The translations under genes were made by a program, and so were the position numbers. A stretch of 64,000 bases of DNA from Actinomycetes bacterium (lineage in GTDB: Bacteria > Actinomycetota > Actinomycetes > Mycobacteriales > Micromonosporaceae). Numbering within the stretch: the stretch's first letter is position 1; every line of letters starts with the position of its first letter. The notes below the pieces were generated by a model. That model was not told where the DNA came from. It did no database searches and worked only from the letters and a program-made list of their open reading frames with translations. Where the stretch lies: NCBI GenBank assembly GCA_023402505.1, contig JAEYGD010000367.1:3870-67869 (forward strand). The letters run 5' to 3'. Shown here in pieces: positions 1 through 64,000 of the stretch.

Positions 1-112
1 CCCTCGCAACGGGGTTCCGGCAGCAGGACGAGGAGCCTGAGGTGGTGCAGGACAAGGGCCGACGCTATGCGCTGCATTTGTGGGCGCATGAAAGGTCCTG
101 GTAGGACGTGCG

Positions 113-1225
113 TCAGGCGGTTGATGCCTCCGCCGCCTGTACGCACGTCGAAGCGGACTGCCGGTAGTTGTTCGCCAGTAGGCCGTATACGTGTCTGGCA
201 AGGTGCCGTTTCAGGGCTCTGATGGCTTCCGTCCGGCTGTTGCCCATGGTCTTGCGGTGCTCCAGGTAGGTGCGGGCTTTGGCGTGGACGCGCGCCTGGG
301 TGATGGCGATGCGGTGGATCGCGGCGTTCAGGCGCCTGTTCCCGCCGCGGTTGAGTCGGTGTCGGTGTGTGGCCCCGGACGAGGCGGGGATCGGCGCGGT
401 GCCAGTGTGCATCGCGTAGGCGGCGCTGGATCGGAACCGCCGCACGTCCCCTGTCTCAGCGACGATCCGCGCCGCGGACAGCGGGCCGCAACCGGGAAGA
501 TCCAGCAGCTGCGGTGCCTGTGTCTTCATCAGCTCGTGCAGCTCCCTTTCGAGCTGGTCGGCGCGGCGGGCGAGCTCCTCAATTCGGTCGAGCACCTCGG
601 CGGCGATCGACCAGCCGACGCCTCCGGCCTGCTCCGCGAGATAGGCGCGCACATGAGCCACCCACCTGCGCTTGTGCAGCTTGCGGGCGGGGATCGTCTC
701 GGCGAAGTCCGGGTCGAGATCGTGCAGCAGCCACCGCAGCCTCGAGCACATGCGCACCATCTCGCCGACGAGGTCTTCGCGGTGGTCGAGCAGCATCTTG
801 ACGACCCGTGACTCGTCCTCGGGCAGCGCAGGCGGCAGGTCCTCCCGTAGTGCGGCGCGGGCGACGGCGAGCGCGTCGATAGGGTCGCTCTTGCCCTGGC
901 CCCGGCCGACCCGCCGGTAGCGGGCGGTCAATTGCGTCGGTACCCACACGGCCGGCTCGCCAGCGGCAAGGAGGCCACGCATCAGGCCGCCAGCGACATG
1001 CCGGACGTCCTCGACTGCCCACAGCCGTTCGCCGTACTGCTGAGCCCACCGCAGCAGGGTCGTCACCCCGCGTGGCCGGGCCGGCGCGGACTTTACGTCG
1101 AGTTGACGGCCGTTGCTGTCGACCGCGACGACGACCAGCAGGTCTTTGTGAGGGTCAACACCAAGAACGATCATCCGTTGCTGAACTCCCAGTGAACGAC
1201 GAGAGGTGAACCAGCCGGCGGACAT
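113..1225 (-). CDS. IS110-family DEDD transposase/recombinase
   Basis: N-terminal VLGVDPHKDLLVVVAVD (RuvC-like DEDD start). C-terminal LLDLPGCGPLSAARIVAETGDVRRFRS (Transposase_20 HhH motif). 370 aa is the typical size. Confidence 0.9.
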   Translation of the reverse strand: MSAGWFTSRRSLGVQQRMIVLGVDPHKDLLVVVAVDSNGRQLDVKSAPARPRGVTTLLRWAQQYGERLWAVEDVRHVAGGLMRGLLAAGEPAVWVPTQLTARYRRVGRGQGKSDPIDALAVARAALREDLPPALPEDESRVVKMLLDHREDLVGEMVRMCSRLRWLLHDLDPDFAETIPARKLHKRRWVAHVRAYLAEQAGGVGWSIAAEVLDRIEELARRADQLERELHELMKTQAPQLLDLPGCGPLSAARIVAETGDVRRFRSSAAYAMHTGTAPIPASSGATHRHRLNRGGNRRLNAAIHRIAITQARVHAKARTYLEHRKTMGNSRTEAIRALKRHLARHVYGLLANNYRQSASTCVQAAEASTA

Positions 1226-1470
1226 GCCTCAATCGGGGATAGGACCAAGCTCCAATCAAGTCACGCCGGCAGGTCGACACGGCAGCGGACGACATGACAA
1301 GACCTCGTCAGCCCGGGGGCGACAGCACGGAAATGAGTCAGCCCGCCGCGTGGCGTATTTACCACGACTGCGCGACTGGCCCGCCGCACCCCAACGGGCG
1401 ACAGCACGGGAACGAGTCAGCCCGCTACCGCGTCAGCGCCGCACGAGAGCGGCCCACCCAGGTTGTCATT
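1226..1470 (-). ncRNA. candidate IS110 bridge (guide) RNA region in the 5' non-coding end
   Basis: Non-coding end upstream of the recombinase CDS. It carries two 30-nt direct repeats, GGGCGACAGCACGG(A/G)AA(T/C)GAGTCAGCCCGC, at 1317-1346 and 1396-1425 (28/30 identical, 79 bp apart). The position matches where IS110-group elements encode their bispecific RNA. The fold was not computed. Confidence 0.3.
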
Positions 1471-1710
1471 GAGGCAGGGGAATCCTGCCGTGACGATGTC
1501 GACGGGCTCGACCTTCGTCCAGTCGACGGTGCGGATGTCGCCGAGGTTGGCGATGGCGGGCCAGTGGTGGGCGAGGACGGTGCGGGCGTGCCGGTCGGTC
1601 TCGGCGTACCAGGCGAGCTGGCCGCCGAGCACCAGCTCGACGGCCATGTCGAGCCCGCCGTACCCGGTGCAGAGGGATCCGATGCGTGGGGCGGTGTGCG
1701 CAATGCTCAC
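1417..1710 (-). pseudogene. C5-cytosine DNA methyltransferase, N-terminal fragment (truncated after motif IV)
   Basis: Sequence from the GTG start: VSIAHTAPRIGSLCTGYGGLDMA (motif I-like) ... DIVTAGFPC (motif IV), followed by unrelated sequence and a stop. The GTG at 1710 overlaps the upstream stop (GTGA). The gene is disrupted at the IS110 junction. Confidence 0.6.
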
Positions 1711-2573
1711 GCCACCTCCGCGCGCCCGGGGCCGGCTGTGACTGGTTCGTCGTGGGGGCAGGTCCACGGCCCGCAACCAGGCGCATCCCCCGGTCGGGGG
1801 CGTGGGCGCAGCTGCACCTCGTCGAGCGGCACGCGCTGCCGGTGCAGGATGAACTGGCCGCGCAGCGGGTGCCCGTCGGCGTTGGCCTGCGCGGAGCCGT
1901 TGCGGATGGAGCGGTCGAAGGCGACCGCGTCGGCCCACTCCTGCGGGCTGTGCTCGCGTAGGGCGAGCCAGAAGCCGTCGTCGTGGAACGGGCATCCCAC
2001 GCACGACGACTTCGGGGTGTCGGCGAGGCCGTGCTCGGCCAGGAAGCGCAGGCAGTCGGTGCGCCGCCAGGCCAGGTCGAGCAGCGGGTGGACGTTGCGC
2101 ATGTAGGCGACGTCGGAGTCACGGGCCCGACCGATCTCGTCCAGGCTGATCCCGATCGCTATCTCCGCCCGGACCCCGGCCGGTACTCGCGTCGGGTGCG
2201 GGTAGCCCAGCCGGCGCCGCACCTCCGCCTTGATCGGTTTGATCTTGTATTCGGAGGTGCATTGCCGGCGGGCCATGCCCCGCTCGCCGTTGGGTCCGAG
2301 GGTGAACAGGGGCATGCTCGCGAAGCGATGCTTCGGGTCGAGGGCGTCGGCCCGGATGTCGCCGGCGCTGACGCGCACGACCTCGATTCCGGCCTGCTCC
2401 GCGATGCCGGTCAGGCGGTCCAGATGCCGGTAGACTGCTGCCGGCTCCCAGCCGGTGTCGGCGAAGATCGCCGCGCCGAACCCGGGGATCGTGCCCTGGG
2501 CGGCGAGCAGCAGGAGCGTGGAGCTCTGCACGCCGGCGCCCAGCGACAGGTAGCGGTGGGTGGGTGCGCTCAC
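1707..2573 (-). CDS. PAPS-reductase / PP-loop ATP-pyrophosphatase family protein
   Basis: Starts at a GTG (VSAPTHRYLSLGAGVQSSTLLLL, a PP-loop-like SxGxxxS). Also contains ADTGWEP, QCTSEYKIKP and a C-terminal cysteine pair SSCVGCPF. The start overlaps the upstream stop (GTGA at 2570-2573). The first 229 aa of the 517-aa track ORF are a shadow frame. Confidence 0.75.
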   Translation of the reverse strand: MSAPTHRYLSLGAGVQSSTLLLLAAQGTIPGFGAAIFADTGWEPAAVYRHLDRLTGIAEQAGIEVVRVSAGDIRADALDPKHRFASMPLFTLGPNGERGMARRQCTSEYKIKPIKAEVRRRLGYPHPTRVPAGVRAEIAIGISLDEIGRARDSDVAYMRNVHPLLDLAWRRTDCLRFLAEHGLADTPKSSCVGCPFHDDGFWLALREHSPQEWADAVAFDRSIRNGSAQANADGHPLRGQFILHRQRVPLDEVQLRPRPRPGDAPGCGPWTCPHDEPVTAGPGRAEVA

Positions 2574-3631
2574 GCGACCACCCCGGTTCCGTCCTCTGGC
2601 GACGTTGCCTTGGTGAAGATCAGGACGTCCTCGTGCGCGATGAGGTGCATCGGCACCCCGGACGAGCGGGCCTTGCGGACTTGCTGGAGTTGGAAGAACG
2701 ACGGGCGGGCGGCGAGCTGCCCGTCGCGGACGGCCGCGAGGAGGGCGACGCACCGCTCGATCGGCACGAGGCCGGCACGCAGGCCGGCGGCGATGACGGC
2801 GCTGGGCAGGTCGACCAGTTCGCCGCGTTTGCGCCACGGCCTGGCGGTGACCACGACGACGCCGCCGGGCCGCAGCAGGGTGGCGCAGCCGGCCAGGATC
2901 TGGGCGAACCCGTCGGCGAGGCCGGTCAGGTCGCGGTAGGCGAGGTTGCCCTTGTCCTCGCCGTAGCGGTCGTCGTACTTGACGACCCCGTCCGCGCCGG
3001 GCCGGACGAGGCCGTGCACGGTCGGCCCGTACGGCGGCGAGGTGACGACGAGGGCCACCTGCCCGGTGAGGGCTTTCGGGACCAGCGACATCAGCCGAGT
3101 GGCGTCGCCGCGGATGACCGACGCCCGTCCGCTGGCGCCCTGGTCGTGGGCGTGGCGGATGTTGGCGTCGGCGATGTTGCTCCACCGCGGCTCGTACTCG
3201 ATGCCGAAGGCGTCGCGGCCGGCGTGGACCGCCTCGACCAGGGTGGTGCCGATGCCGCACATCGGGTCCAGGACCAGGTCGCCGGGCTGGGTGTAGGCGC
3301 GGATCGCGTGGGCGGCGATCGCGGGAAGCATCCTGGCCGGATGCTTGACCGATTCCGGCACGTAGCGTCCGCGTCGCTGGACGGGGCCGGTCGACTGGGC
3401 GGTGGCCCAGACGGACAGGCTGTCGGGGTCGGCGCGGTGCCGGCTTTCGTAGTCGCGGTGCCGGCCCCGGTAGTCCGCGCCGGCGGCGAAGCCCTTGGTG
3501 TCCGGCTCGTTCGGGTCGGGTTGTCCGGTGGTGGTGTGCTCAGGCACGGCGCTCACCGCCGTTGCGGTTGCGGCGCCGCCCCGACCCGGCCGCGGGGGAC
3601 TGCTGTGGGGTGAAGACCAGCAGGTCCGCAT
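2570..3631 (-). CDS. SAM-dependent methyltransferase (motif I DPMCGIGTT, motif IV TSPPYG)
   Basis: LVLDPMCGIGTTLVEAV ... ALVVTSPPYGPTVHG. Motif I precedes motif IV (gamma order), as in Trm11/UPF0020-like or N6/N4 DNA methyltransferases. The real start may be the GTG at 3556, which would reduce the overlap with the upstream gene. Confidence 0.8.
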   Translation of the reverse strand: MRTCWSSPHSSPPRPGRGGAATATAVSAVPEHTTTGQPDPNEPDTKGFAAGADYRGRHRDYESRHRADPDSLSVWATAQSTGPVQRRGRYVPESVKHPARMLPAIAAHAIRAYTQPGDLVLDPMCGIGTTLVEAVHAGRDAFGIEYEPRWSNIADANIRHAHDQGASGRASVIRGDATRLMSLVPKALTGQVALVVTSPPYGPTVHGLVRPGADGVVKYDDRYGEDKGNLAYRDLTGLADGFAQILAGCATLLRPGGVVVVTARPWRKRGELVDLPSAVIAAGLRAGLVPIERCVALLAAVRDGQLAARPSFFQLQQVRKARSSGVPMHLIAHEDVLIFTKATSPEDGTGVVA

Positions 3632-4475
3632 GCACCCGCAGGTGGGCTACCCGCCACTGCTCGGGGTTGGCGTGGGCCAGGGTGAGCAGTTCCTCATCGG
3701 TGACGACGTGATAGACGAACTGGTCGCCGTCGGTGTCGGCTTCGACGGCGACGATGTGCTGCAGGTAGCCCAGTCCGGCCCGGCAGGCGGCGGCCACGAG
3801 CGGGCCGAAGTCCTCCGGCGTGGGCTGTGTACCAGTGGGCACGCCGACCACGAGGACGAGGCAGCCGCCGGGGCGCAGGAGCCGCGCGCAGGCGGCGAGG
3901 AGCCAGGCGAGCCGGACCCGGGCGGTCGTGTCGGCCTCGTGCAGCGGCCAGCAGGCGACCACCAGGCTGGTGGCCGCGTCCAGCGGACCGTCCTGGGGCG
4001 GCCGGACGACCGCGGCGTCGGCGCCGGGCAGGTCGGGGTCGGTGAGGTCGTCGCCGAACCAGTCGAACAGCTCGGGCGGGTCCTCTCCGTCGCCCGTGTC
4101 GGGCTCGGACGCCGCGGTGAGCGGGTTGGTCTCGGTCGTGGCCGGCGGCAGGCCGGCGGTGGCGGGTCCGATGATCAGGCTGGAGCTGTCGGTGAACCAG
4201 GCGCGGTGGTGCTGGCGACCGCCCTGGGCACAGATCGGGGCCAGGGCGTGGTCGGTGGTGAGGTCGACGACCGCCTCCCCGGGCCGGCTGTACGCGGCGA
4301 CGAGGCGGTAGGCCAGACGGGTGGGCAGGCTGGCGTGGGTTTCGGCGTCGGTACGGGCCGTGCGCCAGACCGTGATCGGCACCGGCGGGTCGCCGGCGAC
4401 CAGGTCGATGAGTGTGGCCTCGGCCGGCTCGATGGGGTCGGCCGGGTTGTTCGGGTGCGGCGTGTGCTCGCTCAT
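3540..4475 (-). CDS. hypothetical protein, degenerate methyltransferase-like
   Basis: Starts at the ATG at 4475 (MSEHTPHPNN). Contains EAVVDLTTDHAL where motif I would be, LVVACWPL where motif IV would be, and RLLRPGGCLVLVV. First gene of the minus-strand operon. Confidence 0.55.
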   Translation of the reverse strand: MSEHTPHPNNPADPIEPAEATLIDLVAGDPPVPITVWRTARTDAETHASLPTRLAYRLVAAYSRPGEAVVDLTTDHALAPICAQGGRQHHRAWFTDSSSLIIGPATAGLPPATTETNPLTAASEPDTGDGEDPPELFDWFGDDLTDPDLPGADAAVVRPPQDGPLDAATSLVVACWPLHEADTTARVRLAWLLAACARLLRPGGCLVLVVGVPTGTQPTPEDFGPLVAAACRAGLGYLQHIVAVEADTDGDQFVYHVVTDEELLTLAHANPEQWRVAHLRVHADLLVFTPQQSPAAGSGRRRNRNGGERRA

Positions 4476-4511
4476 GTGCTGTCGGCTCCGCGCCGCGCCG
4501 TGAAGCGCTGA

Positions 4512-4554
4512 CACCCCCAAACCGGGCTTTGTGAGCCCTGGCGAACACTTGCCG
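4512..4554. repeat. 43-bp inverted repeat, left copy
   Basis: CACCCCCAAACCGGGCTTTGTGAGCCCTGGCGAACACTTGCCG. It is the reverse complement of 6834-6876 with a single mismatch. Confidence 0.9.
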
Positions 4555-4899
4555 AACTCACAGCCGCTCACAGCGCTCGACCCGGCACTGGCTTGTCCGG
4601 ATTCCCATTGCTGTCCCGTGCCGGTCGAAGTGATCCAGTGCCAATGCATCTGATCCGACCGTCGGGGATGGATCACTTTCGTTGACGACACCGAGGTCAG
4701 GGGTCTCCGCCCCTCCGCCGCGGCGCCGTATCTCGGATCAGTTCCACTGGCACACGACGTCGACGGTGGCGCCAATGAATCTGATCCGGGCAGGTCACAG
4801 GCACCACCTGCGGAACAGTTTCGCTGGCACAGGACAATTGCCTTGTCTGGTGCTCGCGACGCGACAGCCATCGGCAGCCGCCTACGGCGACCGGACTTG

Positions 4900-5525
4900 C
4901 CTGCTCCCTGCCCGCGTTTCTGTCAGTGACGCTGTGTCACTGACAGAACGCGTTGCCGGGCGTCGGTGACAGTGCGGAGAACGCTTCGGGCGTCGACGTG
5001 GACCAGCACTGTGAGACGCCGTCGAGCGGCGCGTGCCGGGCCGATGTCATCGGTGCGGCGTCGCCTGTCACAGGGGGCGGGATGTCGAGCGGTGACAGCA
5101 CGTCTGCGGCTGTCACGGGTACGTGAGGAGTCCGCGCGGGCCGTCGGCGGCGAGTTGTGACAGTGGCGTTGTGAGCCGACCGGGGGTGTCACAGGGGCCT
5201 GCACGTGTCCGCGGTGAGGGTCGCCGACGCCGTGTTGCAGGTCGCGGCGTGAGCCTGTGCCACCGCCTCCGAATCGCGCAGTCACAGGCCCTGTGAGAGT
5301 GTCACAGGGCAGGTCAATCGGCCTTTGTCAGATTCTCTGCCAACGATCAGCGGCGATGGCACGTCGTGCGGGCGGGCCGCTGACAGAGGCGGGCCGAGGG
5401 CGGTGGCCAGCGCTCTGAGCAGCTCTGTCAGTTCCTTGTGAGCCGGCTGTGGCGCAATCGATGCCACCGGTCGCCGTGGCAACGCCGGCGACGGCATTCG
5501 AATCCCTTCGCTGTCACAGGAGTTT
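4900..5525. promoter_or_regulatory. array of at least 15 TGTCACAG / TGTGAC / TGTGAG motifs in a roughly 1-kb non-coding region
   Basis: Examples: an 11-bp perfect inverted repeat CTGTCAGTGAC/GTCACTGACAG (4920-4946); CCTGTCACAGG (5064); GTGTCACAGGGG (5186); TCACAGGCCCTGTGAGAGTGTCACAGGG (5282-5308); GCTGTCACAGG (5510). There is no convincing ORF in the region. Confidence 0.6.
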
Positions 5526-5529
5526 TGAC

Positions 5530-6408
5530 ATGAGCGTGTCCGACGCTACGAACTGGCCGGCTTCCGCCCTCGACGCGGCGGAGACCGCCTTCGCCGCGCT
5601 GACCTGCGAGCCCGCGCCGCTGGCCCTCGACTGCACGGCGTTCTTCTCCGACACGGGTCTCCCGCAGCCGGTGATGCCGCTGCCCGCGCTGCGGGACTGG
5701 CTGTTGCGACACCCCCGCGCTTACACGGCGCGTGACGAGGTGTGGCGGGAGCTGATCCGCCGCGCCCGGCTCGACGGGCCGCACTGGGTAGTCGCCGCGG
5801 TCGGCATGGCGATGCCGGCGCTGCAGCAGTACGCGGCCCAGCTGTGCGAGGGCTACGACGGCGACCCGGCGGACGTGGACGCCGAGATCCTGACCGGCTT
5901 CCTGACCGCGCTGCGCGACCGGGCGGACCTGGCCAAACCCGCACCGTACGCGAGCCTGTGCAAGGCGGCGTGGCGGGCGGGGCGGGACCTGCGGCTGCAG
6001 CAGCGGGAGTACCTGCCGGTGGAGGACATCGAGCACGTCGCCCCCGGTTCCCGCACGCCCCGGGTGCCGTACGGGCATCCGGACCTGCTGGTCCGCCGTG
6101 CGGTGACCCTCGGGATCCTCGACCCCGAGGACGAGCAGCCCTACATCGACGTGCGGCTCGGGCGCCGGGCGATCGAGCCCATCGCCGCCGCGAAGGGCGT
6201 CAGCGTCGACGCCCTGCGCATGCGGCTGTCACGCATCGACAGCCGTATCGCCGAGGCCCTCTCCGATGGGCTGTTGACCGGGGTCGCGTCGCCGGAAACC
6301 ATGGCGCACCTGCGGCTGCGGGCCGAGCAGCGGAGCCGGCGACGGGCGGGCCGCGCCGCGGCCGCCCGCCGGGAAGCCGCTCGGCAGCACGCTGCGGCAG
6401 CCGCCTGA
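5530..6408 (+). CDS. sigma-70-like / HTH regulatory protein (hypothetical)
   Basis: ATG at 5530 (MSVSDATNW). The C-terminal IAAAKGVSVDALRMRLSRIDSRIAEAL looks like a sigma region-4 HTH. The tail is R/A-rich. A strong terminator follows. Confidence 0.65.
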   Translation: MSVSDATNWPASALDAAETAFAALTCEPAPLALDCTAFFSDTGLPQPVMPLPALRDWLLRHPRAYTARDEVWRELIRRARLDGPHWVVAAVGMAMPALQQYAAQLCEGYDGDPADVDAEILTGFLTALRDRADLAKPAPYASLCKAAWRAGRDLRLQQREYLPVEDIEHVAPGSRTPRVPYGHPDLLVRRAVTLGILDPEDEQPYIDVRLGRRAIEPIAAAKGVSVDALRMRLSRIDSRIAEALSDGLLTGVASPETMAHLRLRAEQRSRRRAGRAAAARREAARQHAAAAA

Positions 6409-6424
6409 CCCCGCGAGCAGAGAC

Positions 6425-6459
6425 GGCTGTGGCCCGACGTTGCACGTCGGGCCACAGCC
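6425..6459 (+). terminator. stem-loop terminator after the regulator gene
   Basis: Perfect 15-bp stem GGCTGTGGCCCGACG / CGTCGGGCCACAGCC with a 5-nt loop, followed by ATTTCTG. Confidence 0.7.
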
Positions 6460-6792
6460 ATTTCTGATGCCGGGTGCCCGTTCTCAATGGAGCCGCTCCG
6501 GAGGGAGCGCGCTGCGCTGCGAGCAGATCGATGGAGAAGGCCAGCGCCCGATTCTCAGTCGATCTGCCCTGCAGTCGCGTTCTGCGGCGCGTCGCCCGGC
6601 CCGTCCGCTCCCGCGAGTGGGACCTGATTGCATAGTCCTGAGCACCCTGGGTCTGGGCGGACTGATGCGGCCTTGTCAAGAGCGGTGAGCCCTGTCGGCA
6701 CTCACACTGCCCACCGGCAGCCGGTTCCGTTCCGTCTGTGTGTTCGCGTCCCTCGACCGCGCTGTCGTCGGTGAGACAAGCCCTGACCTGCG

Positions 6793-6876
6793 CTGTGAGC
6801 CCGACGCAGGGCCGTGTGAGCGACGTGTGAGCGCGGCAAGTGTTCGCCAGGGCTCACAAAGCGCGGTTTGGGGGTG
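6793..6876. repeat. three TGTGAGC repeats plus the right copy of the 43-bp inverted repeat (6834-6876)
   Basis: CTGTGAGC (6793) and the tandem CGTGTGAGCGA / CGTGTGAGCGC (6813-6834), followed by the reverse complement of 4512-4554. Confidence 0.85.
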
Positions 6877-7158
6877 CGGGACCTTTCGCGAGCCGTACCG
6901 CTCGCCGGTCCCGCCCGCCGCCGGGCGACACGAGGAACCGCGATCCGCGTGCCTCGGGTGCCGCGCCACGTTGATGCGCTGACACCACATTGATGACCGC
7001 AACCCACCCATGAGGGAGGAAGAGCTCCTCCCGGGGCTCACGCGGTTCGTGCGCTTCTTCACCTGCGCCCGGCGGCGGTCCCTTCGACCGCTTCGAGCAA
7101 TCGCCGCGCCCCGGGTCACGCCTTTCGGCGTCCGGGGTGCGGCGGGAGGTGAACCGCC

Positions 7159-7539
7159 ATGTCCCGCACCCCACATCACACTCTTCGAACCCAGCGACTC
7201 GTTCGTCTCGCACTGCGTGTGGCCGTGCCGCTGGGCGGCGTCGGCCTGTCACTCGCCCTCCCGGCCGCCGCGTACGCCGACACCGGCGTGCCGGTGCTGG
7301 CGGCGAACTCCCTGCCGGTCGTCATCGACAACCTGCGGCTGTGGCTGGTCGGCATCCTCGCCGCGGTCGCGACCCTGTTCCTCGTCCTCGCCGGCGTGTA
7401 CTGGGCCACCGCCGGAGGCGACCCGGCGCAGGTCGAGCGGGCCAAGAGCGCGCTGCGCAACGCCCTGGTCGGCTACGGCCTCGCGGTCCTCGCCCCGGTC
7501 CTGCTGCAGATCGTCCAGGGCATCGTCGGAGCCCCGTGA
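7159..7539 (+). CDS. VirB2/TrbC-like T4SS pilin/membrane protein
   Basis: Signal peptide ending AAAYA, followed by two hydrophobic helices. The ATGGDP motif region and the 126-aa size fit. First gene of the T4SS operon. Confidence 0.75.
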   Translation: MSRTPHHTLRTQRLVRLALRVAVPLGGVGLSLALPAAAYADTGVPVLAANSLPVVIDNLRLWLVGILAAVATLFLVLAGVYWATAGGDPAQVERAKSALRNALVGYGLAVLAPVLLQIVQGIVGAP

Positions 7540-8462
7540 TGGGTTTCCTGTTCGACCAGATCCTGGACTGGCTGGCGGCGGCGATCCTGGCGACTCTGGA
7601 CGCGCTGTTCGGGGTGATCAGCACCGCGCTGCTGGTCACCCCGAACGTCACCGGCCTGCCGCAGGTGCAGGCCCTGACCGGCCGTTCCGTGCTCGTCGTC
7701 GACACCGTATTCGTCCTGGCGTTCATGGCCGCCGGGGTGCTCACCATGACCGCCGGTGGCAGCGAGAACTCCCGCTACACCGTCAAGGACCTCGTCCCGA
7801 GGCTGGTCGTCGGGTTCGTCGCCGCGCACTTCTCGCAGCTGTGGTGCGGCATGCTCATCGACCTGGCCAACGCGCTGACCGGCGCGCTCACCACCCCCAG
7901 CGGGGACTCCGACGGCGCCTTGCAGGCGATCAGGACCCACATCGACGCGGGGCAGGACAAGACGGCGGCGCTGCTGTTCGTGATCTGCGTGGCGATCATC
8001 GCCGTGCTGCTCGCGGCCACGGCGTTCAGCGTGATCGTCCGCTTCGCGGTCGTGCTCGTCCTGACCGCCGCCGCCCCACTCGCGCTGGCCTGTCACGCGC
8101 TGCCACAGACCGACCCGGTCGCCCGGCTGTGGTGGCGCTCCTACCTCGGCGTCCTGGCGGTGCCGGTGGTGCAGGGCTTCACCCTCTACGCCGGGCAGTG
8201 GATGCTCACCGACCCCCAGCACCTGCTGCCCGTGCTCGGCCTGCCGGCGGAGCCCGGCGGGGTGCTCAACCTGTTCGTCGTCATGGTCATGCTCTGGACC
8301 ACCCTGCGGGTGCCGTCCCTGATGCGCCGCTACGTCGCCGCCGGAGGCACCGGCGGCCGCGGGGTGAACATGCTCGGCGCGGCCGTGCGGGTCATCGTCG
8401 TGCAGCAGGTCGCCCGCTCGATTCCCGGCCTCGGCCGCGGGCTGAGGGCGGTGGGCCGATGA
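7539..8462 (+). CDS. VirB6/TrbL-like polytopic T4SS membrane protein
   Basis: The ATG overlaps the preceding TGA (GTGATGG). There are at least 6 predicted TM helices. Its position follows the pilin gene. Confidence 0.7.
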   Translation: MGFLFDQILDWLAAAILATLDALFGVISTALLVTPNVTGLPQVQALTGRSVLVVDTVFVLAFMAAGVLTMTAGGSENSRYTVKDLVPRLVVGFVAAHFSQLWCGMLIDLANALTGALTTPSGDSDGALQAIRTHIDAGQDKTAALLFVICVAIIAVLLAATAFSVIVRFAVVLVLTAAAPLALACHALPQTDPVARLWWRSYLGVLAVPVVQGFTLYAGQWMLTDPQHLLPVLGLPAEPGGVLNLFVVMVMLWTTLRVPSLMRRYVAAGGTGGRGVNMLGAAVRVIVVQQVARSIPGLGRGLRAVGR

Positions 8463-9421
8463 GCACCCGCACCGACCACACTGACGCGGGTCGGGCGCGG
8501 ATGCCCGCCGATGTCGACGCCCCGGACAAGGTTGTTTACGGGCTGACGTTCCGGCAGTTGGCGATCCTCGCCGCCGCCGCCCTGGCCTTCTACGGCGCGT
8601 GGCGTGTCCTGCATCAGGTGGTGCCGGTGAGCGTGCTCGTCGGCGCCGCCGTGGTGCTCGGCGGCTTGGCCTTCGGGATCGCCGTGGGTCGCCGTGACGG
8701 GCTGCCGCTGGACGTGTGGCTGCTGGCCGCCGTCCGGCACGCGCGGGCGCCTCGCGCGCTGTCGACGACGGACACGACGTCGACGACGCCGGACTGGGTG
8801 CAGACCCCGAAGAGCACGGTGATGCTGCCGGCGCCGCTGCGGCTGCCCGCCGACGCGATCGACGACGGCGGGGAGATCCGCCTCGGCGGTGGGCGGGCGG
8901 CGATGGTCGCCGCGTCGAACGTCAACCTCGCGCTGCGCACCGCGGACGAGCAGGCCGCCCTGACCGACACGTTCGGCCGCTGGCTCAACAGCCTGTCCAC
9001 CCCGACGCAGATCGTGGTGTCGGCGCAGCCGGTGGACCTGCACTCCGCCGCCCGCACCCTCTCCCAGGCCATGCAGGACCTTCCGCACCCGGCGCTGGCG
9101 GACGCGGCGGGCGACCACGCGCGGTTCCTCGACGACCTCGCGACCCGGCGGGATCCGCTGCGCCGGCAGGTCCTCATCGTCACCCGCACCAGCCCGGGGG
9201 AGCGGGGCGATCACGCCGCGCGGCGGCGCGCCGACGACACCGTCCGCGCGCTGTCCGGCCTCGGCGTCACCACCCGCGCCCTGGACGGGGCGGCGGTGAC
9301 CGCGGCGATCGCCGCCGCCGCCGACCCCTACCGGCCACCCCGGCCCGGCGGGCTCGCCGCTCCGGATGCCGTCATCACCTCACCCGCGCCCCGCCAGCGT
9401 CACCGAAAAGCAAGGAGTTGA
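8459..9421 (+). CDS. PrgI/VirB3-like membrane protein with VirB4-N-like extension
   Basis: ATGA overlap with the upstream gene. YGLTFRQLAILAAAALAFYGAW plus a second TM helix (PrgI/VirB3 hairpin). It lies directly upstream of VirB4. Only the last 320 aa of the 803-aa track ORF are real. Confidence 0.7.
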   Translation: MSTRTDHTDAGRARMPADVDAPDKVVYGLTFRQLAILAAAALAFYGAWRVLHQVVPVSVLVGAAVVLGGLAFGIAVGRRDGLPLDVWLLAAVRHARAPRALSTTDTTSTTPDWVQTPKSTVMLPAPLRLPADAIDDGGEIRLGGGRAAMVAASNVNLALRTADEQAALTDTFGRWLNSLSTPTQIVVSAQPVDLHSAARTLSQAMQDLPHPALADAAGDHARFLDDLATRRDPLRRQVLIVTRTSPGERGDHAARRRADDTVRALSGLGVTTRALDGAAVTAAIAAAADPYRPPRPGGLAAPDAVITSPAPRQRHRKARS

Positions 9422-9426
9422 CAGAC

Positions 9427-11214
9427 ATGAAGCTGCGCCGTCGTCCGCCCGCCGAGCATGACCGTCAACCTCATCGGTTGGCGGCCACCGTCGCCCCGGC
9501 CTCCGTGGAGGTCACCCCGCGATTCCTGCGCGTCGGCGACGGCTACGCCGCCACCCTGGTGGTGACCGGCTACCCGGCCGAGGTCGGCCCGGCCTGGCTC
9601 GAACCCCTGCTGTCCTGGCCGGGCCGGCTCGACCTCGCGTTGCACATCGACCCGCTGCCCGCGCCGGTCGCCGCGGTACGGCTGCGCAACCAGCGCGCCC
9701 GCTTCGAATCCTCGCGGCGGGCCGACGCCGAACGGGGCAAGCTGCCCGACCCGGTGGTGGAGGCGGCGGCCGACGACGCCGCGGACCTGGCCAACCGGCT
9801 CGCCCGCGGCGCGGCGAAGCTGTTCCGCGTTGGCCTGTACCTGACCGTGCACGCCCGCACCGAGGACGAGCTGCTGGAGGCGTGCGCGCAGGTGAAGGCC
9901 GCCGCCGCCTCGACGCTGATCGAGGTGCAGCCGGCCACCTGGCGGCACCTGGCCGGCTGGACCACCACCCTGCCCCTGGCCAGCGATAGCCTGCAGATGC
10001 GCCGCACCATGGACACCGCCGCCCTCGCCGCCGCGTTTCCTCTCGCGTCAGCGGATCTGCCGGCGCCGCTGCCCGGCGACCCACCCGCCGAGGGCGGGGT
10101 GCTCTACGGGGTCAACCCGGACTCGCAGGGCATCGTGTGGTGGGACCGCTGGGCCCAGGAGAACCACAACTCCGTCGTCCTCGCCAGAAGCGGCGCCGGC
10201 AAGTCCTACTTCGTCAAGCTGGAGATCCTGCGCAACCTCTACCAGCAGGTGCAGGTCGCCGTCATCGACCCTGAAGACGAATACCTGCGCCTGGCGGATG
10301 CGGTCGGCGGCAGCGTGGTGCGTCTCGGCGTGGCCGGGGTGAAGGTCAACCCCCTCGACCTGCCCAGCGGCGACACCCGACCCGACGTCCTCACCCGCCG
10401 CGGCCTGTTCCTGCACACCCTCGTCGCGGTGCTGCTCGGCCAGCAGCCGCCCCCCGCGGAGCGGGCAGCGCTGGACCGGGCGATCCTCGCCGCCTACCGC
10501 GAGGCCGGGATCACCGCCGACCCGGCCACCCACCACCGGAGCGCCCCGCTGCTGCGCGACCTCGAAGCCTGCCTGCACGCCGACGACGACCCCGCCGCGC
10601 GGCAGCTCGCCGCCCGCCTCGCCCCCTGGGTGCACGGCTCGTTCTCGCACCTGTTCGACGGCCCGACCACCACCCGCCCCGACGGGCACCTGGTCGTGTG
10701 GTCGCTGCGGCACCTGCCCGACGAACTGCGCACCGTCGGCACTCTCCTCGCGCTCGACGCGATCTGGCGCACGGTCGACGCCCCGCAACGTCCGGTGCAG
10801 CGGCGGCTGGTCGTGGTCGACGAGGCGTGGCTGCTGATGCGCGACGGCGAGGGCGCGCGGTTCCTGTTCCGCATGTCGAAGGCGGCACGCAAGCGCAACG
10901 CCGGACTGACCGTGGTCACCCAGGACGCCGCCGACGTGCTGGGCACCGATCTCGGCCAGGCCGTGGTGTCCAACGCCTCCACGCAGGTGCTGCTGCGGCA
11001 GGCGCCGCAGGCCATCGACGCCGTCGGCGAGGCGTTCGGGCTCACCGACGGCGAGCGGCGGCTGCTGCTGTCGGCCCGCCGCGGCCACGGTTTGTTGATC
11101 TCCGGGGTGAGCAGGACCAGTTTCGAGTCGATCTCCTCGGACGCGGAGCACGCGCTGTGTACCACGAACCCGGCCGAGCTGGCCGACCTCGACGAGGAAG
11201 AGGACGACCTGTGA
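9427..11214 (+). CDS. VirB4/TrbE-family T4SS ATPase
   Basis: Walker A LARSGAGKSYF, Walker B LVVVDEAWLL, and TVVTQDAADV. Confidence 0.85.
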   Translation: MKLRRRPPAEHDRQPHRLAATVAPASVEVTPRFLRVGDGYAATLVVTGYPAEVGPAWLEPLLSWPGRLDLALHIDPLPAPVAAVRLRNQRARFESSRRADAERGKLPDPVVEAAADDAADLANRLARGAAKLFRVGLYLTVHARTEDELLEACAQVKAAAASTLIEVQPATWRHLAGWTTTLPLASDSLQMRRTMDTAALAAAFPLASADLPAPLPGDPPAEGGVLYGVNPDSQGIVWWDRWAQENHNSVVLARSGAGKSYFVKLEILRNLYQQVQVAVIDPEDEYLRLADAVGGSVVRLGVAGVKVNPLDLPSGDTRPDVLTRRGLFLHTLVAVLLGQQPPPAERAALDRAILAAYREAGITADPATHHRSAPLLRDLEACLHADDDPAARQLAARLAPWVHGSFSHLFDGPTTTRPDGHLVVWSLRHLPDELRTVGTLLALDAIWRTVDAPQRPVQRRLVVVDEAWLLMRDGEGARFLFRMSKAARKRNAGLTVVTQDAADVLGTDLGQAVVSNASTQVLLRQAPQAIDAVGEAFGLTDGERRLLLSARRGHGLLISGVSRTSFESISSDAEHALCTTNPAELADLDEEEDDL

Positions 11215-13730
11215 CACCACCGACCGAAGCATTCAGACCGGCAGTCGTGTCGCCGCCACCGGCGCCCAGCTCCACATCCGGGCCGGGCGCCGGTCCCATC
11301 CCGCCTCCCACCGGACCCGGGGATGCTCTGGTCGACGCCGCCGTGTGGGCCACCCAGCGGCCGTGGTTGGCGGCTGTCGCCGCCGGCCTGCTGATGGTGT
11401 GGATCGCAGCCCGCAACCTGGTCGAGACCTGGCGGCACCGCCACCACGCCCACGGCGCGCGGTTGGTCACGATCGCGCCGCCGCCGGAGGTCGACCCGCA
11501 CAGCGCTGGCGCGCTGTGGGCGAACGTGGCCGGCGTGCTGACCCCGTCGCGGCGTCGGCGCCTGCTCTACGGCGCCCCGCACGTCGTGTGGCAGTACACG
11601 TGGTCCGGCCGGCAGCTGCTCATCTCGATCTGGGTGCCCGGCACCGTCCCGCCCGGTGCGGTCGAGGCGGCGGTGCGGGCGGCGTGGCCCGGCTCGGCCA
11701 CCACGACCGACGACAACCCTCCGCCGCCGATACCGTTGGACGCGCGTCCCGCCGCCGGTGGGCACCTGCTGCCGGTGCACGCGGAGTGGCTGCCGCTTGC
11801 CACCGACCACGACACCGACCCGCTGCGCCCGCTGATGTCGGCCGGCTCCCAGCTCAAACCCGGCGAGTACGCGTGCGTGCAGATCCTCGCCCGCCCGGCC
11901 AGCCCGCGGCGGGCGGCACGGGCCCGCCGCGCGGCCGGGCGGCTGCGGGCCGGCAAGACCGCCGTACCGGCGATCAACCCCGCCGCGCCGGTGCTGTGGC
12001 TGCTGGAGGCGTTCCTGCCCGGCAGCGGCGGCACCGGCCGCGCCACAGCCCCAGCCGCCCGTCGGGATCCCACCGTCGAGCGCGACGTCCGGGCGATCCT
12101 GGACAAGACCGCGCACCCGCTGTGGACCACCGGCATCCGGTACGCGGTCGCCACCACCAGCCGGCGGCCCGGCGCCGACCCGCGTGGCCGGCTGCGGGGC
12201 ATCGCCGACACCATCGCCTCGGCCTTCGCCATCCACACCGGCCGCAACCGGCTCACCCACCGGGCCCGGATGCCCGCGCCGGTGGCCGTCCTCGCCGCAC
12301 GCCGGCTCGGCCCGGGGTTCCTCACCTCCGCCCCGGAACTCGCCGCCCTCGCGGCCCTGCCGCGCGACCTCGCCGTGCCCGGCCTCGACCGGGCGCGGGC
12401 CGCGTCCATGCCGGCACCGGTCGCCGTCCCCGGCGGCGGACGCGGAGTGAAGATGCTCGGCGACGCCGAAATCGGCGGGCACAGCGTGGGGCTGTCGGTG
12501 CCCGACGCGAGGTATCACCTGCATGTGATCGGCTCAACCGGGTCCGGCAAGACCACCCTGCTGGTCAACATGGCCCTCGACGACATCAAGGCCGGTCGGG
12601 GCACCGTCGTCATCGACCCGCACGGCGACCTCGTCCTGGACATCCTCGACCGGCTCCCCGCCGACGTCGCCGACCGCGTCGTGCTCTTCGACCCGGACCA
12701 AGACAATCCACCGACGCTGAATCCGCTCGAGGGCGACGACCCCGACCTGGTCGTCGACAACCTCGTGTCGATCTTCGGCAATATCTTCGCCAAGGCGTGG
12801 GGTCCGCGGATGGACGACGTCATGCGGGTGGCCTGCCTGACCCTGCTGCGCCACAACAACGTGACCTTGCAGCACATCCCCCCGCTGCTCAACAGCCCCC
12901 ATTTCCGGTCCGCGATGACTGTGGACCTGGACGACCCGGCCGGGCTGAGCGGCTTCTGGCAGTGGTACGACGGCCTCAACGACAGCCTGCGGTCGCAGGT
13001 CATCGGGCCGGTCCTCGCCCGGCTGCGGGCGTTCCTGCTGCGCGACTTCGTCAAACGCACCATGCGCTACCCCCGCTCGAGCTTCGACATGGGCCGCGTG
13101 CTCGACGGTGGGGTGCTACTCGTCCGCATCCCCAAGGGGGTGCTGGGTGAGGACACCAGCCGGCTGCTCGGCTCCCTCGTCCTCGCGCAGGTGTGGCAGG
13201 CCGCCACCGCCCGCGCCGCGATCGCCCCCGACCGGCGCCGCGACGCGACCCTGATCATCGACGAGGCCCAGAACTTCCTGACCCTGGCCAACTCGCTGGA
13301 CACGATGCTCGCCGAGGCGCGCAAGTACCGGCTCTCCCTCGTGCTCGCCCACCAGGACCTGGCGCAGTTCCCGCGCGACCTGCTCGCCGCGACGTCGGCC
13401 AACGCCCGCAACAAGATCTACTTCACGGTGGCGCCGGAGGACGCGAAGCAGCTCGCCCGGCACACCCTGCCCGAACTGGGCGAGCACGACCTCGCCCACC
13501 TCGACGCGTACACCGCCGCCGCACGTCTGGTCGTCAACGGCCGCCAGACCCCGGCGTTCACCATGCGGACCCGGCCGCCGAAGCCGGTCGTCGGCGAGGC
13601 GACCGCCATCCGCCAGGCCGCCGCCGCGGCGGTACCATGCCAGGACACCAGCGCCGTCGACGAACTCGTCGAACGGCTCAGCCGCAAGCCCGAACAACGG
13701 CGGTCCCGTCCGAAGAGCGACCGGACCTGA
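11211..13730 (+). CDS. VirD4/TraG/TraD-type type IV coupling protein
   Basis: GTGA overlap start and an N-terminal TM helix. Walker A GSTGSGKTTLL, Walker B TLIIDEAQNF, and LSLVLAHQDLAQ. Confidence 0.85.
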   Translation: MTPPTEAFRPAVVSPPPAPSSTSGPGAGPIPPPTGPGDALVDAAVWATQRPWLAAVAAGLLMVWIAARNLVETWRHRHHAHGARLVTIAPPPEVDPHSAGALWANVAGVLTPSRRRRLLYGAPHVVWQYTWSGRQLLISIWVPGTVPPGAVEAAVRAAWPGSATTTDDNPPPPIPLDARPAAGGHLLPVHAEWLPLATDHDTDPLRPLMSAGSQLKPGEYACVQILARPASPRRAARARRAAGRLRAGKTAVPAINPAAPVLWLLEAFLPGSGGTGRATAPAARRDPTVERDVRAILDKTAHPLWTTGIRYAVATTSRRPGADPRGRLRGIADTIASAFAIHTGRNRLTHRARMPAPVAVLAARRLGPGFLTSAPELAALAALPRDLAVPGLDRARAASMPAPVAVPGGGRGVKMLGDAEIGGHSVGLSVPDARYHLHVIGSTGSGKTTLLVNMALDDIKAGRGTVVIDPHGDLVLDILDRLPADVADRVVLFDPDQDNPPTLNPLEGDDPDLVVDNLVSIFGNIFAKAWGPRMDDVMRVACLTLLRHNNVTLQHIPPLLNSPHFRSAMTVDLDDPAGLSGFWQWYDGLNDSLRSQVIGPVLARLRAFLLRDFVKRTMRYPRSSFDMGRVLDGGVLLVRIPKGVLGEDTSRLLGSLVLAQVWQAATARAAIAPDRRRDATLIIDEAQNFLTLANSLDTMLAEARKYRLSLVLAHQDLAQFPRDLLAATSANARNKIYFTVAPEDAKQLARHTLPELGEHDLAHLDAYTAAARLVVNGRQTPAFTMRTRPPKPVVGEATAIRQAAAAAVPCQDTSAVDELVERLSRKPEQRRSRPKSDRT

Positions 13731-13898
13731 CCTGACCGTCTCTGCCAGTCCGGTGGCGTCGCCCGGGTCGCGCACCGGCTCGGCACCGGGATCGCGACCG
13801 GTGACCGCCGGACACCGGCGGCACAGTGCTGACCTGGGCTGTCAGTGCCGCACACGCCCCTGACAGACCCTCCGCACCGACCTCTGCGTCTCCAGACA

Positions 13899-13918
13899 CC
13901 CCTCCCGATCGGGAGGGG
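13899..13918. promoter_or_regulatory. 20-bp perfect palindrome CCCCTCCCGATCGGGAGGGG
   Basis: Read directly from the sequence. It lies 28 bp upstream of the GTG of the replication-relaxation gene. Confidence 0.6.
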
Positions 13919-13945
13919 AAACTCATCCTGCATGGAGCAAACGTC

Positions 13946-14821
13946 GTGTACTCCCGTGTCCCGCCCGCCTCCGGCAAACCGGATCCACTCGCGGTCTTCG
14001 GCCGCATCGTCCCCCGCGACCACGCCCTGCTCAGGCTGCTCGCCGAGCACTACCTGCTGTCCACCGACCAGATCACCAGCGCCTTCTTCGACAGCCGTCG
14101 CACCGCCCAGCGGCGGCTGACGATCCTGCACCGCCTCGACGTGCTGCACCGCTTCGGCCGCAGCGGCGCCCACGGCCGGTACGGGTCCCTGCTCTACACC
14201 CTCGGCCCCGTCGGACTGCAACTGCACCCGACCGCCTACCACGACCCGGCCGGCCTCGGCGGCAAGCCGCCGCGCAGTTCCCTGGAGCGGGCCAAGCGGA
14301 TCGCCGCCAGCGGCCAGGTCAACCACCTGCTCGGGGTCAACCAGTTCTTCACCGACCTGATCGCCACCGCCCGCCGCGCCGGCAGCGGGCGCCTGTCCCG
14401 CTGGTGGTCCGAACAGCACGCCACCACCGTCTACGCCCAGGCGGGCATCCGCCCCGACGGGCACGGCGTGTGGACCGTCGGCGACACCTCGACCGGCTTC
14501 TTCCTCGAGCACGACAACGACACCGAGAACCTCGCCCGGGTCGTGGCCAAGCTGCGCGGCTACGAGCGCCTCACCACCTTCGGCCCCCGCTACCCCGTCC
14601 TGTTCTGGGTGCCGAGCCGGCGCCGCGAGGCCAGCCTGCTCGGCGTGCTCGCCGGGCTGCGCACCGCCAGCCCGATCGCCACCGCCGTGCACGGCCCGGA
14701 CCCGGCCGGTCGGGTGTGGACCCTTGTCTCGGACCCCACCCACCGGCGGCACCTGCACGAGCTGCCCTCCGACCACGGACCCGACACGGTCACCAACCCG
14801 CAGCGCTTCGACGACCTGTGA
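13946..14821 (+). CDS. replication-relaxation family protein (putative relaxase/mobilisation protein)
   Basis: LLRLLAEHYLLSTDQITSAFF ... RTAQRRLTILHRLDVLHRF ... PDGHGVW ... FFLEHDNDTE, which are typical replication-relaxation motifs. GTG start with a GGAG sequence 8 nt upstream. Confidence 0.75.
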   Translation: MYSRVPPASGKPDPLAVFGRIVPRDHALLRLLAEHYLLSTDQITSAFFDSRRTAQRRLTILHRLDVLHRFGRSGAHGRYGSLLYTLGPVGLQLHPTAYHDPAGLGGKPPRSSLERAKRIAASGQVNHLLGVNQFFTDLIATARRAGSGRLSRWWSEQHATTVYAQAGIRPDGHGVWTVGDTSTGFFLEHDNDTENLARVVAKLRGYERLTTFGPRYPVLFWVPSRRREASLLGVLAGLRTASPIATAVHGPDPAGRVWTLVSDPTHRRHLHELPSDHGPDTVTNPQRFDDL

Positions 14822-15307
14822 GACTCACACCGCAGGTCAGCGGCGCTGAACAGGCCAGCCTGGGCACCTGTGCGCCGGCCGACTACCGTCCGCGTCTGTC
14901 ACCAAGCAAGATCATTTGTGAGAGTCGGGACGTCGCACAGCGTCGGCGCCGACAACGGCCCACAGCGGGCCGGAATGTCTCACAGCGCAGGTCAACCCCA
15001 CTTTTCGGCGATCAACTCACCGGACCGGCCTGACAGAACAGGCCGCTACCGTTCACGGCACTACCACACCTCACATAGCGCTCCACCCGGTTCGGTCCCA
15101 TCCCAGGGATCATCGCCGCACCACCCGGTGCGCCACGCCCACCCGCTTCGGCCGGTCGGCACGCGCCCGGCGCGGCGACCCCTCAGGGTCGCACCAACCA
15201 CCCGCACCACCCCTTTCCCTTCCGCTCTGACCCGACCCATGCACCCGGTGGGCCGGTCAGTTCCGCGCGCCCGCGCACCCCCTCACCCACGAAGGAGGAC
15301 CTCGCCT

Positions 15308-16132
15308 ATGTCCGCTGTCAACGGCACCCCGCTGACCCGCCACGGCAGCCGCGTGCCCGCCATCCCGGCACGACCGGCCCCAGCGAAGGCCCGCCCGGCG
15401 CCCGCGCCCCGGCCGGCCGCCACCCGGGCCACCACGGCCGGCGTGCGGCCGACCGTCACGCCGGCCCCGACCGTCGAGACGATGGTCATCTGCCTGCCCG
15501 ACGGGCTGCCCGCCGAGGCGCTCACCAGCCACCAGCTCGACACCCACTTCGGTGTCACCGGCACCCTCACGCCCCTGTTCTGGGCGGTGCCGCAGCTGCG
15601 GCTGTGGCAGCGCCAGCAGATGATCGGCCTGCGCAAGGGCCGGCCCGCTCCGTGCGCGGGCGGACCGGTGCGGCTTCTCGACCTGGCTGGGATGCGTCAT
15701 GCCGCCGCGGTCGGCGCCGGCATCCGCTACCAGATGTGGCAGCGGGTCGTGCACGGCACCCCACCGGCCATCCCGTGGCCGGTGTTCGAAACCCGCCACA
15801 TCACCGACCCGGACCGCTACCCCCTCGACACCGCGATCGCGGACTTCCACGCCCAACCCCGCGTCCACGCCATGCGCCTGCACGCCGCCGCCACCCCCGG
15901 CTCCGGCCAGCCCGGTGTCGGGGAGCTGGAGATGTACCAGGCAGGCCAGGTCGCCTACCAGCACTACCGCGCCGCCAGCGCCGTCGTCGGCGACGCGATG
16001 CTCACCGCCGACGGCCGAAAGCTCGCCCCGGCCAGCGACTCCCTCGCCGCCCGCATCAGCTACCTCGAGCAGGCCCTGGCCCACCTCGACACCGTCGGCC
16101 CGGGCCAGCGGCTGCTCGCCGTCGCTCTCTAA
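15308..16132 (+). CDS. hypothetical protein
   Basis: Strong RBS GAAGGAGG upstream of the ATG at 15308. The composition looks protein-like after a P/A-rich N-terminus. Confidence 0.6.
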   Translation: MSAVNGTPLTRHGSRVPAIPARPAPAKARPAPAPRPAATRATTAGVRPTVTPAPTVETMVICLPDGLPAEALTSHQLDTHFGVTGTLTPLFWAVPQLRLWQRQQMIGLRKGRPAPCAGGPVRLLDLAGMRHAAAVGAGIRYQMWQRVVHGTPPAIPWPVFETRHITDPDRYPLDTAIADFHAQPRVHAMRLHAAATPGSGQPGVGELEMYQAGQVAYQHYRAASAVVGDAMLTADGRKLAPASDSLAARISYLEQALAHLDTVGPGQRLLAVAL

Positions 16133-16242
16133 CCCCCAACCCCCCGCCTCCCCAGTGCGAGGCACCCGCAGCCGCTCCTTCGCGGATCGGCTGTGGACGC
16201 CCCGTGCCCACCTGCCCTGAACACCGTCACGGAAGGAGCATC

Positions 16243-16659
16243 ATGTCCCGCTACCTGTACTTCGACCTGCAGGCTGTCGCCGCCCAGGCGCGGCACGCCG
16301 TCCTTGCCGACCGGAACCTGCCCACCCGCTGCGGCGGCGTCGGCGAGAACCGGTCGGCCGAGCCGGCGCTGCGGCTCTACCGCCACTGCGGTCGGCCCCG
16401 GCTCGCCGGCAACGGATGCCACCGCGCCTACGAACCGCTGCCCCCGTCGGTCGAAGCGGACAACGACCTGACCACCCCCGCCGTCCGGCTGCCGCACATC
16501 GATGACCCCCAGGGCTTGCCGCTGCTCGACAGCGCCGGACCGTCGCTGATGGACCTGCTCACGCATGGTCTGAGCGACGGCGCGCAATGGGTGATGGTCG
16601 ACCCGAACACCCTCACCGTCGGAGTCGGCCGGCGCCGCCGGCGCCGGGCTCCACGCTGA
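16243..16659 (+). CDS. hypothetical protein
   Basis: RBS GGAAGGAG lies 5 nt upstream of the ATG at 16243. Confidence 0.55.
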   Translation: MSRYLYFDLQAVAAQARHAVLADRNLPTRCGGVGENRSAEPALRLYRHCGRPRLAGNGCHRAYEPLPPSVEADNDLTTPAVRLPHIDDPQGLPLLDSAGPSLMDLLTHGLSDGAQWVMVDPNTLTVGVGRRRRRRAPR

Positions 16660-17072
16660 CCCGCACCACACCCCCGGGTGGGCCGGTCTGTCGCACCCGC
16701 GACCAGCCGGCCCACCTGAGGCCGCGCCACGAAACCACCGCTGGCGCCGTCACTGACCACGCCGCAGGCACCAGGAGCGTGCTTCCCACAGGCTGTGCTC
16801 GACACAGCGTTGATGACCGGCGCGTCCCATCGGCGGCAGTCACCTCCACACCGGGTTCTTTCCCGAGTTGAGTGCCCACCACCATCGCGGCCCTCGTCCA
16901 GCCACAGCCCGCCTCGCTCGGCTGCGTCACACCAGCCCGCCCACCACCGCGAGGGGACTTCTCGCCCGAACGCCAGGTGCCCCGGGCGTGGGGCGCCTCA
17001 TCCCACCTGGCCTGAGACAGGCCGCCCTGTTCCTCTTCCCGTCTCTCCCCTTCCAAGGAGGTCCGGTTCACC

Positions 17073-17993
17073 ATGCCCACCCGACTGTGGTTCCGCGTCG
17101 AGGACGTGCTGCCGCTGGCAGAACACGCCCTCGCCTGCCCCACCCACCGCCTCACCCGCGCGCAACTCGCCGCAGGCGAGCACAACACCCCGGCGCTGAC
17201 CCTTCACCGGACCGGCCCCGAAGGACAGCTGCGATCCAACGGCGTGCCGGTCTGGCACACCCCACACGGCGACGAACAGGCCGCCTACGGCGGCGCGTGG
17301 CGCCCCACCGCAAGCTCCGTCCCCGAGCCGGATCAGCACCTGTACCTGCCCCTGCGGCACGCCGGCCCCGACGGGCGCCGGCTGATCGACATCCTGCGCG
17401 CCGGCCGTGCCCTCGACCGTCCCTGGCTCGCGATCAACACCGACGCCGGACCCGGGTGCGCGTTGGACACCAGACACGTGGAGCTGTTCGACCACCGCGC
17501 GGACATCGCACCAGAGGGGGCGCGGTGGCGGCCGGTCATGGTGACCTCATCGGTGATCGACGGCCGGGACTACCCCGCGCTGGTCGCCGACGGCTACGTC
17601 GCCGGCAGAGACAGTCGCCTGATCTGCCGGTTCCATCAGCAGACCGTTCGGCAGATGGCCGCGGACCTCGCCGGGCCGTGGCGCGCCGACATGATGCCGG
17701 GCGAGTGCCCGCTGCTGCGCTTCGACGGCACCACCGCGCTGCTCCTCGAAGAGGAAGACATCGGAGCAGCGATCCGCCTCGACGTTGACGACCGCTACTA
17801 CCCCGACCGGGACGGCTACTACAGCATCGGCGCCTACCGATGGGATTGGCAAACCTCGCCTATCGAGGGCATGCCCGTGCGGAATCGGCTCCGGCTGTAC
17901 CTGAGCGCCCTGTCCGGCCGCCTCCGACGGATCACCGCCGCGCATCGCCTACCTCGGCAGACGTCCGCTGCTGGCGACAATCCGTTGTTCTGA
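17073..17993 (+). CDS. hypothetical protein (its 3' end lies 26 bp from the Tn7-like insertion point)
   Basis: RBS AAGGAGG upstream of the ATG. 306 aa with non-repetitive composition. Confidence 0.65.
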   Translation: MPTRLWFRVEDVLPLAEHALACPTHRLTRAQLAAGEHNTPALTLHRTGPEGQLRSNGVPVWHTPHGDEQAAYGGAWRPTASSVPEPDQHLYLPLRHAGPDGRRLIDILRAGRALDRPWLAINTDAGPGCALDTRHVELFDHRADIAPEGARWRPVMVTSSVIDGRDYPALVADGYVAGRDSRLICRFHQQTVRQMAADLAGPWRADMMPGECPLLRFDGTTALLLEEEDIGAAIRLDVDDRYYPDRDGYYSIGAYRWDWQTSPIEGMPVRNRLRLYLSALSGRLRRITAAHRLPRQTSAAGDNPLF

Positions 17994-18019
17994 CCCGACA
18001 TCCCGAGCCGCCGCCGAAC

Positions 18020-18120
18020 TGTGACTACCACCGATAGATGGCGGGTCGAGCCGCCATGCCCAGGGACGTCGGCTCTGTTACCAGCGATAGTTGGCGGCGT
18101 TTCCCAGGTGTAGGTGGCGG
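18020..18120 (+). repeat. transposon end with spaced putative TnsB-binding repeats
   Basis: Sites at 18020-18044 and 18076-18097 (TGTTACCAGCGATAGTTGGCGG), plus a degenerate third site at 18103-18120. Confidence 0.8.
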
Positions 18121-18249
18121 CTCGTGCCGGACGCCTGTCGACGCTCCGGATCGTGGTAGGTCGGGTCATCGGGTGTGGGCATGCCGCTCTTCAGACCGTG
18201 CCCCGGAGAAGGGGAGTATCCAGCGGTCGTTCAGGATTGCCCGGTGCAG

Positions 18250-19443
18250 ATGTCGATCGTGATCGCCCAGGTTCCGGCCGTGTGGAATGTAGACGTCAAT
18301 CTGATCACCGTGCGCGACGTCATCGACGACACCCGCCCGGGTGACGTCGTCGTTCTGCCCGAAGGGATGCTGTCTGGCTACGGCGAGGATCTCGCGCCGC
18401 TGGCCGCGCTACCGCCGGACGCCGTACACCACGCTGTGGACCAGGTGGCCGAGCTCGCCCGGCTGCATCAGGTGCAGATCTTCTGCGGTTCACTGCTGCC
18501 CGTTCAGGATGGATGGTGCAACGCCGGCCTCTTCTTCTCGGCCGACGGCCGCCATCAGGTCTACCGGAAGATCAACCTCGCGATGAACGAACGTGGTCGG
18601 CTGCATCCTGGTGATCATCTGCCGACCATGGACCTCACCCGCCCGGACGGGAAAGTCACCATCGGTATGCAGCTCTGCCGCGAGATCCGATTTCCGGAAC
18701 AATGGCAATACCTCGCGGCGGCCGGCGCGCAGATGTTCGTCTACCTCACCAACGCGGCCAACCCTGGCGAGGTCGATGGGGTCTGGCGAAGCCACCTGAT
18801 CAGCCGCGCCGCCGAGAATCAGCGCTTCCTCGCCGCCGCCAACATCGCCCACCCGGACCAGCACTGCCCCAGCATGGTGATCTCACCGCGAGGCGAGGTA
18901 ATCGCCGAACTCCCTCCCGGACGCCCCGGCCTGCTCCGGCAGACCATCCGTCCCGACGAGGCCGCCAACTGGTACCTCGGGCAACGCCGTCAGGACGTCG
19001 TCGCGTTGACCTACCAGGCAGGCGATCTGTCCCGGCGCGAACCCCACAACTCGGAGGACGACTACCAGCAGGCGCCGCAGCCGGCCGAGGGCGAGGCGAA
19101 GGTCATCACGCTCTGCGGCTCCACCAAGTTCGAGGCTGAGTTCGCGGAGGTCAACCAGCGGCTCACGATGGAAGGCTGCGTCGTGATCAGCCTCGGCATG
19201 TTCAGCCTCCCCGATCTGCCGAACTACGACTGGACAGTCGACAACTCGGGCCTGAAGAGACGGCTTGGCGGGGTGCACTTCCAAAAGATCCGGATGGCCG
19301 ACGAGGTGTACGTCGTGGATCCGGGCGGCTACTTAGGGGAGTCGACCCGACGGGAGATTGCGTACGCGGAGTCGCTCGGCAAGCCGGTTCGGTATCTGAG
19401 TCGTGAGCGCTTGGTGCGAACGGGGGACGGCCCCCAAGAGTGA
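18250..19443 (+). CDS. fusion protein: carbon-nitrogen hydrolase (nitrilase superfamily) + C-terminal nucleoside 2-deoxyribosyltransferase-like domain
   Basis: The N-terminal half has candidate Glu/Lys/Cys triad contexts VVLPEGML, VYRKINL and GMQLCREIRF. The C-terminal roughly 115 aa read KVITLCGSTKFEAEF ... VYVVDPGGYLGESTRREIAYAESLGKPV (a small Rossmann-like CGSxxF...E pattern). An alternative start is at 18175. Confidence 0.7.
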   Translation: MSIVIAQVPAVWNVDVNLITVRDVIDDTRPGDVVVLPEGMLSGYGEDLAPLAALPPDAVHHAVDQVAELARLHQVQIFCGSLLPVQDGWCNAGLFFSADGRHQVYRKINLAMNERGRLHPGDHLPTMDLTRPDGKVTIGMQLCREIRFPEQWQYLAAAGAQMFVYLTNAANPGEVDGVWRSHLISRAAENQRFLAAANIAHPDQHCPSMVISPRGEVIAELPPGRPGLLRQTIRPDEAANWYLGQRRQDVVALTYQAGDLSRREPHNSEDDYQQAPQPAEGEAKVITLCGSTKFEAEFAEVNQRLTMEGCVVISLGMFSLPDLPNYDWTVDNSGLKRRLGGVHFQKIRMADEVYVVDPGGYLGESTRREIAYAESLGKPVRYLSRERLVRTGDGPQE

Positions 19444-19503
19444 GTCCGACCGCGGTCCGCTCATCGGCGTACGCGGCTGCGGTGCCCTGAGCAATAGGAG
19501 GTC

Positions 19504-20178
19504 TTGTCGGCGGTGCCGACTACGGTTCCACGCATGGATGCCAAGACCGCCGAGTTGCGGGCCGCCCACGATGTTCTCGCCGAGTTCTACGTCGACCGCC
19601 TTGCTGATGCCATGGATCGGATGCCCGTTGACCGGGCCGTGCTCGGCTTGTTCTGCGACCTGGTACTCGATGCGGATCTCGGCACGAGCGTCGGGGACAT
19701 CGGTTGCGGGACGGGTCGGCTTGAGCCCTACCTGGCTGCCCGGGGTCTGTCGCCGCGGGGGATCGACCTGTCGCCGGAGATGATCCGGGTGGCCCGGCGG
19801 GACTATCCCGACTTCGGGTTCGAGGTTGCCGATCTGCGGAAGCTGCCCTTCGAGGACGCCTCGCTCGCGGGTGTGGTCTGCTGGTATTCGCTGATGTATC
19901 TCCCGCCGTCTGATCGTCCGGTCGCCTTCGGGGAGTTGGCTCGGGTCGTGAAGCCGGGCGGTTTCCTGGCGACCGCGTTCAAGGCTGGTGACAGCCAGGT
20001 CCGGCGCGGTGGTCGGGGCGCGAATCTCGGCGTCGAGTTCGACGTCTACTGGTTGTCGCCCAGCGAGATGGAGCAGCGGGTGGTCGACGCCGGCTTCTCG
20101 ACGGTGTTCTCGGCTGGCCGACCGGCCGAGGAGGGGGAGGGCCAGCCGCAGGGGTACCTGGTCGCCCGCAGGTCCTGA
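19504..20178 (+). CDS. class I SAM-dependent methyltransferase
   Basis: Motif I VGDIGCGTGRL, then GIDLSPEMI, and post-I/II motifs LKPGG-like VVKPGGFL. TTG start with a GGAGG sequence 5 nt upstream. Confidence 0.8.
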   Translation: MSAVPTTVPRMDAKTAELRAAHDVLAEFYVDRLADAMDRMPVDRAVLGLFCDLVLDADLGTSVGDIGCGTGRLEPYLAARGLSPRGIDLSPEMIRVARRDYPDFGFEVADLRKLPFEDASLAGVVCWYSLMYLPPSDRPVAFGELARVVKPGGFLATAFKAGDSQVRRGGRGANLGVEFDVYWLSPSEMEQRVVDAGFSTVFSAGRPAEEGEGQPQGYLVARRS

Positions 20179-20290
20179 CGCCGATCCGGGCCGCACCTGG
20201 TTTGATGGCGGTGGGTGGTTCGACTCGCCGCAAAGCCGCGCGAATCGGGAACCGAGTTACGGACATCCATCCATCTTGTTAGATGGGTGG

Positions 20291-21136
20291 ATGTCATCGT
20301 CGGACGGTGCGATCAGCGTCGGTGGACTGCGGTCCGACCGGTGCGGGCTCGCGGATCTGTGCACCCAGCGGGCCGACTTCGACGAGGCACGAGGATCACT
20401 GGCCCTGACCGACGGGTGGACCGGACGGTGGCGAGCACAATGGCGCGCTTCGGGCGCCCCAGTGCTCTGCGCGGCGCGCGACCTGGCGTCGATCCCGACG
20501 TCGCGATGCGAGCCGGTGCGCCGGTTCTCCTGGCGTCGAGGTCAGCGACACCGTCCGGGCTTGCAGTTCATGGTGTCGACCGGCCGTCACCATGGTTTCG
20601 AGAGCATCGCCGAGCAGCGGCTGCTGCTGGCGTTGGACTTCGCGGGCGGCGTGAGCGACGTGTTGGGCCAGCCATTCCGGTTACGGTTTGCGACCGGGGC
20701 GGGTTGGCGGGAGCACATCCCGGACTTCCTGGCGGTCACGGCCGAGGGCGGCTTATTGATCGATGTGCGGCCGGGAGAGCGGATCGGCGACGACGACCGG
20801 GTGTGCTTCGCGGCAGCGAGGGAAGCGGCGTTGGCGACCGGCTGGCGGTATCTGGCCGTCACCGGCTGGCGGCCACACGTGCAGACCGGCCTGGACACGC
20901 TGTCCGCACAGCGCCGCCCGCTGCGCGACCCGTTGGGCCTGCAGTCGGAGTTGTTCACGGCGGTCGCGTCAGGTCCGCGATCGTTCGGCGATCTCGTGGC
21001 GGCCACCCGGCTACCCGCAGTGGCACGAGCGCACGCCCTGCACCTGATCTGGCACCGGCGCCTCGGGATCGACCTATCGACCCCGTTGAATGACGCCACG
21101 AAGGTGTGGGCCTCACCGGCCGGAGCCGGCCGATGA
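20291..21136 (+). CDS. tnsA: TnsA-like endonuclease subunit
   Basis: FESIAEQRLLLALDF ... QPFRL ... HIPDFLAVTAEGGLLIDVRP (TnsA_N-like E...PD...xVx pattern). The stop overlaps the tnsB start (ATGA). Confidence 0.75.
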   Translation: MSSSDGAISVGGLRSDRCGLADLCTQRADFDEARGSLALTDGWTGRWRAQWRASGAPVLCAARDLASIPTSRCEPVRRFSWRRGQRHRPGLQFMVSTGRHHGFESIAEQRLLLALDFAGGVSDVLGQPFRLRFATGAGWREHIPDFLAVTAEGGLLIDVRPGERIGDDDRVCFAAAREAALATGWRYLAVTGWRPHVQTGLDTLSAQRRPLRDPLGLQSELFTAVASGPRSFGDLVAATRLPAVARAHALHLIWHRRLGIDLSTPLNDATKVWASPAGAGR

Positions 21137-23400
21137 GTCAGCACGTCGGCATGCTCGACCTGTCGCCCGGCGCCGTCGTCGTGGTCGACGGCGTCGAGTG
21201 GCTGGTCGAGTCCTTCGCACCGCAGTACGGGCACATCCAGCTGCACCGTGGTGACGGTACGACGATGCAGACCACGGTGCGGGCCCTGCTGACCGGCCCG
21301 GCACGCCGCGCGCCGGTAGGCGCGACGACCGTGGGGACAGACTCGGCGGCCCGCCAACCGGTCACGCTGGCCGACCTGACCCAAGATCAGCGGGAGTTGG
21401 CGCTGGTCCGGCTGGCACACGTGCTGGAGGTGGAGACCGGGTTCCGTGGTGGTGATCCGTTGCGGCCAGGACCGGGTGAGCCCCGCGCCTGCTACGACCC
21501 GGACGCCACGACGTTGACCGCGCGGCGACTGGCGAAGGTGGCCGAACTCCAAGCCCTTGATCCGCAGGATGCGCGGCGGCTCGGGTTCGCCCATGTCAGC
21601 CTGCGCACGCTGGAGCGGCTGGGCGCGGACTGCCGCCGGTTCGGGGTCGCCGGAGCCATCCTGGGCAGCTGGGTACGCCGCAGCGGTGGGCGGTCGAGCA
21701 TCACCGAACCCATCCGGGAGGCGATCTTCGCGGTGCGGGCCGAGACGCTGCACCGGTCGCGGATCAGCATGACGGCGCGGCGTCGGTTGATCTGCCAGTA
21801 CGTGCGGGAGAAGTACGACGAGCAGGTCCAGGTGCCGTGCTACGAGACGCTGCGGCAGGTGTGGCGGGAATGGTTCGGTCCCGGCGGTGCCCGGCAGCGC
21901 CATCAGCGCTCAGCCGCCGCGGTCGAGCCCACCGGGACTCACGTGGTGGTGCACCGGCCGGGGCAGGTCATCGCGTTGGACACCACGATTCTGCCGGTGA
22001 AGGTCCGCGAGAGCGTGTTCGGCGACCCGGTATCGACACATTTGACGATCGCGTTGGACGTGTACACCCACTCGTTGGTGGCGTTCCGGCTGACCTTGGT
22101 GTCGGACACGTCGGTGGACGTGGCAATGCTGCTGCGGGACGTGATGACACCGCTGCCACTGCGCGACGGGTGGGGCGAGGACATGATCTGGCCCTACCCG
22201 GGAGTGCCGGCCGCGGTGGTGGCCGAGTTCGCGGGATACCCGGTGGCCGCGTTGCCGTTCTTCGCCCCGGAGACCGTCACGACCGACCACGGCTCCGTCT
22301 ACAAAAACCACAATCTGGTGGAAGTGCAGCGGGTCATCGGCGCGAACATACTCCCAGCTCGGGTGCTGCGCCCGACGGATAAGCAGGCAGTGGAACGCGC
22401 GTTCGGCGCCATACAGAGCCTGCTGTTCGAGCACCTGCTGGGCTACCAGGGCGTCGATGTCGCGGACCGGGGCGTCGACCCGGAGGCCGACGCCGTGCTC
22501 ACGGTCGAGGCGATGGAACACCTGGTCGCGACCTGGTCGGTGAAGATCTGGCAGAACCGGGTATTGGGCGAGTACGCCCCAGCTTGGGATCCGGGTGGTC
22601 GGCACAGCCCGAACACGTTGTTCGCCGCCGCGATGGCCCAGGGCGGGTTCGCGTTGCAGATCCCTACGCCGGAGCTGTACTACGAGCTGCTGCCCGCGCA
22701 TCATGTCAGCATTCACGGCCGACGCGGGGTGAAGATCCGCGGACTGTGGTACGACGGACCCGGCCTGGACGACTACCGCAACGAACCATCGACCCGAGGC
22801 GGCGTCCACAAAGGCAAGTGGGTCGTGCGCTCCGATCCCCGAGACCGGCGGACCGTGTTCTTCCACGACCCCAGCAATGGGCAGTGGCACACCTTGCGGT
22901 GGACCGGGCAGCCGGCCGAGGGCGAGATCCCGTCGTTCTCCGACGCCCGAGCCCGGCAGCTTCTCGAGCACGCCCGTCAGGCCGGCCTGAAACCCCGCTC
23001 CGACGCGGAGCTGTTGCCGCTGCTGCTGGACCTCCTCGCCGACGTCACGCCCGTCCAGCAGTGGCCCACCCAAGCAGGCCCAGCAGCCGGAACGGGCAAA
23101 CGGCACCGCACCGAGCACGCCCGGGAGGCGACGCAGGCCGCCGCCGCACACGCCGACCGCCCCGAAAAGCCTGTGGCGACCGAGCCCGGATGCGGGCAGG
23201 ACGTGGGGACGGTGGTGCCGATACGCCCGGCGGACCGGGTCGCGCAGGTGCAGACCGCGGTGGACGCCGAGCGTCGACGACGCCGCGAGGCCGCGGTGCC
23301 GGACCGGCCGCAGCCTCCGCCACGGCTCGGCGACGCGTTCCGGCGGCGCAGCCTGTTCCTGCTTCCCGCCGACGAGCCAGAGCCGGGGCAGGCCGGATGA
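21133..23400 (+). CDS. tnsB: TnsB-like DDE (Mu/rve-type) transposase
   Basis: DDE candidates are VIALDTT, TVTTDHGSVYKN and AVERAF, with 35 residues between the second D and the E. 755 aa. Confidence 0.85.
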   Translation: MSQHVGMLDLSPGAVVVVDGVEWLVESFAPQYGHIQLHRGDGTTMQTTVRALLTGPARRAPVGATTVGTDSAARQPVTLADLTQDQRELALVRLAHVLEVETGFRGGDPLRPGPGEPRACYDPDATTLTARRLAKVAELQALDPQDARRLGFAHVSLRTLERLGADCRRFGVAGAILGSWVRRSGGRSSITEPIREAIFAVRAETLHRSRISMTARRRLICQYVREKYDEQVQVPCYETLRQVWREWFGPGGARQRHQRSAAAVEPTGTHVVVHRPGQVIALDTTILPVKVRESVFGDPVSTHLTIALDVYTHSLVAFRLTLVSDTSVDVAMLLRDVMTPLPLRDGWGEDMIWPYPGVPAAVVAEFAGYPVAALPFFAPETVTTDHGSVYKNHNLVEVQRVIGANILPARVLRPTDKQAVERAFGAIQSLLFEHLLGYQGVDVADRGVDPEADAVLTVEAMEHLVATWSVKIWQNRVLGEYAPAWDPGGRHSPNTLFAAAMAQGGFALQIPTPELYYELLPAHHVSIHGRRGVKIRGLWYDGPGLDDYRNEPSTRGGVHKGKWVVRSDPRDRRTVFFHDPSNGQWHTLRWTGQPAEGEIPSFSDARARQLLEHARQAGLKPRSDAELLPLLLDLLADVTPVQQWPTQAGPAAGTGKRHRTEHAREATQAAAAHADRPEKPVATEPGCGQDVGTVVPIRPADRVAQVQTAVDAERRRRREAAVPDRPQPPPRLGDAFRRRSLFLLPADEPEPGQAG

Positions 23401-24668
23401 GTAGCGAGCCGCCGGACACCGCGGCGTTCGCGTTACCCGGTCCGGCGATTGCTCGGGAGACCGCCGAAGGTTGGAGCCAGTGGCGGGCCACCCGGCACAG
23501 TTTCACGCCGGCACCGCGGCTGTCGCTGGCGCAGTGGCGAACGTTGAGCCCGCGACAGCGGGTGCTGCACGACCTGCACCGAGCCGCCACCCACGCGAAC
23601 CTGCCCATTCAAGAGACCCCGATGAGCGCCACGGTCGCCCGGGTGATGGGCTCCCGGCTGTTCAACAACGCCCTCAAGCACAAACCGACCACCCGCGCCG
23701 GGCTGATGATCAACGGCGGTGGCTACCAGGGCAAGACCGAAACGGTCTGCGAGATCGCCGCCGCGTTCGAAGACCAGTGGCTGGACCTGCACCAGCAAAT
23801 CAACCCGCACGCGGTGCCCGGCACCCGGGACCTGCACGCCGCCGTCGCCTACGTGCAGACGCCGGTCACCGCCACCCCGAAAAGCGTCTGCCAGGCGATC
23901 CTCGACTTCTACGGCGCACTCCACAAAGGCATGACGCTGCCGCAACTGGTCCACGCCGTGCGCGGCTCGCTCTACGACCACGCCACCAAGGTCCTCATCC
24001 TGGATGACATCACCCGGCTGCGGATGCACCGCGAGGCTGACCAGGACGCCCTCGACCTGATCCGCGCGTTGATGAGCATGCACCTGACCCTGGTCCTGGT
24101 CGGCGTCGGCATTCCCGCCTCCGGGCTGCTGCGCGAAGGCCGCCGGGACCGGGTCACCGGCCAGGTCGTCTTCGCTCAGCCCCGCCACGCCCGCACGTTC
24201 ACCGACGAGGCGGCCACCCAGACCGAACGCCGCTTCGACCTGATCGACCTCGACCCGTTCCGCTACGACACCCCGCCGAGCATCGCCGCGTGGGTCACCC
24301 ACCTGGCCGGGATCGAGGACAACCTGCGGCTGCTGCGCGCCGAGCCGGGCATGCTCACCGACGGGGGCGTGCCGGAGTACCTGTTCCGCCGCACCGGCGG
24401 GATCGTCGGCCTCCTCGAACGGCTCATCGAAGACGGCGCCGCACACGCCATCGACACCGGTGCCGAGCGCCTGACCACCGATCTGCTCGACACCATCGAC
24501 ATCAACCTCGGCAACCTGGCCCGCCGCGACACCACCGCCGGCGAGATCCCCGACATCCCTCCGCGCCCGGCCCCAGCCGCCGGCAAGGGCAAGGGCAAGG
24601 GCCGTAACACCGTCTTCGACGATCACGGCGGCACGAGCGGCGACCAGCCGACGGCATCGACCGCGTGA
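23397..24668 (+). CDS. tnsC: TnsC-like AAA+ ATPase
   Basis: Walker A NGGGYQGKTET and Walker B VLILDDITRL. ATGA overlap with tnsB. Confidence 0.8.
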   Translation: MSSEPPDTAAFALPGPAIARETAEGWSQWRATRHSFTPAPRLSLAQWRTLSPRQRVLHDLHRAATHANLPIQETPMSATVARVMGSRLFNNALKHKPTTRAGLMINGGGYQGKTETVCEIAAAFEDQWLDLHQQINPHAVPGTRDLHAAVAYVQTPVTATPKSVCQAILDFYGALHKGMTLPQLVHAVRGSLYDHATKVLILDDITRLRMHREADQDALDLIRALMSMHLTLVLVGVGIPASGLLREGRRDRVTGQVVFAQPRHARTFTDEAATQTERRFDLIDLDPFRYDTPPSIAAWVTHLAGIEDNLRLLRAEPGMLTDGGVPEYLFRRTGGIVGLLERLIEDGAAHAIDTGAERLTTDLLDTIDINLGNLARRDTTAGEIPDIPPRPAPAAGKGKGKGRNTVFDDHGGTSGDQPTASTA

Positions 24669-26572
24669 CCAGCCGATTGCCGCGCAGCCTCGACCCGCTG
24701 CCCGACGAGTCGCTGCCCGGCTACCTGCTCCGGCTCTCCCACCGCCTCGGCCTGGCACCCACCCGGCTGCAACAGGCCACCGGCCTCGCGCTCGCGCCCA
24801 ACGCCGCCCGCGCCAGCACCATGCTCGCCCTGACCCCGGAAACGGCCGCCGCGTTCGCCCACGCGACCCGGCTCAGCACCACCGAGGTCACCGCCCTGAC
24901 CCTGGGCAGCCTCGCCAACCGTTATCCGCCGGTCGATCTCGCCCGCACCGGCCGCGACCACCGGCGCCTGGTGCACGGCCTGTTCGTCCGCGAAAGCTGG
25001 GTGTTCGCCCGGTTCAGCCGATACTGTCCGCACTGCCTGGCCGGGGACGGCAGCCTCATCCAACAACACCACGGCGGCGGCTGGAACAAGCTCTGGCGGC
25101 TACCGATTGTGTTCGCCTGCCCCACCCACCAGCGGTTACTCGCACACACCTGCCCCGCCTGCGCGCAGCCCGCGCTGTCGCGTGGCCCCGGCGCGGCGAT
25201 GATCCCGCGCGGCGGAGACAGCACACTGCACCCCACCGCCTGCCGAGCCCCCGGCCCCGAGCCGCGACCCACCATCGGCCCCTGCGGTCACCGACTCGAC
25301 CAAGAACCGCCCTCCACGAACTCCCACGACCTTGCGCCACCGCTCGCCCTGCAACACCGGCTGCTGACCCTCCTCAACGCCGACAACGCGACCACGATCA
25401 GCGCCGGCAGTCCGGCCACCTCCAGCCAGTACGTCACCGACCTGCGAATCCTCACCTGCCTGATCACCGCCTCCTGGCCCACCAGCCGGCATCTGGCCGA
25501 CACCGCGGACGCCGCCGGCCTCATCGACCGGCACGTCCAGAACGTCCAAACCCAGATCGACCAAGACCGTCGCGAGCAGCGATACCCGCGCGACAACGCC
25601 CTCTACGACGCGCCACCCGCCGACGCCGCCACCACCGCGGCACTGCTCATCGCGGCAGCACGCATCACCGACGCGGACAGCCCGGACTCGGCCCGCGACA
25701 TCGCCGCACCCTTGCTGGAGTGCCGGCCGGGCACCCGCCCATGGGTCAGGAAGTTCCTACCCGGCGACGGCTACTGCTCACCTGGGCTGCAAGCCGCGCT
25801 CGGGCCCGAAGTCGGGGCGCTGCACATCATCAAACGCACCGGCGTCCCGCACTACTCCACCCGTCGGCGCCTACCTGCGCCGCTGCCGGTCCGCTTCGGC
25901 ATCCAGTACATCCCGCAGCGCCCACCCGAACAGTGGCTCGACTGCCTCGACGAGTTCACCGACCTCAAACCGCGTTTGCTGGAGCACGTCCTCGTGATCC
26001 GGCTCGCGCACGCCACAACCGGCGGAACCCTCATCGACGCCGCGGCCCATCTCGGCATCCCCCGACTCGCCGCCGACAACGCGCTCCGCGTCACCCACCA
26101 GACGCTGGCCGCCACCTCCCGCCACGAACGGTTCGACCACGCCGTCGGCAACCTCGTCGAACACCTCAATACCACCACGGACCTGATCGACTACGGCCGA
26201 CGCCGCGACGCACTTCGCACCTGGGAGATCCCGCCCGACCAATGGCAGGAACTCATCGACGGACTACCCGGCCAACTGATCAAGAACCGCCTCGTGCCCC
26301 ACACCCATTGGGGCGACGGCAAACGCCGACTCGCCAGCACCTGGGCATGGACCGAGCTGACCCACGGCGATCACATCTACGCCCCCGCCGTCCGCCCCGA
26401 CATCCACGCCACCCGGCCCGGAGGCGAAGACGTCCACTACGTCCACACCCGCTGGCAGCACCTGCTACGGCCCTCGCCCTACGGTCACTTCCGACAACTC
26501 CGCGACCGCCTCGATCCGTTCGTCCGACAACTCGGCGAACACATCGACAACCCTCCGAGCGTCGCGCAGTAA
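24665..26572 (+). CDS. tniQ: TniQ-family target-selection protein
   Basis: N-terminal PLPDESLPGYLLRLSHRLGL (TniQ signature) and the cysteine cluster YCPHCL ... CPTHQ ... CPAC. GTGA overlap with tnsC. Confidence 0.8.
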   Translation: MTSRLPRSLDPLPDESLPGYLLRLSHRLGLAPTRLQQATGLALAPNAARASTMLALTPETAAAFAHATRLSTTEVTALTLGSLANRYPPVDLARTGRDHRRLVHGLFVRESWVFARFSRYCPHCLAGDGSLIQQHHGGGWNKLWRLPIVFACPTHQRLLAHTCPACAQPALSRGPGAAMIPRGGDSTLHPTACRAPGPEPRPTIGPCGHRLDQEPPSTNSHDLAPPLALQHRLLTLLNADNATTISAGSPATSSQYVTDLRILTCLITASWPTSRHLADTADAAGLIDRHVQNVQTQIDQDRREQRYPRDNALYDAPPADAATTAALLIAAARITDADSPDSARDIAAPLLECRPGTRPWVRKFLPGDGYCSPGLQAALGPEVGALHIIKRTGVPHYSTRRRLPAPLPVRFGIQYIPQRPPEQWLDCLDEFTDLKPRLLEHVLVIRLAHATTGGTLIDAAAHLGIPRLAADNALRVTHQTLAATSRHERFDHAVGNLVEHLNTTTDLIDYGRRRDALRTWEIPPDQWQELIDGLPGQLIKNRLVPHTHWGDGKRRLASTWAWTELTHGDHIYAPAVRPDIHATRPGGEDVHYVHTRWQHLLRPSPYGHFRQLRDRLDPFVRQLGEHIDNPPSVAQ

Positions 26573-26647
26573 CGCCGGCTGAGTCCTCGATCGGAGCCAC
26601 CAGCCAACGAGACGGCAGAGAGCCAGCGAGGTGCCGGCAGCGCCGTC

Positions 26648-26692
26648 CCGCCATCTATCGCTGGTAGCCGCCATCTATCGCTGGCAATCACA
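26648..26692 (-). repeat. transposon end with two abutting putative TnsB-binding repeats
   Basis: CCGCCATCTATCGCTGGTAG (26648-26667) is immediately followed by CCGCCATCTATCGCTGGCAATCACA (26668-26692). Confidence 0.85.
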
Positions 26693-26794
26693 CGAACCGG
26701 AGACGGCAGTGGTCCCGAGATCCGGTCCGTTGCACTTGATCAGCGCCGCGTTCGAAGCGTGGATCAGTGCTGACCTCACACCCACCCAGGGGAG

Positions 26795-27604
26795 ATGCCC
26801 ATGACCGACGCACAACCCGTACCCGCACACGCCATGTTCAAGGTCCTCGCCGCGCTCGGCGAACTCGGAGAGGCCACCGCCGCAGCGGTAGCCGACAAGG
26901 CCGGGCTCGGCTACTCCACCGCCACGGCCAAGCTGCGCGCCTGGGAGCAGACCGGGCTGGCCGAACGCATCCGCACCGAGGACAACCGTGCCGTGTGGCG
27001 GCTGACCGACACCGGCCGCGCCACCGTCGGCGCCGACCGGGCCGCGCTCCCGACCCACACCGCTGACGACGTGCTGCCCGGCGAGCCGGCGCAGGCGACG
27101 GCGGACACCCCCGACGCCCCTGCGGTAACTGCCGACGCGGCGGAGCCACCCGAGCAGCCCGCGCCGGAGCCGGACAACCCGGCTGGCGGCGGACAACCTG
27201 TCGACTCGGCCGCTCCGCCGGACGCACCCGCACCGCCTGGCGGGGACGAGGAACGCACTCCATCGGCAGACGGGGACGCCCAGCAGGCCGAACCGGCGCC
27301 TGACCGCCGCGAGCCGGAAGCTGGCGCCGAGTCCGCAGGCTCAGGCACCTCGACCGCACGCAGCCGGCGGACGAAAGGCTCCCTGCGAGGGGCGGTGCTG
27401 GACATCCTCGAAGCGCATCCCGACCGGGCCTACAAGACCAGCGATCTGTGCAAGCTCATCGACGCCGCGAACGCCGGCACCGACGCCAAGAAGGCCAGCG
27501 CCGGCGCGGTCGTCAACGCCGCGGACAAGCTGGTCAACGACGGCAAGGCCGTGCGGACCGTCGACAAGCCCGCCACCTTCCAACTCGCCCCCGCCAACCC
27601 GTAG
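26795..27604 (+). CDS. double winged-helix (MarR-like) DNA-binding protein
   Basis: N-terminal VLAALGELGEATAAAVADKAGLGYSTATAKLRAWEQTGLAER and C-terminal AVLDILEAHPDRAYKTSDLCKLI, separated by a P/A/D/E-rich linker. The ATG at 26801 is an equally good start. Confidence 0.7.
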   Translation: MPMTDAQPVPAHAMFKVLAALGELGEATAAAVADKAGLGYSTATAKLRAWEQTGLAERIRTEDNRAVWRLTDTGRATVGADRAALPTHTADDVLPGEPAQATADTPDAPAVTADAAEPPEQPAPEPDNPAGGGQPVDSAAPPDAPAPPGGDEERTPSADGDAQQAEPAPDRREPEAGAESAGSGTSTARSRRTKGSLRGAVLDILEAHPDRAYKTSDLCKLIDAANAGTDAKKASAGAVVNAADKLVNDGKAVRTVDKPATFQLAPANP

Positions 27605-27705
27605 CCGGCGGGCATCCACACCAGCAAGGCAGCCCAGGGGCGGGCGTGAAGTTGACCGCTACCCGCCCGCCCCCGGTGCTCCTTCGTACACAAGGAGCGA
27701 TCTCA

Positions 27706-28341
27706 GTGTCTCAAACCCTGCAATCCGTAGTCACCGCCCTCGGCGGGATCCTCGCCGGCTTCGCCGTGGCCGCGGCAGCGTACTGGCGGCAGCAACGAGC
27801 CCTGTGGGCGGCCCGCCACGAGGCCAATCACGACGACGTCACCGGCCTGCCCAACCGTCGGCTGTTCCTCACCCGCCTGCGCGCCGCCCTCGCCGACAAC
27901 GCGCCGGTGGGGGTGGTGCTGCTGGACCTCAACCAGTTCAAGGACGTCAACGACACCTTCGGCCATGAGGTCGGCAACGACCTGCTCAACCAGGTCGGCC
28001 GACGCCTGGCCAGCCTTCCCACCCCGGTGCGGGTTGCGGCTCGGCTCTCCGGCGACGAGTTCGCGCTGCTCGTCATCGGCGGCCCCGACGACACCGCCGC
28101 CGCAGCCCACGCCGCCTGGCAGGTGATCGCCGACAACTCCATCCGCGTCGTCAACGGTGACCTCCACGTGGCGGCCTCGGTCGGCTACACCCATGTCCAC
28201 CACCCGAACGCCAGCCCACGGCAGTTGCTCACGCAGGCCGACAGCGCGATGTACGAGGCGAAACGCGCCGGCGGTGGCGTACGCGAGTACCTGCCTCACC
28301 GCACACCGACAGTGCGCAGCCGCGACCGCCACCACCGCTGA
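27706..28341 (+). CDS. membrane-anchored GGDEF-domain diguanylate cyclase (SGDEF variant)
   Basis: GTG start after an AAGGAG RBS and one N-terminal TM helix. DVTGLPNRRLF, LLDLNQFKDVNDTFGH, RLSGDEFALL, and ADSAMYEAKRAGG. Confidence 0.8.
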   Translation: MSQTLQSVVTALGGILAGFAVAAAAYWRQQRALWAARHEANHDDVTGLPNRRLFLTRLRAALADNAPVGVVLLDLNQFKDVNDTFGHEVGNDLLNQVGRRLASLPTPVRVAARLSGDEFALLVIGGPDDTAAAAHAAWQVIADNSIRVVNGDLHVAASVGYTHVHHPNASPRQLLTQADSAMYEAKRAGGGVREYLPHRTPTVRSRDRHHR

Positions 28342-28367
28342 CGCACCCGCGACACCTTCCGACCCGA

Positions 28368-28398
28368 GGACCCCGCAGCCGCCCTGGCTGCGGGGTCC
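28368..28398 (+). terminator. stem-loop terminator after the GGDEF gene
   Basis: 13-bp perfect stem GGACCCCGCAGCC / GGCTGCGGGGTCC with a 5-nt loop, followed by TTCGTCCTT. Confidence 0.65.
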
Positions 28399-28432
28399 TT
28401 CGTCCTTATCACCCCTGACCAGGGAGACCTCG

Positions 28433-29014
28433 GTGTTGTCCTTCAAAGCTGTCCACACTCTCACCGCTTGCCTCATCGCGGCCGACGCCGACGCAGACCA
28501 GATGGGATGGGGTCACCCCCCGACGCTGCTGCTTGTTCACGACTGGCTCCTGGCCCCCGTTTCCCCGCGGCGACGGCGCAAGATGCGCAGCCTGGAGTTT
28601 CCGCTGCATCCCCGCGACCTGCTCAAGGAACCGGCCGGGCTGCCGGCGCTGCTGCATCGCCTCGCCAGCAGCCTGGACGAGCCCACGACACCCACGCCGT
28701 ACCAGACCACGCTCGACACCATCATCAGCCGAATCCGCGCGACCACAGCGGACGCGCGGCTGGTGGCCTGGGCCGTTTGCTACGACGACATCCACACCGC
28801 CGATGGGCAGCCACGACAGGTCCGCCGGGTCGACGCCGTCGACATCGACGGGCGCGTCTACCAGCTCACCCGCCTGCGCGGCGAGGACCACCCGCTGCTG
28901 CTCGTCGACGACAGCCCCGACCCGGCCGACACCCCTGCCACCCATCCCGGTCTGGTCGCGCTACTGGCCGCCACCGCCCGCTACAGCCGCAGCGGCAGCG
29001 ACGGCTCGAGATAG
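28433..29014 (+). CDS. hypothetical protein (paralog of 35491-36072)
   Basis: GTG start after GGGAGA. Shares the pattern GW..P..L ... LHRLA ... VDAVDIDGRVYQLTRLRG with the 35491 product (AAVDIDLRLYRVLRARG). Confidence 0.6.
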   Translation: MLSFKAVHTLTACLIAADADADQMGWGHPPTLLLVHDWLLAPVSPRRRRKMRSLEFPLHPRDLLKEPAGLPALLHRLASSLDEPTTPTPYQTTLDTIISRIRATTADARLVAWAVCYDDIHTADGQPRQVRRVDAVDIDGRVYQLTRLRGEDHPLLLVDDSPDPADTPATHPGLVALLAATARYSRSGSDGSR

Positions 29015-29234
29015 GGCTGACGGTCCCGGCCCGCACGAGTCCGCATAAGCCGGCCGCCAGGACAGGCCTGGCCGACGACGTCCGTCCGCTGCCCCCGGGG
29101 CGGCCGGCAGCCGACAACCACCTCGATCTGCGGCGCGCCGCCCCTGCCATGGGGCGGGGGCCGCCGCGGCACCACCAGCCGTGACACCCACGCGCCTGCT
29201 CCCGCACCGCGTTCGAGTTAAGGAGTTCAGCCTC

Positions 29235-29747
29235 ATGGGCACCCCTTGCTACATCGGCGCCGTCAGCCCCGACACCCCGCACCTGGTGCACGCCCGGTAC
29301 GTGCTCTTCGACGGCCACCCCGCAGTCGTGCTGCCCACCCTGGCCGCGATCTGGTCCCGTCACGCCCACCACGACACCGCCGCGCTGACCACCGCGATCC
29401 TCGCCAACGACTGGGAGCACCTCGACCCGGACACCACCGCCACCACCCGTTCCGCGTTCGCCGGGCAGCAGGCGGTGCCGGGCGTCGGCATGACACTGGC
29501 CTCCACCACCAACGGCGTCGTCGACGCGCCGGAACCGGTCACCGTGTTCCCGCTGTGCCACGCCGGGCACCTCGACGTCGAATGGGTGTACCTGATCGAG
29601 GCGGACACCGCCACGATCGGCGTGCACAGCAGCGACGGCACCCGGCTCGGCACCTATCAGCTCGTCGCCTGCCTGAACCCCAGCACCAGCGACCAGGGTG
29701 CGCAGGGGCGGTGCGGGCCGCGATCGGCGGCGGGAGCACCGCGGTGA
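29235..29747 (+). CDS. hypothetical protein (paralog of 31712-32509)
   Basis: AAGGAG RBS. Shared motifs with the 31712 product include DW..L, VPGVG.T and WVYLI..DT.T..VH. Confidence 0.6.
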   Translation: MGTPCYIGAVSPDTPHLVHARYVLFDGHPAVVLPTLAAIWSRHAHHDTAALTTAILANDWEHLDPDTTATTRSAFAGQQAVPGVGMTLASTTNGVVDAPEPVTVFPLCHAGHLDVEWVYLIEADTATIGVHSSDGTRLGTYQLVACLNPSTSDQGAQGRCGPRSAAGAPR

Positions 29748-30850
29748 GCGCCCGCGCTCTCGCGGCGATCGCCGCCGGGGTGATCGCCGTGCTGGTGCTG
29801 TGCGCGGGCGGGCTCGGGGCCCTGTTCACCGGTGGCGGCACCGCGTCGGCCGGCTGCTACCAGGCGGTCGGCCCGGACGGGCAGCCGCTGCTGCCCACCC
29901 TCGCCGTGTCCCCACCGCCTGGCGGCGCCGGCGGGTGGAACAGCGAACAGACGGCCAACGCCGCCGTGATCGTCGCCGTCGGAGCAGAACGGAGGGTCCC
30001 GCCTCGGGGTTGGGTCATCGCCCTGGCCACCGCCATGCAGGAATCGACCCTGCGTAACCTGCCCGGCGGGGACCGCGACTCCGTCGGGCTGTTCCAGCAA
30101 CGCCCCTCGCAAGGCTGGGGCACACCCGCCCAACTCCGCGACCCCCGCTACGCCGCCGGGAAGTTCTACACGGCGCTCCTCGCGGTCGACGGGTGGCAGG
30201 CCATGGCGCTGACCGACGCCGCTCAGGCCGTGCAGCGCTCCGCCTTCCCCGGCGCCTACGCCAAGTGGGAGGACGACGCGATCGCCCTGGTCCGCGTCCT
30301 GACCGGCGGCACCCCCGCCGGGCCCGTCGGCGGCGACCTGGAGCAGGCGATGAGCAACCCGCTGTGCCTGTTCGACGGCGGCGACGGCCAGCCCGGCGCC
30401 GACCAGGTGCCGCTGCCGGCCGGATTCACCCTGCCACCCGGCGCCCCACCGCAAGTGGTCACCGCCATCGGATGGGCCCTGGCGCAGCGCGGCACCCCCT
30501 ACACCTTCGGCGGAGACTGCACCGCACCCCACTCCGGCATCCCCGCCCGCCAGTGCGACTGCTCCTCGCTGATGCAGCAGGCGTACCGGGCCGCCGACAT
30601 CGCGATTCCCCGCACCACCAGCGAGCAGATCCACGCAGGTACCGCGGTGACCAATTTCCGCGACTTGCGGCCGGGGGACCTGCTGTTCATCCCCGGCAGC
30701 CGCGGCAGCACCAGCCGCCCCGGCCACGTCGGCATGTACCTCGGCCAAGGACTGATCGTGCAGGCCCCGCACAGCGGCGACGTCGTCAAGATCAGCCGCC
30801 TGGGCACGTGGCTGCCGGACCTGGCAGCCGTACGCCGAATTACCCATTAA
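29744..30850 (+). CDS. secreted cell-wall hydrolase: transglycosylase-like N-domain + NlpC/P60 endopeptidase
   Basis: N-terminal TM/signal sequence. AMQESTLRNL ... GLFQQRPSQGWG in the N-domain. C-terminal NlpC/P60 motifs YTFGG ... CDCSSLMQQAY ... HVGMYLG. Confidence 0.8.
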   Translation: MSARALAAIAAGVIAVLVLCAGGLGALFTGGGTASAGCYQAVGPDGQPLLPTLAVSPPPGGAGGWNSEQTANAAVIVAVGAERRVPPRGWVIALATAMQESTLRNLPGGDRDSVGLFQQRPSQGWGTPAQLRDPRYAAGKFYTALLAVDGWQAMALTDAAQAVQRSAFPGAYAKWEDDAIALVRVLTGGTPAGPVGGDLEQAMSNPLCLFDGGDGQPGADQVPLPAGFTLPPGAPPQVVTAIGWALAQRGTPYTFGGDCTAPHSGIPARQCDCSSLMQQAYRAADIAIPRTTSEQIHAGTAVTNFRDLRPGDLLFIPGSRGSTSRPGHVGMYLGQGLIVQAPHSGDVVKISRLGTWLPDLAAVRRITH

Positions 30851-30876
30851 TAACCGCCTTGTGAGGAAAGAAAAGT

Positions 30877-31380
30877 ATGACCATCCGTTCTCAAGACGAC
30901 ATCGCTGCCCGGGTGCGGGCGGTCCGCGCCAGCGGTGGGGACCTGTTCGGATTCCGCGAGGAGGTGCTGGTGGAAGCGCTCGACTTCGACCACGCCCGGC
31001 AGTTCCTCAGCCCCGAGACGACCGCTCAGCAGTGGGACCAGCAGCGGTGGAGCCAGCACAGCGACACCGAGTCGTATGCCCGCTGGTACCTGCGGTTCGC
31101 GATCGGCAAGATCCTCGACCATCGCAGCGGCTCGGCGAGCCGCTCAGTCGACAAACTCGCCGAGTTGGCCTGGCTGCTCGGCCGCGACGACGTCGCAGCC
31201 GCCATGGACACCGCCGACTACCCGATGTACGGGGCGCCGAAGCTCGCCGTGTTCGCCGACGGCTTCGGCTGGCCGATCAGCGAACTTGTCGACGACCCCG
31301 GCGATCGGCAGGCCATCGCCCGGATGGCCGACGGCCAACCCTGCAGCCCAGACGGCTGCATGCAGGGCTGCCACGACTAA
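30877..31380 (+). CDS. hypothetical protein
   Basis: RBS GAGGAAAG upstream of the ATG. 167 aa with non-repetitive composition. Confidence 0.6.
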   Translation: MTIRSQDDIAARVRAVRASGGDLFGFREEVLVEALDFDHARQFLSPETTAQQWDQQRWSQHSDTESYARWYLRFAIGKILDHRSGSASRSVDKLAELAWLLGRDDVAAAMDTADYPMYGAPKLAVFADGFGWPISELVDDPGDRQAIARMADGQPCSPDGCMQGCHD

Positions 31381-31711
31381 ACACAACGACCAACCCCTCC
31401 GGCCGTCACCGCCAGCGAATCCGCTACCCCGAACGCCCGGAGCCCGTCCCCAGCTCCGCCAGACGGCGAACTCCGACGGTTCCAGCGGGTCCAACACCGG
31501 CACGAGTGTGAGTCGGCGACGCCCCGAATCGGTGAACCGTGCGCTGCCGGCGCCACCGGCGTGAAGCCGACGCCGCCGTCTACCGACCGTCGCGCTTCTC
31601 CGCCCAGCTATCGCACCCACCACGCCGCCGACGGATCGGCGGCGGGATCACGCAAGTCCACTGCGCCGTCCGCGCGAGCGGGCGGCACCGCACTGTTGAT
31701 GGAGGTTCCTC

Positions 31712-32509
31712 GTGAATTGCTTGACCCTGATCGGCGTCACCGCCTCCAGCGGCGCCTACGCCGGCCGGCTGCTGCACGACGGTGGCAGCCCGGATGAGGT
31801 GTTGCCGCTGCTGCGGCGCATCTGGCAGCACACCTTCACCCGACACACCCTGGCCCTGGCCGACGCGTTGCTGCGCCACGACTGGACCAGGCTTTACCTC
31901 GCCGCGCCTCGTACCGGTTGGGCCGACCGCGAACGGCCGGTGCCCGGCGTCGGCTTCACCACCGCTCTGCAGGACGGCATCCGCCGCGGCCAGATCAGCG
32001 CCCCCGTCGAGGGCTACCTCGAGTGGATGTACCTGGTCGATGTCGCCACCGACACCGTCGTCGTGCACGAGGCAACCCGCCACGGCCGGTGGCTGCCGCA
32101 CAGCCACCACCCGCTCGACCCCGACGCCGGCGCGACGGTGCTCGGCTGCGGCGGCTACACCACCCACGGGCACCGCTGGGACCCCGTCCACCTGTGGCTG
32201 CCGGACGCCCGCGCCGGCCTGGACGCGCAGATCTGCCTCGCCAAACACCCACATGCCGCGACCGTCCTGCGGTTCGGCGACACCACCGCCCACGCCGTCT
32301 GCGCCGCCACCGCCCCCACCCCCGAGCAGGCGGGGCAACGCGAGCCGCGGCTGCGCCAGGTGGGCACCGAGTTCGACCTTGTCTGGCCGCACGGGCGGGG
32401 CCCGCATCGGCTGCGCCGCGACACCGACGGCCTGCTGCTGCTCGACGTCGACGTGCCCGACTGGTCGTGGTGGCTGCTACCCATTCGCAGTGAAGGAGCG
32501 AGCCGGTGA
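31712..32509 (+). CDS. hypothetical protein (paralog of 29235-29747)
   Basis: GTG start after GGAGG. See the paralogy evidence given for 29235. Confidence 0.6.
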   Translation: MNCLTLIGVTASSGAYAGRLLHDGGSPDEVLPLLRRIWQHTFTRHTLALADALLRHDWTRLYLAAPRTGWADRERPVPGVGFTTALQDGIRRGQISAPVEGYLEWMYLVDVATDTVVVHEATRHGRWLPHSHHPLDPDAGATVLGCGGYTTHGHRWDPVHLWLPDARAGLDAQICLAKHPHAATVLRFGDTTAHAVCAATAPTPEQAGQREPRLRQVGTEFDLVWPHGRGPHRLRRDTDGLLLLDVDVPDWSWWLLPIRSEGASR

Positions 32510-33612
32510 CCTACCAGCCCGGCGACCGCGTCGCCCTCGACCACACCACCGACCCGCACACCCGGCTCCGCCCCGGCGACGAGGGCACCGTGCGCCGCTA
32601 CGACCCGCGCACGCAGGTGCTCGACGTCGAGTGGGACAGCGGATCGCGCCTGTCGCTGCTGCTCGGCGAGGGTGACCGCGCCCGCCGCATCCCCGCCCCG
32701 CGCACCGGCGAGAACTGGCAACAGGTCCTTGACGCGCTGCGAGCGGCCGGCGAGGCGGCGGGACGGGACGCCGCCGCCTGGTGGGCGCAGCACGTCCTCG
32801 GCGGCCGGGCACGCGGCGACGTCACCGCGGTGGCGCGGAAGGTGCTGGCCGGCGTCGACGAGGTCGACCCGGCGGTTCTCGACGGGCTGCCCACCGCCGA
32901 CCGGTACCTCCTGGCCGACGACGCCGACCGGTACGCCGAGCACACGCCTGCCGGCTCCCCGGCATGGGAGCAGCTCACCGCACGGCAGTGCGACCAGGCG
33001 CGGTGGGCGTGGTGCGACGGCTACGACGACGCCGCGCAAGCCGAGGCGGCCCGCCAGTGCCGCATGATCCTGCACCCCGACGGCGACGACCGGGACCTAA
33101 GCCACGTGTACCCCGACCAGGTGCGCCTCGGCCGGCCGGGCGTGTTCGCCGGCGACTGGGCGTGGACGTCGAACCCGGACGGGCAGCTGCGCATCCCGGT
33201 CGGGTTCGTCGGGACGCTGGTCGACACGTGGAACGGGTGGGCGGTGTTCACCTGCACCCGGGAGGTCGCCGAGGCGATCGTCGCCGACCAGCAGGCCGCC
33301 CGCGACCGCTACCGGCGGCACCTCGCCGCCGACGGCATCACCGGCGAGCGCCTGGAGCAGATGGTCGACGAATCCATGGCCCGGCTGCGGTTCGACGGTG
33401 ACGTCATCGTCGCCGACGAGACCCGGGTGCACGACGACCCGGACGCCATCGACCGCATCGCCCCCGACGCCGACGGCCGCTACACCGTGATGGGCCGCGC
33501 CTGGACCTGGATCGCGGTGCACCCCTACGACTGCGACCGCATCGCCGGCGCCATCCCCAGCGCGCCACCTCCGCCCAACACCTCAGCCAATCCGACTGAA
33601 AGCGAGGTCTGA
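32506..33612 (+). CDS. hypothetical protein with DUF4314-like N-terminal domain
   Basis: PGDRVALDHTTDPHTRLRPGDEGTVRRYDP...LDVEWDSGSRLSLL resembles the small SH3-like DUF4314 module. GTGA overlap start. Confidence 0.6.
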   Translation: MTYQPGDRVALDHTTDPHTRLRPGDEGTVRRYDPRTQVLDVEWDSGSRLSLLLGEGDRARRIPAPRTGENWQQVLDALRAAGEAAGRDAAAWWAQHVLGGRARGDVTAVARKVLAGVDEVDPAVLDGLPTADRYLLADDADRYAEHTPAGSPAWEQLTARQCDQARWAWCDGYDDAAQAEAARQCRMILHPDGDDRDLSHVYPDQVRLGRPGVFAGDWAWTSNPDGQLRIPVGFVGTLVDTWNGWAVFTCTREVAEAIVADQQAARDRYRRHLAADGITGERLEQMVDESMARLRFDGDVIVADETRVHDDPDAIDRIAPDADGRYTVMGRAWTWIAVHPYDCDRIAGAIPSAPPPPNTSANPTESEV

Positions 33613-33920
33613 TGCCTGACGACGCCGACCACGAAGACGCACGACCGCGGAACCCCGGGAAGATCATCACCGCCGCGCCCACGCTGGCCGACGAGATGGG
33701 CTCGCACCTGTACGTCGTCATCGACGGTTTCGATGACCCCCGGTACACCATCGCCCGGCTCGGCGGCGACGGACACCAGCCGGACCCGGCGAGACCGGCA
33801 CCACGGCGCACGCCCGCCCCGCCGGGCCGGCCGCTGCGAGGGCACCACGCAGGCCAGCGGGTGCGCCCCCGGTTCAACCCGGCCGACTGGTCGGTGGCGG
33901 TGGTCGATGCCCACTCCTGA
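33612..33920 (+). CDS. hypothetical small protein
   Basis: The ATG overlaps the previous stop. 102 aa. The second half is P/R-rich, so this call is uncertain. Confidence 0.4.
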   Translation: MPDDADHEDARPRNPGKIITAAPTLADEMGSHLYVVIDGFDDPRYTIARLGGDGHQPDPARPAPRRTPAPPGRPLRGHHAGQRVRPRFNPADWSVAVVDAHS

Positions 33921-34299
33921 CTACCAGCCCCCGCGCGGCAGCACCGCCGTGTTCTCCGGGCCCTGGCTGCGCTACGAGCCGGCCCCCGGCGTCCACCGAT
34001 ACCACCAGGGCTACGTCGCCACGGTCGCCGGCTGGTGGAACGGCGCCTACGAACTCACTCTCGACGCCGAAGCCGTGACCGCTCTGGCCGACACTCTCGA
34101 CGCGATGGCCGACTACGTCGGCGGTGACTGGCGCAGCGTCGACTTCGACGGACACACCCTCACCGTCGCCCGTCCCCTGTCCCTCGGCGGCGGCGTCCAC
34201 CGCGTCAGGCCCGTCGAGGGCCGATACCGGATCGGTTGGGGCCTGCCGTGGCTGCCGGTCGACCTCCGACGCTGCGACCGCGTCTTCGGCAAGCCCTAG
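33907..34299 (+). CDS. hypothetical protein
   Basis: ATG at 33907 overlaps the previous ORF. Composition is protein-like (MPTPDYQPPRGSTAVFSGPWLRYEP...). Confidence 0.5.
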   Translation: MPTPDYQPPRGSTAVFSGPWLRYEPAPGVHRYHQGYVATVAGWWNGAYELTLDAEAVTALADTLDAMADYVGGDWRSVDFDGHTLTVARPLSLGGGVHRVRPVEGRYRIGWGLPWLPVDLRRCDRVFGKP

Positions 34300-34413
34300 C
34301 CACGGACGCTACGGCGAGGTACGACCCGCCACCCGGCGGGCGATCCGTTGACATCCCCGAGCCCTCGGCCATCCCCGGCCCGAGGGCTTCTCTCATGTGG
34401 GAAGGAGTAGTAC

Positions 34414-35445
34414 GTGCGACAGCTCTGGTTCGACCTGCGGGCATCGCTCGGCCAGGCCGACGAGACGATGGCCGGCCACCGTGCGGGCACGGCGGAGCCC
34501 TGGCTTGTCGTCGATGTCGTCGACCCGCGGCTGTGGTTCACGCCGGTCAACGCGCCGCGTCCTCGGTCCGTCATGATCGCGGCAGTCCACCGCGACGGAC
34601 CACCGGCCCCGCAGGGGCCGCAGCCGCTGTACCGGCAACCGTTGACCGCGCCCGGCTCGGACGGCACATCCCTGCTGGACCGGCTGCGCGCCGCCGCCCG
34701 GCAGGGACACCGGTGGCTCGTGATCGACACGTCCGCCCCGCCACGCGTGCGCACCGCCGCCACCTACGACGCCGACACCGTCCCGGACACCGCCGTCTGG
34801 ACCCCCGCCTGGCTCGCCACCGGTGACCTGGGCCCCTACCCCGGGCAGATAGCCCACGGCTACCAGCGCCACGGCTTCGCGGTTGCCCGCTTCACGGCGC
34901 AGACCCTCGCGCGGATCGCCGCGGATGCGCACGCCCGCGCCGCGTCCTTCCCGCAGCGCCCGGCCGACCTGCTGGTGCTGCGCGACTACGGCAAAGGCAT
35001 GGAGGTGCTAATGGTCCGCGCGGCCGGCATGTCCACGGGCCGCCTGACCCGGCGGGGCGAGGCGACGCCGGTCAGGATGCGACGAATCACCGGCGACGCC
35101 GACGGCTGGTACCGCCTCGCCGACGACCGCTGGCCATGGCGCCACGCCGACCCGCCGACCACCGCGCTGCGACGCCAGCGGGGCGCGGGCGACGCTGCTG
35201 GGCCGGAGGTGTTCGAGCCGCACGGGCCGGACGACGTCAGGTGCACGGTGTGCGGGGCGACGGGCTACGACATCGCCCACGACGAAGCGCCGTCCATGGC
35301 CGGCTACGGCACGGACACCACCACCTGGTGCCGGATCTGCCGCTCCGCCGACAGCTACGCCGAGGAGATCGGCTGGACCAGCCGCCGGGCCCTCTGGCCA
35401 CCGGCCGCCGATCCCACACCGGCGGCCGGAGCGCAACGTCCCTGA
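34414..35445 (+). CDS. hypothetical protein with C-terminal zinc-ribbon
   Basis: RBS GGAAGGAG before the GTG start. C-terminal CTVCG ... WCRICRS. Confidence 0.6.
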   Translation: MRQLWFDLRASLGQADETMAGHRAGTAEPWLVVDVVDPRLWFTPVNAPRPRSVMIAAVHRDGPPAPQGPQPLYRQPLTAPGSDGTSLLDRLRAAARQGHRWLVIDTSAPPRVRTAATYDADTVPDTAVWTPAWLATGDLGPYPGQIAHGYQRHGFAVARFTAQTLARIAADAHARAASFPQRPADLLVLRDYGKGMEVLMVRAAGMSTGRLTRRGEATPVRMRRITGDADGWYRLADDRWPWRHADPPTTALRRQRGAGDAAGPEVFEPHGPDDVRCTVCGATGYDIAHDEAPSMAGYGTDTTTWCRICRSADSYAEEIGWTSRRALWPPAADPTPAAGAQRP

Positions 35446-35490
35446 CGCAGCGCGCCCCCCCACATCCCTTCATCTCTTCAGGAGGCTCAC

Positions 35491-36072
35491 ATGCTGCAGC
35501 CACGTACGCAGGACATGCTCACCCGCACGCTCACCGAGGTCGAAGCGCTGCACGAGCGGCACGGGTGGGACCTGTCCCCGGAGCTGATCGGCCTGTTCGA
35601 CAGGCCGACGGCGGTGCACCCGCACCGCGTCTACGTCGATGCCGACCTGTTCCACCCCAGCGTCTGGCATAACCCGAACCTCGCCGACGGGGACCAGAGC
35701 AATGCACCAGCGGTGATCCTGCACCGCCTGGCCGAGCACGCCGCAAGCCCGCCGATGCGCCAGGTCCTGCAAGGGTGGCTGCACAACGACGGGCGGCGCT
35801 GCATCGGCTTCGCCATGGTCTTCGAAGCGTGGGCCGGCCCGGTGGGGCCGGGCTACCGGCACGGCGACCTCGCCCAAGCCCCCGCGTCCGCCCGCGTCGC
35901 GACGCGCCTCGTCGCCGCCGTCGACATCGACCTTCGGCTCTACCGGGTCCTGCGGGCGCGCGGTGCACAAGCACCCAACGTCGACACCTGGGCGGCGCCG
36001 CCACCCCGGATCCGCACCACCCGCATCGCCACCGGGCTGACCCGGCTGGTGCACCTGGCCCGCGACCTGTGA
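35491..36072 (+). CDS. hypothetical protein (paralog of 28433-29014)
   Basis: RBS AGGAGG before the ATG. See the paralogy evidence given for 28433. Confidence 0.6.
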   Translation: MLQPRTQDMLTRTLTEVEALHERHGWDLSPELIGLFDRPTAVHPHRVYVDADLFHPSVWHNPNLADGDQSNAPAVILHRLAEHAASPPMRQVLQGWLHNDGRRCIGFAMVFEAWAGPVGPGYRHGDLAQAPASARVATRLVAAVDIDLRLYRVLRARGAQAPNVDTWAAPPPRIRTTRIATGLTRLVHLARDL

Positions 36073-36222
36073 CACGCAGGTGGGCTGAGGCCCTGACCGT
36101 CTCCCGACGACACGACCGGGAGCTCATCCTCCGCCGCAGATAGGCCCCCGGTCCCGGATCGACGAGATCGAACCCGACCGGGTGGGTTCCTCGTCGTCGC
36201 CCACCGTCGGCGGCGGCACCTC

Positions 36223-36252
36223 GACAGGCAGCCCCAGCTGGGGCTGCCTGTC
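36223..36252 (+). terminator. stem-loop terminator
   Basis: 13-bp perfect stem GACAGGCAGCCCC / GGGGCTGCCTGTC with a 4-nt loop, about 150 bp after the stop at 36072. Confidence 0.6.
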
Positions 36253-36397
36253 TCCGTGACCACCTCACGCAGGTTGCTGACCGGCCCTTGCCATCAGGGC
36301 TTGTTCCAGCATCTGCCCGTTTCCGCCGCGCGGACACCGCACCACCGCCCGCGCACCCGGAGGCGGGTGCGCGGGCCCTTATGACAGGAGGACCCGC

Positions 36398-37510
36398 ATG
36401 GATCCCACGACTCCCTCTGCCACCCCGTCCACGGCGGCCGGTGGCAGGCGCCCCGGCTACCTCTACCACAAGGTGGCAGCGCACCTTGCCGCGAACCCGG
36501 ACCAGATACTCACCGTCGGGGAGGTCACGAACGCCATCTCCGCCCCGTCGACCGGCGCTGTCTTCGAGGCGCTGAGGAGGATGGCCGACGCCGGATACGC
36601 CACCCACCAGACCCGGCCGCACCGCTTCCAGATCACCCAGGCCGGAATCGACGCCGCCGGAACCATGCCACCGCCCGCCCCGCGCACGCCCCGCCAAGGC
36701 CGTAGGACGGGACGGCGGCAGCCGGTCACCCGCCCGAACGGTGACCTGTACTTCCCGCGCAAGCTGGCCGGAGCCACCGATGTGGACGTGCTGCGCCGGC
36801 TGCGCGACAAGCGCATCCCGGTGCTGCTCTACGGCCCGCCGGGCACCGGCAAGACCGCCCTCGTCGAGGCCGCCTTCCCGGACCTGCTCACCGTCGCCGG
36901 AACCGGCGACACCGTCGTGGAGGACTTCCTCGGCAACTTCATCCCCCTCCCGGACGGCGGCTTCGAGTTCGTCTACGGACCCCTCGTCACGGCGATGCGG
37001 GAGGGCCGGGCCCTGCTCGTGGACGACGCCACGCTCATCCCGCCGAAGGTCCTCGCCGTGCTGTACCCGGCGATGGACGGCCGCCGCGTGATCACCATCC
37101 CCGGCTACCGCAACGAACGCGTCGAAGCCGCCGACGGGTTCTACGTCATCGCCGGACACAACCCCGGCGTCCACGGCGCCGTCCTCACCGAAGCATTGGC
37201 GTCGCGGTTCGACGTGCACATCGAGGTCACCACCGACTGGGACCTCGCCCGCCACCTCGGCGTCCCCCGCCCCGCCATCGAGGCCGCCATCGCACTCAAC
37301 AAGGACCTGGCGGATGGGCGGGTCAGCTGGGCGCCGCAACTACGCGAGCTGCTCGGCTTCACCCGCGTCAGCAAGACCCTCGGAGCCGCGGCGGCGGTGG
37401 CGAACCTCGTCGGCCGGGCCCCGCAGGAGGACCGCGAACAGGTCCTCGCCGCCCTCCGCGCGCGGTTCGGCGCAGACATCACCCCACTGACCCTCGGCAA
37501 ACAGCGCTAA
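36398..37510 (+). CDS. AAA+ ATPase (MoxR/AAA_5-like) with N-terminal winged-helix
   Basis: Walker A LLYGPPGTGKTAL, Walker B ALLVDDATL, and ALASRFDVHIEV. The N-terminal LTVGEVTNAISAPSTGAVFEALRRMADAGYA looks like a winged helix. Confidence 0.8.
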   Translation: MDPTTPSATPSTAAGGRRPGYLYHKVAAHLAANPDQILTVGEVTNAISAPSTGAVFEALRRMADAGYATHQTRPHRFQITQAGIDAAGTMPPPAPRTPRQGRRTGRRQPVTRPNGDLYFPRKLAGATDVDVLRRLRDKRIPVLLYGPPGTGKTALVEAAFPDLLTVAGTGDTVVEDFLGNFIPLPDGGFEFVYGPLVTAMREGRALLVDDATLIPPKVLAVLYPAMDGRRVITIPGYRNERVEAADGFYVIAGHNPGVHGAVLTEALASRFDVHIEVTTDWDLARHLGVPRPAIEAAIALNKDLADGRVSWAPQLRELLGFTRVSKTLGAAAAVANLVGRAPQEDREQVLAALRARFGADITPLTLGKQR

Positions 37511-37537
37511 TCGATTTCCCAGGAAGGACAACACCTG

Positions 37538-39136
37538 ATGGCTCATCCCTCCACTCATCGCAGTGCCGGCCCGGTCACCTCAGCGGCCAGCGCTCCTGAC
37601 TGGCATCCGTGGAGCGACGCCTGGACCCGACACATCCCCGTTCTGACCGACCGCACCGACCTGACCGTCACCGTCGCCCCCGGCGCGGGCGGCGGCGCCC
37701 CCGCCTGCTTCTACCCCGACGCCCGCCGCATCGAGGTCGACGCCACCCACATCGGCGCCCCCGACATCACCAACCCCCGCCGCGCCGGCCACAAGCGGAT
37801 CGTGCCGACCGCCTACGGCCTGCTCGTCCACGAAGCCGCCCACGCCACCCACAGCCTGTGGACAACTCCCGCCGGCACCCCGCCGGTCGTCGCGAACGTC
37901 GCCGACCTGATCGAGGAGTCCCGCGCCGAGAACCGGCAACGCAGCCGACGGCGCGGCGACCGCCGCTGGCTGCGCCACACCGTCACCACCCTGCTCGACC
38001 CCGGCGACGCGCCGGTCGACGACGCCTGGCACGCCGCCCACCTCGCCGCCCTGCTGCTGGCCCGCGTCGACGCCCGCATCATCACCGCCAAGGACATCAA
38101 GGGGGTGCGCGCCGCCGTCACCACCGTCCTCGGCCGCAAGAAGCTGCGCGAACTGCGCGACGTGTGGCGCCAAGCCCACGCCGTCGACGACACCGACGCC
38201 GACACCATGATCGACCTGGCGTGGCGGTGGTGCCGCATCCTCGGCATCGACCCCCACCGGCAGCCCGAACCGCCGCGGCCCGATCCCGGCGTATTCGCCG
38301 GCCAGCTCGCCCAGGCACTGTCCGACTACCTCGCGCACGCCGCCGGACTCACCACCACCGAGTACGCCGCCCGCCACATTCAATCCCGGCACGGGGCGCC
38401 CGCGTACTGGACGCGCCGCGACCCCACCGACGCCGAGCGGACCGCCGCCCGCCACCTCGCCGAGCGGCTGCGCCGGGCCCGCACCCACCAACCGGAACCC
38501 GACACCCGGCCCAGCTCGATACCGCCCGGGCGGCTGCGCACCCGACACGCCATCACCGCCAAGGCGCAGATCGCCGCCGGCAGCATGCCCACCGCCACAC
38601 CCTGGCAGCGCCGCGCCCAACTCCCGCCGCCGAAGCCCACCCTGCACCTGGCCGTGCTCGTCGACACGTCCTTCTCGATGCATCCCTACGCGGCGCCGAT
38701 GTCCTCGGCCGGATGGATCCTCGCCCACGCCGCCCGCACCAACCAGGCCACCACCACCATGATCGGATTCGGCAGCCGCGCCACCCTGCTCGTGCCGCCC
38801 CGCCAACACCCCACCCACGTCCTCGAGATGCAGGCGGTCGGCGGCACCACCGCGTTCCTCGACGCGGTCAAACTCGCCGATCAGCTGCTACACCTGCGCC
38901 AACCCGGCAGGCTGCGGATGCTCGCCGTCGTCTCCGACGGCGACCTGCCCAACACCGACCCCGCGCAACGGCTGATCACCACCCTGCACCAAACCGGATG
39001 CGCGGTGCTGTGGCTGCGCCCCGCCGACCTGACCGGGCACACCTTCACCCACACCACCACCCTGCTGGTCGACGACCCGATCCAGGCGGTCGACGCCATC
39101 GCCGACGCCGCCGTCACCGCACTCGAACACGCCTGA
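37538..39136 (+). CDS. VWA-domain protein with N-terminal HExxH metallopeptidase-like motif
   Basis: LLVHEAAHATH (HExxH) in the N-terminal half. C-terminal MIDAS-like LAVLVDTSFSM ... MLAVVSDGD. Confidence 0.75.
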   Translation: MAHPSTHRSAGPVTSAASAPDWHPWSDAWTRHIPVLTDRTDLTVTVAPGAGGGAPACFYPDARRIEVDATHIGAPDITNPRRAGHKRIVPTAYGLLVHEAAHATHSLWTTPAGTPPVVANVADLIEESRAENRQRSRRRGDRRWLRHTVTTLLDPGDAPVDDAWHAAHLAALLLARVDARIITAKDIKGVRAAVTTVLGRKKLRELRDVWRQAHAVDDTDADTMIDLAWRWCRILGIDPHRQPEPPRPDPGVFAGQLAQALSDYLAHAAGLTTTEYAARHIQSRHGAPAYWTRRDPTDAERTAARHLAERLRRARTHQPEPDTRPSSIPPGRLRTRHAITAKAQIAAGSMPTATPWQRRAQLPPPKPTLHLAVLVDTSFSMHPYAAPMSSAGWILAHAARTNQATTTMIGFGSRATLLVPPRQHPTHVLEMQAVGGTTAFLDAVKLADQLLHLRQPGRLRMLAVVSDGDLPNTDPAQRLITTLHQTGCAVLWLRPADLTGHTFTHTTTLLVDDPIQAVDAIADAAVTALEHA

Positions 39137-39341
39137 CCATGAGCGCCCCCAATGCGAGCTGAGCGGGGCCGGGGGCTTGCACAGAAACCGGACCCGAGAT
39201 CAGGCGGTGCAACGCGGCGCACGTCCGCCGTCGCCGCGACGCCGCTCACGACCTCGGTGAGGCCCACGCACCGCCGCTGACCTCGCTGTCTGACATCGCA
39301 CGAACCAGGCCGATGCCCGGCCACCCGCGCAATTCGCGCAT

Positions 39342-39371
39342 CCCGGGCACGGCCGCGTGGCCGTGCCCGGG
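39342..39371. other. 13-bp perfect stem-loop CCCGGGCACGGCC/GGCCGTGCCCGGG
   Basis: Read directly from the sequence. It lies in non-coding DNA about 200 bp after the VWA gene and 25 bp before a small RBS-preceded ORF. Confidence 0.5.
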
Positions 39372-39726
39372 GCTCCCCTGCTTGGAAGGAGCCCGATGAC
39401 ACTGCTACCGCTCACCCGCTCGGCCACCCCGCCGACGGAACCACTGCCATCCCGACCGGTCTGTCGCCGCAGAGGCCCGCAACAGCGCATCGCCGTGGTC
39501 GGCGGATCCTTCACCGGCTGCACCACCGGCAGACCACGTCTTCCCCAACGGCGCTTGGAGGGACTCCCTCCTGTACTCCATCCTTGATCACGAATGGAAC
39601 TAGGTCGGCTCCGCCTGATGCCGTAGTACTTGAGCCGCAGCCGGAAAGACCCCGTATAGCGGCGAGCCCGTTTCAAGGACCGACGAGAGCTAGACGGCGC
39701 CGGCTGGCATGTCGGGCGTCAGCATT

Positions 39727-40636
39727 GAGCCTTTTTCAAGCTGATCTTGCAGCTCGGGGCGGGTGTGGCAGGCCCGGTGATCGATGGGTGCGAGGCTCCA
39801 GGTAGGGCAGCTGTCGACCAAGACTCGAAGCCCCGACCGGGAGCCTCGCCATGCTGTCCTACCCCGCCACGATTCCGTTGTCCAGCCGCACCCTGAACCA
39901 CCTCGCCGAACGCATCCGCGGCCACCGCAAGCAGCGCCGATCCCGGTGGCGGCGCCTCGATCCCGATCGACAGGCGCTACTGGCTCTCGCCCACCTGCGC
40001 AACGGCGACACCTACACCCGACTCGCTGCCGGCATCGAGATCGGCGTCGCCACCGCCTGGCGCTACGTGCAGGAAGCGATAGCCCTGCTCGCGACAGCCG
40101 CCGACGACCTGGCCACCGCCATGCAACGGATCCGCCGGCTGGCGTACGCGATCCTGGACGGCACCCTGATCCCGATCGACCGGGTCGCCGACCAGCGGCC
40201 CTACTACTCCGGGAGACACAAGCGCCACGGCGTGAACGTACAGGTCATCGCCGATGCCGCTGGCCGGCTCGTCTGGGCTTCCCCGGCGCTGCCCGGTTCG
40301 GTCCATGACCTGACCGCAGCCCGAACCCACTGCATCATCGACGCGCTGACCAACGCAGACGTGCTGACCTTCGCCGATAAGGGCTACCAAGGCGCCCGTG
40401 GCACCGTCTGGACCCCGTTCAAACGCCGCCGCACCCGACTGTCCCGCCGGCAGAAGTCCGTCAACCGGCACCACGCCACGATCCGAGCCCTCGGTGAACG
40501 CGCCGTCTCCACGCTCAAGACGTGGAAGATCCTGACCAAACTACGCTGCTGCCCCCGCCGCGCCACCCCGATCGTCCAGGCCATCCTCGTCCTCCAAGCC
40601 GCCGAGGAAGCCCGCTACCCACGATGAAAATGGCTC
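39727..40636 (+). mobile_element. IS5-family (DDE_Tnp_4 type) insertion sequence, 910 bp
   Basis: Terminal inverted repeats are GAGCCTTTTTCA (39727-) and TGAAAATGGCTC (-40636), 11/12 complementary. ATT flanks both sides (39724-39726 and 40637-40639), suggesting a 3-bp target duplication. Confidence 0.7.
39851..40627 (+). CDS. IS5-family DDE transposase (DDE_Tnp_4 / Harbinger-like)
   Basis: N-terminal HTH ALLALAHLRNGDTYTRLAAGIEIGVATAWRYV. DDE contexts AILDGTLIPI, YSGRHKRHGVNVQV, FADKGYQG and ERAVSTLKTWKIL. Confidence 0.85.
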   Translation: MLSYPATIPLSSRTLNHLAERIRGHRKQRRSRWRRLDPDRQALLALAHLRNGDTYTRLAAGIEIGVATAWRYVQEAIALLATAADDLATAMQRIRRLAYAILDGTLIPIDRVADQRPYYSGRHKRHGVNVQVIADAAGRLVWASPALPGSVHDLTAARTHCIIDALTNADVLTFADKGYQGARGTVWTPFKRRRTRLSRRQKSVNRHHATIRALGERAVSTLKTWKILTKLRCCPRRATPIVQAILVLQAAEEARYPR

Positions 40637-40651
40637 ATTACCCTCGATGCC

Positions 40652-40861
40652 ATGACTACTTGGCTGTACGCCTACGACGGCGGGAGACCGTTCGCGTGGA
40701 CATCCGACGGCCGCGACTACTGGCTCGTCGGTGACAGTACCTGGTGGGCACGACGCGATGGCAAGTGGCTCTACTCCCAACGCGGCCAGATCGTGGGGTA
40801 CTTCGACGGCCAGACGGTGTACGACAGTGACACCCACCGACCGGTCCACTTCGGGGACTGA
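40652..40861 (+). CDS. small hypothetical protein with repeated W/Y-G beta-hairpin pattern
   Basis: WLYAYDGG.PFAW / YWLVGDSTWWA / KWLYSQRGQIVGYFDGQTVYD. The repeats look like a small beta-repeat fold. There is no clear RBS. Confidence 0.45.
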   Translation: MTTWLYAYDGGRPFAWTSDGRDYWLVGDSTWWARRDGKWLYSQRGQIVGYFDGQTVYDSDTHRPVHFGD

Positions 40862-41250
40862 TCCTCACCGCCGAGTCCGTTCCCATACTCGCAGCGCTAC
40901 CAATGACCGGTCAGACCACCACCGCGCCGCTCGGATCGATACTGAGTCGCCGTGCGACCGTCACCATGGGCTAACGACCCTTTCGTTACCGAAGCGTAAT
41001 CGTTGCAGACGGTGAACTCCGAACCAGCGCTTAACGTCCAAACTGGACGCCGCTTCGCACGTGAGTGACGCAGCCTCACGTCGGTCGACACCCCAAGTTC
41101 CACTCCCGTCCGTCGGCGGGACAGCGGCAACGGTGCGCTTCATGCTAGTTTCCTCGGCGGATCGATCAAGCTGGCCAGCCTAATTCAAACTGCATGGGGC
41201 GATGGAAGGTTCAAGGCGCCCTTTATCGGACCTAGAGAGCGGAGCAGGCA

Positions 41251-41616
41251 GTGCGAATTCGAGTTAGCGTGTTAGCTACGGCCGTAGCGGCCGGCTTCGC
41301 AGGGGCGTCGGTGTTGGCCGTTCCCGCACAAGCCGATCTCTCGCTTCACCAATCCCTGAATTACAGGGGCGGGGCCTACAACACTACCAATAGCAACTAC
41401 ACCTACCACGACGGCGACACCTTCAACAATGGATACCGCCTTCACGACGCGGTGAGCTCGCTTAACAACATCACGTCGTACACCGCGTGCTTCTACACGG
41501 AACACTTCTATGGCGGTGCGCGCTCCGGATATGCGCCCTTGGTCAAGACTGGCTACGTTGGAGATTCGTTGAACGACAAGTTCTCCTCCCACGAACTCGT
41601 CGCGGGCGGGTGCTGA
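41251..41616 (+). CDS. secreted small protein, peptidase-inhibitor I36 / beta-gamma-crystallin-like
   Basis: Signal peptide ending AVPAQA. Aromatic- and Gly-rich mature part with a terminal Cys (...FYTEHFYGG ... VAGGC). The region has lower GC. Confidence 0.6.
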   Translation: MRIRVSVLATAVAAGFAGASVLAVPAQADLSLHQSLNYRGGAYNTTNSNYTYHDGDTFNNGYRLHDAVSSLNNITSYTACFYTEHFYGGARSGYAPLVKTGYVGDSLNDKFSSHELVAGGC

Positions 41617-42059
41617 AGCTCCCGCCCTAGAAGATCTAGCGTTCAATCACTGAGTAGTGCCTAGATCAGCATGCCCGTCTGGCAGTGGGACGCCTGCCCG
41701 GCGAGGGTCTACGACAACCCATACCTGTCCGTCGCCTCCTGGGCAGGAGAGTCGCCATGGGTGTGCGACTGCATGGCGGACAGGGCAGGCTCCACTACGT
41801 CAAGACGGCGCTATGACAGAGATGCAGTGCGACACCATGGCCGCTGGGGCTCCCCCTGCCAAGATCACAACTACACTGTGGCCATGGAGGGAGTCTCAGT
41901 CCCACACACTGGTTGCGATGCTGGGATCCCCAGCATGAACGACCAGATGCCTCGTATAGCCCAGCTGATGGGAGTGGCATTAGTGATGCTCGGGTGCGCC
42001 CCCGTTCCAGGGGCGCACCCGACCCGCGTGGAGGTTAAAGGAACGTGCGAAGGCCCAGT

Positions 42060-42947
42060 ATGCGGTTGAGGATCGCGGCTGCGATCGCTTCACTCTCAGT
42101 TTCTGTCTCCCTCTCAGGGTGCGCGATCGGTGATTCCGGCGGCGGCAATAACGGCGTCAGTGGTGGAGAGCCCCCAATCCGACAGATGCTCGCCGTCGAC
42201 GATCTGCGGACGTTCAGCCTACCGCTCGATCCATATCAGCTGACGCAGGCCAACCAAATCAATAGTTCGAAAGCTCAGAAAATCCTTGTTGAGCAGTGTA
42301 TGAGCCGGTTCGGATTCCAGTTCCAGTTCCCTCCGGGGCCCAACCCGGCCGTTGTAGGTTATGAGCGACGATACGGTATGTCTGACGCCAAAGCGGCCAG
42401 CGAGCGCGGTTACCATATTCCGCCGCAAGCCGAGCTGGAAAACCCCGACCTGTCGCCTGCGGCGATCGGTGTCCTGCAGGGAGAAGGGCAGAGCAGTTAC
42501 CGCGGACAGCAGGTACCGGAAGGCGGGTGCGCGCAAGAGGCTGATGAACGGCTTTCTGCCGGTGCGCCACAGGTCTCGAACGAGCGGCTGGGAACTAATC
42601 TTTCGATGGAAAGCTATGACCAGACCCTCAGCGATAGTCGCGTCCAGAAGGCATTCGATGAATGGAGCGCGTGCATGAAGCGTGATGGTCATGACTACGC
42701 AGACCCCACCAAGGCGATGAACGACCCAGCGTTCGCCACGCCCGCCGCAACGCCTCGGGAAATCCTGGTAGCCACCACAGACGTGAGCTGCAAGAAAGAG
42801 ACCAATCTGATCAACATAATGGCTTCCGTGGAGACCGCCTACCAGAAGCGTGCTCTCGAGGCGAATGCCGAGGCTCTTACCGCTGTCAAGCAGAAGCTGA
42901 CCACCCGCGAGAAGAACGCCGCCGCGATCCTGGCCGCAGGTTCCTAA
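42060..42947 (+). CDS. lipoprotein, function unknown
   Basis: MRLRIAAAIASLSVSVSLSGC carries a lipobox (LSGC). 295 aa. Confidence 0.7.
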   Translation: MRLRIAAAIASLSVSVSLSGCAIGDSGGGNNGVSGGEPPIRQMLAVDDLRTFSLPLDPYQLTQANQINSSKAQKILVEQCMSRFGFQFQFPPGPNPAVVGYERRYGMSDAKAASERGYHIPPQAELENPDLSPAAIGVLQGEGQSSYRGQQVPEGGCAQEADERLSAGAPQVSNERLGTNLSMESYDQTLSDSRVQKAFDEWSACMKRDGHDYADPTKAMNDPAFATPAATPREILVATTDVSCKKETNLINIMASVETAYQKRALEANAEALTAVKQKLTTREKNAAAILAAGS

Positions 42948-42956
42948 GGAGAGGTC

Positions 42957-44210
42957 GTGCTGTCAGGCCATCGACGCCGCGTCCTCATGGGGATCGTTGG
43001 CGCTTCGGTCCTCAGTGCTGCGGTTGGCATGGGTGCCGCGACGTGGGTGAAGTCACCGCAACAGGTCGCAGCCGAAGCGGCTCCGCCGTCGAAGACGGAG
43101 CTCACCGTGCCGGTCGACCGACGCGTCCTACGCCAGACAGTGGTCCTTCGGGGAGACGTAGCGACTGCGCAATCGCTGGAGGTCACCCCGGCTCCGAAGG
43201 ACGGGAGCCTCGCCGTGGTGACCGGAGCGAAAGTCAAGGCCGGCGCCGAGATCGGCTCCGGGGATCTTCTGGTGGAGGTGGGTGGGCGCCCGCTGTTCGC
43301 GCTGAAAGGCGCCAAGCCGGCGTACCGCGATCTGCGGCCAGGTTACGAAGGTCCCGACGTCCGGCAGCTGCAAAAGGCCTTGAAAGCTCTCGGCTTCGGT
43401 CCTCAGAGGACGGACGGTTACTTCGGTGAAGACACCAAGCGGGCTGTGGAGAACTTCTACGACTCCATCGGCTACCCCGTCATTCCCACTGGGGCCGACG
43501 ACACCAAACACCTGGCGGCGGCGCGCCGCCAGGTCGTCGCCGCACAGCGTGCCGTACAAGACGCGACAGACCCGGTAACCCGCACACGTGCGACGGAAGA
43601 CCTCATGGCAGCCAGGGACGACTACAACGCTTTGAAGGAAAGCACTGGGCCAACGGTGCCGGTCTCCGAGTATGTCTTCCTGCCCGGCTTCCCATCCCGG
43701 GTTGAAGCCCTCAACGCCGACCTAGGTGAGGAGGTGAAGCCCCCGCTCATCAAGTTGGCCAGCGGACAGCTTTTGGTCAACGCCCAGCTCAGCCCTGCCA
43801 ATGTCGCAGCCGTGAAGCCGGGGATGGCTGTGGAGATCGCCTCGGAGGCACTCGCGATCACAGGCAAGGGCAAGGTGAAGTCGGTCGGCGAACTGACAAT
43901 CGACAAGGACAGCGGCATAGCAGGGCATCCGATGGTGGTTGTTCCGAACGAACCGCTCAACAGCAAGGTGGCAGGCCAGAACGTCAGGCTCACCATCGCC
44001 GCCGCCGCCACCCCGGAACCCGTCCTCGTCGTTCCGGTTTCCGCGATCTTCGCGAGTCAGGACGGTGTCGCCAACGTGGTTCGCCTAGGTGCTGACGGCC
44101 GCAGGGAGCAGGTCACCGTGGTTCCAGGCCTCAAGGGCGACGGCTATGTAGAGATCAACGGCAAGCTCGAGGCCGGCGACCAGGTCGTGATCGGGGTATC
44201 GCCACCGTGA
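42957..44210 (+). CDS. peptidoglycan-binding periplasmic-adaptor (HlyD/MacA-like) protein
   Basis: N-terminal TM helix. PG_binding_1 motif VRQLQKALKALGFGPQRTDGYFGEDTKRAVENF. The C-terminal beta-barrel-like part ends GDGYVEINGKLEAGDQVVIG. Confidence 0.75.
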   Translation: MLSGHRRRVLMGIVGASVLSAAVGMGAATWVKSPQQVAAEAAPPSKTELTVPVDRRVLRQTVVLRGDVATAQSLEVTPAPKDGSLAVVTGAKVKAGAEIGSGDLLVEVGGRPLFALKGAKPAYRDLRPGYEGPDVRQLQKALKALGFGPQRTDGYFGEDTKRAVENFYDSIGYPVIPTGADDTKHLAAARRQVVAAQRAVQDATDPVTRTRATEDLMAARDDYNALKESTGPTVPVSEYVFLPGFPSRVEALNADLGEEVKPPLIKLASGQLLVNAQLSPANVAAVKPGMAVEIASEALAITGKGKVKSVGELTIDKDSGIAGHPMVVVPNEPLNSKVAGQNVRLTIAAAATPEPVLVVPVSAIFASQDGVANVVRLGADGRREQVTVVPGLKGDGYVEINGKLEAGDQVVIGVSPP

Positions 44211-44872
44211 CGTTCATACGGCTGGAGCAAGCCGCTCTGACCTACCCCGGGCCGCCTCCGGTCCCGGCGCTACTGCCCACAAACCTCACGGTGGGTCGCG
44301 GCGAGTACGTCAGCATCGTGGGCCCGTCCGGTTCCGGCAAATCAACCCTGCTCAACGTGCTGGGCCTACTGGACCGCCCCACCGAAGGCAAATTCTTCCT
44401 GGACGGGGTCGACACCGGCGCACTCAGCGAGCGGGAGCGAACCGCCCTGCGGGGCCATCGAATAGGTTTCGTGTTCCAGGCATTCCACCTGCTTCCTCGG
44501 CGTACCGCAATGGAGAACGTCGCGCTTGCGCAGCTATACCGTGCAACACCCGCCCGTCAACGGCGCGAACAGGCCCGCGAGGCGCTCGAACGGGTGGGGC
44601 TGGGCCACCGGTTGAACGCCGAGCCGGCCCGGCTGTCCGGTGGTGAGCGCCAACGCGTGGCGATCGCCCGAGCGCTCGCCGCGCAGCCAGGTCTTCTCCT
44701 GTGCGACGAACCAACCGGAAACCTCGACAGCGCCAATGCCGCCACCGTCATGCAGCTGCTCGCCGAACTGTGGCACGACGGCATGACGATCCTGGTCATC
44801 ACGCACGACCCGACCGTGGCTGACCAGGCGCCACGCCGCATCGTCATCTCCGACGGCGTGGTGACCGGGTGA
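44207..44872 (+). CDS. ABC transporter ATP-binding protein (MacB/LolD-type)
   Basis: Walker A GPSGSGKSTLL, signature LSGGERQRVAIARAL, and Walker B LLLCDEPTGNLD. GTGA overlap start. Confidence 0.9.
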   Translation: MTFIRLEQAALTYPGPPPVPALLPTNLTVGRGEYVSIVGPSGSGKSTLLNVLGLLDRPTEGKFFLDGVDTGALSERERTALRGHRIGFVFQAFHLLPRRTAMENVALAQLYRATPARQRREQAREALERVGLGHRLNAEPARLSGGERQRVAIARALAAQPGLLLCDEPTGNLDSANAATVMQLLAELWHDGMTILVITHDPTVADQAPRRIVISDGVVTG

Positions 44873-46086
44873 AATCCGAGATCCGGCACTCCGACCTGCT
44901 CGGTGAGTCGCTTGCGGGAGTTCTTCAGCGTCCCGCACGAGCCATGCTTACCGCACTCGGCACGGTCCTCGGCATCGGGGCGTTCGTCGCTGTACTCGGG
45001 CTCACCACCAGCGCGACCGGCCAGATCAGCAAGCGGTTCACCACACTGGTCGCCACCGAAATCATGGTCGAGACGGCCATCGAAAGCGGCGGAGCAGACC
45101 CTACACAGCCTGTTGCCTTTCCCCGCGATGCTGCATCCCGAGTCATGCGGATCGACGGCACCACGCATGCCGGTGTCTTCTGGACCCTGGCAGAGTCGCA
45201 GACAGGGGGCATCGCCGGTCCGCTGTCCCCCGGTGAGACAGAAAGCCAGCAACAGGTGATTGCCGCAGATCCAGGCACGTTATTGGCCGCAGGGTCGCGG
45301 GTCCACGCGGGCCGGCTGTTCAACGACTTTCACGACCGACATGAGCAACGGGTCGTCGTTCTCGGTCATGCGGTCGCCGGCCGACTCGGAATCACTAACC
45401 TGGCTTACCACCCCGCAGTACTCATCGGTGATCAACCGTTCACGGTCATAGGCATCATCGACGACGTGAAACGCCGGCCAGAGCTGCTGCTGTCGGTGAT
45501 CATTCCCCGCCGTACCGCCGAATTGCTGTGGCCAGCGATGCCCGGCGAGCCCATCTCGCAGCAGATGCTCATCGAGACCAAGCTGGGAGCTGCCCAAAGG
45601 GTCGCAGAACAGCTACCCATCGCCCTCGATCCAACAGGGCGGAGCCAATTCAAGATTACCCCGCCTCCGGACCCGCGGGAACTGCGTGACAACGTCGACG
45701 CTGACCTCAGCACGCTGTTCATCGTGCTCGCCTCGGTTTGTCTGGTCATCGGTGCAGTAGGTATCGCGAACACCACGCTCGTCGCTGTGCTGGAAAGGAT
45801 TCCTGAGATCGGACTGCGGCGCGCCCTCGGGGCCCGCCCTGGACACATCGCCGCTCAATTCCTGACCGAAAGCTCAGCCCTAGGCACCCTCGGTGGGCTG
45901 ATAGGAACCAGTCTCGGGGTGGCGGTCGTGGTAACCGTAGCCGTAGTGCGCGACTGGACACCCATCCTGCAGCCTTGGACGGTGGTACCGGCCCCACTCG
46001 TTGGCACAGTCGTCGGTCTAGCTGCAGGCGTCTATCCCGCCTTACGAGCCGCGCGGATCGAACCGGTGGCGGCGCTGCAACGATAG
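44869..46086 (+). CDS. ABC transporter permease, FtsX/MacB-type
   Basis: N-terminal TM helix, a large extracytoplasmic domain, and a C-terminal FtsX-like 3-TM bundle with RIPEIGLRRALGARPGHI. Confidence 0.85.
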   Translation: MKSEIRHSDLLGESLAGVLQRPARAMLTALGTVLGIGAFVAVLGLTTSATGQISKRFTTLVATEIMVETAIESGGADPTQPVAFPRDAASRVMRIDGTTHAGVFWTLAESQTGGIAGPLSPGETESQQQVIAADPGTLLAAGSRVHAGRLFNDFHDRHEQRVVVLGHAVAGRLGITNLAYHPAVLIGDQPFTVIGIIDDVKRRPELLLSVIIPRRTAELLWPAMPGEPISQQMLIETKLGAAQRVAEQLPIALDPTGRSQFKITPPPDPRELRDNVDADLSTLFIVLASVCLVIGAVGIANTTLVAVLERIPEIGLRRALGARPGHIAAQFLTESSALGTLGGLIGTSLGVAVVVTVAVVRDWTPILQPWTVVPAPLVGTVVGLAAGVYPALRAARIEPVAALQR

Positions 46087-46419
46087 ACCAACGCACTCTG
46101 CCGGAGATTCTCGATGAACTCAACACCGAGTTCGGACGGGTGATCCCGCAGCATTGGGGTCCCCAGCATCAAACCGCTACCATCCGTCCCACGAAGCTAC
46201 GTGCCGGTGCGAAGGGTAAGCCTCCGTAGAGCGAGCAAAGGCGGCGGCATCATCACCGCCACCAGATCGCACCGGGTGCAGCTATAGCTGATACTCACGG
46301 TGACCGTCGGTCGGCGAGGAGGACGCCGCGCTCGCGGGCCTCGGTCACTCCCGCATGTACGTTCCGTTCCCCTCACGGCGGGTGACGATGGTTTCCTGGC
46401 TTGTTTCGACGCTTGACTA

Positions 46420-46870
46420 CGGCGAGGCGTCCGGCACCGGCTGACGGTCGTGGGCACCGCAGCAGTGTGCGCCGTGGTCGCCGGCTATTGCTCGTATACC
46501 GCGATCGCCGAATGGGTCGCCGACGTGCCGGCAACAACGGCTCTGGCCGTGGGCATGACCCCCGATCGGCGCCCATCGGAGGCGATGATCCGTCGGCTGT
46601 TGCAGGCCATGGACCCGCAGCTACTTACCGCGGCGATCGGCGTCTGGCTCGCCGGCCGGGCCACCGCCGCAACCCCGACGGCCGGCAGGGCCGTCGCCGT
46701 AGACGGAAAGACCCTGCGCGGCTCCCACACCACCGACACCGCCGCCCGGCACGCAACGCCGCCATCGGCGCACTACGGACCGCCGGCATCACCAACACCG
46801 CCTGCGCCAACCGGCACCACGCCCGGACAGCACCCGCCCGCAAAACTGGGGTCGACCCACCCGGCAAGGA
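46420..46870 (+). pseudogene. ISAs1-family transposase remnant (internally deleted, frameshifted)
   Basis: RGVRHRLTVVGTAAVCAVVAGYCSYTAIAEWV ... AVDGKTLRGS is an ISAs1 N-terminal signature. In another frame, AAIGALRTAGITNTACANRHHAR is a C-terminal signature. The DDE core is missing. Confidence 0.6.
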
Positions 46871-47060
46871 CGCGGACCGCACCGACGACACCGAGCCCGA
46901 TGAGTGACAGTGCCACCGGTAGGGCTGAGCCCGGCTCGGCAACGTAGATCGGCGGCACCCCAGGTGGCTGAGCGAGTAGACGCTCAGCCCACCCGTGGGT
47001 TTTCGAGCACGAAGCCGGCCCTTTTTGCGTTTTGTCGGCAGGCCGTCGTGCCTGTGGACG

Positions 47061-48563
47061 TCACTCGCTGCGGCTCGGGCGTCCTGCGTGGCCGGGCTGC
47101 CGACGGGTCCGCTTCCGCGCGATCCCCGGTCGTCGGGGGTAGTCCGGCGGTAGGTACCGGTAGACCGAACGCAGCGACTTGCCGATCCTCTCGGCGAGCA
47201 GTTCAGGGTCCAGGTTCGGCTCTTTGCGCAGCCAATAGGCCACTGCCTCCGCGGTTGTCTGCGGAATCTCCGAGTCCCCGTCGCCCACCTCGTCGTCGGC
47301 GTCATCGCCAGCACTGTCTTTGTCGTCCTCGCTCCCGCCTGCCGGGTTCGCGACGGCCGGTCCGTCCGGCGGCGCAGCGTGGGGCGGACCAGCGCCGCGG
47401 CTGTCGGCAAGCTGCTGATGGCCGTTGTCGTTCGGGGCCGGCTCGGGGTCTCCCTCTGGCTCCGGTTCCGGCTCCTGCCGCTCATCGCCTGGCGTGTCTG
47501 CCGCCAATGCGGTGGGCGCTGGCGAGGAGGAGGCGGGCTCAGGTGCCGGTGGCGCTTCGGCGACGTCTTCTCGTCGGAGCCAGCGACGGCGGCGACGTGC
47601 ACTGTGAGCGGTCATGATTCGCTCTGGGGCGAGGTCTGCGGCCAGGATCGTGGTCAGCCCGTTGTAGTCGGCGGTGGCCGCGAGGCGGGCGGCGATCTCG
47701 TCCAGGTCGTACACCTGCACGGCGATGTCGGCGGTGGTCGAGTCCATCGTGGCTCTGATCTTGCGGTGGAGCACCTTGGCGATCGCGGCGTCGCGGCGTT
47801 GGCGGGCGATCGCGTCGCGGGCCGCGGTCAGGGACTCGTACAGGTCGAGACTGTCGGCCTTGGCGATGGACCGCGCCCGGGCGGTGACGACGGGGTGGCA
47901 GATCCAGTGGGCGAACACCTCGTAGGAGGGGGGTGCGGGTGGCAGGCCCCCGGTGGCGCGCAGCCGGTCGCGGCGCTGGTTGCCGGCGTGCATCAACCAG
48001 ACGAGGTAGCCGAGGGCGGACATGCCCGCGTAGAAGCCGCCGACCAGGGGGTCGGGGTGGGCGGCCCAGTTGAAGGCCACGGCCGCGGCGGCGATCGCGG
48101 CGGACAGGAGGCGGGACACCATGGCCTGTTCGCCGAGCCGGCGTCGCACGTCGGCGTTGGCCATCACGACCACGCCGCCGAGTTCCAGCGCCGCGACGGC
48201 CGGGACCGCGACGAGCACCGGGACGCCCAGCGTTTCGACGGCGCCGGTGACTTGTCCGACGAGGGCGACCAGCAGCACCAGGACGTAGAACGCCTGGCGC
48301 ATCCAGGCGGCGCGCCGGACCGCGGTGGCCAGGTCGGCATCCAGCGCGTCGCGCGTCGTCGGGGACGAGCCATGCCGACGCGCCGACCGGACCTGACGGC
48401 CGCTGCCCGGCGTCGTGCCGGGGGCGAGGACGGTTGCCGGCGGCGGCCACACGGCGCCGTTGCGGCCGTTGTTTGCCGGCTGCGGGACGTCGCCGCCGGG
48501 TGTGGGCTGATCGTGCCGGTTGTCGCGACCCGCTTCGGGCGCCGTCGGAGGGTGCGGCGTCAT
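47061..48563 (-). CDS. DUF2637-like membrane protein with acidic/P-rich tail and C-terminal HTH-like segment
   Basis: ATG at 48563 overlaps the upstream stop (ATGA). Four TM helices (YVLVLLVALVG, VLVAVPAVAALELGGVV, LLSAAIAAAAVAF, FYAGMSALGYLVWL) fit the DUF2637 pattern. Confidence 0.7.
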   Translation of the reverse strand: MTPHPPTAPEAGRDNRHDQPTPGGDVPQPANNGRNGAVWPPPATVLAPGTTPGSGRQVRSARRHGSSPTTRDALDADLATAVRRAAWMRQAFYVLVLLVALVGQVTGAVETLGVPVLVAVPAVAALELGGVVVMANADVRRRLGEQAMVSRLLSAAIAAAAVAFNWAAHPDPLVGGFYAGMSALGYLVWLMHAGNQRRDRLRATGGLPPAPPSYEVFAHWICHPVVTARARSIAKADSLDLYESLTAARDAIARQRRDAAIAKVLHRKIRATMDSTTADIAVQVYDLDEIAARLAATADYNGLTTILAADLAPERIMTAHSARRRRRWLRREDVAEAPPAPEPASSSPAPTALAADTPGDERQEPEPEPEGDPEPAPNDNGHQQLADSRGAGPPHAAPPDGPAVANPAGGSEDDKDSAGDDADDEVGDGDSEIPQTTAEAVAYWLRKEPNLDPELLAERIGKSLRSVYRYLPPDYPRRPGIARKRTRRQPGHAGRPSRSE

Positions 48564-51418
48564 GGGTGTTGCCTGCCGTCTCGGGGATCGGGCTTTCCGG
48601 TCGGGCGTTGCTGTCGCAGGCCGGTGATGAGTCGGTCGGCGAGTTTGATGGTTTCCTTGCTGGGCTCGGCGTCGATCTCGTCGAGCCGGCGGGTGAGTGT
48701 CCGGCGCAGGGTGCGGATCTGCTCGGAGTGTCCCAGTGCGGCGTGGGCGCGCATCGCTTGCTGGTAGAGGGCCTCGGCGTACGGGTCGTGGCGGATCGCG
48801 GCCTCGAGGACGGCCAGGGCTCGTGCCGGGTCGGCGGTCGCGGCGGCGAGAGCGAGGTGGGCGTCGAGGGCTTGGCGGCGGATCCCCTCGCGGTGCGCCT
48901 CGATCCATTCGTAGTCGAAGCCGTCGGCGAGTGCGCCGTCGTATGCGTCGACCGCGCGTTGCAGCGCGGCGGTCCGGTCGGCGTGGGTGGTGGCGCGCTC
49001 GGCGTCGCGCAGCGCGTCGCGCATGCGCCACAGGTCCGTGTCGAGGGCGTCTCGGTTGAGGGAGTAGCGGCGTGACGGGTGGGTGAGGTAGGTGGCGGGC
49101 CCCCCGGTGCGGGCGAGGGCCTTGCGCAGGGCGGACACGTAGGTGTGCAGGCGGTGCGGCGCCTTCGCCGCTGGGGCGTCGGGGAGCAGGTCGTCGAGGA
49201 TGTCGTCCTGTGCGGCGTCGCCGTCGTGGACGACGAGGTAGACCAGCAGTTCGAGGGCTTTCGCCCGCAGCGGCAGGGTCGTGTCCATGTCCAGGATGCG
49301 GGCGCCGCCGAGGACCCGCACCGCGACGCGTCCGCCGGGAGGAGCCGACTGGTTGTTGCCCGCCTGCGGTTCTTCGACGGCCGGATCGCGCGAGTGTGAG
49401 ACGACGAGAGCGGAGTCCGCGGGGGTCGGCTCGTCGTCGGGCAGCGGCGTGTCCGGCTCGCCGTCTTCGGCGTGGTCGACCTCGTCAACAGCGACAGTGC
49501 CGGCTGGGGTCGGTTGTGGGTCCTGGCCGGTGGCAGGGCGGGGGGTTTCGGTCGGTGCGGGGGGCCGGTGCTCGCCGGTGTGCGCTTCGGCGAGTGTGGT
49601 GAGCACACCGATCGTCTCGGCGGGGGTGAGGACGCTCAGGCGGCCGATGTCGGCGGGGTGCGTCCCGTGGCGGGTTTCCCCTGCGGCGGGGGCGGTGGTG
49701 CCGTCGGTGTCGACGACGACGGCGTTCCCGTCTGGCCAGGCGCCGAGCAGGATGCCGTGGATGTCGAGGCGCTGTCCCTGGGCGAGCAGCGTGGCGACGC
49801 GGGCGCGCTCGTGCGCGGCGGTGGCATCGGCGATGAGCACCATCGGCGGCAGGGGCTCGGCCGTCGGGTCGGCGTCCCGCACGCCGGCGACGGTGTCGAC
49901 CTCGTAGTCGAAGCACACCCGGGTGCGACGCAGCGTCTCGTCCTCGAGCATCGCGAGGGCGTCGGTGAGCCCGCCGGTGACGGTCAGCCGCGGCGTGTCC
50001 GGCACGCCTACCGCGGCAGCACCCAGCAGCGCCACCAGGGCGCCCGAGGGGATGACGACCCGGCTGCGCCCGTTCGGCTCGTCCAGGCCGCCGGAGGCGA
50101 GGGCGGACACCAGAAAGCCTCGTGCTGCCGCTTCGGCGCCCGGTCCGGTCAACCCCAGTCCGAAGGGTGGCCACACCGCGATCAGAGGGCTGGCCAGCGC
50201 GGGCGTGACTGGCGCTGGCACCTGCGTGGCCACGATGTCGGACTCGTCGTCAGGTGCTGCGGTGCCGCTGGCGGCCTGGTCCCGTACGGGCAGGAGCGCG
50301 GCTTCGTGGGGGTCCTGGCGGCCGGCGGCGCCGCGCAGGCCACGGTGGATGCGTCCTACGACGCGGGGCATCGGGGCCATGGCCGGGTCGTCGAGGCAGG
50401 GCAGGGCCGAGGGCGCGCGGGGCACGTAGCGGCGCCGCCGGTGAGCCCAGACCAACGCGACCGCGGCGGCGATGGCGCAGGCCAGGCCCTCGTCGACCCA
50501 GCTGCCGCCCGGTAACCCCACGCCGCGGGAGGCATCCTCGCTCGGGCGATGGGCGTCGGCATCGGCCTGACCGGCGGACTGCTGCGCAGGCCTGCTCGGC
50601 GCGGTCGGGCTGTCGACGCCGGCTGCGGATTCCGGGTCGGTCGCCCCCGGGGTGGGTGCTGCGGCCGGACGCGTCGGCGTCGTCTGCCCGCCCGGCCCGG
50701 TGTCGCCGCCCGGCGCGGTGTCGGTGGGCGGGCGGGGCGTGGACGGTGCGGTGACGGCGGGGTCGGTGGGCAGGTGGAGGGTCCAGCCGGGGTAGATCAG
50801 GTCCGGGTCGCGCAGGGTGCCGCCGACGCGGGGGAAGCGGGCGCCGCGGTTGAGGGCGTAGATCTCCGGCCACCGGTCGGCGTCGCCGAGGGTCCGCTCG
50901 GCGATCCGGCACAGGCTGTCCCCGCGGCGCACGGTGTAGGTAGATGCCGCGGGCGCGGCCGGTCGAGCGTCCTGGGCCTCTCGGGATGCTGCCGCCGGGG
51001 TGGGGGTGGCTGTTTCGTCTTTCGTGATCAGGTCGTCGCCTGTGGTGGTGACCGGGGCGGCGTGGGCGGTGGCGCCTGTGGCGGTGGTGACGGCGGTTGC
51101 GCCGAGCAACGCCGCCGTGAGGCTCTGGATCGGGCCGGGAAGGCGAAGCGCGACCGACCAGCGCCACCGGCGTGCCAGTGCGCGGTAGACGTGGGTGAGG
51201 GCGGAGGTGACCAGCAGCAGCCACAGCGCCGCCGCCGCGGCGACGGCGAGGGCGGTGACGAAACCGACGCCCATCGGTTGAGCGATCCACCGGCGGACGG
51301 CGTCCGGTGCGGGCAGCGCCGGCGCCCAGGCGCCGGTGGCCGCGAGAACGGCGGGGACGGCGGCCGTGGACGAGACGCTCGTGGCGATTGCCAACACGCG
51401 TGCGGTTCGGGACGTCAA
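48560..51418 (-). CDS. membrane-anchored LysM + SARP-type (OmpR-wHTH + BTAD) regulator
   Basis: Probable TTG start at 51418, preceded by GGGAGG. N-terminal TM helices. LysM motif YTVRRGDSLCRIAE ... IYPGWTLHLP. A further TM helix, then RVLGGARI ... LELLVYLV (wHTH) and a BTAD (DTDLWRM ... AYDGALADGF ... DPYAEALYQQAMRAHAALG). The track ATG at 51544 lies inside a tandem repeat. Confidence 0.75.
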   Translation of the reverse strand: MTSRTARVLAIATSVSSTAAVPAVLAATGAWAPALPAPDAVRRWIAQPMGVGFVTALAVAAAAALWLLLVTSALTHVYRALARRWRWSVALRLPGPIQSLTAALLGATAVTTATGATAHAAPVTTTGDDLITKDETATPTPAAASREAQDARPAAPAASTYTVRRGDSLCRIAERTLGDADRWPEIYALNRGARFPRVGGTLRDPDLIYPGWTLHLPTDPAVTAPSTPRPPTDTAPGGDTGPGGQTTPTRPAAAPTPGATDPESAAGVDSPTAPSRPAQQSAGQADADAHRPSEDASRGVGLPGGSWVDEGLACAIAAAVALVWAHRRRRYVPRAPSALPCLDDPAMAPMPRVVGRIHRGLRGAAGRQDPHEAALLPVRDQAASGTAAPDDESDIVATQVPAPVTPALASPLIAVWPPFGLGLTGPGAEAAARGFLVSALASGGLDEPNGRSRVVIPSGALVALLGAAAVGVPDTPRLTVTGGLTDALAMLEDETLRRTRVCFDYEVDTVAGVRDADPTAEPLPPMVLIADATAAHERARVATLLAQGQRLDIHGILLGAWPDGNAVVVDTDGTTAPAAGETRHGTHPADIGRLSVLTPAETIGVLTTLAEAHTGEHRPPAPTETPRPATGQDPQPTPAGTVAVDEVDHAEDGEPDTPLPDDEPTPADSALVVSHSRDPAVEEPQAGNNQSAPPGGRVAVRVLGGARILDMDTTLPLRAKALELLVYLVVHDGDAAQDDILDDLLPDAPAAKAPHRLHTYVSALRKALARTGGPATYLTHPSRRYSLNRDALDTDLWRMRDALRDAERATTHADRTAALQRAVDAYDGALADGFDYEWIEAHREGIRRQALDAHLALAAATADPARALAVLEAAIRHDPYAEALYQQAMRAHAALGHSEQIRTLRRTLTRRLDEIDAEPSKETIKLADRLITGLRQQRPTGKPDPRDGRQHP

Positions 51419-51538
51419 CCTGGCCTCCCTCGATCGTCCGGTCCGCAACGCGTGCGCGGCGCGGACGGGCGGCGGTGGACAGTGCCGTGACGCTATGACC
51501 GCCGGCGCGGTCGCGGGGCGAGATGCGGCCTGACAGCA

Positions 51539-51568
51539 CCTCACACGACCTCACACGACCTCACACCC
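51539..51568. repeat. tandem 10-bp repeat (CCTCACACGA x2 plus partial third)
   Basis: Read directly from the sequence. On the minus strand it reads GTGTGAGGTC GTGTGAGGTC GTGTGAGG, about 120 bp upstream of the probable start of the LysM-SARP gene. Confidence 0.85.
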
Positions 51569-51709
51569 CCAGGTCAGTGCCATGACGGGTGTCGGCAGAG
51601 GAGCGGGCGGTCGACGGAGGTGTCGGGGGAGACCCATGCCGCAGGGGAGACGAGCCGTCGCTGGACAGAAGCGGCGACGACGGCGCCCGTAGCCGCCGCC
51701 GACCGGTCG

Positions 51710-53782
51710 CTATCGGCGGGAGGCGGGGGCGTCGCGCATATTCGTGGCGGTCGTGGCCGCGTCTGCGTCCGGGCGCAGGCCTGCCTGCGTGAGGCGGCGG
51801 GCGTAGCCGTCGCGCAGCTCGTGGGCCGCGTCGTGCTCGCCGAGCGCGACGAGGGTGTTCACCGCGCGGGTGGTCAACTCGGCGTTGTAGGGGTCGACGC
51901 GGATCGCGGCCTGCAGCAGCGCGATGGCGCGGTGGGGGTCGGGGGTGGTGTCGGCGAGGGCCACATAGGCGTCGATCACGTGCCGGCGGATGGCTTCGCG
52001 GACAGGGCCGAGCCAGGGCCAGGCGCGCCCGGCGGCGAGGTCGTCAGGGTAGGCGTCGATCACGGCCTGCCAGGCGATGGTGGTGTTGGTGACGGCGGTG
52101 GCCGCGTGTCGAACCGCGTCGTAAAGGCGCCACAGGTCGACGTCGATGTGGGTGGGGTTGAGGCGGTAGCGGTCGTCGGCGTGGTCGATGACGTTCAGCC
52201 CGGACGCGGTTCGGATGACGCCGCGGAGTTCGCTGAGGGTGGTGTACAGCCGGCTGGTGAGGGACTGCCGGGGGACGCCGGGCCACATGGCGTCGATCAA
52301 CGGCCGGGTCTCTGCGCCGTCGGGGTGGGCGGCCAGATACACGAGGACCTGCAGGGCGGCGGTACGCCGGACGGTCACGGCTCGCCCGTCGACGAGCAGA
52401 GCCGGCTCGCCCAGCACGCGCAGTTCCAGCCGTCGGCCGGCAGCGGCGGACCGTGCGCGAGGGCTGCGGCGGGACGGCTGCCGGGGTACTCGCCAACCCG
52501 ATGTCGCCTGGTCGATCGAGGTGACCGGCGTGGCGTCGGGCGGTGTCGGTTCGGGGTGGGCGATCACAGTGAGCAGGTCGGTGGCGGCGATCCGGTCGAG
52601 GACGCACCATCGTGGCCCGGACCAGTCGGGGCGGCGCGGGTCGTGCAGGTGGCCCCCTGGATCGGCCTGCCATGTCGGCCCGGCAGGCCAGCGGCCCAGC
52701 AGGACAACCACGCCGCCGCCCGGCGCCACCGCATCCGCCAGGGCCGCCACGTCGCGCCGGTCGCCGTCGTCGATGAGCAGAACCACTGTCGGGCCACCAC
52801 CGGCGACGGCCGGACCGGCCGGGCGCGGGCCGGAGTCGTCACGCGCCCGGACCGACCGGCCGGCGGATTCCGCAATCCGCGTTGCTTCGTCGATGGTGTC
52901 CACGACGGTCAGCTGCGGCAGGCGCCGCCCAAGGGTCTCCGCGTGGGGGCCGAGGAGTCTGGTCAGGGCTGCCCTCGTGGTGACCAGTGACACCGCCGGC
53001 TGACGTTGCCCGGCCAGCAGCACGGTGACCAGAAGGCCCCGTCCGACGGCCAGAGCGCCCGGCCCGGTGATCCCCACACCGGTGGCCGGGAGGACGTCCC
53101 TGAGGGCGGGTATGCCCGCCGGGGAGGCCGGAGCAGCAACCGGGGCGGGCGCGTCGGCGAGGGCGGCCTGCACGGCGGCGACAGTCGGGGGCAGCGGGGC
53201 CAGATCGGGATCCTCGCGCGCGGACTGTCGGGGCGGGTGAGGCCGGTAGGCGCGGCGGCGGCGCAGCCATACCAGGGCCGCGGCGGCGGCGACGTGCTCG
53301 GCGACGTCACGGGGCAGCCATCCCGCCGGGACGGTGATCCCGTCGTCCGCCGACACACCTGCGTCACGGGTCGTGGGGTCGTCGAGGGTTCCCGCCGTCG
53401 CCGGCTGCGGTGGTTGTGGCGGCGCCGCGGCGACCGCGTTGGTCGTGACGCCGAGGACGGCGGCGCCCGCCATCCCGCTGGCGGTCGCCTGCAGCGGTGT
53501 GGGCAGCGGCAGGCGCCGCAACCAGCGTGCCGTGGCGCGGACGCGGGTGAGGACCCGGACCGTGACCGTGTAGGCGAGCACCAGCCACAGCAGCCAGGCC
53601 GCGACGGTCAGCGCGGCGGTGAGGGTCTGCTCGGTCAGCGGCTGCCGCACCCACTCCCGCATCTGCTCCCCGGACGGCCGCCCACCCATCGGCGGGCCGA
53701 CCAGGGACAGCAGCACCAGTGGCGGCCCGGCCAGGAGCGCGAGGACGACCAGCAGCGACATCAGCTGCCTCGGCCACCGCAC
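51710..53782 (-). CDS. membrane-anchored SARP-type (wHTH + BTAD) regulator, paralog of 48560-51418 without LysM
   Basis: The TM layout matches its paralog. C-terminal LRVLGEPALLVDGRAV ... LQVLVYLAAHP ... DVDLWRL ... DPYNAELTTRAVNTLVALG. The start is either the GTG at 53782 or the ATG at 53761. The track start at 53896 would overlap the upstream gene by 112 nt. Confidence 0.7.
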   Translation of the reverse strand: MRWPRQLMSLLVVLALLAGPPLVLLSLVGPPMGGRPSGEQMREWVRQPLTEQTLTAALTVAAWLLWLVLAYTVTVRVLTRVRATARWLRRLPLPTPLQATASGMAGAAVLGVTTNAVAAAPPQPPQPATAGTLDDPTTRDAGVSADDGITVPAGWLPRDVAEHVAAAAALVWLRRRRAYRPHPPRQSAREDPDLAPLPPTVAAVQAALADAPAPVAAPASPAGIPALRDVLPATGVGITGPGALAVGRGLLVTVLLAGQRQPAVSLVTTRAALTRLLGPHAETLGRRLPQLTVVDTIDEATRIAESAGRSVRARDDSGPRPAGPAVAGGGPTVVLLIDDGDRRDVAALADAVAPGGGVVVLLGRWPAGPTWQADPGGHLHDPRRPDWSGPRWCVLDRIAATDLLTVIAHPEPTPPDATPVTSIDQATSGWRVPRQPSRRSPRARSAAAGRRLELRVLGEPALLVDGRAVTVRRTAALQVLVYLAAHPDGAETRPLIDAMWPGVPRQSLTSRLYTTLSELRGVIRTASGLNVIDHADDRYRLNPTHIDVDLWRLYDAVRHAATAVTNTTIAWQAVIDAYPDDLAAGRAWPWLGPVREAIRRHVIDAYVALADTTPDPHRAIALLQAAIRVDPYNAELTTRAVNTLVALGEHDAAHELRDGYARRLTQAGLRPDADAATTATNMRDAPASRR

Positions 53783-53784
53783 TC

Positions 53785-55701
53785 CTACCCACCTCCACCC
53801 GGCGGCATGCCGGCCGGCAGCATCACCGAGGTCTGTCCGGCGGGCGTGGGTGGAGCGGGGCGGATGACGCGGGTCCACAACCGGGACGCCCACCACACCG
53901 CGACAGCGACGGCGTAGGTGACGCCGAGGATGCCGGCGGCCTGGTCATTGACGATCGCCGCGGTGATCACCGCAAGGGGAGCGGCGAGGATGAGACGGAA
54001 CACCAGCGGCGTGACCAACGCCATGACCACCCCGACACCCAGCAGCAGCCCACCGAGCCGACCCGCGATGTCGATCCACAGCACCATGTCAGGCCACCGT
54101 TCGGCGGTCAGCGAGTACTGGACCAACCCCATGCCGATCGCGGCCGTCACGACCGAGCCGGTCGGGGCGGCCAGCAGCGCCGACCAGCCGCCGTGCGGGA
54201 CCCGCCACTGCCGGGCGGCCACCACCGCCATCGCCACCGCCATCACGGCGATCGGGCTGATCGGCCACAACGCCCAACTCAGAAACCGGCCCACCGGCTG
54301 GCCGAAATACTGGCTGTACACCACCGCGTACAGGCCGGCGATCGCCGTGCCGAGGGACACCGCCGCGAGGATGCCGACGCTGACCTTCCCACCCTCGGTG
54401 CGCATGTTCGGGGTGGGGCTGCGGGCCGCGATCAGCGAGCCGAGCACAGTGCCGGCCGCGAGGCACGCCATCAGCGCCATCACGGCGGCCATCGCGAACT
54501 CGCCCCAGTTCAGGTCCACCCAGTAGTGCACGTTGAGCGTGTTGTGCCGCTCCGCGGTCAGCAGGCACTGCCACGACAGCGCCAACGAGGCGAAACCCGG
54601 CACCGCGATCGCGACGGCCCGCCGCACCGGCGGCACCGGCACCTCCACCCGATCCTCGGCGCCTAGGTCGACCGCACCGGCGTCCGCAGCGCCCAGAGCA
54701 GCCGCGAACCGAGGCTCGGCAACGATCGTGGGACTGACACCCACGTGCTCGACGACCAGCACGCCCAACTGAGGCAGGTGTGCGCCGCCGCCGACGCAGT
54801 AGACACCAGCAATGTCGGCGGCCGTCAGCTCCGCGGCGGCGATCGCCTCCTGGATCAGCTGCGCGACCCGCTCCAGGACGGGGCGGGCGACCTCGTCGAG
54901 CATCCCGCTGTTCGCGACGACCGGCGCCTGGCCGGCCAGCGGCACCGTGACGACCGGATGGGCGGTCAAGGACTCCTTCGCGGTACGAACGCTCTCCGCC
55001 ACCACCCACCGCTCCGCCTCATCGCCGGGCATCCCCTCACCGCCGGTGAAAGCGACGGCCAAGGCTTGGTCGATGGCCTGGCCGCCGGCCCTCGAGTCGT
55101 CGAGGGTCGCCAGCACCTCGAAACCCGCCGGCCCTCGGCGCAGCACCGTCACCTCGGCGCCCGCGCCCACGTCGACAACGACGATGAACGCCCCGACCGG
55201 TAGCTGCAGACCGGTGGCCAGCAGGCGCCCGGCGACCGCCACCGGGGCCTCCACCAGACGCGGCTGCGGCAACCCCGCCCGGTGAGCGACCTGCCGCATC
55301 CAGGTACGCCGCCTCGGCCCCCAGCCCGCCGGCACCACCACCCGCACATCCCGCACTGGGCCACCGGCCACCCGCTGCGCCTCGACCGCGGCCCTGCGCA
55401 GCGGCGCCGCCGCCAACTCCAGCGCCTCCACCGCGACGCCCTCAACGGTGAGATCGTCATCGGCCGGACGGCGAGGACTCGGCACGAGCCGGGTCGGCTC
55501 CCTCGCGGCAGCCTGGCGCGCCTGCTGCCCCGTCCACACCTCACCATCAGCGGCCACATAGACAGCACTGGGCAACTCCACCAGGCCGTCGAACGACAAC
55601 GGGACCGAGCTGCCATCAGGCCAAGCGAGGACCGCCTTGGTGGTGGCCGTGCCGCAATCAATCGACAGCCGCGCCTCCCCCGCCCGCATACGCATAGTCA
55701 A
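53785..55701 (-). CDS. Hsp70/actin-fold ATPase-like protein with C-terminal polytopic membrane domain
   Basis: N-terminal LSIDCGTATTKAVLAW (phosphate-1 DxGT), VVVDVGAGAEVTVL (phosphate-2) and VYCVGGGAHLP (adenosine motif), followed by at least 6 hydrophobic helices. Confidence 0.75.
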   Translation of the reverse strand: MTMRMRAGEARLSIDCGTATTKAVLAWPDGSSVPLSFDGLVELPSAVYVAADGEVWTGQQARQAAAREPTRLVPSPRRPADDDLTVEGVAVEALELAAAPLRRAAVEAQRVAGGPVRDVRVVVPAGWGPRRRTWMRQVAHRAGLPQPRLVEAPVAVAGRLLATGLQLPVGAFIVVVDVGAGAEVTVLRRGPAGFEVLATLDDSRAGGQAIDQALAVAFTGGEGMPGDEAERWVVAESVRTAKESLTAHPVVTVPLAGQAPVVANSGMLDEVARPVLERVAQLIQEAIAAAELTAADIAGVYCVGGGAHLPQLGVLVVEHVGVSPTIVAEPRFAAALGAADAGAVDLGAEDRVEVPVPPVRRAVAIAVPGFASLALSWQCLLTAERHNTLNVHYWVDLNWGEFAMAAVMALMACLAAGTVLGSLIAARSPTPNMRTEGGKVSVGILAAVSLGTAIAGLYAVVYSQYFGQPVGRFLSWALWPISPIAVMAVAMAVVAARQWRVPHGGWSALLAAPTGSVVTAAIGMGLVQYSLTAERWPDMVLWIDIAGRLGGLLLGVGVVMALVTPLVFRLILAAPLAVITAAIVNDQAAGILGVTYAVAVAVWWASRLWTRVIRPAPPTPAGQTSVMLPAGMPPGGGG

Positions 55702-56008
55702 ACATGAGGATCACACTCACGTCACCCACCGATCACTCACGGAGAGTAGAGACCGCGGGCCGAAAGCCAGATGAGCCAGTCCGAAGTCGCGCCCCTGGCA
55801 CCGTGCTGCAGGTCTATGTGTGGGCGGGCGTGGGAAGCGGTGCCCGGCCTCGGGGGAAGCTCGGTGGCGACTGAACCGAGCCATGCGACGCGACGAGGAC
55901 CCCTGCACTCGTGGCAGCCCTGCCCAGAGCATGCAACCCCCGCCGGGCTCCACCACGAGCCGCCCGCACGATAAGCGGACAGTCGCTGATGTCCGCCGCG
56001 GGAACCTA

Positions 56009-57232
56009 GTGCCGCAGCAGGGAATGTTTGCCCTGTGACGACGCGGCGTGCGGGTGCTGGTTCGGACGGTGCGGTGTCGCCAGGCTGTCCGGGTGGCAGA
56101 GCGGGTACGGGTCCGGGATATCGGCGACGACGAAGGGCAGCGGCTGCGGCGGATCGTCCGTAGAGGTACTGGGTCGGTGGTGACCTGGCGGCGGGCTCAG
56201 ATGGTGTTGCTGTCCGCGCAGGGCATGTCGGTGGGGAAGATCGCGGAGGTGACGTTCACCAGCGCGGATCGGGTCCGAGACGTGATCGGCAATTTCAACG
56301 CCGACGGCTTCGATTCGCTTTACCCGAAGTACAAAGGTGGCCGGCCGAGAACGTTCACGCTGCCGGAGCGGCGTGAGATTAAGAAGATCGCGAAGTCCAA
56401 GCCGGCCGAGCATGGCTTGCCGCTCTCGACCTGGAGTCTGGCCAAGCTGGCCGACTTCCTGGTCGCTGAGGGGGTGGTCGACGACATCAGCCACGAGGGC
56501 CTGCGGGTCCTGCTCCGCGAGGAGGGCGTGTCGTTTCAACGCGTGAAACCTGGAAGATCTCCCGCGACCCGGACTACGCCGCCAAGAAGGCCCGGGTCGA
56601 GCACCTCTACGCGATCGCCGACGGTGAGGTCGTACCGGAGGACGACGAGCCCGAGGTCGTGTTCTGCCTCGACGAGTTCGGTCCCTTGAATCTCCAACCT
56701 CATCCGGGGCGGCAGTGGGCCGAGCGCGGTGGACGGCACAAGGACCCTGACCGGCAGCCGCGGCCCCGCCGGCGGGCGACCTACACCCGACCGCATGGGA
56801 TCAGGCACCTGTTCACCGCCTACGACCTGAGCAAGGACAAGCTCTACGGCCACATCAAGCCGACGAAGACCCGCACACGGTTCCTGGAGTTCTGCCGCTA
56901 CCTGCGCAGCCTGCACCCGCCGCAGACCCGGATCGCGATCGTGCTCGACAACTACTCCCCACACCTGAGCACGAAGAAGGACACCCGGGTCGGCGACTGG
57001 GCCGCGGCCAACAACGTCGAGCTCGCCTACACACCCACCAACAGCTCCTGGCTCAACCGCATCGAGGCCCAGTTCACCGCCCTGCGCTACTTCACCCTCG
57101 ACGGCACCGACCACACCAGCCACAAGCAACAGGCCAGCATGATCCGCCGCTACATCATCTGGCGGAACAAAACGCCGCCGACGAATGCCTACGCGAGGTA
57201 GTCAACAGGGCGAACATTGCCTGATGCGGCAC
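56009..57232 (+). mobile_element. IS630-family insertion sequence, 1224 bp
   Basis: Inverted repeats are GTGCCGCAGCAGGGAATGTTTGCCCTG (56009-) and CAGGGCGAACATTGCCTGATGCGGCAC (-57232). A TA dinucleotide flanks both sides (56007-56008 and 57233-57234). Confidence 0.85.
56048..57201 (+). CDS. IS630-family transposase, split into two frames at AAA (56546-56548)
   Basis: Frame 1 ends ...GVSFQRVK. Frame -1 continues TWKISRDPDYAAKKARVEHLY ... DEFGPLNLQP ... VLDNYSPH ... NSSWLNRIEAQF (DDE). This is either a -1 slip or a 1-nt deletion in an A run. Confidence 0.8.
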
Positions 57233-57305
57233 TAGTTCATCCGGCCCGTCAACGGCCGCATCCCGGCCGAGATTGACGGGAACGCCCGGGCGCGCCGGCG
57301 TCGTC

Positions 57306-57983
57306 CTAATCGGTTGAGCTGGCTTGCCGGCGGCGCAGGGTCCGGATCCAACCCTGGGCGGTGTGCCTGGGCACGTTGTAGTGGTCGGCGACAGCCGCCA
57401 CGCTGCCGGCCTGCTGGTACACCGACTCGAGATCACTCGGGGACCGCCGGTACACCCGACCCGCGCCTGGGGACGCCTCGCCCTTCGCGGTCTGCTTGGT
57501 GGCTTTCCGCCCCGCGTTGGTGGCCTTGGCGCCTGTGGCTTTCCGTCCACGCGACCGGGTCGCGCTGTCGGACGGTGCTTTCGCCCGTGACGCCTGCTTG
57601 GGCACAGCGACCGCGGTCGGCTCGCTCAGCACCGGAGTAGTCGTAGCCGGTTGGTCAGCGGTGGACGTGGTTACGGTGACAGCCTGGCCCGCCTCGGTCT
57701 CGGCGACGGGCTCCTCGTCAACGGATACGCCAGCGGGCGCCTCGTCGGCCGGTGCGGCAGGCGACACGGTTAGCGCCTGCTGCCCGCCGACGGCAGGCGT
57801 GACCGCCTTCAGCAGCAGATCCAGATCGATCGCGGGAATCTGGCCCGCGGTCAGCCCGTCCCCCTCACCGGCGCGTACCACCAGCTCGGTGATCCGCGCG
57901 GTCGCGCCGTTCAACTCGACTCTCACGGTTGTGGTCGCCCGGCTGGGATCGTCCGCGGCGATGCTGATGGTGTAGGAACTCAC
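57306..57983 (-). CDS. hypothetical DNA-binding protein (C-terminal HTH)
   Basis: C-terminal SVAAVADHYNVPRHTAQGWIRTLRR is HTH-like. The middle is low-complexity and rich in A/T/K. Confidence 0.55.
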   Translation of the reverse strand: MSSYTISIAADDPSRATTTVRVELNGATARITELVVRAGEGDGLTAGQIPAIDLDLLLKAVTPAVGGQQALTVSPAAPADEAPAGVSVDEEPVAETEAGQAVTVTTSTADQPATTTPVLSEPTAVAVPKQASRAKAPSDSATRSRGRKATGAKATNAGRKATKQTAKGEASPGAGRVYRRSPSDLESVYQQAGSVAAVADHYNVPRHTAQGWIRTLRRRQASSTD

Positions 57984-58210
57984 GATGTGCCTCCATGTAG
58001 GGCAAGGACCTCGTCACCTCGCGCGAACCATCCCGCATGTTGACAGGGACTCGGCCGTTCCTGATGCGCTGATCAGTGATCAAAGGGTAGAAGCTACCGC
58101 ATGCCCGGTGAGCTGCGACCAATGCGGCGGCTCTGCCGCCGGGCTGGGCTTGTGATGCGTTTGCCGGCGACCATTCCGGCGGCCCCGACAAGTCCGCGCC
58201 GCGTCGGGCG

Positions 58211-58732
58211 TTACTCCGGCTCCGGGAGCAGCCCTTGCTCACGCAACTGGGCGAAGTGCGCCTCGGGTGGTGGCTCCGGGTCGTGATCGGAGGGCCGTGG
58301 TGGTTCGGGTCCGTCGCGGTCGAAGCGCAACAGCGTCTCGACCCGGGTGACCCGGAATCGGCGGTCGAGTACCGTCACCTCGTTCGCTCGGGTTGCCTCG
58401 ACCTCGTCGGCGGCCTGCGCGTACGCGGCGATCTCCGCGTCGGTGGGCTGCCCGATGCGGGGAACCATATAGCGGAACTTGAAGGCGATCGCCTCCCTCG
58501 CCTGTTGTGGGGAAGCGAGGTGGCGGCTCGCCGGCCGCCACTGACCCTCGACGCACTCGGCCACCGCGTACCCGGCGGGCAGGACCACGCCGCGAGGATG
58601 GACGCGTAGGGCCATGCGGCTGTCGGCGTGAACGTCGGCGGGAACCCCCGCCGCGGGATAGTGCGCGGACAGCAAATCCACCGTCACCATCGCCTGCACC
58701 GGCCCGACCGGCACACCGGGGTCCACCACCAC
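58211..58732 (-). CDS. hypothetical protein, probably 5'-truncated
   Basis: The frame stays open for 71 more codons, up to 58945, with no ATG/GTG/TTG. The upstream extension repeats the C-terminal motif: RWRVVRADTFTRFGPDGPESPRPSDPD versus RFRVTRVETLLRFDRDGPEPPRPSDHD. Confidence 0.5.
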   Translation of the reverse strand: MVVDPGVPVGPVQAMVTVDLLSAHYPAAGVPADVHADSRMALRVHPRGVVLPAGYAVAECVEGQWRPASRHLASPQQAREAIAFKFRYMVPRIGQPTDAEIAAYAQAADEVEATRANEVTVLDRRFRVTRVETLLRFDRDGPEPPRPSDHDPEPPPEAHFAQLREQGLLPEPE

Positions 58733-59098
58733 ACCTTCCCGACCGGAGTAGAGGCCGGCGGCACCGGCTGCGCCACTGTCGGGGTCGCTCGGGCGTGGAG
58801 ACTCCGGCCCGTCTGGACCGAACCGGGTGAACGTATCCGCCCGGACGACCCGCCACCGGCGCCAACGGCCCTGGGCGAGGCGCGCACGCAGTTCGAGCCA
58901 GGCTGAACGCTGCTTGGCTGTGCGTTCGCTGGGTTTGGCGAACTCTCAGGCCCTTCGACCGGCGCAGCGCGGCTCACATAGACGAGTCCGACGATCACCA
59001 GTCGCCATGCCCCAAACGGCGGGTCGCCGCTGGGCTCGTCGGCCAGAAGAGCGACGGAGGGCTGGACATGATCAGTTCGCTTCGAAACACTACGCCTT

Positions 59099-60286
59099 GT
59101 GTCGCCGTCGTCGCACAACGCCGCGCCATCTGCGCTGGGCTACCTGTACCAGTCGCAGTGGCCGTTGCTAGAGCTGCTGCGGCGTTCCGAGGAACGGCCA
59201 GACTGCGCCATCACCCTGGAGCTGCACGACGACGTCGCCTGGGAGCAGGAGGGCACACCTACTGAGTTGTTACAGCTGAAGCATCATCTGCGTGCCGGCC
59301 GCGGGCTGGGTGACAAGGACGTCGACATCTGGCGCACGATCCGAGCATGGATGGACACCCAGGACGTCGGTGACCCGGAGGGGCCGGCGCTAACCATGGT
59401 GACGACGCAGACGGCGGGGCCACATAGCGCAGCAGCGGCGTTACGGCCCCTGGGACGAGACGTCAAGCGTGCGCTGGCCCTGCTTGAGGCGGCAGCGGCG
59501 GATTCGACCGCAGAGGTGAGCGTTGGCTGGCGTCGCCAGTTCCTGGACCTTGACCCGGCGGTGCGGGCGACTTTCGTCGCCCGCATCTACTTGCTGGACG
59601 CCGCACCCGTGATCGGCGATTTGGACGGCGCGGTGCGTCGAGTCCTGCGCTGGGCGCTGCCGCGCGGGCACGAGGACACGTTCATGGGGTTGCTGTGGTC
59701 GTGGTGGCACTCCAAGGTCGTCGACCTGCTACAGGGTCGCCGGCGGCACGTCAACGCAGTCGAGGTGGCGGTCAAGATCGATGAGCTGCGCGATCAATTC
59801 ACCCGCGACAACCTACCGACGCTGGTGCAGCCGGAGCACTTCGATCCGGCGGAGGAGGCTGCCTACCTGGACCGGTGCTTCGTGCAGCAACTGCGGTGGG
59901 TCGGCACGCCGGCGCGGCTAATCCAAAAGGCGATCATCGACTATTACCGCGCGTATGTGCAGACGGCCCGGTGGATTGATGACGACCTCATCGGCCTGGA
60001 TGAGTTGGAGGCGTTCGAGGCGCGGCTGCGCGACGAGTGGGAACGCGAGTACGAGTGGATGGTGGCCGAGCTGCCTGCCGACGCCGATGAGGATGCCAAA
60101 CAGCGGGCCGGGATGCGGCTGCTGCGCGAAACCCTCGACCGCACCGGCATCCGGGTCCGTGACCGCTACGACGAGGCGTTCTTTTGCCGCGGCAAGCACC
60201 ACGAGCTCGCCGACACCGGCCGGGTGGGCTGGCATCCCGAGTTCGCCGGTCGGATCGAGGCGTTGCTGCTGGCGGCCAGCCAATGA
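59099..60286 (+). CDS. ABC-3C-type effector: N-terminal restriction-endonuclease-fold (Cap4/DUF4297-like) nuclease + helical C-terminal domain
   Basis: ALGYLYQSQWPLLELL (GYxYQ motif) and ITLELHDDVAWE...ELLQLKHH (D...QxK). The C-terminal 200 aa are helical (YYRAYVQTARWIDDDL...). GTG start with no strong RBS. Confidence 0.65.
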   Translation: MSPSSHNAAPSALGYLYQSQWPLLELLRRSEERPDCAITLELHDDVAWEQEGTPTELLQLKHHLRAGRGLGDKDVDIWRTIRAWMDTQDVGDPEGPALTMVTTQTAGPHSAAAALRPLGRDVKRALALLEAAAADSTAEVSVGWRRQFLDLDPAVRATFVARIYLLDAAPVIGDLDGAVRRVLRWALPRGHEDTFMGLLWSWWHSKVVDLLQGRRRHVNAVEVAVKIDELRDQFTRDNLPTLVQPEHFDPAEEAAYLDRCFVQQLRWVGTPARLIQKAIIDYYRAYVQTARWIDDDLIGLDELEAFEARLRDEWEREYEWMVAELPADADEDAKQRAGMRLLRETLDRTGIRVRDRYDEAFFCRGKHHELADTGRVGWHPEFAGRIEALLLAASQ

Positions 60287-60753
60287 CGGCCTGGCAAGAC
60301 CGACCGCAGGTGTCTGCGGCGTACCTCAACCCGGCGATGGTGGCGACCGTGCTGGCCGCTGCTGCCGCTGGCTATCGAGCCGGACGGCAGCGGACCATGA
60401 TCTGGCCGTTGGCGTTCGTCGTCGCACCCCTGGTGCTGCACCGCAGCACCCGTCAGGCGTTGCCCCGCAGCACTGCAACGCATCTTGCGTCCTGGGTGTC
60501 CCGCAATGCTCTGTTGCACGCCGGCTTCGCCCCACGGGCTCGGGCGCTGGCGCCGACAGTCCGAGAAGGGCTGCGGTTCGGGCTGCGACACGGCGTATTG
60601 ACCGTCGAGGCTGGCGGGCTCAGCGGGGCGGTCGGGAGAGGACGCGATCCCGAGCTTCAGCAGCTGCTGCGCAGCGCACAACTGGTGGGACGATGGCTGG
60701 CCAAGGCCGACCAGCCTGCCACCGCCTTCGCGATTCTCGGTGTGGAGCCCTGA
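60283..60753 (+). CDS. ABC-3C-type middle component (small helical protein)
   Basis: ATGA overlap with the effector gene. 156 aa. It sits between the effector and the DUF3732-type ATPase. Confidence 0.6.
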   Translation: MTAWQDRPQVSAAYLNPAMVATVLAAAAAGYRAGRQRTMIWPLAFVVAPLVLHRSTRQALPRSTATHLASWVSRNALLHAGFAPRARALAPTVREGLRFGLRHGVLTVEAGGLSGAVGRGRDPELQQLLRSAQLVGRWLAKADQPATAFAILGVEP

Positions 60754-60757
60754 CGAC

Positions 60758-62710
60758 ATGAACCTGCTGGCAATCGTGCTGTACAACCGGGCTGGTGACC
60801 GACGCGTGGTCGACTTCCGACCCGGTGAGCTGAACATCGTCACCGGCTGGTCGGCCACCGGCAAGAGCGCCCTGCTCGACATCACCGAGTTCTGCTTGGG
60901 GCGCGACACGGTGACCATGCCAGTCGGGCCGATCACCAACACCGTGTCGTGGTACGCCGTGCTGGTCCAGCTGCCCACCACCCGCGCGTTCGTCGCCCGC
61001 CCCGCGCCACGGACCGGTCGCGCTTCCACCCAACAGGCGATGCTGGAGTTCGGCGCGGATCTACAGCCGTTGGACTACGCCGACCTGGTCGTCAACGTTG
61101 ACTCCGACACCGTCCGCCAACAACTCGGTCGGCTGATCGGCATCGGCGAGAACCTGCATCTCCCCGAGCCCGGAGCCCTACGTGCCCCGCTGGAGGCCCA
61201 CCTGGGCCACGCCCTGCTGTTGTGCCTGCAACGCCAAGGCGAGATCGGCAACCGCGACCTGCTGTTTCACCGCCAAGGCGAACGTGGGATCCAGCAGGCA
61301 ATCATCGACACGCTGCCGTATTTCCTGGGGGCTGTGCCGGGTGACCAAGCCGCCAGGCGGCAGCAGTTGCAGGCCGCTCGCCGCCAGCTTCGCCGTCTCG
61401 AGACCGACCTGGCCGCAGCCGAGAGACTCAACAGCGACGTGGAGGTCGAGCTTCGGGCCCTGCTGACCGAAGCCCACGCCAAGGGACTCATTGTCAACGC
61501 CGATATCGACGGCCGAGATGCCGCCGTGGCAGCCCTGGCGCAAGCCCTCGTCACCCCGACCGTTGAACCGTCCACCGAAGACAGCAACGACACCCGACGG
61601 CGGGAACTCGAGCAGCGCCGCGACAACCTGCGCCAGCAGTTGCGGGCCATCGGCGAGCAACGCGCCCTGCTGGATGACCAGGTCCGCGGCGAGCGCGATT
61701 ACCAGACAGCCGTCCGCGTCGGCGCCGGCCGACTGCAAAGCCTGGAGCTGGTGCAGCCCAATGATCACATCGGCGCGGACACCTGCCCGATGTGCGGCAA
61801 CGTCCTAGCCGAACCCGATCCCCAGCTCAGCGAATTGCAGCAGACCGTCGATGATCTTCGAAGCCAGCTCCGCGCCGTCGAGACAGCCCGGCCGCGCCGT
61901 GTGGCTGCCCTCGGCGAACTCGACCGCCGCGCCGACGGCATCCGGCAAGAGCTACGCAGCGTCGACGCCGCCCTAGCCGGTATCCGCGCCGCTGACGCCG
62001 CCGTCGATGCGGCCCGCAGCCGAGGAGAAGACCGAGCGTTCACCAAGGGACGCATCGACCTGTATCTGACCCGCCTACGCCAAGCCGGAGACGAAGACAC
62101 CCTAAACGCTTTACGCACCCGCGTCGAAATAGTCCGCCGCAACGTCGACCGGCTGGCCGCCGATCTCGACCCCGACGAAGAACGCGAGCAGCTCACCTCA
62201 CGACTGCTCGTCGTCGGCGCGGACATGACCCGCTGGGCGGACCGACTTGAACTCGAACACCGTGGCGGCAACATCCGCCTCGACCTGCACCGCCTCACCG
62301 TCGTCATCGACACCGACAGCGGCCCGGCCCCCCTGTTTCGCATTGGCAGCGCCGAGAACTGGATCGGCTATCACCTCATCGCCCACCTCGCGCTGCACCG
62401 CTACTTTGTTCGCCAGCGCCGACCAGTGCCCCACCTGCTCATGCTCGACCAGCCCACCCAGGCGTACTACCCATCCGAGGTCGAACAGCACCGCGGCGTC
62501 CCCCGCGATGACGACGACCGTGCCGCAGTACGCCGACTGTTCGAACTCATGCGAGACGTCGCCACCGAACTGGCCCCCGACATGCAGATCATCGTGTGCG
62601 ACCACGCCGACCTGCCCGAACCCTGGTTCCAGCAAGCCGTTCGCCACAACTGGCGCGGCGCCGCACTGATCCCCAACGACTGGATCAGCGGAACGCCCAC
62701 CGCTGACTAA
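60758..62710 (+). CDS. SMC/Rad50-like ABC ATPase, DUF3732-type
   Basis: N-terminal FRPGELNIVTGWSATGKSALLDITEFCLG (Walker A). A long Q/R/E/L-rich coiled coil with a central CPMCG. C-terminal LLMLDQPTQAYYP (Walker B) and IIVCDHAD. Confidence 0.75.
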   Translation: MNLLAIVLYNRAGDRRVVDFRPGELNIVTGWSATGKSALLDITEFCLGRDTVTMPVGPITNTVSWYAVLVQLPTTRAFVARPAPRTGRASTQQAMLEFGADLQPLDYADLVVNVDSDTVRQQLGRLIGIGENLHLPEPGALRAPLEAHLGHALLLCLQRQGEIGNRDLLFHRQGERGIQQAIIDTLPYFLGAVPGDQAARRQQLQAARRQLRRLETDLAAAERLNSDVEVELRALLTEAHAKGLIVNADIDGRDAAVAALAQALVTPTVEPSTEDSNDTRRRELEQRRDNLRQQLRAIGEQRALLDDQVRGERDYQTAVRVGAGRLQSLELVQPNDHIGADTCPMCGNVLAEPDPQLSELQQTVDDLRSQLRAVETARPRRVAALGELDRRADGIRQELRSVDAALAGIRAADAAVDAARSRGEDRAFTKGRIDLYLTRLRQAGDEDTLNALRTRVEIVRRNVDRLAADLDPDEEREQLTSRLLVVGADMTRWADRLELEHRGGNIRLDLHRLTVVIDTDSGPAPLFRIGSAENWIGYHLIAHLALHRYFVRQRRPVPHLLMLDQPTQAYYPSEVEQHRGVPRDDDDRAAVRRLFELMRDVATELAPDMQIIVCDHADLPEPWFQQAVRHNWRGAALIPNDWISGTPTAD

Positions 62711-62959
62711 ACCCTGCGGCGCTGCGACAGGGGCCACCACCCGACGCGCCCGCCACCCACGTCGGCGACCACTCATGCACAGCCTCGAATGGCATGCACA
62801 AGTAGCCGCGAGCAGCGCGGTTGCAGTCGAACGGGTCTGGGTCCTGCTGGGCGTTCTCGGGAGCCCGCTCATCATGAGCAGGCTCCCCGGAGCGCAGCCC
62901 GACTCGAACGGTGCTGAGGTGCGCACACCTGTGTGTCCTGCCTTGACCCGTCGGATCCC

Positions 62960-64000
62960 CTAGCCACGCCGGTGGTCGGATGGACCCGGGGCCTCCTGGC
63001 TAACGATGACGGGGCCTTCCGCGATGGCGGCTGGCGCTACCAGCACCCGCCCGCGTGAGGTGTCGGGCATACCGGCCTGGAGGGCAGGGCTTCCCAGGTA
63101 GCGGTAGGCAAATTCGCCGGGCGGCAGGTCCAAAGTGACGGTGACACCGCCTTGGGTACCCTGGTTCAAGTCGGTGCCATTCGAGAGGCGACACCGCCGG
63201 ATGTAGATGATGCTGGGGCCAAGGTCCAGTTTCCGTCCGGCGATCCGAATGATCGTGCGCGGCAGAGCCTGCATGAGCTGGAATTCTCCATTGAACTGGT
63301 GATCAATCCGGTCTGGATTGTCTGGGAAGAAGGTAAAGGTGACATTTTGGGCGGCGATCGGCACGTGCTCGCCAGCGACAAGACGCGCTGCCCGATGAAT
63401 CGTCTCAGCGTCTTGGCGGGTCAGGCTTGGCGGTACCGCGAAGGACGAGCGGGTGTGGTCCTGGATTTCAACTAGGCCCTCGATCAGATCCAACACCTGC
63501 TGCGGCACGGCGTCGCTCAGAGATTCGACGATCGCAGTGTCTACGAGAGGATTGCTGTCGGCGTGCAGGTCGAGCCGGAGGAGGTTCGGTGGTCGGAAGG
63601 CAGCGAGCAGCCGGAGAAGGGGCAGCGCCGCTGAGGGGCTGCCGAGCGGGCGCTCCACCACCGACACCACGATCTGTCCGACCTGCTGTAGGGGGTTCAA
63701 GCGCAGTTGAAGTCTGAGTATGCCGAGAGCGTCGGAGCCCTTCAACGTGATGCCGCTCTGTCCCCGCAGTCGCTCGGTAAAGGCGATCTCGAGACCTTGT
63801 TGAGGCATGCCGGCTGGCGTCAGCACCGTCAACGTGGCCAGCAGCGGAGGATCGATATGCTCTGGCACCGACTGGATGAACAGGCGGCTGACCTGTTCGG
63901 TCCGCGCGATCCCCAGCTCAGCAGGCGCGTCTACCGTGAGCGGTCCGACGAACTGCCCGGAAAGATCCAAATCGCCGCCGTAGGCAAATGCATCCTCGAC
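62960..64000 (-). CDS. hypothetical protein, 5' end outside window
   Basis: The frame is open to the window edge; the track start at 63970 is a TTG. The region has lower GC. I recognise no motif. Confidence 0.55.
   Translation of the reverse strand, partial: VEDAFAYGGDLDLSGQFVGPLTVDAPAELGIARTEQVSRLFIQSVPEHIDPPLLATLTVLTPAGMPQQGLEIAFTERLRGQSGITLKGSDALGILRLQLRLNPLQQVGQIVVSVVERPLGSPSAALPLLRLLAAFRPPNLLRLDLHADSNPLVDTAIVESLSDAVPQQVLDLIEGLVEIQDHTRSSFAVPPSLTRQDAETIHRAARLVAGEHVPIAAQNVTFTFFPDNPDRIDHQFNGEFQLMQALPRTIIRIAGRKLDLGPSIIYIRRCRLSNGTDLNQGTQGGVTVTLDLPPGEFAYRYLGSPALQAGMPDTSRGRVLVAPAAIAEGPVIVSQEAPGPSDHRRG

Follow-up and report, generated by a model that had tools for sequence, protein, structure and literature searches.

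A Tn7-like transposon of an actinobacterial clade lies in fixed orientation beside a conserved intergenic block of a conjugative element

Tn5053 lacks TnsA, transposes replicatively and encodes the resolvase TniR with a res site. The hallmarks of Tn7-like transposons are a 5-bp target-site duplication, control of insertion orientation and asymmetric TnsB sites at the two ends (PMC11406308). An Actinobacteria-dominated group of these transposons, clade 2, has been catalogued for its boundaries and cargo, and no member has been characterised experimentally according to that survey (Benler et al. 2021, PMC8649781). In the same phylum, the telomeric Tn7-like elements of Streptomyces illustrate the diversification of TniQ toward unusual targets (bioRxiv 10.1101/2024.11.13.623437). 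In the literature searched, no description was found of the attachment sites reported here or of conjugative-element targeting.

The window, the whole 64,000-nucleotide stretch of Micromonosporaceae DNA that was analysed, contains an intact Tn7-like transposon of 8,673 bp (18020-26692), which consists of tnsA-like, tnsB, tnsC and tniQ genes and two cargo genes. Its features are as follows.

18015-18019, no strand: left copy of the target-site duplication, CGAAC
18020-18120, plus strand: spaced-repeat (Tn7-left-like) end on the tnsA/cargo side, three putative TnsB sites
18175-19443, plus strand: cargo, carbon-nitrogen hydrolase (CN_hydrolase fusion; PF00795, E 2.3e-25, residues 31-266)
19504-20178, plus strand: cargo, SAM-dependent methyltransferase (Methyltransf_25/11)
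20276-21136, plus strand: tnsA-like gene (NF033179 TnsA_like_Actin, 149.5 bits against a cut-off of 110)
21106-23400, plus strand: tnsB, DDE transposase (weak rve match, under the Pfam cut-off)
23397-24668, plus strand: tnsC, AAA+ regulator (PF05621 TniB, 26.3 bits, cut-off 22.4; AAA_22, 32.2 bits, cut-off 27)
24665-26572, plus strand: tniQ, target selector (PF06527, 81 bits, cut-off 27)
26648-26692, minus strand: abutting-repeat (Tn7-right-like) end
26693-26697, no strand: right copy of the duplication, CGAAC

The left terminus (18020-18044) reads TGTGACTACCACCGATAGATGGCGG and the reverse complement of the right terminus (26668-26692) reads TGTGATTGCCAGCGATAGATGGCGG; 22 of the 25 positions are identical, and the TGT...ACA termini are bordered by a perfect 5-bp duplication. 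When all TGT...ACA pairs bracketing the tns genes were scanned, this was the sole pair combining at least 20/25 identity with a 5/5 duplication; about 20 relatives also have perfect 5-bp duplications, which differ in sequence. The original prediction of a complete Tn7-like element with exact ends, near-identical inverted 25-mers and CGAAC on both flanks is thus borne out, as are its distances of 26 bp from the upstream ORF stop (17993) to the left end and 120 bp from the tniQ stop (26572) to the right end. The left end has putative TnsB sites beginning at 18020, 18073 and 18096 (25-mer offsets 1, 54 and 77), with cores at 18028-18044, 18081-18097 (one mismatch) and 18104-18120 (four mismatches, degenerate). 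The internal copies foreseen there are present, but the third, degenerate one had been overlooked and the 31-bp spacing was inexact, the gap being 28 bp if measured between 25-mers and 36 bp if measured between 17-nt cores. At the right end two sites abut head to tail (26668-26692 and 26648-26667), as had been noticed. The 1/54/77 pattern recurs in L071, L077, L080, L011 and most of the family and the 1/21 pattern is kept across it, so that the ends carry asymmetric, putatively transposase-binding repeats of the Tn7-like kind.

The tnsA-like gene, which may start at TTG 20276 or ATG 20291, is identified by NF033179 as encoding the putative TnsA endonuclease subunit of a heteromeric transposase; PF08722 gives 17.7 bits, under its cut-off. 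Its motif E...PDF...DVR is conserved across 59 relatives, in which the E (GFES..E) and the D (PDF) are kept and the third position (DVR) has, in at least 90%, Arg where Tn7 TnsA has its catalytic Lys. TnsB is recognizable as a TnsB-type DDE transposase by an ALDTT motif at residue 290, by D394, which aligns with the D of the ShCAST TnsB TD motif, and by E430, which aligns with the E of the VER motif; its sole PDB sequence matches are CAST TnsB proteins (E 2.6e-6). TnsC has the Walker A (GGGYQGKT, residue 107) and Walker B (LILDD, residue 200) motifs of a TnsC/TniB ATPase. TniQ (635 aa) combines an N-terminal zinc-ribbon TniQ domain, whose Cys/His residues are invariant in 31 homologs, with a C-terminal part that is helical and about 450 aa long; it has 264 homologs, all named ones from Actinobacteria. 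Among PDB folds, its AF2 model (pLDDT 85.4) is matched best by TnsD from the Tn7 TnsD-TnsC-DNA complex (8v32_J, E 6e-3), although the TM scores are low (0.20/0.27).

Of the cargo, the CN_hydrolase protein has a C-terminal extension of about 130 aa with no Pfam match and no PDB sequence match. By tblastn the methyltransferase is kept beside tnsA in L077 (92% identical) and has further matches in L080 (90% over part of the protein) and L074-L076 (43%). The position of the cargo between a transposon end and tnsA had been called unusual; it is the norm for the clade (L071, L074, L077, L080) and, if repeat architecture is used to name the ends, the cargo lies between the left-like, spaced-repeat end and the tns genes, which is the canonical Tn7 layout. 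The element encodes no TnsE-like protein or other second selector, and all its ORFs are accounted for without a resolvase; with a TnsA-like gene present as well, membership of the Tn5053/Tn402 family was rejected. A CRISPR-associated transposon was likewise rejected, since Pfam and NCBIfam detect no cas domains in the element and its six genes fill it, leaving no non-coding stretch longer than about 155 bp. Just one identical copy of this element is on record.

The transposon sits, as originally predicted, inside a T4SS conjugative element, with TrbL, VirB4, T4CP and Replic_Relax relaxase genes upstream and an NlpC/P60 gene downstream. The sequences next to it are as follows.

17073-17993, plus strand: left neighbour, hypothetical conjugative-element gene of 306 aa (no Pfam/NCBIfam match; GC3 0.86)
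26713-26770, plus strand: conserved intergenic block, candidate attachment-site determinant (TCCCGAGATCCGG, then GCACTTGATCA, then GAAGCGTGGATCAGTGC)
26801-27604, plus strand: right neighbour, MarR-like winged-helix conjugative-element gene (weak MarR, TrmB and IclR HTH matches)

Homologs of ORF 17073-17993 (58-79% identity) occur in Micromonospora elements. The MarR-like gene has 250 homologs; among the matches listed with a source name nearly all come from Micromonospora, and the majority bear the name MarR family. The uninterrupted junction, which the original prediction suggested looking for, is present as a real empty site in four syntenic Micromonospora elements (L081-L084; the position of L082 is about 3.34 Mb in a contig of 7.46 Mb). 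Their gene order is T4CP, relaxase, orf14870, ORF 17073-17993 homolog, MarR-like gene and NlpC/P60, that homolog being followed directly by the MarR-like gene, and the reconstructed empty junction aligns colinearly with them (CGGAC in L083 where the window has CGAAC). The window therefore holds a true insertion, and 18020-26692 is not ancestral sequence.

It had been proposed that TniQ acts here as TnsD does at glmS, binding the 3ˊ end of the ORF 17073-17993 coding sequence, which is conserved, and sending the transposon to a point about 26 bp further downstream. The insertion does begin 26 bp past that stop, the equivalent end in L011 lies 25 bp past a stop, and related elements show 67-78% conservation over the final 60 nt of the ORF. 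However, the gene preceding L011 is a different one, unrelated to that of the window, and among about 90 related loci not one has a homolog of the ORF beside a transposon copy. Four relatives, L071, L077, L086 and L091, have the right flank in common with the window and unrelated left flanks, and the distance past the upstream gene varies (about 250 bp in L077, 42 bp in L086). Moreover, the ORF faces the spaced-repeat end, whereas the TnsD site of Tn7 faces the closely packed end (PMC11406308). Since no other transposon copy has this gene beside it, the gene was rejected as the targeting determinant; the 26-bp distance follows from the shortness of the intergenic region. The glmS-type arrangement, in which the selector reads a 3ˊ coding end and insertion falls just downstream, is not found here, and the 3ˊ-end model, which we rate as very unlikely, is largely refuted.

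The right flank behaves differently. Five insertions occupy the same position on it (class 1): those of the window, L071 (Micromonospora sp. CA-248260), L077, L086 and L091, whose TniQ proteins are 71%, 70%, 53% and 65% identical to that of the window for the four relatives, respectively. The block is common to the occupied sites at the same offset, its CTTG starting 43 bp from the transposon end in the window, 41 in L071, 44 in L077, 43 in L086 and 45 in L091; MarR-like homologs lie directly to the right of the transposon in L071 (44%), L077 and L091. Among empty sites the block is 86-88% identical, against 62-78% for neighbouring DNA and 67-78% for the 3ˊ end of the left gene. A class-1 nhmmer profile run over 1.65 Mb (E <= 1e-3) retrieved only class-1 sites, the next match being L027 at E 0.013, and each sub-motif of the block is unique within the window; promoter prediction gave no sigma-70-type promoter there. 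L091 has a solo remnant end within the 44 bp that separate its transposon end from CTTG, which places the determinant at or beyond about +41. On these sequence comparisons the block is probably the attachment-site determinant.

The same TniQ lineage uses a second recurrent site (class 2), CAGATTGGCGGCAAAAACCTTGAAGG, which is unrelated to class 1 and lies upstream of DUF932/TIGR03299 or another operon in a different type of conjugative-like element. Four events are distinguished there (L011, L089, L072/73/75 and L074), and the TniQ of L011 is 87-89% identical to that of the window, depending on the alignment. In each of the nine recurrent-site events, five of class 1 and four of class 2, it is the abutting-repeat end that faces the conserved flank, with positions varying by +/-2 bp. 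As far as these alignments go, insertions recur in one orientation, conservation is limited to the right flank, and insertion is site- and orientation-specific beside conserved sequence. The homing originally suggested is thus supported by recurrent, oriented insertion in relatives, and its probable target is moved from the left gene to the conserved block on the right.

An absence of true site specificity would reduce this pattern to an inherited old insertion combined with a regional preference for conjugative elements, set for instance by transfer replication in the manner of TnsE. Conjugation genes do lie near many family members, and one close copy, L080, is off-site, interrupting a VWA gene 57% identical to one in the window's element. 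CGAAC, the duplication of the window's element, also flanks the remnant end of L091, a match that could reflect common descent of the remnant. Yet the duplications of the window (CGAAC), L086 (GCCTC) and L011 (TCAGA) are distinct; the ends of L077 are bordered by TGCTG and CTGCT, and L071 (CCCAC/CCTCG) has no matching duplication. Left flanks differ, TniQ divergence (53-100%) does not track that of the host elements, the junctions of L074 and L075 are shifted by 2 bp, the site is empty in many syntenic elements, and a TnsE-like gene is absent from the element. We regard such an explanation as extremely improbable.

How one selector could serve both site classes is a separate matter. No TniQ residue was found that separates the classes, and L077 and L074 have an identical gene set with no extra selector gene, so that a model of one TniQ reading one sequence is incomplete. 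The two sequence profiles do not cross-detect, and a CTTGA motif at +41 to +45 is all that the sites have in common. It may be, and we put this forward as a rather doubtful conjecture, that one TniQ lineage without a second selector targets two or more unrelated regulatory regions, carried by actinobacterial conjugative elements of different types, with base-pair precision, in fixed orientation and with no change in TniQ. TniQ would then read either a short promoter-like architecture (CTTGA at about +43) or a bound protein encoded by the host element, a target-selection mode undescribed for TnsA-containing Tn7-like elements and a dedicated strategy of hitchhiking on conjugative elements. In a related proposal, what is sensed is a nucleoprotein or structural feature at conjugative-element regulatory regions instead of a long DNA sequence, such as an element-encoded regulator or polymerase bound there, much as the Tn5053 family hunts resolvase-occupied res sites. 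Such sensing would accommodate two unrelated classes served by one lineage, the location of both in intergenic DNA upstream of co-oriented host-element genes, the operator-like double occurrence of the class-2 motif in L072, and the off-site L080 in its VWA gene. It seems unlikely nonetheless: positions that vary by only +/-2 bp relative to DNA motifs fit direct reading of DNA, other clades of the family use chromosomal sites such as the DNA preceding argC, the shared CTTGA comes from only two independent site families and is statistically weak, and no candidate partner protein emerged.

We propose, as the likely reading, that an intact member of a Tn7-like clade homes to the block upstream of the MarR-like gene through TniQ or a complex that TniQ senses. 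TnsB and the TnsA-like subunit would bind the asymmetric repeat arrays at both ends, and TnsC would bridge the transposase and TniQ. TniQ, or the complex sensed by it, would recognise the conserved intergenic block upstream of the winged-helix gene, which is carried by T4SS-type conjugative elements, most recognisably those of Micromonospora and relatives. The abutting-repeat, tniQ-proximal end would be oriented toward the block and placed 41-45 bp before CTTG, with the first conserved base about 20 bp away; insertion would generate the 5-bp duplication and leave both neighbour genes and the block intact. TniQ may be the direct reader of the block, the block may be a regulatory region, and the element may currently be active; the transposon would gain horizontal transfer by being carried on a conjugative element. 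Points weighed against the mechanism are the second site class, the off-site L080, the missing duplications of L071, L074 and L075, the weak TnsD fold match, the Arg of TnsA, the lack of a predicted promoter and the single identical copy on record.

With its TnsA above the cut-off of NF033179, the marker of clade 2, the element belongs to this Actinobacteria-dominated Tn7-like clade, all named TniQ and TnsABC relatives being actinobacterial, and its end architecture and cargo position are common to about 25 relatives. Other clades also insert at a fixed distance from conserved flank motifs at the abutting-repeat end; in Streptomyces, for example, this distance is 27-29 bp, to a motif that closely precedes argC. 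L019 has its tns operon inverted with respect to the ends, and there the target motif stays with the abutting-repeat end.

The element resembles Tn7 of E. coli (TnsABC with TnsD at attTn7/glmS) in its TnsA-like protein, TnsB transposase, AAA+ TnsC and TniQ-domain selector with a long C-terminal part, in its TGT...ACA termini and 5-bp duplication, in having one end with closely packed and one with spaced (here putative) TnsB sites, and in a single oriented insertion tens of bp from conserved sequence, packed end toward the target. It differs in that the target is intergenic, upstream of a conjugative-element gene, whereas Tn7 targets the 3ˊ coding end of a housekeeping gene on the chromosome; in the direction of the tns operon, which runs toward the packed end next to the target, whereas Tn7 tnsA starts at the right end; and in the lack of TnsE or another second selector, a TnsA motif of D-x-R against Q/E-x-K, two packed and three spaced sites against four and three, and very remote protein similarity, its TnsB being matched only at the E-value given above. 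Like Tn5053/Tn402, it has a single TniQ, no second pathway and targets on mobile elements, which may be regulatory or nucleoprotein sites and not housekeeping genes (PMC11406308); unlike them, it has a TnsA-like gene and no resolvase was found among its ORFs. The telomeric Tn7-like transposons of Streptomyces are likewise actinobacterial and were found with the same HMMs, including NF033179 (bioRxiv 10.1101/2024.11.13.623437); their targets are telomeres and they show linkage to tap, tpg or ttrA, whereas the element described here has two ordinary ends and occupies an internal site of a conjugative element.

The termini of the element, 18020-18044 (TGTGACTACCACCGATAGATGGCGG) and the reverse complement of 26668-26692 (TGTGATTGCCAGCGATAGATGGCGG), are identical at 22 of 25 positions, and CGAAC lies on both flanks (18015-18019 and 26693-26697). 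When all TGT...ACA pairs bracketing the tns genes were scanned, a single pair combined at least 20/25 identity with a perfect 5-bp repeat, which bears out the exact ends and 5-bp duplication of the original prediction. Further repeat copies lie within each end, as had been predicted: left-end sites begin at offsets 1, 54 and 77, the third being degenerate with its position kept in relatives, and two abutting sites make up the right end (offsets 1 and 21). The left-end copies are present, but the spacing of 31 bp given for them was inexact; 28 bp separate the 25-mers. The distances of 26 bp from the stop of the left neighbour gene, ORF 17073-17993, to the left end and of 120 bp from tniQ to the right end are as claimed. 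Six genes, all on the + strand, are present in the element.

Genes of the Tn7-like element (window coordinates)
18175-19443, +, carbon-nitrogen hydrolase, cargo; C-terminal extension without assignment
19504-20178, +, SAM methyltransferase, cargo
about 20276-21136, +, TnsA-like protein; NCBIfam NF033179 'TnsA_like_Actin', 149.5 bits against a cut-off of 110
21106-23400, +, TnsB; CAST TnsB proteins are the only PDB sequence relatives (E 2.6e-6)
23397-24668, +, TnsC; TniB/AAA_22 above cut-off, Walker A and B motifs
24665-26572, +, TniQ; PF06527, 81 bits

NF033179 is a TnsA-like model that NCBI dedicates to this Actinobacteria-dominated clade, catalogued by Benler et al. 2021 (PMC8649781). The putative third catalytic position of the TnsA-like protein is DVR, not x-K, and is conserved across 59 relatives; a PDB sequence search with this protein returned a spurious GntR match only. 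TnsB residues D394 and E430 align with the catalytic D and E of the CAST TnsB proteins. PDB sequence searches with TniQ and TnsC gave no matches, and the top PDB fold match of the TniQ AlphaFold2 model (pLDDT 85.4) is Tn7 TnsD (8v32_J), a weak one (E 6e-3, TM 0.20/0.27). The TniQ family comprises 264 matches, whose named members are all from Actinobacteria. The extension of the hydrolase (18175-19443) spans ~130 aa from roughly KVITLCGSTKF and matches nothing in Pfam, in NCBIfam or among PDB sequences.

Homologs of ORF 17073-17993 in Micromonospora share 58-79% identity with it. At four empty loci (L081, L082, L083 from M. globbae, and L084) this homolog is followed directly by a homolog of the MarR-like gene (26801-27604), the remaining gene order being kept and the transposon absent. 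The window junction rebuilt with one CGAAC, an empty site that includes CTTGATC and GAAGCGTGGATCAGTGC, is colinear with these sites (gccgccgaaccggagacgg in the window, gtcgccggaccgggtccgg in L083). The possibility that 18020-26692 is ancestral sequence, which the original prediction had raised against itself, is thus removed: related elements carry the uninterrupted junction.

The window has a G+C content of ~70%. Genes for TrbL/VirB6, VirB4-like and coupling proteins and a Replic_Relax relaxase lie upstream of the transposon, and those for an NlpC/P60 hydrolase, a DUF4314 protein and a MoxR/VWA pair lie downstream. Homologs of both neighbour genes (for the MarR-like gene, among those listed with a source name) come nearly all from Micromonospora, and the syntenic L082 is found at ~3.34 Mb of a 7.46-Mb contig, in agreement with the predicted location inside a conjugative element. 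An IS with a DDE_Tnp_4 transposase occupies 39806-40627, after which G+C falls to 0.60-0.65 (40000-46000); this may mark the border of the conjugative element, or another insertion. ARAGORN calls a tRNA-Lys(CTT) at 7403-7482 on the - strand, within the TrbL/VirB6 ORF (7014-8462). The call is probably a false positive, since Rfam finds no tRNA there; Rfam had no matches in the whole window. Among PLSDB plasmids, megablast with 17000-27700 matched nothing but tnsB and tnsC on Streptomyces plasmids, at 76% identity and in uninformative context.

The target of the insertion was sought among ~90 related loci collected by a genome scan, contig look-ups and one metagenome scan; the last used a degenerate end 25-mer and yielded four loci, two of them new. 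About 20 relatives have clean TGTGAC... termini and perfect 5-bp duplications, each of different sequence. The comparison of sites covers elements with TniQ 53-100% identical to that of the window. Five insertion events fall into one site class (class 1): the window, L071 (Micromonospora sp. CA-248260), L077, L086 and L091. They share a flank at the tniQ-proximal end, CTTG(A/C) followed by TCGAAGCGT and then ATCAGTGC, with CTTG starting 43, 41, 44, 43 and 45 bp from the end, respectively; beyond this flank, L071, L077 and L091 have a MarR-like homolog. Their left flanks are all unlike one another: a remnant end in L071, small unrelated genes ~250 bp off in L077, and an unrelated ORF with its end 42 bp off in L086. 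In L091 the 44 bp separating end and CTTG contain the solo remnant end of a window-type element, which places the determinant at or beyond about +41.

Conservation among the empty sites is likewise concentrated on the right. Identity is 86-88% in the class-1 block (26713-26770), against 67-78% in the final 60 nt of the left ORF and 62-76% in the spacer around the insertion point. An nhmmer profile of the block, run over the 1.65 Mb of collected DNA, detected nothing but class-1 sites, whether occupied or empty, at E <= 1e-3 (L027 came next, at E 0.013); each of its sub-motifs occurs once in the window, and the window holds no second copy of the class-1 motifs or of those of the second class described below. 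Given this conservation, specificity and single-copy occurrence, comparison of the sequences places the conserved determinant to the right of the transposon, ahead of the MarR-like gene. Scans for sigma-70 promoters and terminators predicted nothing at either junction, and the block is therefore not called a promoter. Accordingly, a complete Tn7-like insertion in a conjugative element stands, but its glmS-like homing to the 3' end of ORF 17073-17993 is not supported: none of the other transposon copies among the ~90 loci lies beside a homolog of this ORF, and the closeness to its stop codon arises because the intergenic region is short.

Several loci bear traces of further events. L071 (3060-3084) and L091 (5944-5968) each hold a solo remnant end of a window-type element, 9-12 bp away from the intact one, indicating that the same site was used repeatedly; CGAAC, the pentamer of the window's duplication, flanks the remnant in L091. 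Matching 5-bp duplications are missing from L074/L075 (GCCGC vs AGATT or CCAGA) and L071 (CCCAC vs CCTCG), possibly because tandem copies recombined. The weak profile match in L027 (19604-19646) lies ~7.5 kb to the right of a more distant element (TniQ 47%) on a contig that also encodes an ORF 17073-17993 homolog (P0161), and may be an unoccupied class-1-like site.

A second site class (class 2) comprises four events: L011, L089, L072/73/75 and L074. Its tniQ-proximal flank reads CAGATTG(G/C)CG(G/C)CA(A/G)AAACCT(T/C)GA, with junction variation of +/-2 bp, and lies upstream of a DUF932/TIGR03299 gene or another operon in a different type of conjugative-like element. L011, from Paractinoplanes rishiriensis, has a TCAGA duplication and a TniQ 87-89% identical to the window's, depending on the alignment; L072, whose class-2 site spans 4425-4520, carries a second, empty copy of the motif at the position occupied in L011. 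The tniQ of L011 (10001-11904), the closest genomic relative, is in two frames, split around position 10600, either as a frameshifted pseudogene or by sequencing error. One event was off-site: L080 (TniQ 87%, duplication CCACC) interrupts a VWA gene 57% identical to a VWA gene of the window's element. In L090 (TniQ 59% identical) four iteron-like GGTTGTCAC(C/T) repeats at about 3100-3300 lie just outside the end and may represent another type of target.

We propose that the element most likely transposes in the canonical manner of Tn7. The asymmetric ends would be acted on by TnsB and the TnsA-like subunit, with TnsC as adaptor, and TniQ would pick the target; the outcome would be an insertion of fixed orientation, ~43 bp before CTTG and flanked by a 5-bp duplication. 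The insertion leaves both neighbour genes and the conserved block intact, so that the transposon could ride the conjugative element. The sequences show the element's anatomy, the fact of insertion, its recurrence and its orientation, and from them we infer that TniQ recognises target DNA directly and that the element is currently active.

One TniQ lineage appears to serve two sites. TniQ identities of the two classes interleave (76% for L077 vs L072, 87-89% for the window vs L011), no alignment column separates class 1 from class 2, and the gene sets of L077 (class 1) and L074 (class 2) are identical. The nhmmer profiles of the two classes do not detect each other. As an alternative, a short or degenerate recognition element may serve both; a k-mer scan found only ACTTGA in common, with CTTGA at +41 to +45, and this hexamer was discounted, two independent site families being a statistically weak basis. 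By analogy with res hunting by Tn5053, the transposon could also sense a bound protein rather than DNA sequence; we regard this as improbable.

Other parts of the clade appear to use other sites. A Streptomyces subclade with TniQ ~35% identical (L020, 11873-12983; L023, L024, L019 and L068) is inserted 27-29 bp from TTGCATAAACnTGC...CGTATAGTCATGCC, immediately upstream of argC (TIGR01850, 391 bits); this resembles an attachment site on the chromosome, within the control region of the arginine operon. Another clade-specific site is that of two further Streptomyces elements (L039, 15397-15890; L057, 16616-17129), where a palindrome, TTGCAAGCnnnTGCTTGCAA, stands at ~30 bp and precedes an XRE/ClgR-like HTH gene. 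In L012, L013, L016 and L046 (and L014), the short motif AGAACCTACA recurs at a constant distance, 61-72 bp outside the abutting-repeat end, the flanks being otherwise unrelated; AGAACCTACA ends in ACA, resembling a transposon terminus. Tandem tniQ pairs, whose products are ~34% identical to each other, are found in L078/L079 (8055-11914) and L091 (1-3770), suggesting that some members of the clade live with two selectors; in L091 a pentapeptide-repeat cargo gene follows tniQ.

Tn7-like elements are studied for their safe, precise choice of integration sites and are the basis of programmable insertion tools. For dispersal via conjugative elements, Tn7 uses TnsE and CASTs use plasmid-targeting guides. 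The class-1 and class-2 insertions suggest that part of the present clade disperses instead by sequence-specific homing into conjugative elements. A 2024 preprint reported that 40% of Streptomyces genomes carry Tn7-like elements, and described telomere-targeting ones (bioRxiv 10.1101/2024.11.13.623437); we found no description of attachment sites of this kind on conjugative elements in the literature searched. The site described here is a concrete, testable attachment site for a large actinobacterial clade so far without experimental characterisation, and a good experimental entry point into it. With four genes, the element offers a compact system for site-specific integration that is at home in high-GC actinomycetes and could serve Micromonospora and Streptomyces engineering. 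Its significance is drawn from comparison, the element itself being an ordinary member of its clade.

In most relatives with defined ends, the end on the tnsA/cargo side is spaced (about 1/54/77) and that on the tniQ side abutting (1/21). In L019 and L038 the operon is flipped relative to the ends, with the abutting repeats on the tnsA side, so operon polarity is not fixed in the family; the conserved flank motif of L019 goes with the abutting end, not with the genes. The Streptomyces elements L020, L024 and L068 were set aside for settling orientation rules, both ends being too alike (1/21/43 patterns on each). The cargo placement singled out as unusual in the original prediction is the clade norm and a matter of end naming. 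The inverted tns operon and the apparent use of two sites by one TniQ lineage bear on the signalling of orientation and target through TnsC. The special end of Tn7 is the right one, where TnsB sites overlap and which by convention lies upstream of the tns genes (PMC11406308). As in Tn7, the cargo here is in the canonical place, with the tns genes on one side of it and the spaced end on the other. The target lies beyond the packed end, yet this is also the end toward which the operon is read; operon polarity is thus the real departure from Tn7.

What the first reader, a model, noticed from the sequence alone, without database searches (positions are those of the whole stretch)
47061..55701. Minus-strand cluster: Hsp70-like membrane ATPase + two membrane-anchored SARP (wHTH-BTAD) paralogs, one carrying LysM, + DUF2637 protein
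**Gene content, same orientation**
- (i) An actin/Hsp70-fold ATPase fused to at least 6 TM helices.
- (ii) A roughly 690-aa protein with N-terminal TM helices, a P/A-rich spacer, another TM helix, a central alpha/beta-like domain, then an OmpR-type wHTH and BTAD.
- (iii) A roughly 950-aa paralog with the same layout plus a LysM domain in the predicted extracytoplasmic loop.
- (iv) A DUF2637 4-TM protein coupled by an ATGA overlap.

**Interpretation**
- SARPs are normally soluble. C-terminal DNA-binding domains tethered by N-terminal TM segments with a peptidoglycan-binding sensor loop suggest a membrane-tethered one-component pathway that reads cell-wall status.
- The partner is an Hsp70-like membrane protein of unknown role.
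- The promoter region of (iii) carries the same TGTGAG repeats as the T4SS control region, hinting that the cluster belongs to the conjugative element's regulon.
Basis: partly seen in the sequence, partly recalled or inferred. Interest (0 to 1): 0.65.

Follow-up and report, generated by a model that had tools for sequence, protein, structure and literature searches.

The report
Membrane-anchored SARP regulator gene cluster
A Micromonospora mobile element carries two uncharacterised membrane-anchored SARP-type DNA-binding proteins, one with an outward-facing cell-wall-binding domain, plus an Hsp70-like membrane ATPase and a membrane HTH protein, behind two strongly conserved promoter elements; their role is untested.

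Summary
The four minus-strand genes are real and form two coupled pairs, A-B and C-D.

- **A:** an Hsp70 nucleotide-binding domain followed by about 8 TM helices.
- **B and C:** paralogs. Each has N-terminal TM segments, a cytoplasmic central domain, and a C-terminal SARP domain.
- **Central domain:** it has the FtsK/EccC/TcpA P-loop fold, but the Walker A lysine is lost.
- **SARP domain of C:** confirmed by structure prediction (matches AfsR and EmbR).
- **LysM of C:** real, and by topology it must lie outside the cell.
- **D:** not demonstrably DUF2637. It is a 4-TM protein whose HTH tail is shared with the DUF2637 proteins found at the same position in other loci.

New observations:
- Four 10-bp TGTGAGG repeats lie exactly 34 nt upstream of a TANNNT hexamer in front of C. 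This holds in 46 of 48 distinct relatives.
- A second invariant element abuts the start of A.
- Across 68 Micromonosporaceae loci, C-D is preceded either by A-B (42) or by a tad pilus operon (19), never by both.
- The SARP part of C and D are inherited together.

Best reading (about 0.45): these are membrane-tethered SARP activators that belong to a conjugative element. The link to the T4SS genes rests on this window alone. The family is uncharacterised.

The parts
53785..55689 (-). Gene A. Hsp70-like nucleotide-binding domain (about 54646-55674) fused to about 8 TM helices (about 53878-54624); no Hsp70 substrate-binding domain. The conserved start is ATG 55689; ATG 55695 and TTG 55701 are not conserved.
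   Evidence: GC3 frame. Pfam HSP70 71 bits. DnaK NBD 7e-21 over residues 11-360, with the IDxGT, DxGxG and GGG motifs kept. Hydropathy. Start-codon conservation. Orthologs are named 'Hsp70 family protein'.
55696..55749 (-). Conserved element P_A directly upstream of A: GTGAGTGATcgGtGGGTGACGTGAgTGTGATCCTCATGTTTGACT, followed by 6-7 nt and then ATG. It is a candidate promoter/operator, possibly for a leaderless or short-leader mRNA.
   Evidence: Near-invariant in 36 loci plus the window, while the sequence further upstream is unrelated. nhmmer gives one hit per locus, always in front of A, even where A-B is inverted.
51710..53782 (-). Gene B (690 aa). Paralog of C without LysM: TM segments, a short outer loop, TM4 followed by RRRR, an FtsK-like degenerate P-loop domain (about 52547-53125) and a SARP-like C-terminus (about 51743-52441). 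GTG start 2 nt after the A stop, preceded by GGAGG.
   Evidence: 4e-29 to C; orthologs annotated AfsR/SARP; some carry PF03704. Identity to the window co-varies with A (rho 0.90).
51526..51565 (-). P_C array: four tandem 10-bp units, TGTGAGGTCG TGTGAGGTCG TGTGAGGTGC TGTCAGGCCG.
   Evidence: TRF reports 2.9 copies at 100% match. nhmmer gives one hit per locus, upstream of C, in about 52 of 84 loci. Logo. A variant array, CGTGTGAnnn, occurs in Dactylosporangium.
51490..51495 (-). TAGCGT, a -10-like hexamer lying exactly 34 nt after the fourth repeat hexamer. This places the array at about -82 to -43.
   Evidence: A TANNNT hexamer sits at the identical 34-nt distance in 46 of 48 distinct upstream sequences, although the spacer itself is not conserved.
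48560..51418 (-). Gene C (952 aa). Layout: TM1, TM2, a weak Ala/Thr-rich TM3 ending AHA|AP, LysM (50768-50941), a Pro-rich linker, TM4 (50444-50500) followed by RRRR, an FtsK/EccC-like pseudo-ATPase domain (49574-50176), a linker, and a SARP domain of wHTH plus BTAD (48599-49330).
   Evidence: LysM 1.6e-8; 43; 48 and 51 (central domain pLDDT 87.5; EssC 1.6e-6, TcpA 1.3e-4, FtsK 1.9e-4, EccC 2.2e-4); 90 and 92 (SARP, AfsR/EmbR 1e-9).
47061..48563 (-). Gene D (500 aa). Its ATG overlaps the C stop (ATGA). It has four TM helices (about 47976-48302), a conserved helical cytoplasmic region, an acidic/Pro-rich linker and a C-terminal HTH (47136-47267).
   Evidence: no Pfam hit for the window protein; HTH_23 and Sigma70_r4_2 hits in homologs; the HTH is shared with DUF2637-type homologs, E 4e-20. 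Co-inherited with the SARP part of C (rho 0.92).
46966..47052 (-). Two stable hairpins just after the D stop; likely the end of the transcription unit.
   Evidence: RNA fold gives -55.7 kcal/mol and a z-score of -4.2. There is no T-run, so this is not a canonical intrinsic terminator.
6794..6880 (+). Phased TGTGAG units at 6794, 6815 and 6826, plus an inverted copy at 6853, about 180 nt upstream of the TrbL/VirB6-like gene. This is the right arm of a roughly 64-bp inverted repeat.
   Evidence: TrbL assignment.
4513..4576 (-). Left arm of the same inverted repeat, with two TGTGAG units 10 nt apart on the minus strand. The region 4500-5460 is dense in TGTGAG, TGTCAC and TGTCAG motifs.
56010..57232 (+). 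IS630-like insertion (DDE_3 transposase) about 320 nt upstream of A. It separates A from a 225-aa gene and a 5'-truncated DUF5954 gene that are contiguous with A in the closest relative.
   Evidence: DDE_3. (blastn and tblastn against L001).

Best explanation
The region is a regulatory module of a Micromonosporaceae conjugative element, made of two translationally coupled gene pairs.

**Proteins**
- C is a membrane-tethered one-component activator, and B probably is too.
- The N-terminal TM segments hold each protein in the membrane.
- The LysM domain of C faces the cell wall.
- A cytoplasmic FtsK/EccC-like domain has lost its Walker A lysine. It serves as an oligomerisation or regulatory module.
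- The C-terminal SARP domain (OmpR-type winged helix plus BTAD) binds direct repeats and recruits RNA polymerase.

**Target**
- The proposed target is the four in-phase 10-bp TGTGAGG repeats at about -82 to -43 of the C-D promoter. B, C, or both could bind there.
- This would give B-dependent activation of C-D, or autoregulation by C.
- TGTGA-type motifs in front of A, and near the T4SS genes in this window, may be further targets.

**Partners**
- A is a nucleotide-binding Hsp70-like membrane protein and is the dedicated partner of B.
- D is a 4-TM protein with a cytoplasmic HTH and is the dedicated partner of the SARP domain of C.
- This resembles the ToxR-ToxS and TcpP-TcpH pairs.

**Shown versus inferred**
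- Shown: the gene structure, domain folds, topology logic, conservation of both cis elements, synteny and co-inheritance.
- Inferred: DNA binding to the repeats, the nature of the signal, and the roles of A and D.
For: **Domains**
- SARP fold of C: BTAD passes the Pfam cut-off. The AF2 model (pLDDT 94) matches the AfsR SARP domain in transcription initiation complexes, and EmbR, at 1e-9 with TM 0.67-0.71.
- The recognition-helix region (KAPHRLHTYVSxLR in C, GRLYTTLSxLR in B) is nearly invariant across the family.

**Promoter of C**
- Four 10-bp direct repeats lie at a fixed 34 nt from a TANNNT hexamer in 46 of 48 distinct sequences.
- No -35 element is conserved between them. This is the layout expected of an activator-dependent promoter with head-to-tail OmpR-family binding.
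- The array is present in 38 of 42 A+B loci; the other 4 were not hit by the array model, and the Dactylosporangium loci carry a variant array upstream of C. It is absent from all 19 loci where C is instead co-transcribed with a tad operon.

**Topology**
- A single TM helix followed by RRRR lies between LysM and the cytoplasmic domains.

**Gene coupling**
- There is a 2-nt gap between A and B, and an ATGA overlap between C and D.
- Identity to the window co-varies between A and B (rho 0.90) and between the SARP part of C and D (rho 0.92). The SARP part is uncoupled from the rest of C.

**Context**
- The window carries TrbL/VirB6, a T4CP, a relaxase, NlpC/P60, DUF4314, and AAA_5 with VWA.
- The same backbone lies next to C-D in relatives.
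- Phased TGTGAG pairs in the window occur at only three places. Two of them flank the region upstream of the TrbL gene.
Against: - No binding or expression data exist, and no RNA-seq run holds this strain.
- Classical SARP boxes have 11-bp phasing and overlap the -35 region, ending 8 bp from the -10. Here the repeats have 10-bp phasing and lie further upstream.
- Tad-type loci carry nearly the same SARP-D module (83% identity) but show no repeat array within 10 kb. The array could therefore be the target of B, or of an unrelated factor, rather than of C.
- The two arrays near the T4SS genes have a different layout (two direct units plus one inverted unit). They were seen in this window only.
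- The best PDB LysM relative is Kbp/YgaU, a cytoplasmic protein. Peptidoglycan binding is therefore not guaranteed by homology alone.
- Topology comes from hydropathy and the positive-inside rule, not from a dedicated predictor.
Confidence: 0.45

Rival explanations
1. B, C and D are structural or DNA-tethering parts of an envelope-spanning machine rather than transcription factors. LysM anchors the complex to peptidoglycan. The FtsK/TcpA-like pseudo-ATPase docks onto the coupling protein or onto TadA. The wHTH and HTH domains hold element DNA at the membrane, much as Streptomyces TraB binds its clt repeats. The machine could be the conjugation apparatus or, in sister loci, the Tad pilus.
For: - The central domain resembles EssC/EccC, the pCW3 coupling protein TcpA, and FtsK.
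- In 19 of 68 loci, C is the last gene of a tad operon made of SAF, TadA, TadB/C and TadE-like genes.
- The LysM profile also hits TsaP, a type IV pilus anchor.
- Three of the four proteins combine membrane anchoring with a DNA-binding fold.
- C-D always lies next to the transfer backbone.
Against: - The Walker A lysine is lost in both B and C, so neither can be a motor.
- The window already has a separate T4CP.
- The repeat array sits at a fixed, in-phase distance from a -10-like hexamer in front of a gene. That is promoter geometry, not the geometry of an oriT or clt site.
- The closest structural relatives of the C-terminus are SARPs bound to RNA polymerase.
Confidence: 0.25
2. The conserved repeats are bound by a different regulator, either host-encoded or element-encoded. 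The SARP-like domains of B and C act on other targets, or mainly as TPR-like protein-interaction modules. The cluster then responds to envelope signals but does not control its own promoter.
For: - The array is absent from tad-type loci that carry nearly the same SARP-D module.
- TGTGA is also a half-site of CRP-family regulators (my own knowledge).
- The repeat geometry differs from that of classical SARP boxes.
Against: - The repeats are direct, not palindromic, and 10-bp phased. This fits OmpR-family winged helices rather than dimeric HTH proteins.
- Within 10 kb of C in 84 loci, the array occurs only in front of C.
- In the loci examined it co-occurs with B; none of the 19 tad-type loci, which all lack B, has it.
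Confidence: 0.15
3. The cluster is accessory cargo unrelated to transfer, for example an anti-phage or stress module. It would be linked to the element only by position.
For: - The window carries other cargo and defence genes: ABC-3C-like CTD7 and DUF3732, several IS elements and an ABC transporter.
- A gives a weak PADLOC hit to PDC-M61B at 1.3e-5.
Against: - No PADLOC family matches B, C or D in a meaningful way.
- C-D keeps the same convergent position next to the AAA_5, VWA and DUF4314 backbone in most relatives of both locus types. The flanks on the other side vary.
Confidence: 0.07

Closest known systems
SARP family activators (AfsR, ActII-ORF4, DnrI, EmbR)
   Same: - The C-terminal 250 residues of C have the OmpR-type winged helix plus BTAD fold (Foldseek 1e-9, 24% identity to AfsR and EmbR; Pfam BTAD).
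- Tandem direct repeats lie upstream of a -10-like hexamer that lacks a -35 partner.
   Different: - Known SARPs are soluble, with the SARP domain at the N-terminus.
- Here it is at the C-terminus of a polytopic membrane protein, behind a LysM ectodomain and an FtsK-like pseudo-ATPase.
- The repeats are four units at 10-bp phasing, centred near -62. Classical boxes are two or three units at 11-bp phasing that overlap the -35.
ToxR-type membrane-bound one-component regulators with a co-encoded partner (ToxR-ToxS, TcpP-TcpH, CadC)
   Same: - An OmpR-family winged helix, membrane anchoring and an extracytoplasmic domain sit in one polypeptide.
- A translationally coupled membrane partner gene follows (C-D, ATGA overlap).
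   Different: - The domain order is reversed: sensor and TM segments first, DNA-binding domain last.
- The protein spans the membrane several times.
- It carries extra BTAD and FtsK-like domains.
- There is no sequence relationship outside the winged helix.
FtsK/SpoIIIE-family ATPases of secretion and conjugation (EccC/EssC D2-D3, TcpA of pCW3, Streptomyces TraB)
   Same: - N-terminal TM segments are followed by an FtsK-like P-loop fold.
- As in TraB and FtsK-gamma, a winged-helix DNA-binding domain lies at the C-terminus and short direct repeats lie nearby. The EccC D2-D3 domains are likewise poorly active regulatory modules. Both comparisons are from my own knowledge.
   Different: - Walker A reads GLTGPGAEAAARG in C and GITGPGALAVGRG in B, with no Lys-Ser/Thr.
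- There is only one such domain.
- The winged helix is of the OmpR/SARP type, not the gamma-domain type.
Hsp70/DnaK/HscA
   Same: A has the full actin-fold nucleotide-binding domain, with phosphate-1, phosphate-2 and adenosine motifs.
   Different: - There is no substrate-binding domain or lid. The NBD is followed by about 8 TM helices.
- The residue equivalent to DnaK Thr199 is Ala (GAGA in place of GGGT).
DUF2637 (PF10935) membrane proteins
   Same: - In 23 of 45 related loci, the gene after C is a DUF2637 protein carrying the same C-terminal HTH as D.
- Both types have about four TM helices.
   Different: - The window's D has no Pfam DUF2637 match.
- Profile-profile comparison does not align the membrane parts.

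Membership tests
SARP (OmpR-type wHTH + BTAD) | BTAD domain (PF03704) | tested here: met
   - C scores 39.3 bits against a cut-off of 22.1.
- 39 of 50 family representatives hit it.
- B itself gives only weak TPR_19, but some B orthologs carry PF03704.
SARP (OmpR-type wHTH + BTAD) | OmpR-type winged helix immediately N-terminal to the BTAD | tested here: met
   - Pfam Trans_reg_C is below its cut-off (17.1 against 26.2).
- The AF2 model (pLDDT 94) superposes on the whole SARP unit of AfsR (8k60, 8hvr) and of EmbR (2fez) over about 250 residues, at E 1e-9.
SARP (OmpR-type wHTH + BTAD) | Binds tandem direct repeats at the target promoter and activates transcription | not testable with these tools
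   Conserved direct repeats exist in front of C. Which protein binds them is unknown.
LysM (PF01476) | LysM domain sequence signature | tested here: met
   - The window protein is just below the Pfam cut-off (18.2 against 20.9).
- NCBIfam LysM PRK11198 matches at 1.6e-8.
- The family profile hits LysM structures at 1.6e-8 and 3.5e-8.
- 35 of 50 representatives hit Pfam LysM.
LysM (PF01476) | Extracytoplasmic location and peptidoglycan binding | tested here: inconclusive
   - Topology logic places LysM opposite the SARP domain: one TM helix followed by RRRR separates them.
- The best PDB relative, Kbp, is cytoplasmic.
Hsp70 | Actin-fold nucleotide-binding domain | tested here: met
   Pfam HSP70 71 bits. 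DnaK NBD 7e-21 over residues 11-360.
Hsp70 | Substrate-binding domain and lid | tested here: not met
   Alignments stop at about DnaK residue 370-390. About 8 hydrophobic helices follow instead.
FtsK/SpoIIIE/EccC/TcpA ATPases | RecA-like FtsK-type P-loop fold | tested here: met
   The AF2 model has pLDDT 87.5. Foldseek gives EssC 1.6e-6, TcpA 1.3e-4, FtsK 1.9e-4 and EccC 2.2e-4.
FtsK/SpoIIIE/EccC/TcpA ATPases | Walker A GxxGxGK[ST] | tested here: not met
   - C reads GLTGPGAEAAARG and B reads GITGPGALAVGRG.
- In the 137-sequence alignment (A3), only the third Gly of the GxxGxG motif (TGPG) and a downstream Arg-Gly are invariant. No Lys is present.
DUF2637 (PF10935) | Match to the family HMM | tested here: not met
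   - The window's D has no hit at E up to 0.1.
- hhalign against the DUF2637-type positional homologs aligns only the HTH tail.
ToxR-like membrane-bound one-component regulators | Winged helix, membrane span and extracytoplasmic domain in one chain | tested here: met
   The architecture of C. The domain order is reversed and the protein is polytopic, so this is an analogy of design, not homology.
Tad/Flp pilus operon component | Encoded within a tad operon (TadA, TadB/C, TadE-like genes) | tested here: not met
   The window has no tad genes. However, 19 of 68 related loci have C as the terminal gene of a tad operon.

The most novel reading that the evidence does not exclude
C-D is a previously undescribed type of switch. 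It is a polytopic SARP whose outward LysM domain and FtsK-like pseudo-ATPase couple an envelope machine to transcription of conjugation genes in mycelial actinomycetes. The machine is a Tad pilus in some elements and the Hsp70-like A-B pair in others. DNA transfer would then be induced by cell-wall or cell-contact cues.
Probability: 0.2. Interest if true: 0.8.

Novelty: new variant of a known kind. Interest (0 to 1): 0.62.

Why it matters
- **SARPs.** They are known as soluble pathway-specific activators of antibiotic biosynthesis. A widespread membrane-tethered form would extend what SARPs do and how they are controlled. The family spans hundreds of 50%-identity clusters, mostly in Micromonosporaceae. 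It combines a cell-wall-facing LysM with an inactivated FtsK/EccC-type domain.
- **Conjugation.** The strict alternation between a tad pilus operon and the Hsp70-like A-B pair upstream of C-D, on elements that carry T4SS genes, gives a concrete entry point to a poorly understood question: how T4SS-type conjugative elements of actinomycetes are regulated.
- **Testability.** The two invariant cis elements give ready-made probes for binding and reporter experiments.

Tried and rejected
**Searches that found nothing**
- Megablast of the region against PLSDB plasmids: no match.
- Sequencing runs: only marginal word sharing (0.16 at most) and no RNA-seq for this strain, so no transcript evidence.
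- Sigma-70 and terminator consensus scans: nothing useful in this high-GC DNA.
- PADLOC: no convincing defence family.
- Literature searches (DUF2637; BTAD + LysM + transmembrane; actinobacterial T4SS ICEs; SARP + FtsK; tad + SARP): no paper describes this family.

**Ideas tested and dropped**
- DUF2637 for D: rejected for the window protein.
- Periodic repeat arrays or TGTGA clusters in tad-type loci: none found.
- Telling B from C as the array binder by recognition-helix variation: both helices are nearly invariant, so this was uninformative.
- DUF5954 and the 225-aa gene upstream of A as further cluster members: rejected, because they are conserved in only a few loci.
- ORF 47539..49608 (689 aa) and plus-strand ORF 47379..48767: rejected as shadow frames by codon-position GC.

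Full report
**1. What is there**

The window has 63-76% G+C, and protein hits place it in Micromonospora. Codon-position GC picks out four minus-strand genes in 47061-55701 and exposes two overlapping long ORFs as shadow frames.

- Gene A runs from ATG 55689 to 53785. This ATG is the only start conserved among orthologs.
- Gene B starts at GTG 53782, 2 nt after the A stop and behind a GGAGG.
- Gene C starts at TTG 51418, behind GAGGGAGG and after a 291-nt gap.
- Gene D starts at ATG 48563 and overlaps the C stop (ATGA).
- Two stable hairpins follow D.

The unit is therefore two translationally coupled pairs, A-B and C-D.

**2. The proteins**

*Protein A.* A has a complete Hsp70 nucleotide-binding domain. 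Pfam scores 71 bits, and DnaK 2v7y matches at 7e-21 over residues 11-360 with the nucleotide-binding motifs kept. It has no substrate-binding domain; about eight hydrophobic helices follow instead.

*B and C as paralogs.* BLASTP gives 4e-29 and 31% identity over 630 residues.

*SARP domain of C.*
- BTAD passes the Pfam cut-off, while the winged helix and LysM fall just below theirs.
- A model of residues 695-952, built on a 137-sequence alignment, has pLDDT 94.
- It superposes on the SARP unit of AfsR in two transcription initiation complexes, and on EmbR, at about 1e-9.

The SARP assignment therefore holds.

*LysM.* The family profile hits LysM structures at 1.6e-8. Pfam LysM matches 35 of 50 family representatives.

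- It models with pLDDT 87.5.
- It matches EssC/EccC ATPase domains, the pCW3 coupling protein TcpA, and the FtsK motor (E 1.6e-6 to 5e-4).
- Its Walker A position reads GLTGPGAEAAARG in C and GITGPGALAVGRG in B, with no lysine.

It is therefore an FtsK-type pseudo-ATPase.

*Protein D.*
- D has four TM helices, a conserved helical region and a C-terminal HTH.
- Pfam does not recognise it as DUF2637.
- In 23 of 45 related loci, the gene at this position is a DUF2637 protein with the same HTH tail.
- Profile-profile comparison aligns only that tail (E 4e-20).

**3. Topology**

In C, the only hydrophobic segment between LysM and the cytoplasmic domains is TM4, and it is followed by RRRR. Between TM2 and TM3 lies an Arg-rich loop. 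Whichever way the N-terminal helices are counted, LysM lies on the opposite side of the membrane from the DNA-binding domain, that is, outside the cell.

B has the same layout with a loop of about 35 residues in place of LysM. This rests on hydropathy and the positive-inside rule, not on a dedicated predictor.

**4. Two conserved cis elements**

*P_C.*
- Upstream of C lie four tandem 10-bp units, TGTGAGGTCG TGTGAGGTCG TGTGAGGTGC TGTCAG.
- A model of this array finds exactly one copy per locus, always in front of C, in about 52 of 84 related loci.
- Dactylosporangium loci carry a variant, CGTGTGAnnn.
- In 46 of 48 distinct sequences, a TANNNT hexamer lies exactly 34 nt after the fourth unit, although the spacer is not conserved.
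- With that hexamer as the -10, the array spans about -82 to -43 and is in helical phase with it. No -35 element is conserved.

This is the layout of an activator-dependent promoter with head-to-tail binding of OmpR-family winged helices.

*P_A.* A second element, GTGAGTGATTGACAGGTGACGTGAATGTGATCCTCATGTTTGACT, ends 6-7 nt before the ATG of A. It is nearly invariant in 36 loci plus the window, and it stays in front of A even where A-B is inverted.

*Other arrays.* Phased TGTGAG pairs occur at three places in the window, against 0.01 expected. These are P_C and the two arms of an inverted repeat at 4513-4576 and 6815-6880. The right arm lies about 180 nt upstream of the TrbL/VirB6-like gene. Those arms have a different layout: two direct units plus one inverted unit. 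In the relatives, no phased pair occurs within 10 kb of C other than P_C itself.

**5. Context and distribution**

The window carries a T4SS-type transfer set:
- TrbL/VirB6, a coupling protein and a Replic_Relax relaxase;
- NlpC/P60, DUF4314, and AAA_5 with VWA_CoxE;
- IS elements and cargo.

The AAA_5/VWA/DUF4314 block lies convergent to C-D in most relatives. One scan of species-representative genomes gave 80 loci, all in Micromonosporaceae, often with several per genome.

Of 68 loci with at least 7 kb upstream:
- 42 have A+B;
- 19 have a tad pilus operon (SAF, a 260-aa gene, TadA, TadB/C, TadE-like) running directly into C;
- none has both.

A D-like gene follows C in 62 of 75 loci. The central domain defines a family of 703 clusters at 50% identity, mostly with the same LysM and SARP architecture. 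A few members come from outside the Micromonosporaceae.

**6. Mosaic structure**

The closest relative, a M. aurantiaca contig, is 94% identical in DNA from upstream of A to position 49548. That position lies inside C, at the linker before the SARP domain, and identity is lost beyond it.

Across loci, identity to the window behaves as follows:
- A co-varies with B (rho 0.90);
- the SARP part of C co-varies with D (rho 0.92);
- the SARP part is uncoupled from the rest of C (rho 0.17 and -0.21).

In a tree of the C-terminal halves, B is a separate deep clade, while C proteins from tad-type and A-B-type loci interleave. A-B and SARP-D therefore behave as two linked modules that are shuffled independently. 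Physical adjacency contributes to this. Even so, the recurrent break inside C points to a functional tie between the SARP domain and D.

**7. Interpretation**

The best-supported reading is that B and C are membrane-tethered SARP-type activators belonging to a conjugative element.
- B, C, or both bind the P_C repeats.
- A is the dedicated partner of B.
- D is the dedicated partner of the SARP domain of C.

I put this at about 0.45. Four points weigh against it:
- there are no binding or expression data;
- the geometry differs from that of classical SARP boxes;
- no array is seen in tad-type loci that carry almost the same SARP-D module;
- the T4SS link rests on one window.

The main rival, at about 0.25, is a structural or DNA-tethering role in the transfer or Tad apparatus. 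The FtsK/TcpA-like fold, the tad context and the number of membrane-anchored DNA-binding folds all suggest this. Against it stand the loss of Walker A, the separate coupling protein in the window, and the promoter-like geometry of the repeats.

**8. Novelty**

Databases name these proteins 'BTAD domain-containing putative transcriptional regulator', 'LysM peptidoglycan-binding domain-containing protein' and 'Hsp70 family protein'. I found no paper on them.

The following appear to be undescribed:
- the domain combination;
- the two cis elements;
- the alternation between a tad operon and A-B.

I rate this a new variant of a known kind, namely membrane-bound one-component regulators and SARPs.

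Noticed in passing
window 4513-4576 and 6815-6880; also 4500-5460: A roughly 64-bp inverted repeat flanks a 2.2-kb segment that holds gene 5419-6408 (no Pfam hit). The left part of the segment is unusually dense in TGTGAG, TGTCAC, TGTGAC and TGTCAG motifs. It could be a divergent operator pair or an invertible or iteron-like region.
   Followed up: partly
window 49548 (inside gene C): This is a recombination breakpoint relative to the closest relative, L001. DNA identity is 94% from 56010 to 49548 and is lost beyond. The SARP domain and D therefore come from a different lineage than A, B and the N-terminal two thirds of C.
   Followed up: yes
window 56010-57232; 57309-57983; 58214-58861: An IS630-like element (DDE_3) is inserted between A and a 225-aa gene. 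The DUF5954 gene beyond it lacks its first 114 codons, because homology to L001 stops at 58863. In M. globbae (L002), a DUF5954 fragment is called as one ORF with the Hsp70-like gene.
   Followed up: partly
window 59072-62710: A CTD7 domain protein of ABC-three-component (ABC-3C) systems and a DUF3732 protein lie here. Together they look like a defence-type module next to the cluster.
   Followed up: no
window 39800-47000: This lower-GC stretch (63-65%) holds a DDE_Tnp_4 transposase, a PG_binding_1 protein, a MacB-type ABC transporter pair and transposase remnants. It replaces the DUF4262, 122-aa, 180-aa and 203-aa genes that lie between D and VWA_CoxE in most relatives.
   Followed up: partly
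window 24608-26572 and 27304-28341: A TniQ-domain protein and a GGDEF diguanylate cyclase are encoded among the transfer genes of the element.
   Followed up: no
gene C residues 80-120 (window about 51060-51180): The weakly hydrophobic, highly conserved third segment (RLPGP...LLGATAVTTA..AHA|AP) looks like an internal signal peptide with an AXA cleavage site. If it is cleaved, the first two TM helices would be separated from the rest of C.
   Followed up: no
L024 and L028 (Salinispora pacifica CNR114); L008, L022, L030 (Micromonospora sp. DT4): Single genomes carry two or three copies of the C-containing locus, including two separate tad-type loci in one Salinispora genome. This fits with the tad-type loci also being on mobile elements.
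   Followed up: partly

Follow-up and report, generated by a model that had tools for sequence, protein, structure and literature searches.

A single superfamily of bacterial anti-phage and anti-plasmid systems goes by the names ABC-3C, Lamassu and DdmABC (PMC10586767), the ABC-3C systems being equated with the Lamassu/DdmABC family in bioRxiv 10.1101/2025.03.14.643221 as well. For Lamassu of the Cap4-CTD7-MC3 type, catalytic mutants and a number of cryo-EM structures have been published alongside assays against phages and plasmids (bioRxiv 10.1101/2025.03.14.643221; PMC12663957), with the cryo-EM work on Lamassu covering the sequestered, DNA-bound and active-tetramer states; the description of such systems as essentially untested, made in a first-pass annotation of the DNA considered here, is wrong. 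SbcCD has been proposed as the evolutionary ancestor of Lamassu (PMC12663957). A literature search found no experimental report on any actinobacterial Lamassu. The sub-family assignment and the mechanism presented below are drawn from bioRxiv 10.1101/2025.03.14.643221 and PMC12663957.

Operon layout and identity

Using the ORF list of the window (the whole 64,000-nt stretch of DNA that was analysed), three coupled genes, all on the plus strand, have been delimited (Table 1), with the same coordinates and spacing as in the first-pass annotation. The first two share an ATGA overlap at 60283-60286, while the second and third are separated by 4 nt (CGAC, 60754-60757), the ATG of the third lying at 60758 with a GGAG 9 nt upstream. 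The first gene starts with GTG and has no Shine-Dalgarno sequence ahead of it. The start residues are the same in homologues.

The triad is very probably a Lamassu operon of the short type (type II) and the Cap4-CTD7-MC3 sub-family, intact, with the genes in the order lmuA-lmuC-lmuB, and carried on a 3.8-kb horizontally moved block in what is probably a Micromonospora genome. This identity is argued for by the matches of all three proteins to Pfam models, to PADLOC models and to solved chains, by Foldseek, which with the LmuA model puts solved LmuA first, and by the presence and conservation of all of the catalytic and structural motifs. Vibrio cholerae DdmABC and Salmonella enterica LmuACB belong to the same sub-family, and the triad is another copy of a well-characterised Lamassu, not a new system. 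The ABC-3C classification proposed earlier was right, with profile matches to DUF3732, CTD7 and MC3, one in each protein. No other PADLOC system was found adjacent to the triad in a PADLOC scan of the window.

Table 1. Positions of the triad, its domains and motifs, and neighbouring features in the window.
Feature	Position	Strand	Evidence
DDE_Tnp_4 transposase gene	39851-40627		
Complete IS630-family element, 31-nt terminal inverted repeats	56006-57235		
DUF5954 gene, 5'-truncated, abutting the left junction	58211..58945	-	Pfam match
Left end of the M. globbae-shared block, ~36-nt vsr-like 3' remnant	58945..58981	+	blastn identity starts at 58945
Conserved non-coding leader upstream of lmuA	58982..59098	+	conservation with M. 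globbae
lmuA, 395 aa, effector	59099..60286	+	PADLOC, Pfam, family profile, AF2 and Foldseek
Putative nuclease active site: D44-D45 (59228-59233), Q59-x-K61 (59273-59281)	59228..59281	+	invariant in 35 homologues
CTD7 domain of LmuA, aa 261-383	59879..60247	+	Pfam PF20283; aligns with S. enterica and V. cholerae LmuA C-terminal domains
lmuC, 156 aa, MC3-type middle component	60283..60753	+	Pfam, PADLOC, orthologue profile against solved chains
lmuB, 650 aa, short Rad50/SMC-like ABC ATPase	60758..62710	+	PADLOC, Pfam, solved-chain match
Walker A GWSATGKS, aa 30-37, lysine K36	60845..60868	+	conserved in 16 orthologues
Zinc-hook motif CPMC (putative), aa 343-346, coiled-coil apex	61784..61795	+	conservation; aligned to S. 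enterica CPMCG
C-terminal head half, DUF3732/LmuB_C, aa 465-637	62150..62668	+	Pfam match, motifs
Walker B LLMLDQ, aa 560-565	62435-62452	+	conserved in 16 orthologues
Right end of the M. globbae-shared block	62711..62720	+	blastn identity stops at 62720

The three proteins

LmuA matches the PADLOC LmuA model (E = 2.7e-56) and Pfam CTD7 (PF20283, E = 9.3e-42, profile positions 1-123 of 126), and the alignment of its family profile to V. cholerae LmuA covers the full length (E = 5.7e-22). Pfam Cap4_nuclease scores 19.3 bits, below the 26.2-bit gathering cut-off, so that the nuclease assignment rests on profile and fold comparison; a precomputed PF14130 match is present in many members of the LmuA clade. 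The AF2 model of LmuA has a pLDDT of 84 and is predicted to be nearly all helix past about residue 111. When this model was used with Foldseek, the best 16 matches were to solved LmuA chains, at low identity (15-24%), and CBASS Cap4 came next. Family-profile alignment and Foldseek both uphold the Cap4/DUF4297 nuclease fold that had been suggested for this protein from a GYxYQ motif, a D...QxK signature and a helical tail, all of which are present; the motifs, G14-Y-L-Y-Q18, D44-D45 and Q59-L-K61, are invariant across 35 homologues. In the family profile K61 aligns to K57 of V. cholerae LmuA, and it is exactly at this column that 9ny1, the chain with the K57A mutation, departs from the wild type; K57 is essential in V. 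cholerae LmuA (PMC12663957). LmuA is predicted to consist of an N-terminal Cap4/DUF4297-type PD-(D/E)xK nuclease and a C-terminal CTD7 domain for oligomerisation and sequestration.

LmuC has the 156 aa reported earlier and matches Pfam MC3 over its full length (E = 1.3e-32) as well as the PADLOC LmuC model (E = 5e-6). The single sequence gave no significant match in the PDB (E = 0.29), and the orthologue profile matched the solved chains 9hqu_D (8e-7) and 9ny5_C (1e-5). Judged by these matches, it is the MC3 middle component, encoded between lmuA and lmuB, and lmuC is predicted from the ATGA overlap to be translationally coupled to lmuA.

LmuB matches the PADLOC LmuB model (E = 1.9e-123) and Pfam DUF3732 (E = 4e-48; this family carries the name LmuB_C in newer Pfam releases), and aligns over its full length with solved LmuB chains (9hqu_A, 1.2e-50; 9ny5_D, 5.7e-47). 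Short LmuB proteins are defined by a Walker A of the form Gx4GK[S/T], a short-type Walker B, hhhhD[Q/S/T/E], and a length of about 600-650 aa (PMC12663957), and with GWSATGKS, LLMLDQ and 650 aa the protein falls within this type. The Walker B reads as the glutamine variant. The CxxC hook is a variable criterion, with 0, 1 or 2 copies in short LmuB proteins; here there is one CPMC, a putative zinc hook, which aligns to the CPMCG of S. enterica LmuB, and among the orthologues CxxC occurs at this column in 16/16 and CPxC in 15/16. In addition to Walker B, the C-terminal head half holds a signature-like IGSAENW and a DHA histidine loop (aa 615-617, conserved in 16 orthologues). Walker A, CPMC and Walker B, all named in the first-pass annotation, are thus present and conserved in the 16 orthologues, but the coiled coil put there at about 350 aa is actually shorter: the segment between the head halves (about aa 190-465) spans some 270-280 aa, as deduced from an NCBIfam match at aa 201-472 and the DUF3732 match at aa 465-637. 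LmuB is presumed to be the DNA sensor.

Junctions and flanking DNA

A block of DNA from 58945 to 62720 is common to the window and Micromonospora globbae, with 93% identity by blastn. Its right end lies 10 nt beyond the lmuB stop codon, the alignment decaying after 62720. At the left junction, a truncated DUF5954 gene meets what is left of a vsr gene, its final few codons. The translation of the vsr remnant, RPFDRRSAAH, matches the C-terminus of M. globbae Vsr, QALDRRNAVHS*, and vsr is the upstream neighbour of the triad in M. globbae. On the other side, the open frame at 58214-58945 matches Pfam DUF5954 at positions 99-297 of 297 (E = 1.6e-68); it is without about 98 N-terminal profile positions and has a stop codon at the junction. 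The first-pass annotation had seen a 5'-truncated gene at 58946-59098. The junction is real, at 58945, and there is a 5'-truncated gene beside it, but this is the DUF5954 gene to its left; 58946-59098 itself is mostly non-coding leader after the roughly 36 nt of vsr-like 3' end. The left junction would fit acquisition of the triad as a cassette, and of the recent cassette acquisition proposed earlier the cassette-like character gains support from the block edges, the vsr remnant and the truncated DUF5954 gene.

The leader presumably holds the lmuA promoter. Its final 45 nt or so (CTGGACATGrTC...TTCGAnAnACTnCG) are also kept in M. vinacea, although overall identity across the block is only about 70% there. 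A sigma-70 consensus scan of the leader found nothing, and consensus scans for a promoter or terminator at the operon detected none. Truncated genes flank the block, and expression in the present context is not guaranteed. The locus had also been placed among IS elements; this holds for the IS630-family element, 1.7 kb away, and the DDE_Tnp_4 gene, but only for these. The right side of the locus runs off the window.

Relatives and selection

The M. globbae relative, with its 93% DNA identity, already carries the annotation of an ABC-three component system. Gene lengths are identical in the two, and dN/dS is 0.10 for lmuA, 0.09 for lmuC and 0.16 for lmuB, values that place each of the genes under purifying selection. 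Of 21 related genome loci, 16 keep the order A-C-B; so do the loci of M. globbae, M. vinacea, Amycolatopsis and Streptomyces, one metagenome locus and a Streptomyces plasmid, and such a triad is found on Streptomyces linear plasmids. PGAP labels the orthologues "ABC-three component system protein", "three component ABC system middle component" and "DUF3732 domain-containing protein". The contexts are variable and rich in defence or mobile-element genes, with neighbours that include an Eco29kI restriction enzyme, a C5 methyltransferase, Vsr, a serine recombinase and IS elements. A conserved but patchily distributed lmuA-lmuC-lmuB operon, set in defence islands or on mobile elements, is characteristic of the sub-family, and the triad conforms to this. 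Homologous triads were indeed found in defence contexts, as had been envisaged: that of M. globbae adjoins restriction-modification and Vsr genes, and that of M. vinacea a second Lamassu-like triad.

Alternative readings

The plan of LmuB is Rad50-like (ABC head, coiled coil, CxxC hook), Lamassu has been proposed to descend from SbcCD, and there are weak NCBIfam matches to an archaeal SMC-related protein and to Rad50, all of which would suit a housekeeping DNA-repair ATPase of the SbcC/Rad50, RecN or RecF type set among unrelated neighbours. The NCBIfam scores, however, are far below their cut-offs (38 vs 300 bits, and for Rad50 12 vs 1000 bits), whereas the Lamassu-specific models match at 1e-123 and 4e-48; no SbcD/Mre11 metallophosphatase partner adjoins the triad in the window, and gene 3 is always accompanied by lmuA and lmuC. 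Synteny is not conserved, the triad having different flanks in each of the genomes examined, and orthology to housekeeping RecN, SbcC or RecF in conserved synteny, named in the first-pass annotation as a refuting outcome, was looked for and not found. Given the model scores, the missing partner and the lack of synteny, a housekeeping identity is effectively refuted. There is hardly more to be said for taking gene 1 as the effector of another Cap4/DUF4297-based system, a reading to which we attach almost no probability: Foldseek with the LmuA model does also give CBASS Cap4 (6vm5, 6vm6; E ~1e-3) and DUF4297-HerA (8zir; E ~3e-2), but these matches are at least 10 orders of magnitude weaker than those to LmuA, the C-terminal half of the product is CTD7, not SAVED, and the gene is coupled to lmuC and lmuB, not to a CD-NTase cyclase or a HerA ATPase. 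No cyclase- or HerA-type match was seen among the other flanking ORFs scanned.

Somewhat less remote, and still improbable, is a decaying relic, moved by a rearrangement that truncated the neighbours as well, and no longer expressed or functional in this genome. The meeting of truncated DUF5954 and vsr genes at the left junction, the nearby IS630 element, the lack of a recognisable promoter or terminator in the consensus scans and the absence here of the restriction-modification and ATPase neighbours of the M. globbae triad all point that way. Against this, the three reading frames are intact and equal in length to those of M. globbae, their dN/dS values lie at 0.09-0.16, the catalytic motifs are all intact, and 154 nt of upstream leader, with 93% conservation, came along in the move.

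Proposed mechanism

For an intact Lamassu operon, every step of the most likely mechanism can be modelled on the solved homologues, the sequestration complex and the LmuA tetramer on 9hqu, 9ny5, 9hr5 and 9nxx. Two LmuB protomers would join at the CPMC zinc hook and fold back with one LmuC, and this LmuB2-LmuC assembly would grip one LmuA through the CTD7 tail, giving an A1B2C1 complex in which the nuclease is monomeric and inactive. On the DNA of a phage or plasmid, the LmuB heads and LmuC may then recognise either ends or structures associated with replication, such as hairpins, palindromes or phage origins, and slow ATP turnover by the head with the glutamine-variant Walker B would help to free LmuA. 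Freed LmuA would tetramerise via CTD7, bringing two Cap4 domains together as a single active site (D44/D45, Q59, K61) that would cut dsDNA non-specifically. The infected cell would die or stop growing, blocking spread of the phage or plasmid; by analogy, protection against phages, plasmids or both by abortive infection is predicted for the triad.

Comparison with known systems

S. enterica LmuACB (PDB 9hqu, 9hqx, 9hr5; bioRxiv 10.1101/2025.03.14.643221) has the same A-C-B order, Cap4 plus CTD7 LmuA and MC3 LmuC as the triad. The two LmuB proteins align over their full length (E = 1.2e-50); each is about 650-660 aa long, has one zinc hook of the CPMCG type and carries glutamine in its Walker B. 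The sequences are distant, with LmuA matching at E = 6.5e-12 in two segments and LmuC reaching significance only when a profile is used (8e-7). The S. enterica system comes from a proteobacterium, whereas the host of the triad is a high-GC actinomycete.

V. cholerae DdmABC (equivalent to LmuA/LmuC/LmuB, Lamassu Vc-Cap4; PDB 9nxx, 9ny1, 9ny5, 9nyg, 9uxh-l; PMC12663957) is likewise of the same sub-family and operon structure; its LmuA matches the profile over the full length (5.7e-22), with K57 in the K61 column, and its LmuB (5.7e-47) has the same Walker A and Walker B variants. It differs in that V. cholerae LmuB is without a zinc hook (PMC12663957), whereas the LmuB of the triad has CPMC, with CxxC kept across its clade. 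ABC-3C (Pfam CTD1-12, MC1-8, DUF3732) is the older name; CTD7, MC3 and DUF3732 are all above their cut-offs in the triad, and there are no differences.

SbcCD and Rad50-Mre11 have the ABC head, coiled coil and CxxC zinc hook in common with LmuB, and resemble Lamassu in sensing DNA ends and palindromes. The coiled coil of the LmuB described here is much shorter, however, there is no Mre11/SbcD partner, and the locus, unlike theirs, lies outside any conserved synteny. Where SbcCD and Rad50-Mre11 position their effector on DNA, Lamassu releases it.

Identity of the three genes

The three-gene arrangement described in the first-pass annotation is real, with the ORFs, both junctions and the motifs of the first and third products all found as claimed. 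In the raw sequence, lmuA and lmuC are joined by an ATGA overlap at 60283-60286 and lmuC and lmuB by TGA-CGAC-ATG at 60751-60760; a GGAG stands 9 nt 5' of the lmuB ATG. The gene starts find support in the homologues, which share the same first residues. LmuA carries G14-YLYQ18, D44-D45 and Q59-L-K61, and LmuB carries GWSATGKS (aa 30-37), CPMC (343-346), LLMLDQ (560-565) and DHA (615-617). The sole quantitative slip concerned the LmuB coiled coil, which had been put at about 350 aa; the stretch separating the two halves of the head is in fact about 270-280 aa long.

Features of the window and one plasmid-borne relative (triad genes taken from the six-frame ORF list)
Feature	Position	Strand	Description
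DDE_Tnp_4 transposase gene	39851-40627		
Run of three large genes	48560-55701	-	994-aa protein with C-terminal BTAD domain; 728-aa TPR protein; 638-aa Hsp70-like ATPase
IS630-family element	56006-57235		complete, 1230 bp
IS630 transposase, frame 1	56048-56689		HTH domains
IS630 transposase, frame 2	56659-57201		DDE_3
DUF5954 frame	58211-58945	-	5'-truncated
Block shared with M. globbae	58945-62720		
Conserved upstream segment	59054-59098		about 45 nt directly 5' of the lmuA GTG
lmuA	59099-60286	+	395 aa, GTG start
lmuC	60283-60753	+	156 aa
lmuB	60758-62710	+	650 aa
P0121 ORF, convergent with lmuB	62960-64000	-	runs past window end
Triad of the Streptomyces sp. NBC_01230 linear plasmid	9415-13037 (locus L033)		

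In Pfam, LmuA matches CTD7 of ABC-3C systems (E = 9e-42), LmuC matches MC3 of ABC-3C systems (E = 1e-32) and LmuB matches DUF3732 (E = 4e-48), and the PADLOC defence models detect LmuA, LmuC and LmuB at 2.7e-56, 5e-6 and 1.9e-123, respectively; NCBIfam has a model for neither LmuA nor LmuC. Over its whole length, LmuB aligns with the cryo-EM LmuB chains of Salmonella enterica (9hqu, E = 1.2e-50) and Vibrio cholerae (9ny5, E = 5.7e-47). LmuA likewise matches the LmuA chains of both structures, and a profile of 17 LmuC sequences matches the solved LmuC chains at 8e-7 and 1e-5. With a profile of 35 LmuA sequences, the alignment to V. cholerae LmuA is full-length (E = 5.7e-22) and pairs K61 with K57, which is essential; it is in exactly this column that the deposited chain of the K57A mutant departs from wild type. 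The Pfam Cap4_nuclease match of LmuA is sub-threshold (19.3 bits vs the 26.2-bit cut-off). When the AlphaFold2 model of LmuA (pLDDT 84) was compared with the PDB, matches 1-16 were solved LmuA chains, followed by the CBASS Cap4, Avs3, Hachiman and DUF4297-HerA nucleases; the nuclease head, below threshold by Pfam alone, is therefore confirmed from this fold comparison. Judged by these profile and model matches, the triad is a Lamassu system (type II, Cap4-CTD7-MC3; DdmABC-like), with a predicted activity against phages and plasmids.

The shared block and its junction

The closest relative of the operon is that of Micromonospora globbae, whose LmuA homologue is 96% identical and already annotated in RefSeq/GenBank. 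Together with the 62% identity of the neighbouring protein P0121 to one of M. zhanjiangensis, this match makes Micromonospora the probable source genus of the window; exact-sequence queries with LmuB and P0121 gave no record. When the whole window was compared with this locus by blastn, only the shared block listed in the table matched, and the flanks are unrelated. The first ~36 nt of the block encode RPFDRRSAAH, the counterpart of the C-terminal end of Vsr from M. globbae. Directly to its left, the DUF5954 frame ends at the junction, its profile match being confined to positions 99-297 of 297. The vsr end and the DUF5954 gene, both truncated, adjoin each other at 58945 and so mark a rearrangement scar. 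No convincing repeats, direct or inverted, were found to flank the block at 58945 and 62720, the sole clean terminal repeats being those of the IS630 element. The recent acquisition as a cassette proposed in the first-pass annotation is supported by the sharp limits of the block, its unrelated flanks and the truncated genes at the junction. Cleanly delimited, 3.8 kb long, 93% identical to M. globbae and placed in unrelated contexts, the block illustrates how such operons move.

Metagenome contig L031 (7883-11659) carries a full DUF5954 gene (50% identical), 1.1 kb from and divergent to a homologue (61% identical) of P0121, the 576-aa protein encoded at the window end. The DUF5954 and P0121 families may once have been adjacent, to be parted later by the Lamassu block and a rearrangement.

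Conservation, expression and predicted mechanism

In LmuA, residues D44, D45, Q59, K61 and H63 are unchanged across 35 homologues, and the LmuB Walker A, CxxC zinc hook, IGSAxNW signature-like motif, Walker B hhhhDQ and DHA loop are kept in 16 orthologues. Of 21 related loci, drawn from species-representative genomes of Actinomycetota and Acidobacteriota, 16 have the A-C-B triad; the others are contig-end fragments or broken copies. The genes have the same lengths as in M. globbae and low dN/dS values against it (0.10 for lmuA, 0.09 for lmuC, 0.16 for lmuB), and the operon therefore looks functional.

The segment directly upstream of lmuA (CTGGACATGrTC...TTCGAnAnACTnCG) is retained as far as M. 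vinacea, although identity over the whole block is there only ~70%, and the lmuA GTG has no preceding Shine-Dalgarno sequence; this segment could be a promoter giving a leaderless or short-leader transcript. The 154-nt leader was retained with the block. Terminator-like sites occur only inside lmuB, on the wrong strand and at chance level. A scan for sigma-70 consensus promoters gave 0 sites, as might be expected were the triad a silent relic, but the intact reading frames, the purifying selection and the transfer of the leader along with the genes all speak against such decay, and we regard it as very improbable.

Other known systems with similar components were also considered. Housekeeping SbcC, RecN or RecF is excluded by scores far below the cut-offs and by the absence of an SbcD partner beside the triad and of synteny in the genomes examined, while CBASS Cap4 and DUF4297-HerA systems are excluded by the absence of a SAVED domain and, among the flanking ORFs scanned, of a cyclase or HerA, and by far weaker fold matches. 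Wadjet was rejected, the PADLOC JetC match being negligible (E = 0.044).

For the Lamassu triad a mechanism can be proposed from its studied homologues. In these, a LmuA1-LmuB2-LmuC1 complex keeps the CTD of monomeric LmuA sequestered at the apex of the folded LmuB coiled coil. In vitro, dsDNA ends are bound by the LmuB heads together with LmuC; in vivo, these gather at a phage replication origin, and ATP binding and slow hydrolysis are needed. Once freed, LmuA assembles through CTD7 into a tetramer, with two Cap4 domains making up one active site; the tetramer cleaves DNA with a 1-nt 3' overhang, and infection is aborted (PMC12663957; bioRxiv 10.1101/2025.03.14.643221). By homology, LmuA of the window would be held by LmuB2/LmuC1 until DNA-end sensing led to LmuA tetramers and DNA cutting, and every motif which that mechanism requires can be recognised in the window's proteins.

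Neighbouring genes in the window

The locus had been described as lying among IS elements, which is only partly so: one intact IS630 element and one DDE_Tnp_4 gene are present. The IS630 element has 31-nt terminal inverted repeats, 90% complementary and starting CTAG; its transposase is split across two overlapping frames, reflecting either programmed frameshifting or a frameshift mutation. The GC content is 72-78% at 50-55.5 kb, drops to 66-70% within the island and reaches 62-64% where the window ends. In the run of large genes, the C-terminal half of the Hsp70-like ATPase appears strongly hydrophobic and is possibly membrane-spanning.

Convergent with lmuB is an ORF that encodes the last 335 aa of P0121 (100% identical). 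P0121 has only 5 homologues in a 5.8-billion-protein collection, one of them named "Restriction endonuclease" by one source, and no Pfam domain. Beyond the window, its N-terminal part carries a D...ExK-like motif (GGRDVQV...IYELKSF) and matches PADLOC PDC-M58A weakly (6.5e-5). It is 62% identical to an M. zhanjiangensis protein whose gene is flanked by two tyrosine-recombinase genes, and its own gene region has 62-64% GC. From these features, P0121 is possibly a rare nuclease-type defence gene. The family was rejected as a fourth Lamassu component, tblastn against 28 loci having given no match; the Pfam listing of the M. zhanjiangensis locus has no Lamassu genes.

Related loci in other genomes

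In M. globbae (locus L022), an Eco29kI-type restriction enzyme, a C5 DNA methyltransferase and the Vsr gene (6205-9888) lie 5' of the triad and an 802-aa AAA_21/SMC_N ATPase (13940-16348) lies 3' of it, so that a defence island surrounds the Lamassu block. In M. vinacea (locus L025, 5786-9602), a second, divergent Lamassu-like triad stands back to back with the orthologous operon, encoding a 415-aa protein with a weak Cap4_nuclease match, a 206-aa protein and a 655-aa AAA_23 ATPase. A serine recombinase is found upstream of the Amycolatopsis triad, and in Streptomyces sp. MOE7 the neighbours of the triad, which is ~48 kb into the chromosome record, are an IS element, a UvrD helicase and a STAND NTPase.

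Homologous triads are also carried by Streptomyces linear plasmids, where PGAP already labels them as ABC-three component system genes; several are within ~6-13 kb of the record end, adjoining IS21 and Fic toxin genes. This placement is curious, as relatives of the system sense DNA ends.

With triads so near the plasmid ends, the hosts must tolerate their own ends while carrying a DNA-end/hairpin sensor. That the actinobacterial Cap4-CTD7-MC3 clade is tuned to another trigger than the proteobacterial one, for example the terminal-protein-capped, palindrome-rich telomeres of linear actinomycete plasmids and phages, is a long shot; if true, the clade would reveal how a DNA-end sensor discriminates self linear replicons from foreign ones.

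Comparison with known systems

The Lamassu superfamily comprises Lamassu types I and II, ABC-3C and DdmABC (PMC10586767), and the original ABC-3C classification was thus correct, as the CTD7, MC3 and DUF3732 matches bear out. The accompanying view of such systems as essentially untested no longer holds, members from V. cholerae and S. enterica having been studied (PMC12663957; bioRxiv 10.1101/2025.03.14.643221). A literature search found no experiments on actinobacterial Lamassu; apparently no actinobacterial Cap4-CTD7-MC3 member has been assayed, and the mechanism has so far been shown in proteobacterial systems only. The locus is one more member of a well-characterised kind that PADLOC models already detect; it matters little beyond annotation, where it merits the Lamassu label. 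Li et al. place V. cholerae DdmABC and S. enterica LmuACB in the "Lamassu Cap4-CTD7-MC3 sub-family" (bioRxiv 10.1101/2025.03.14.643221), and both have exactly the domain combination of the window triad. The LmuB of the window has a zinc hook, as does that of S. enterica, whereas V. cholerae LmuB is without one.
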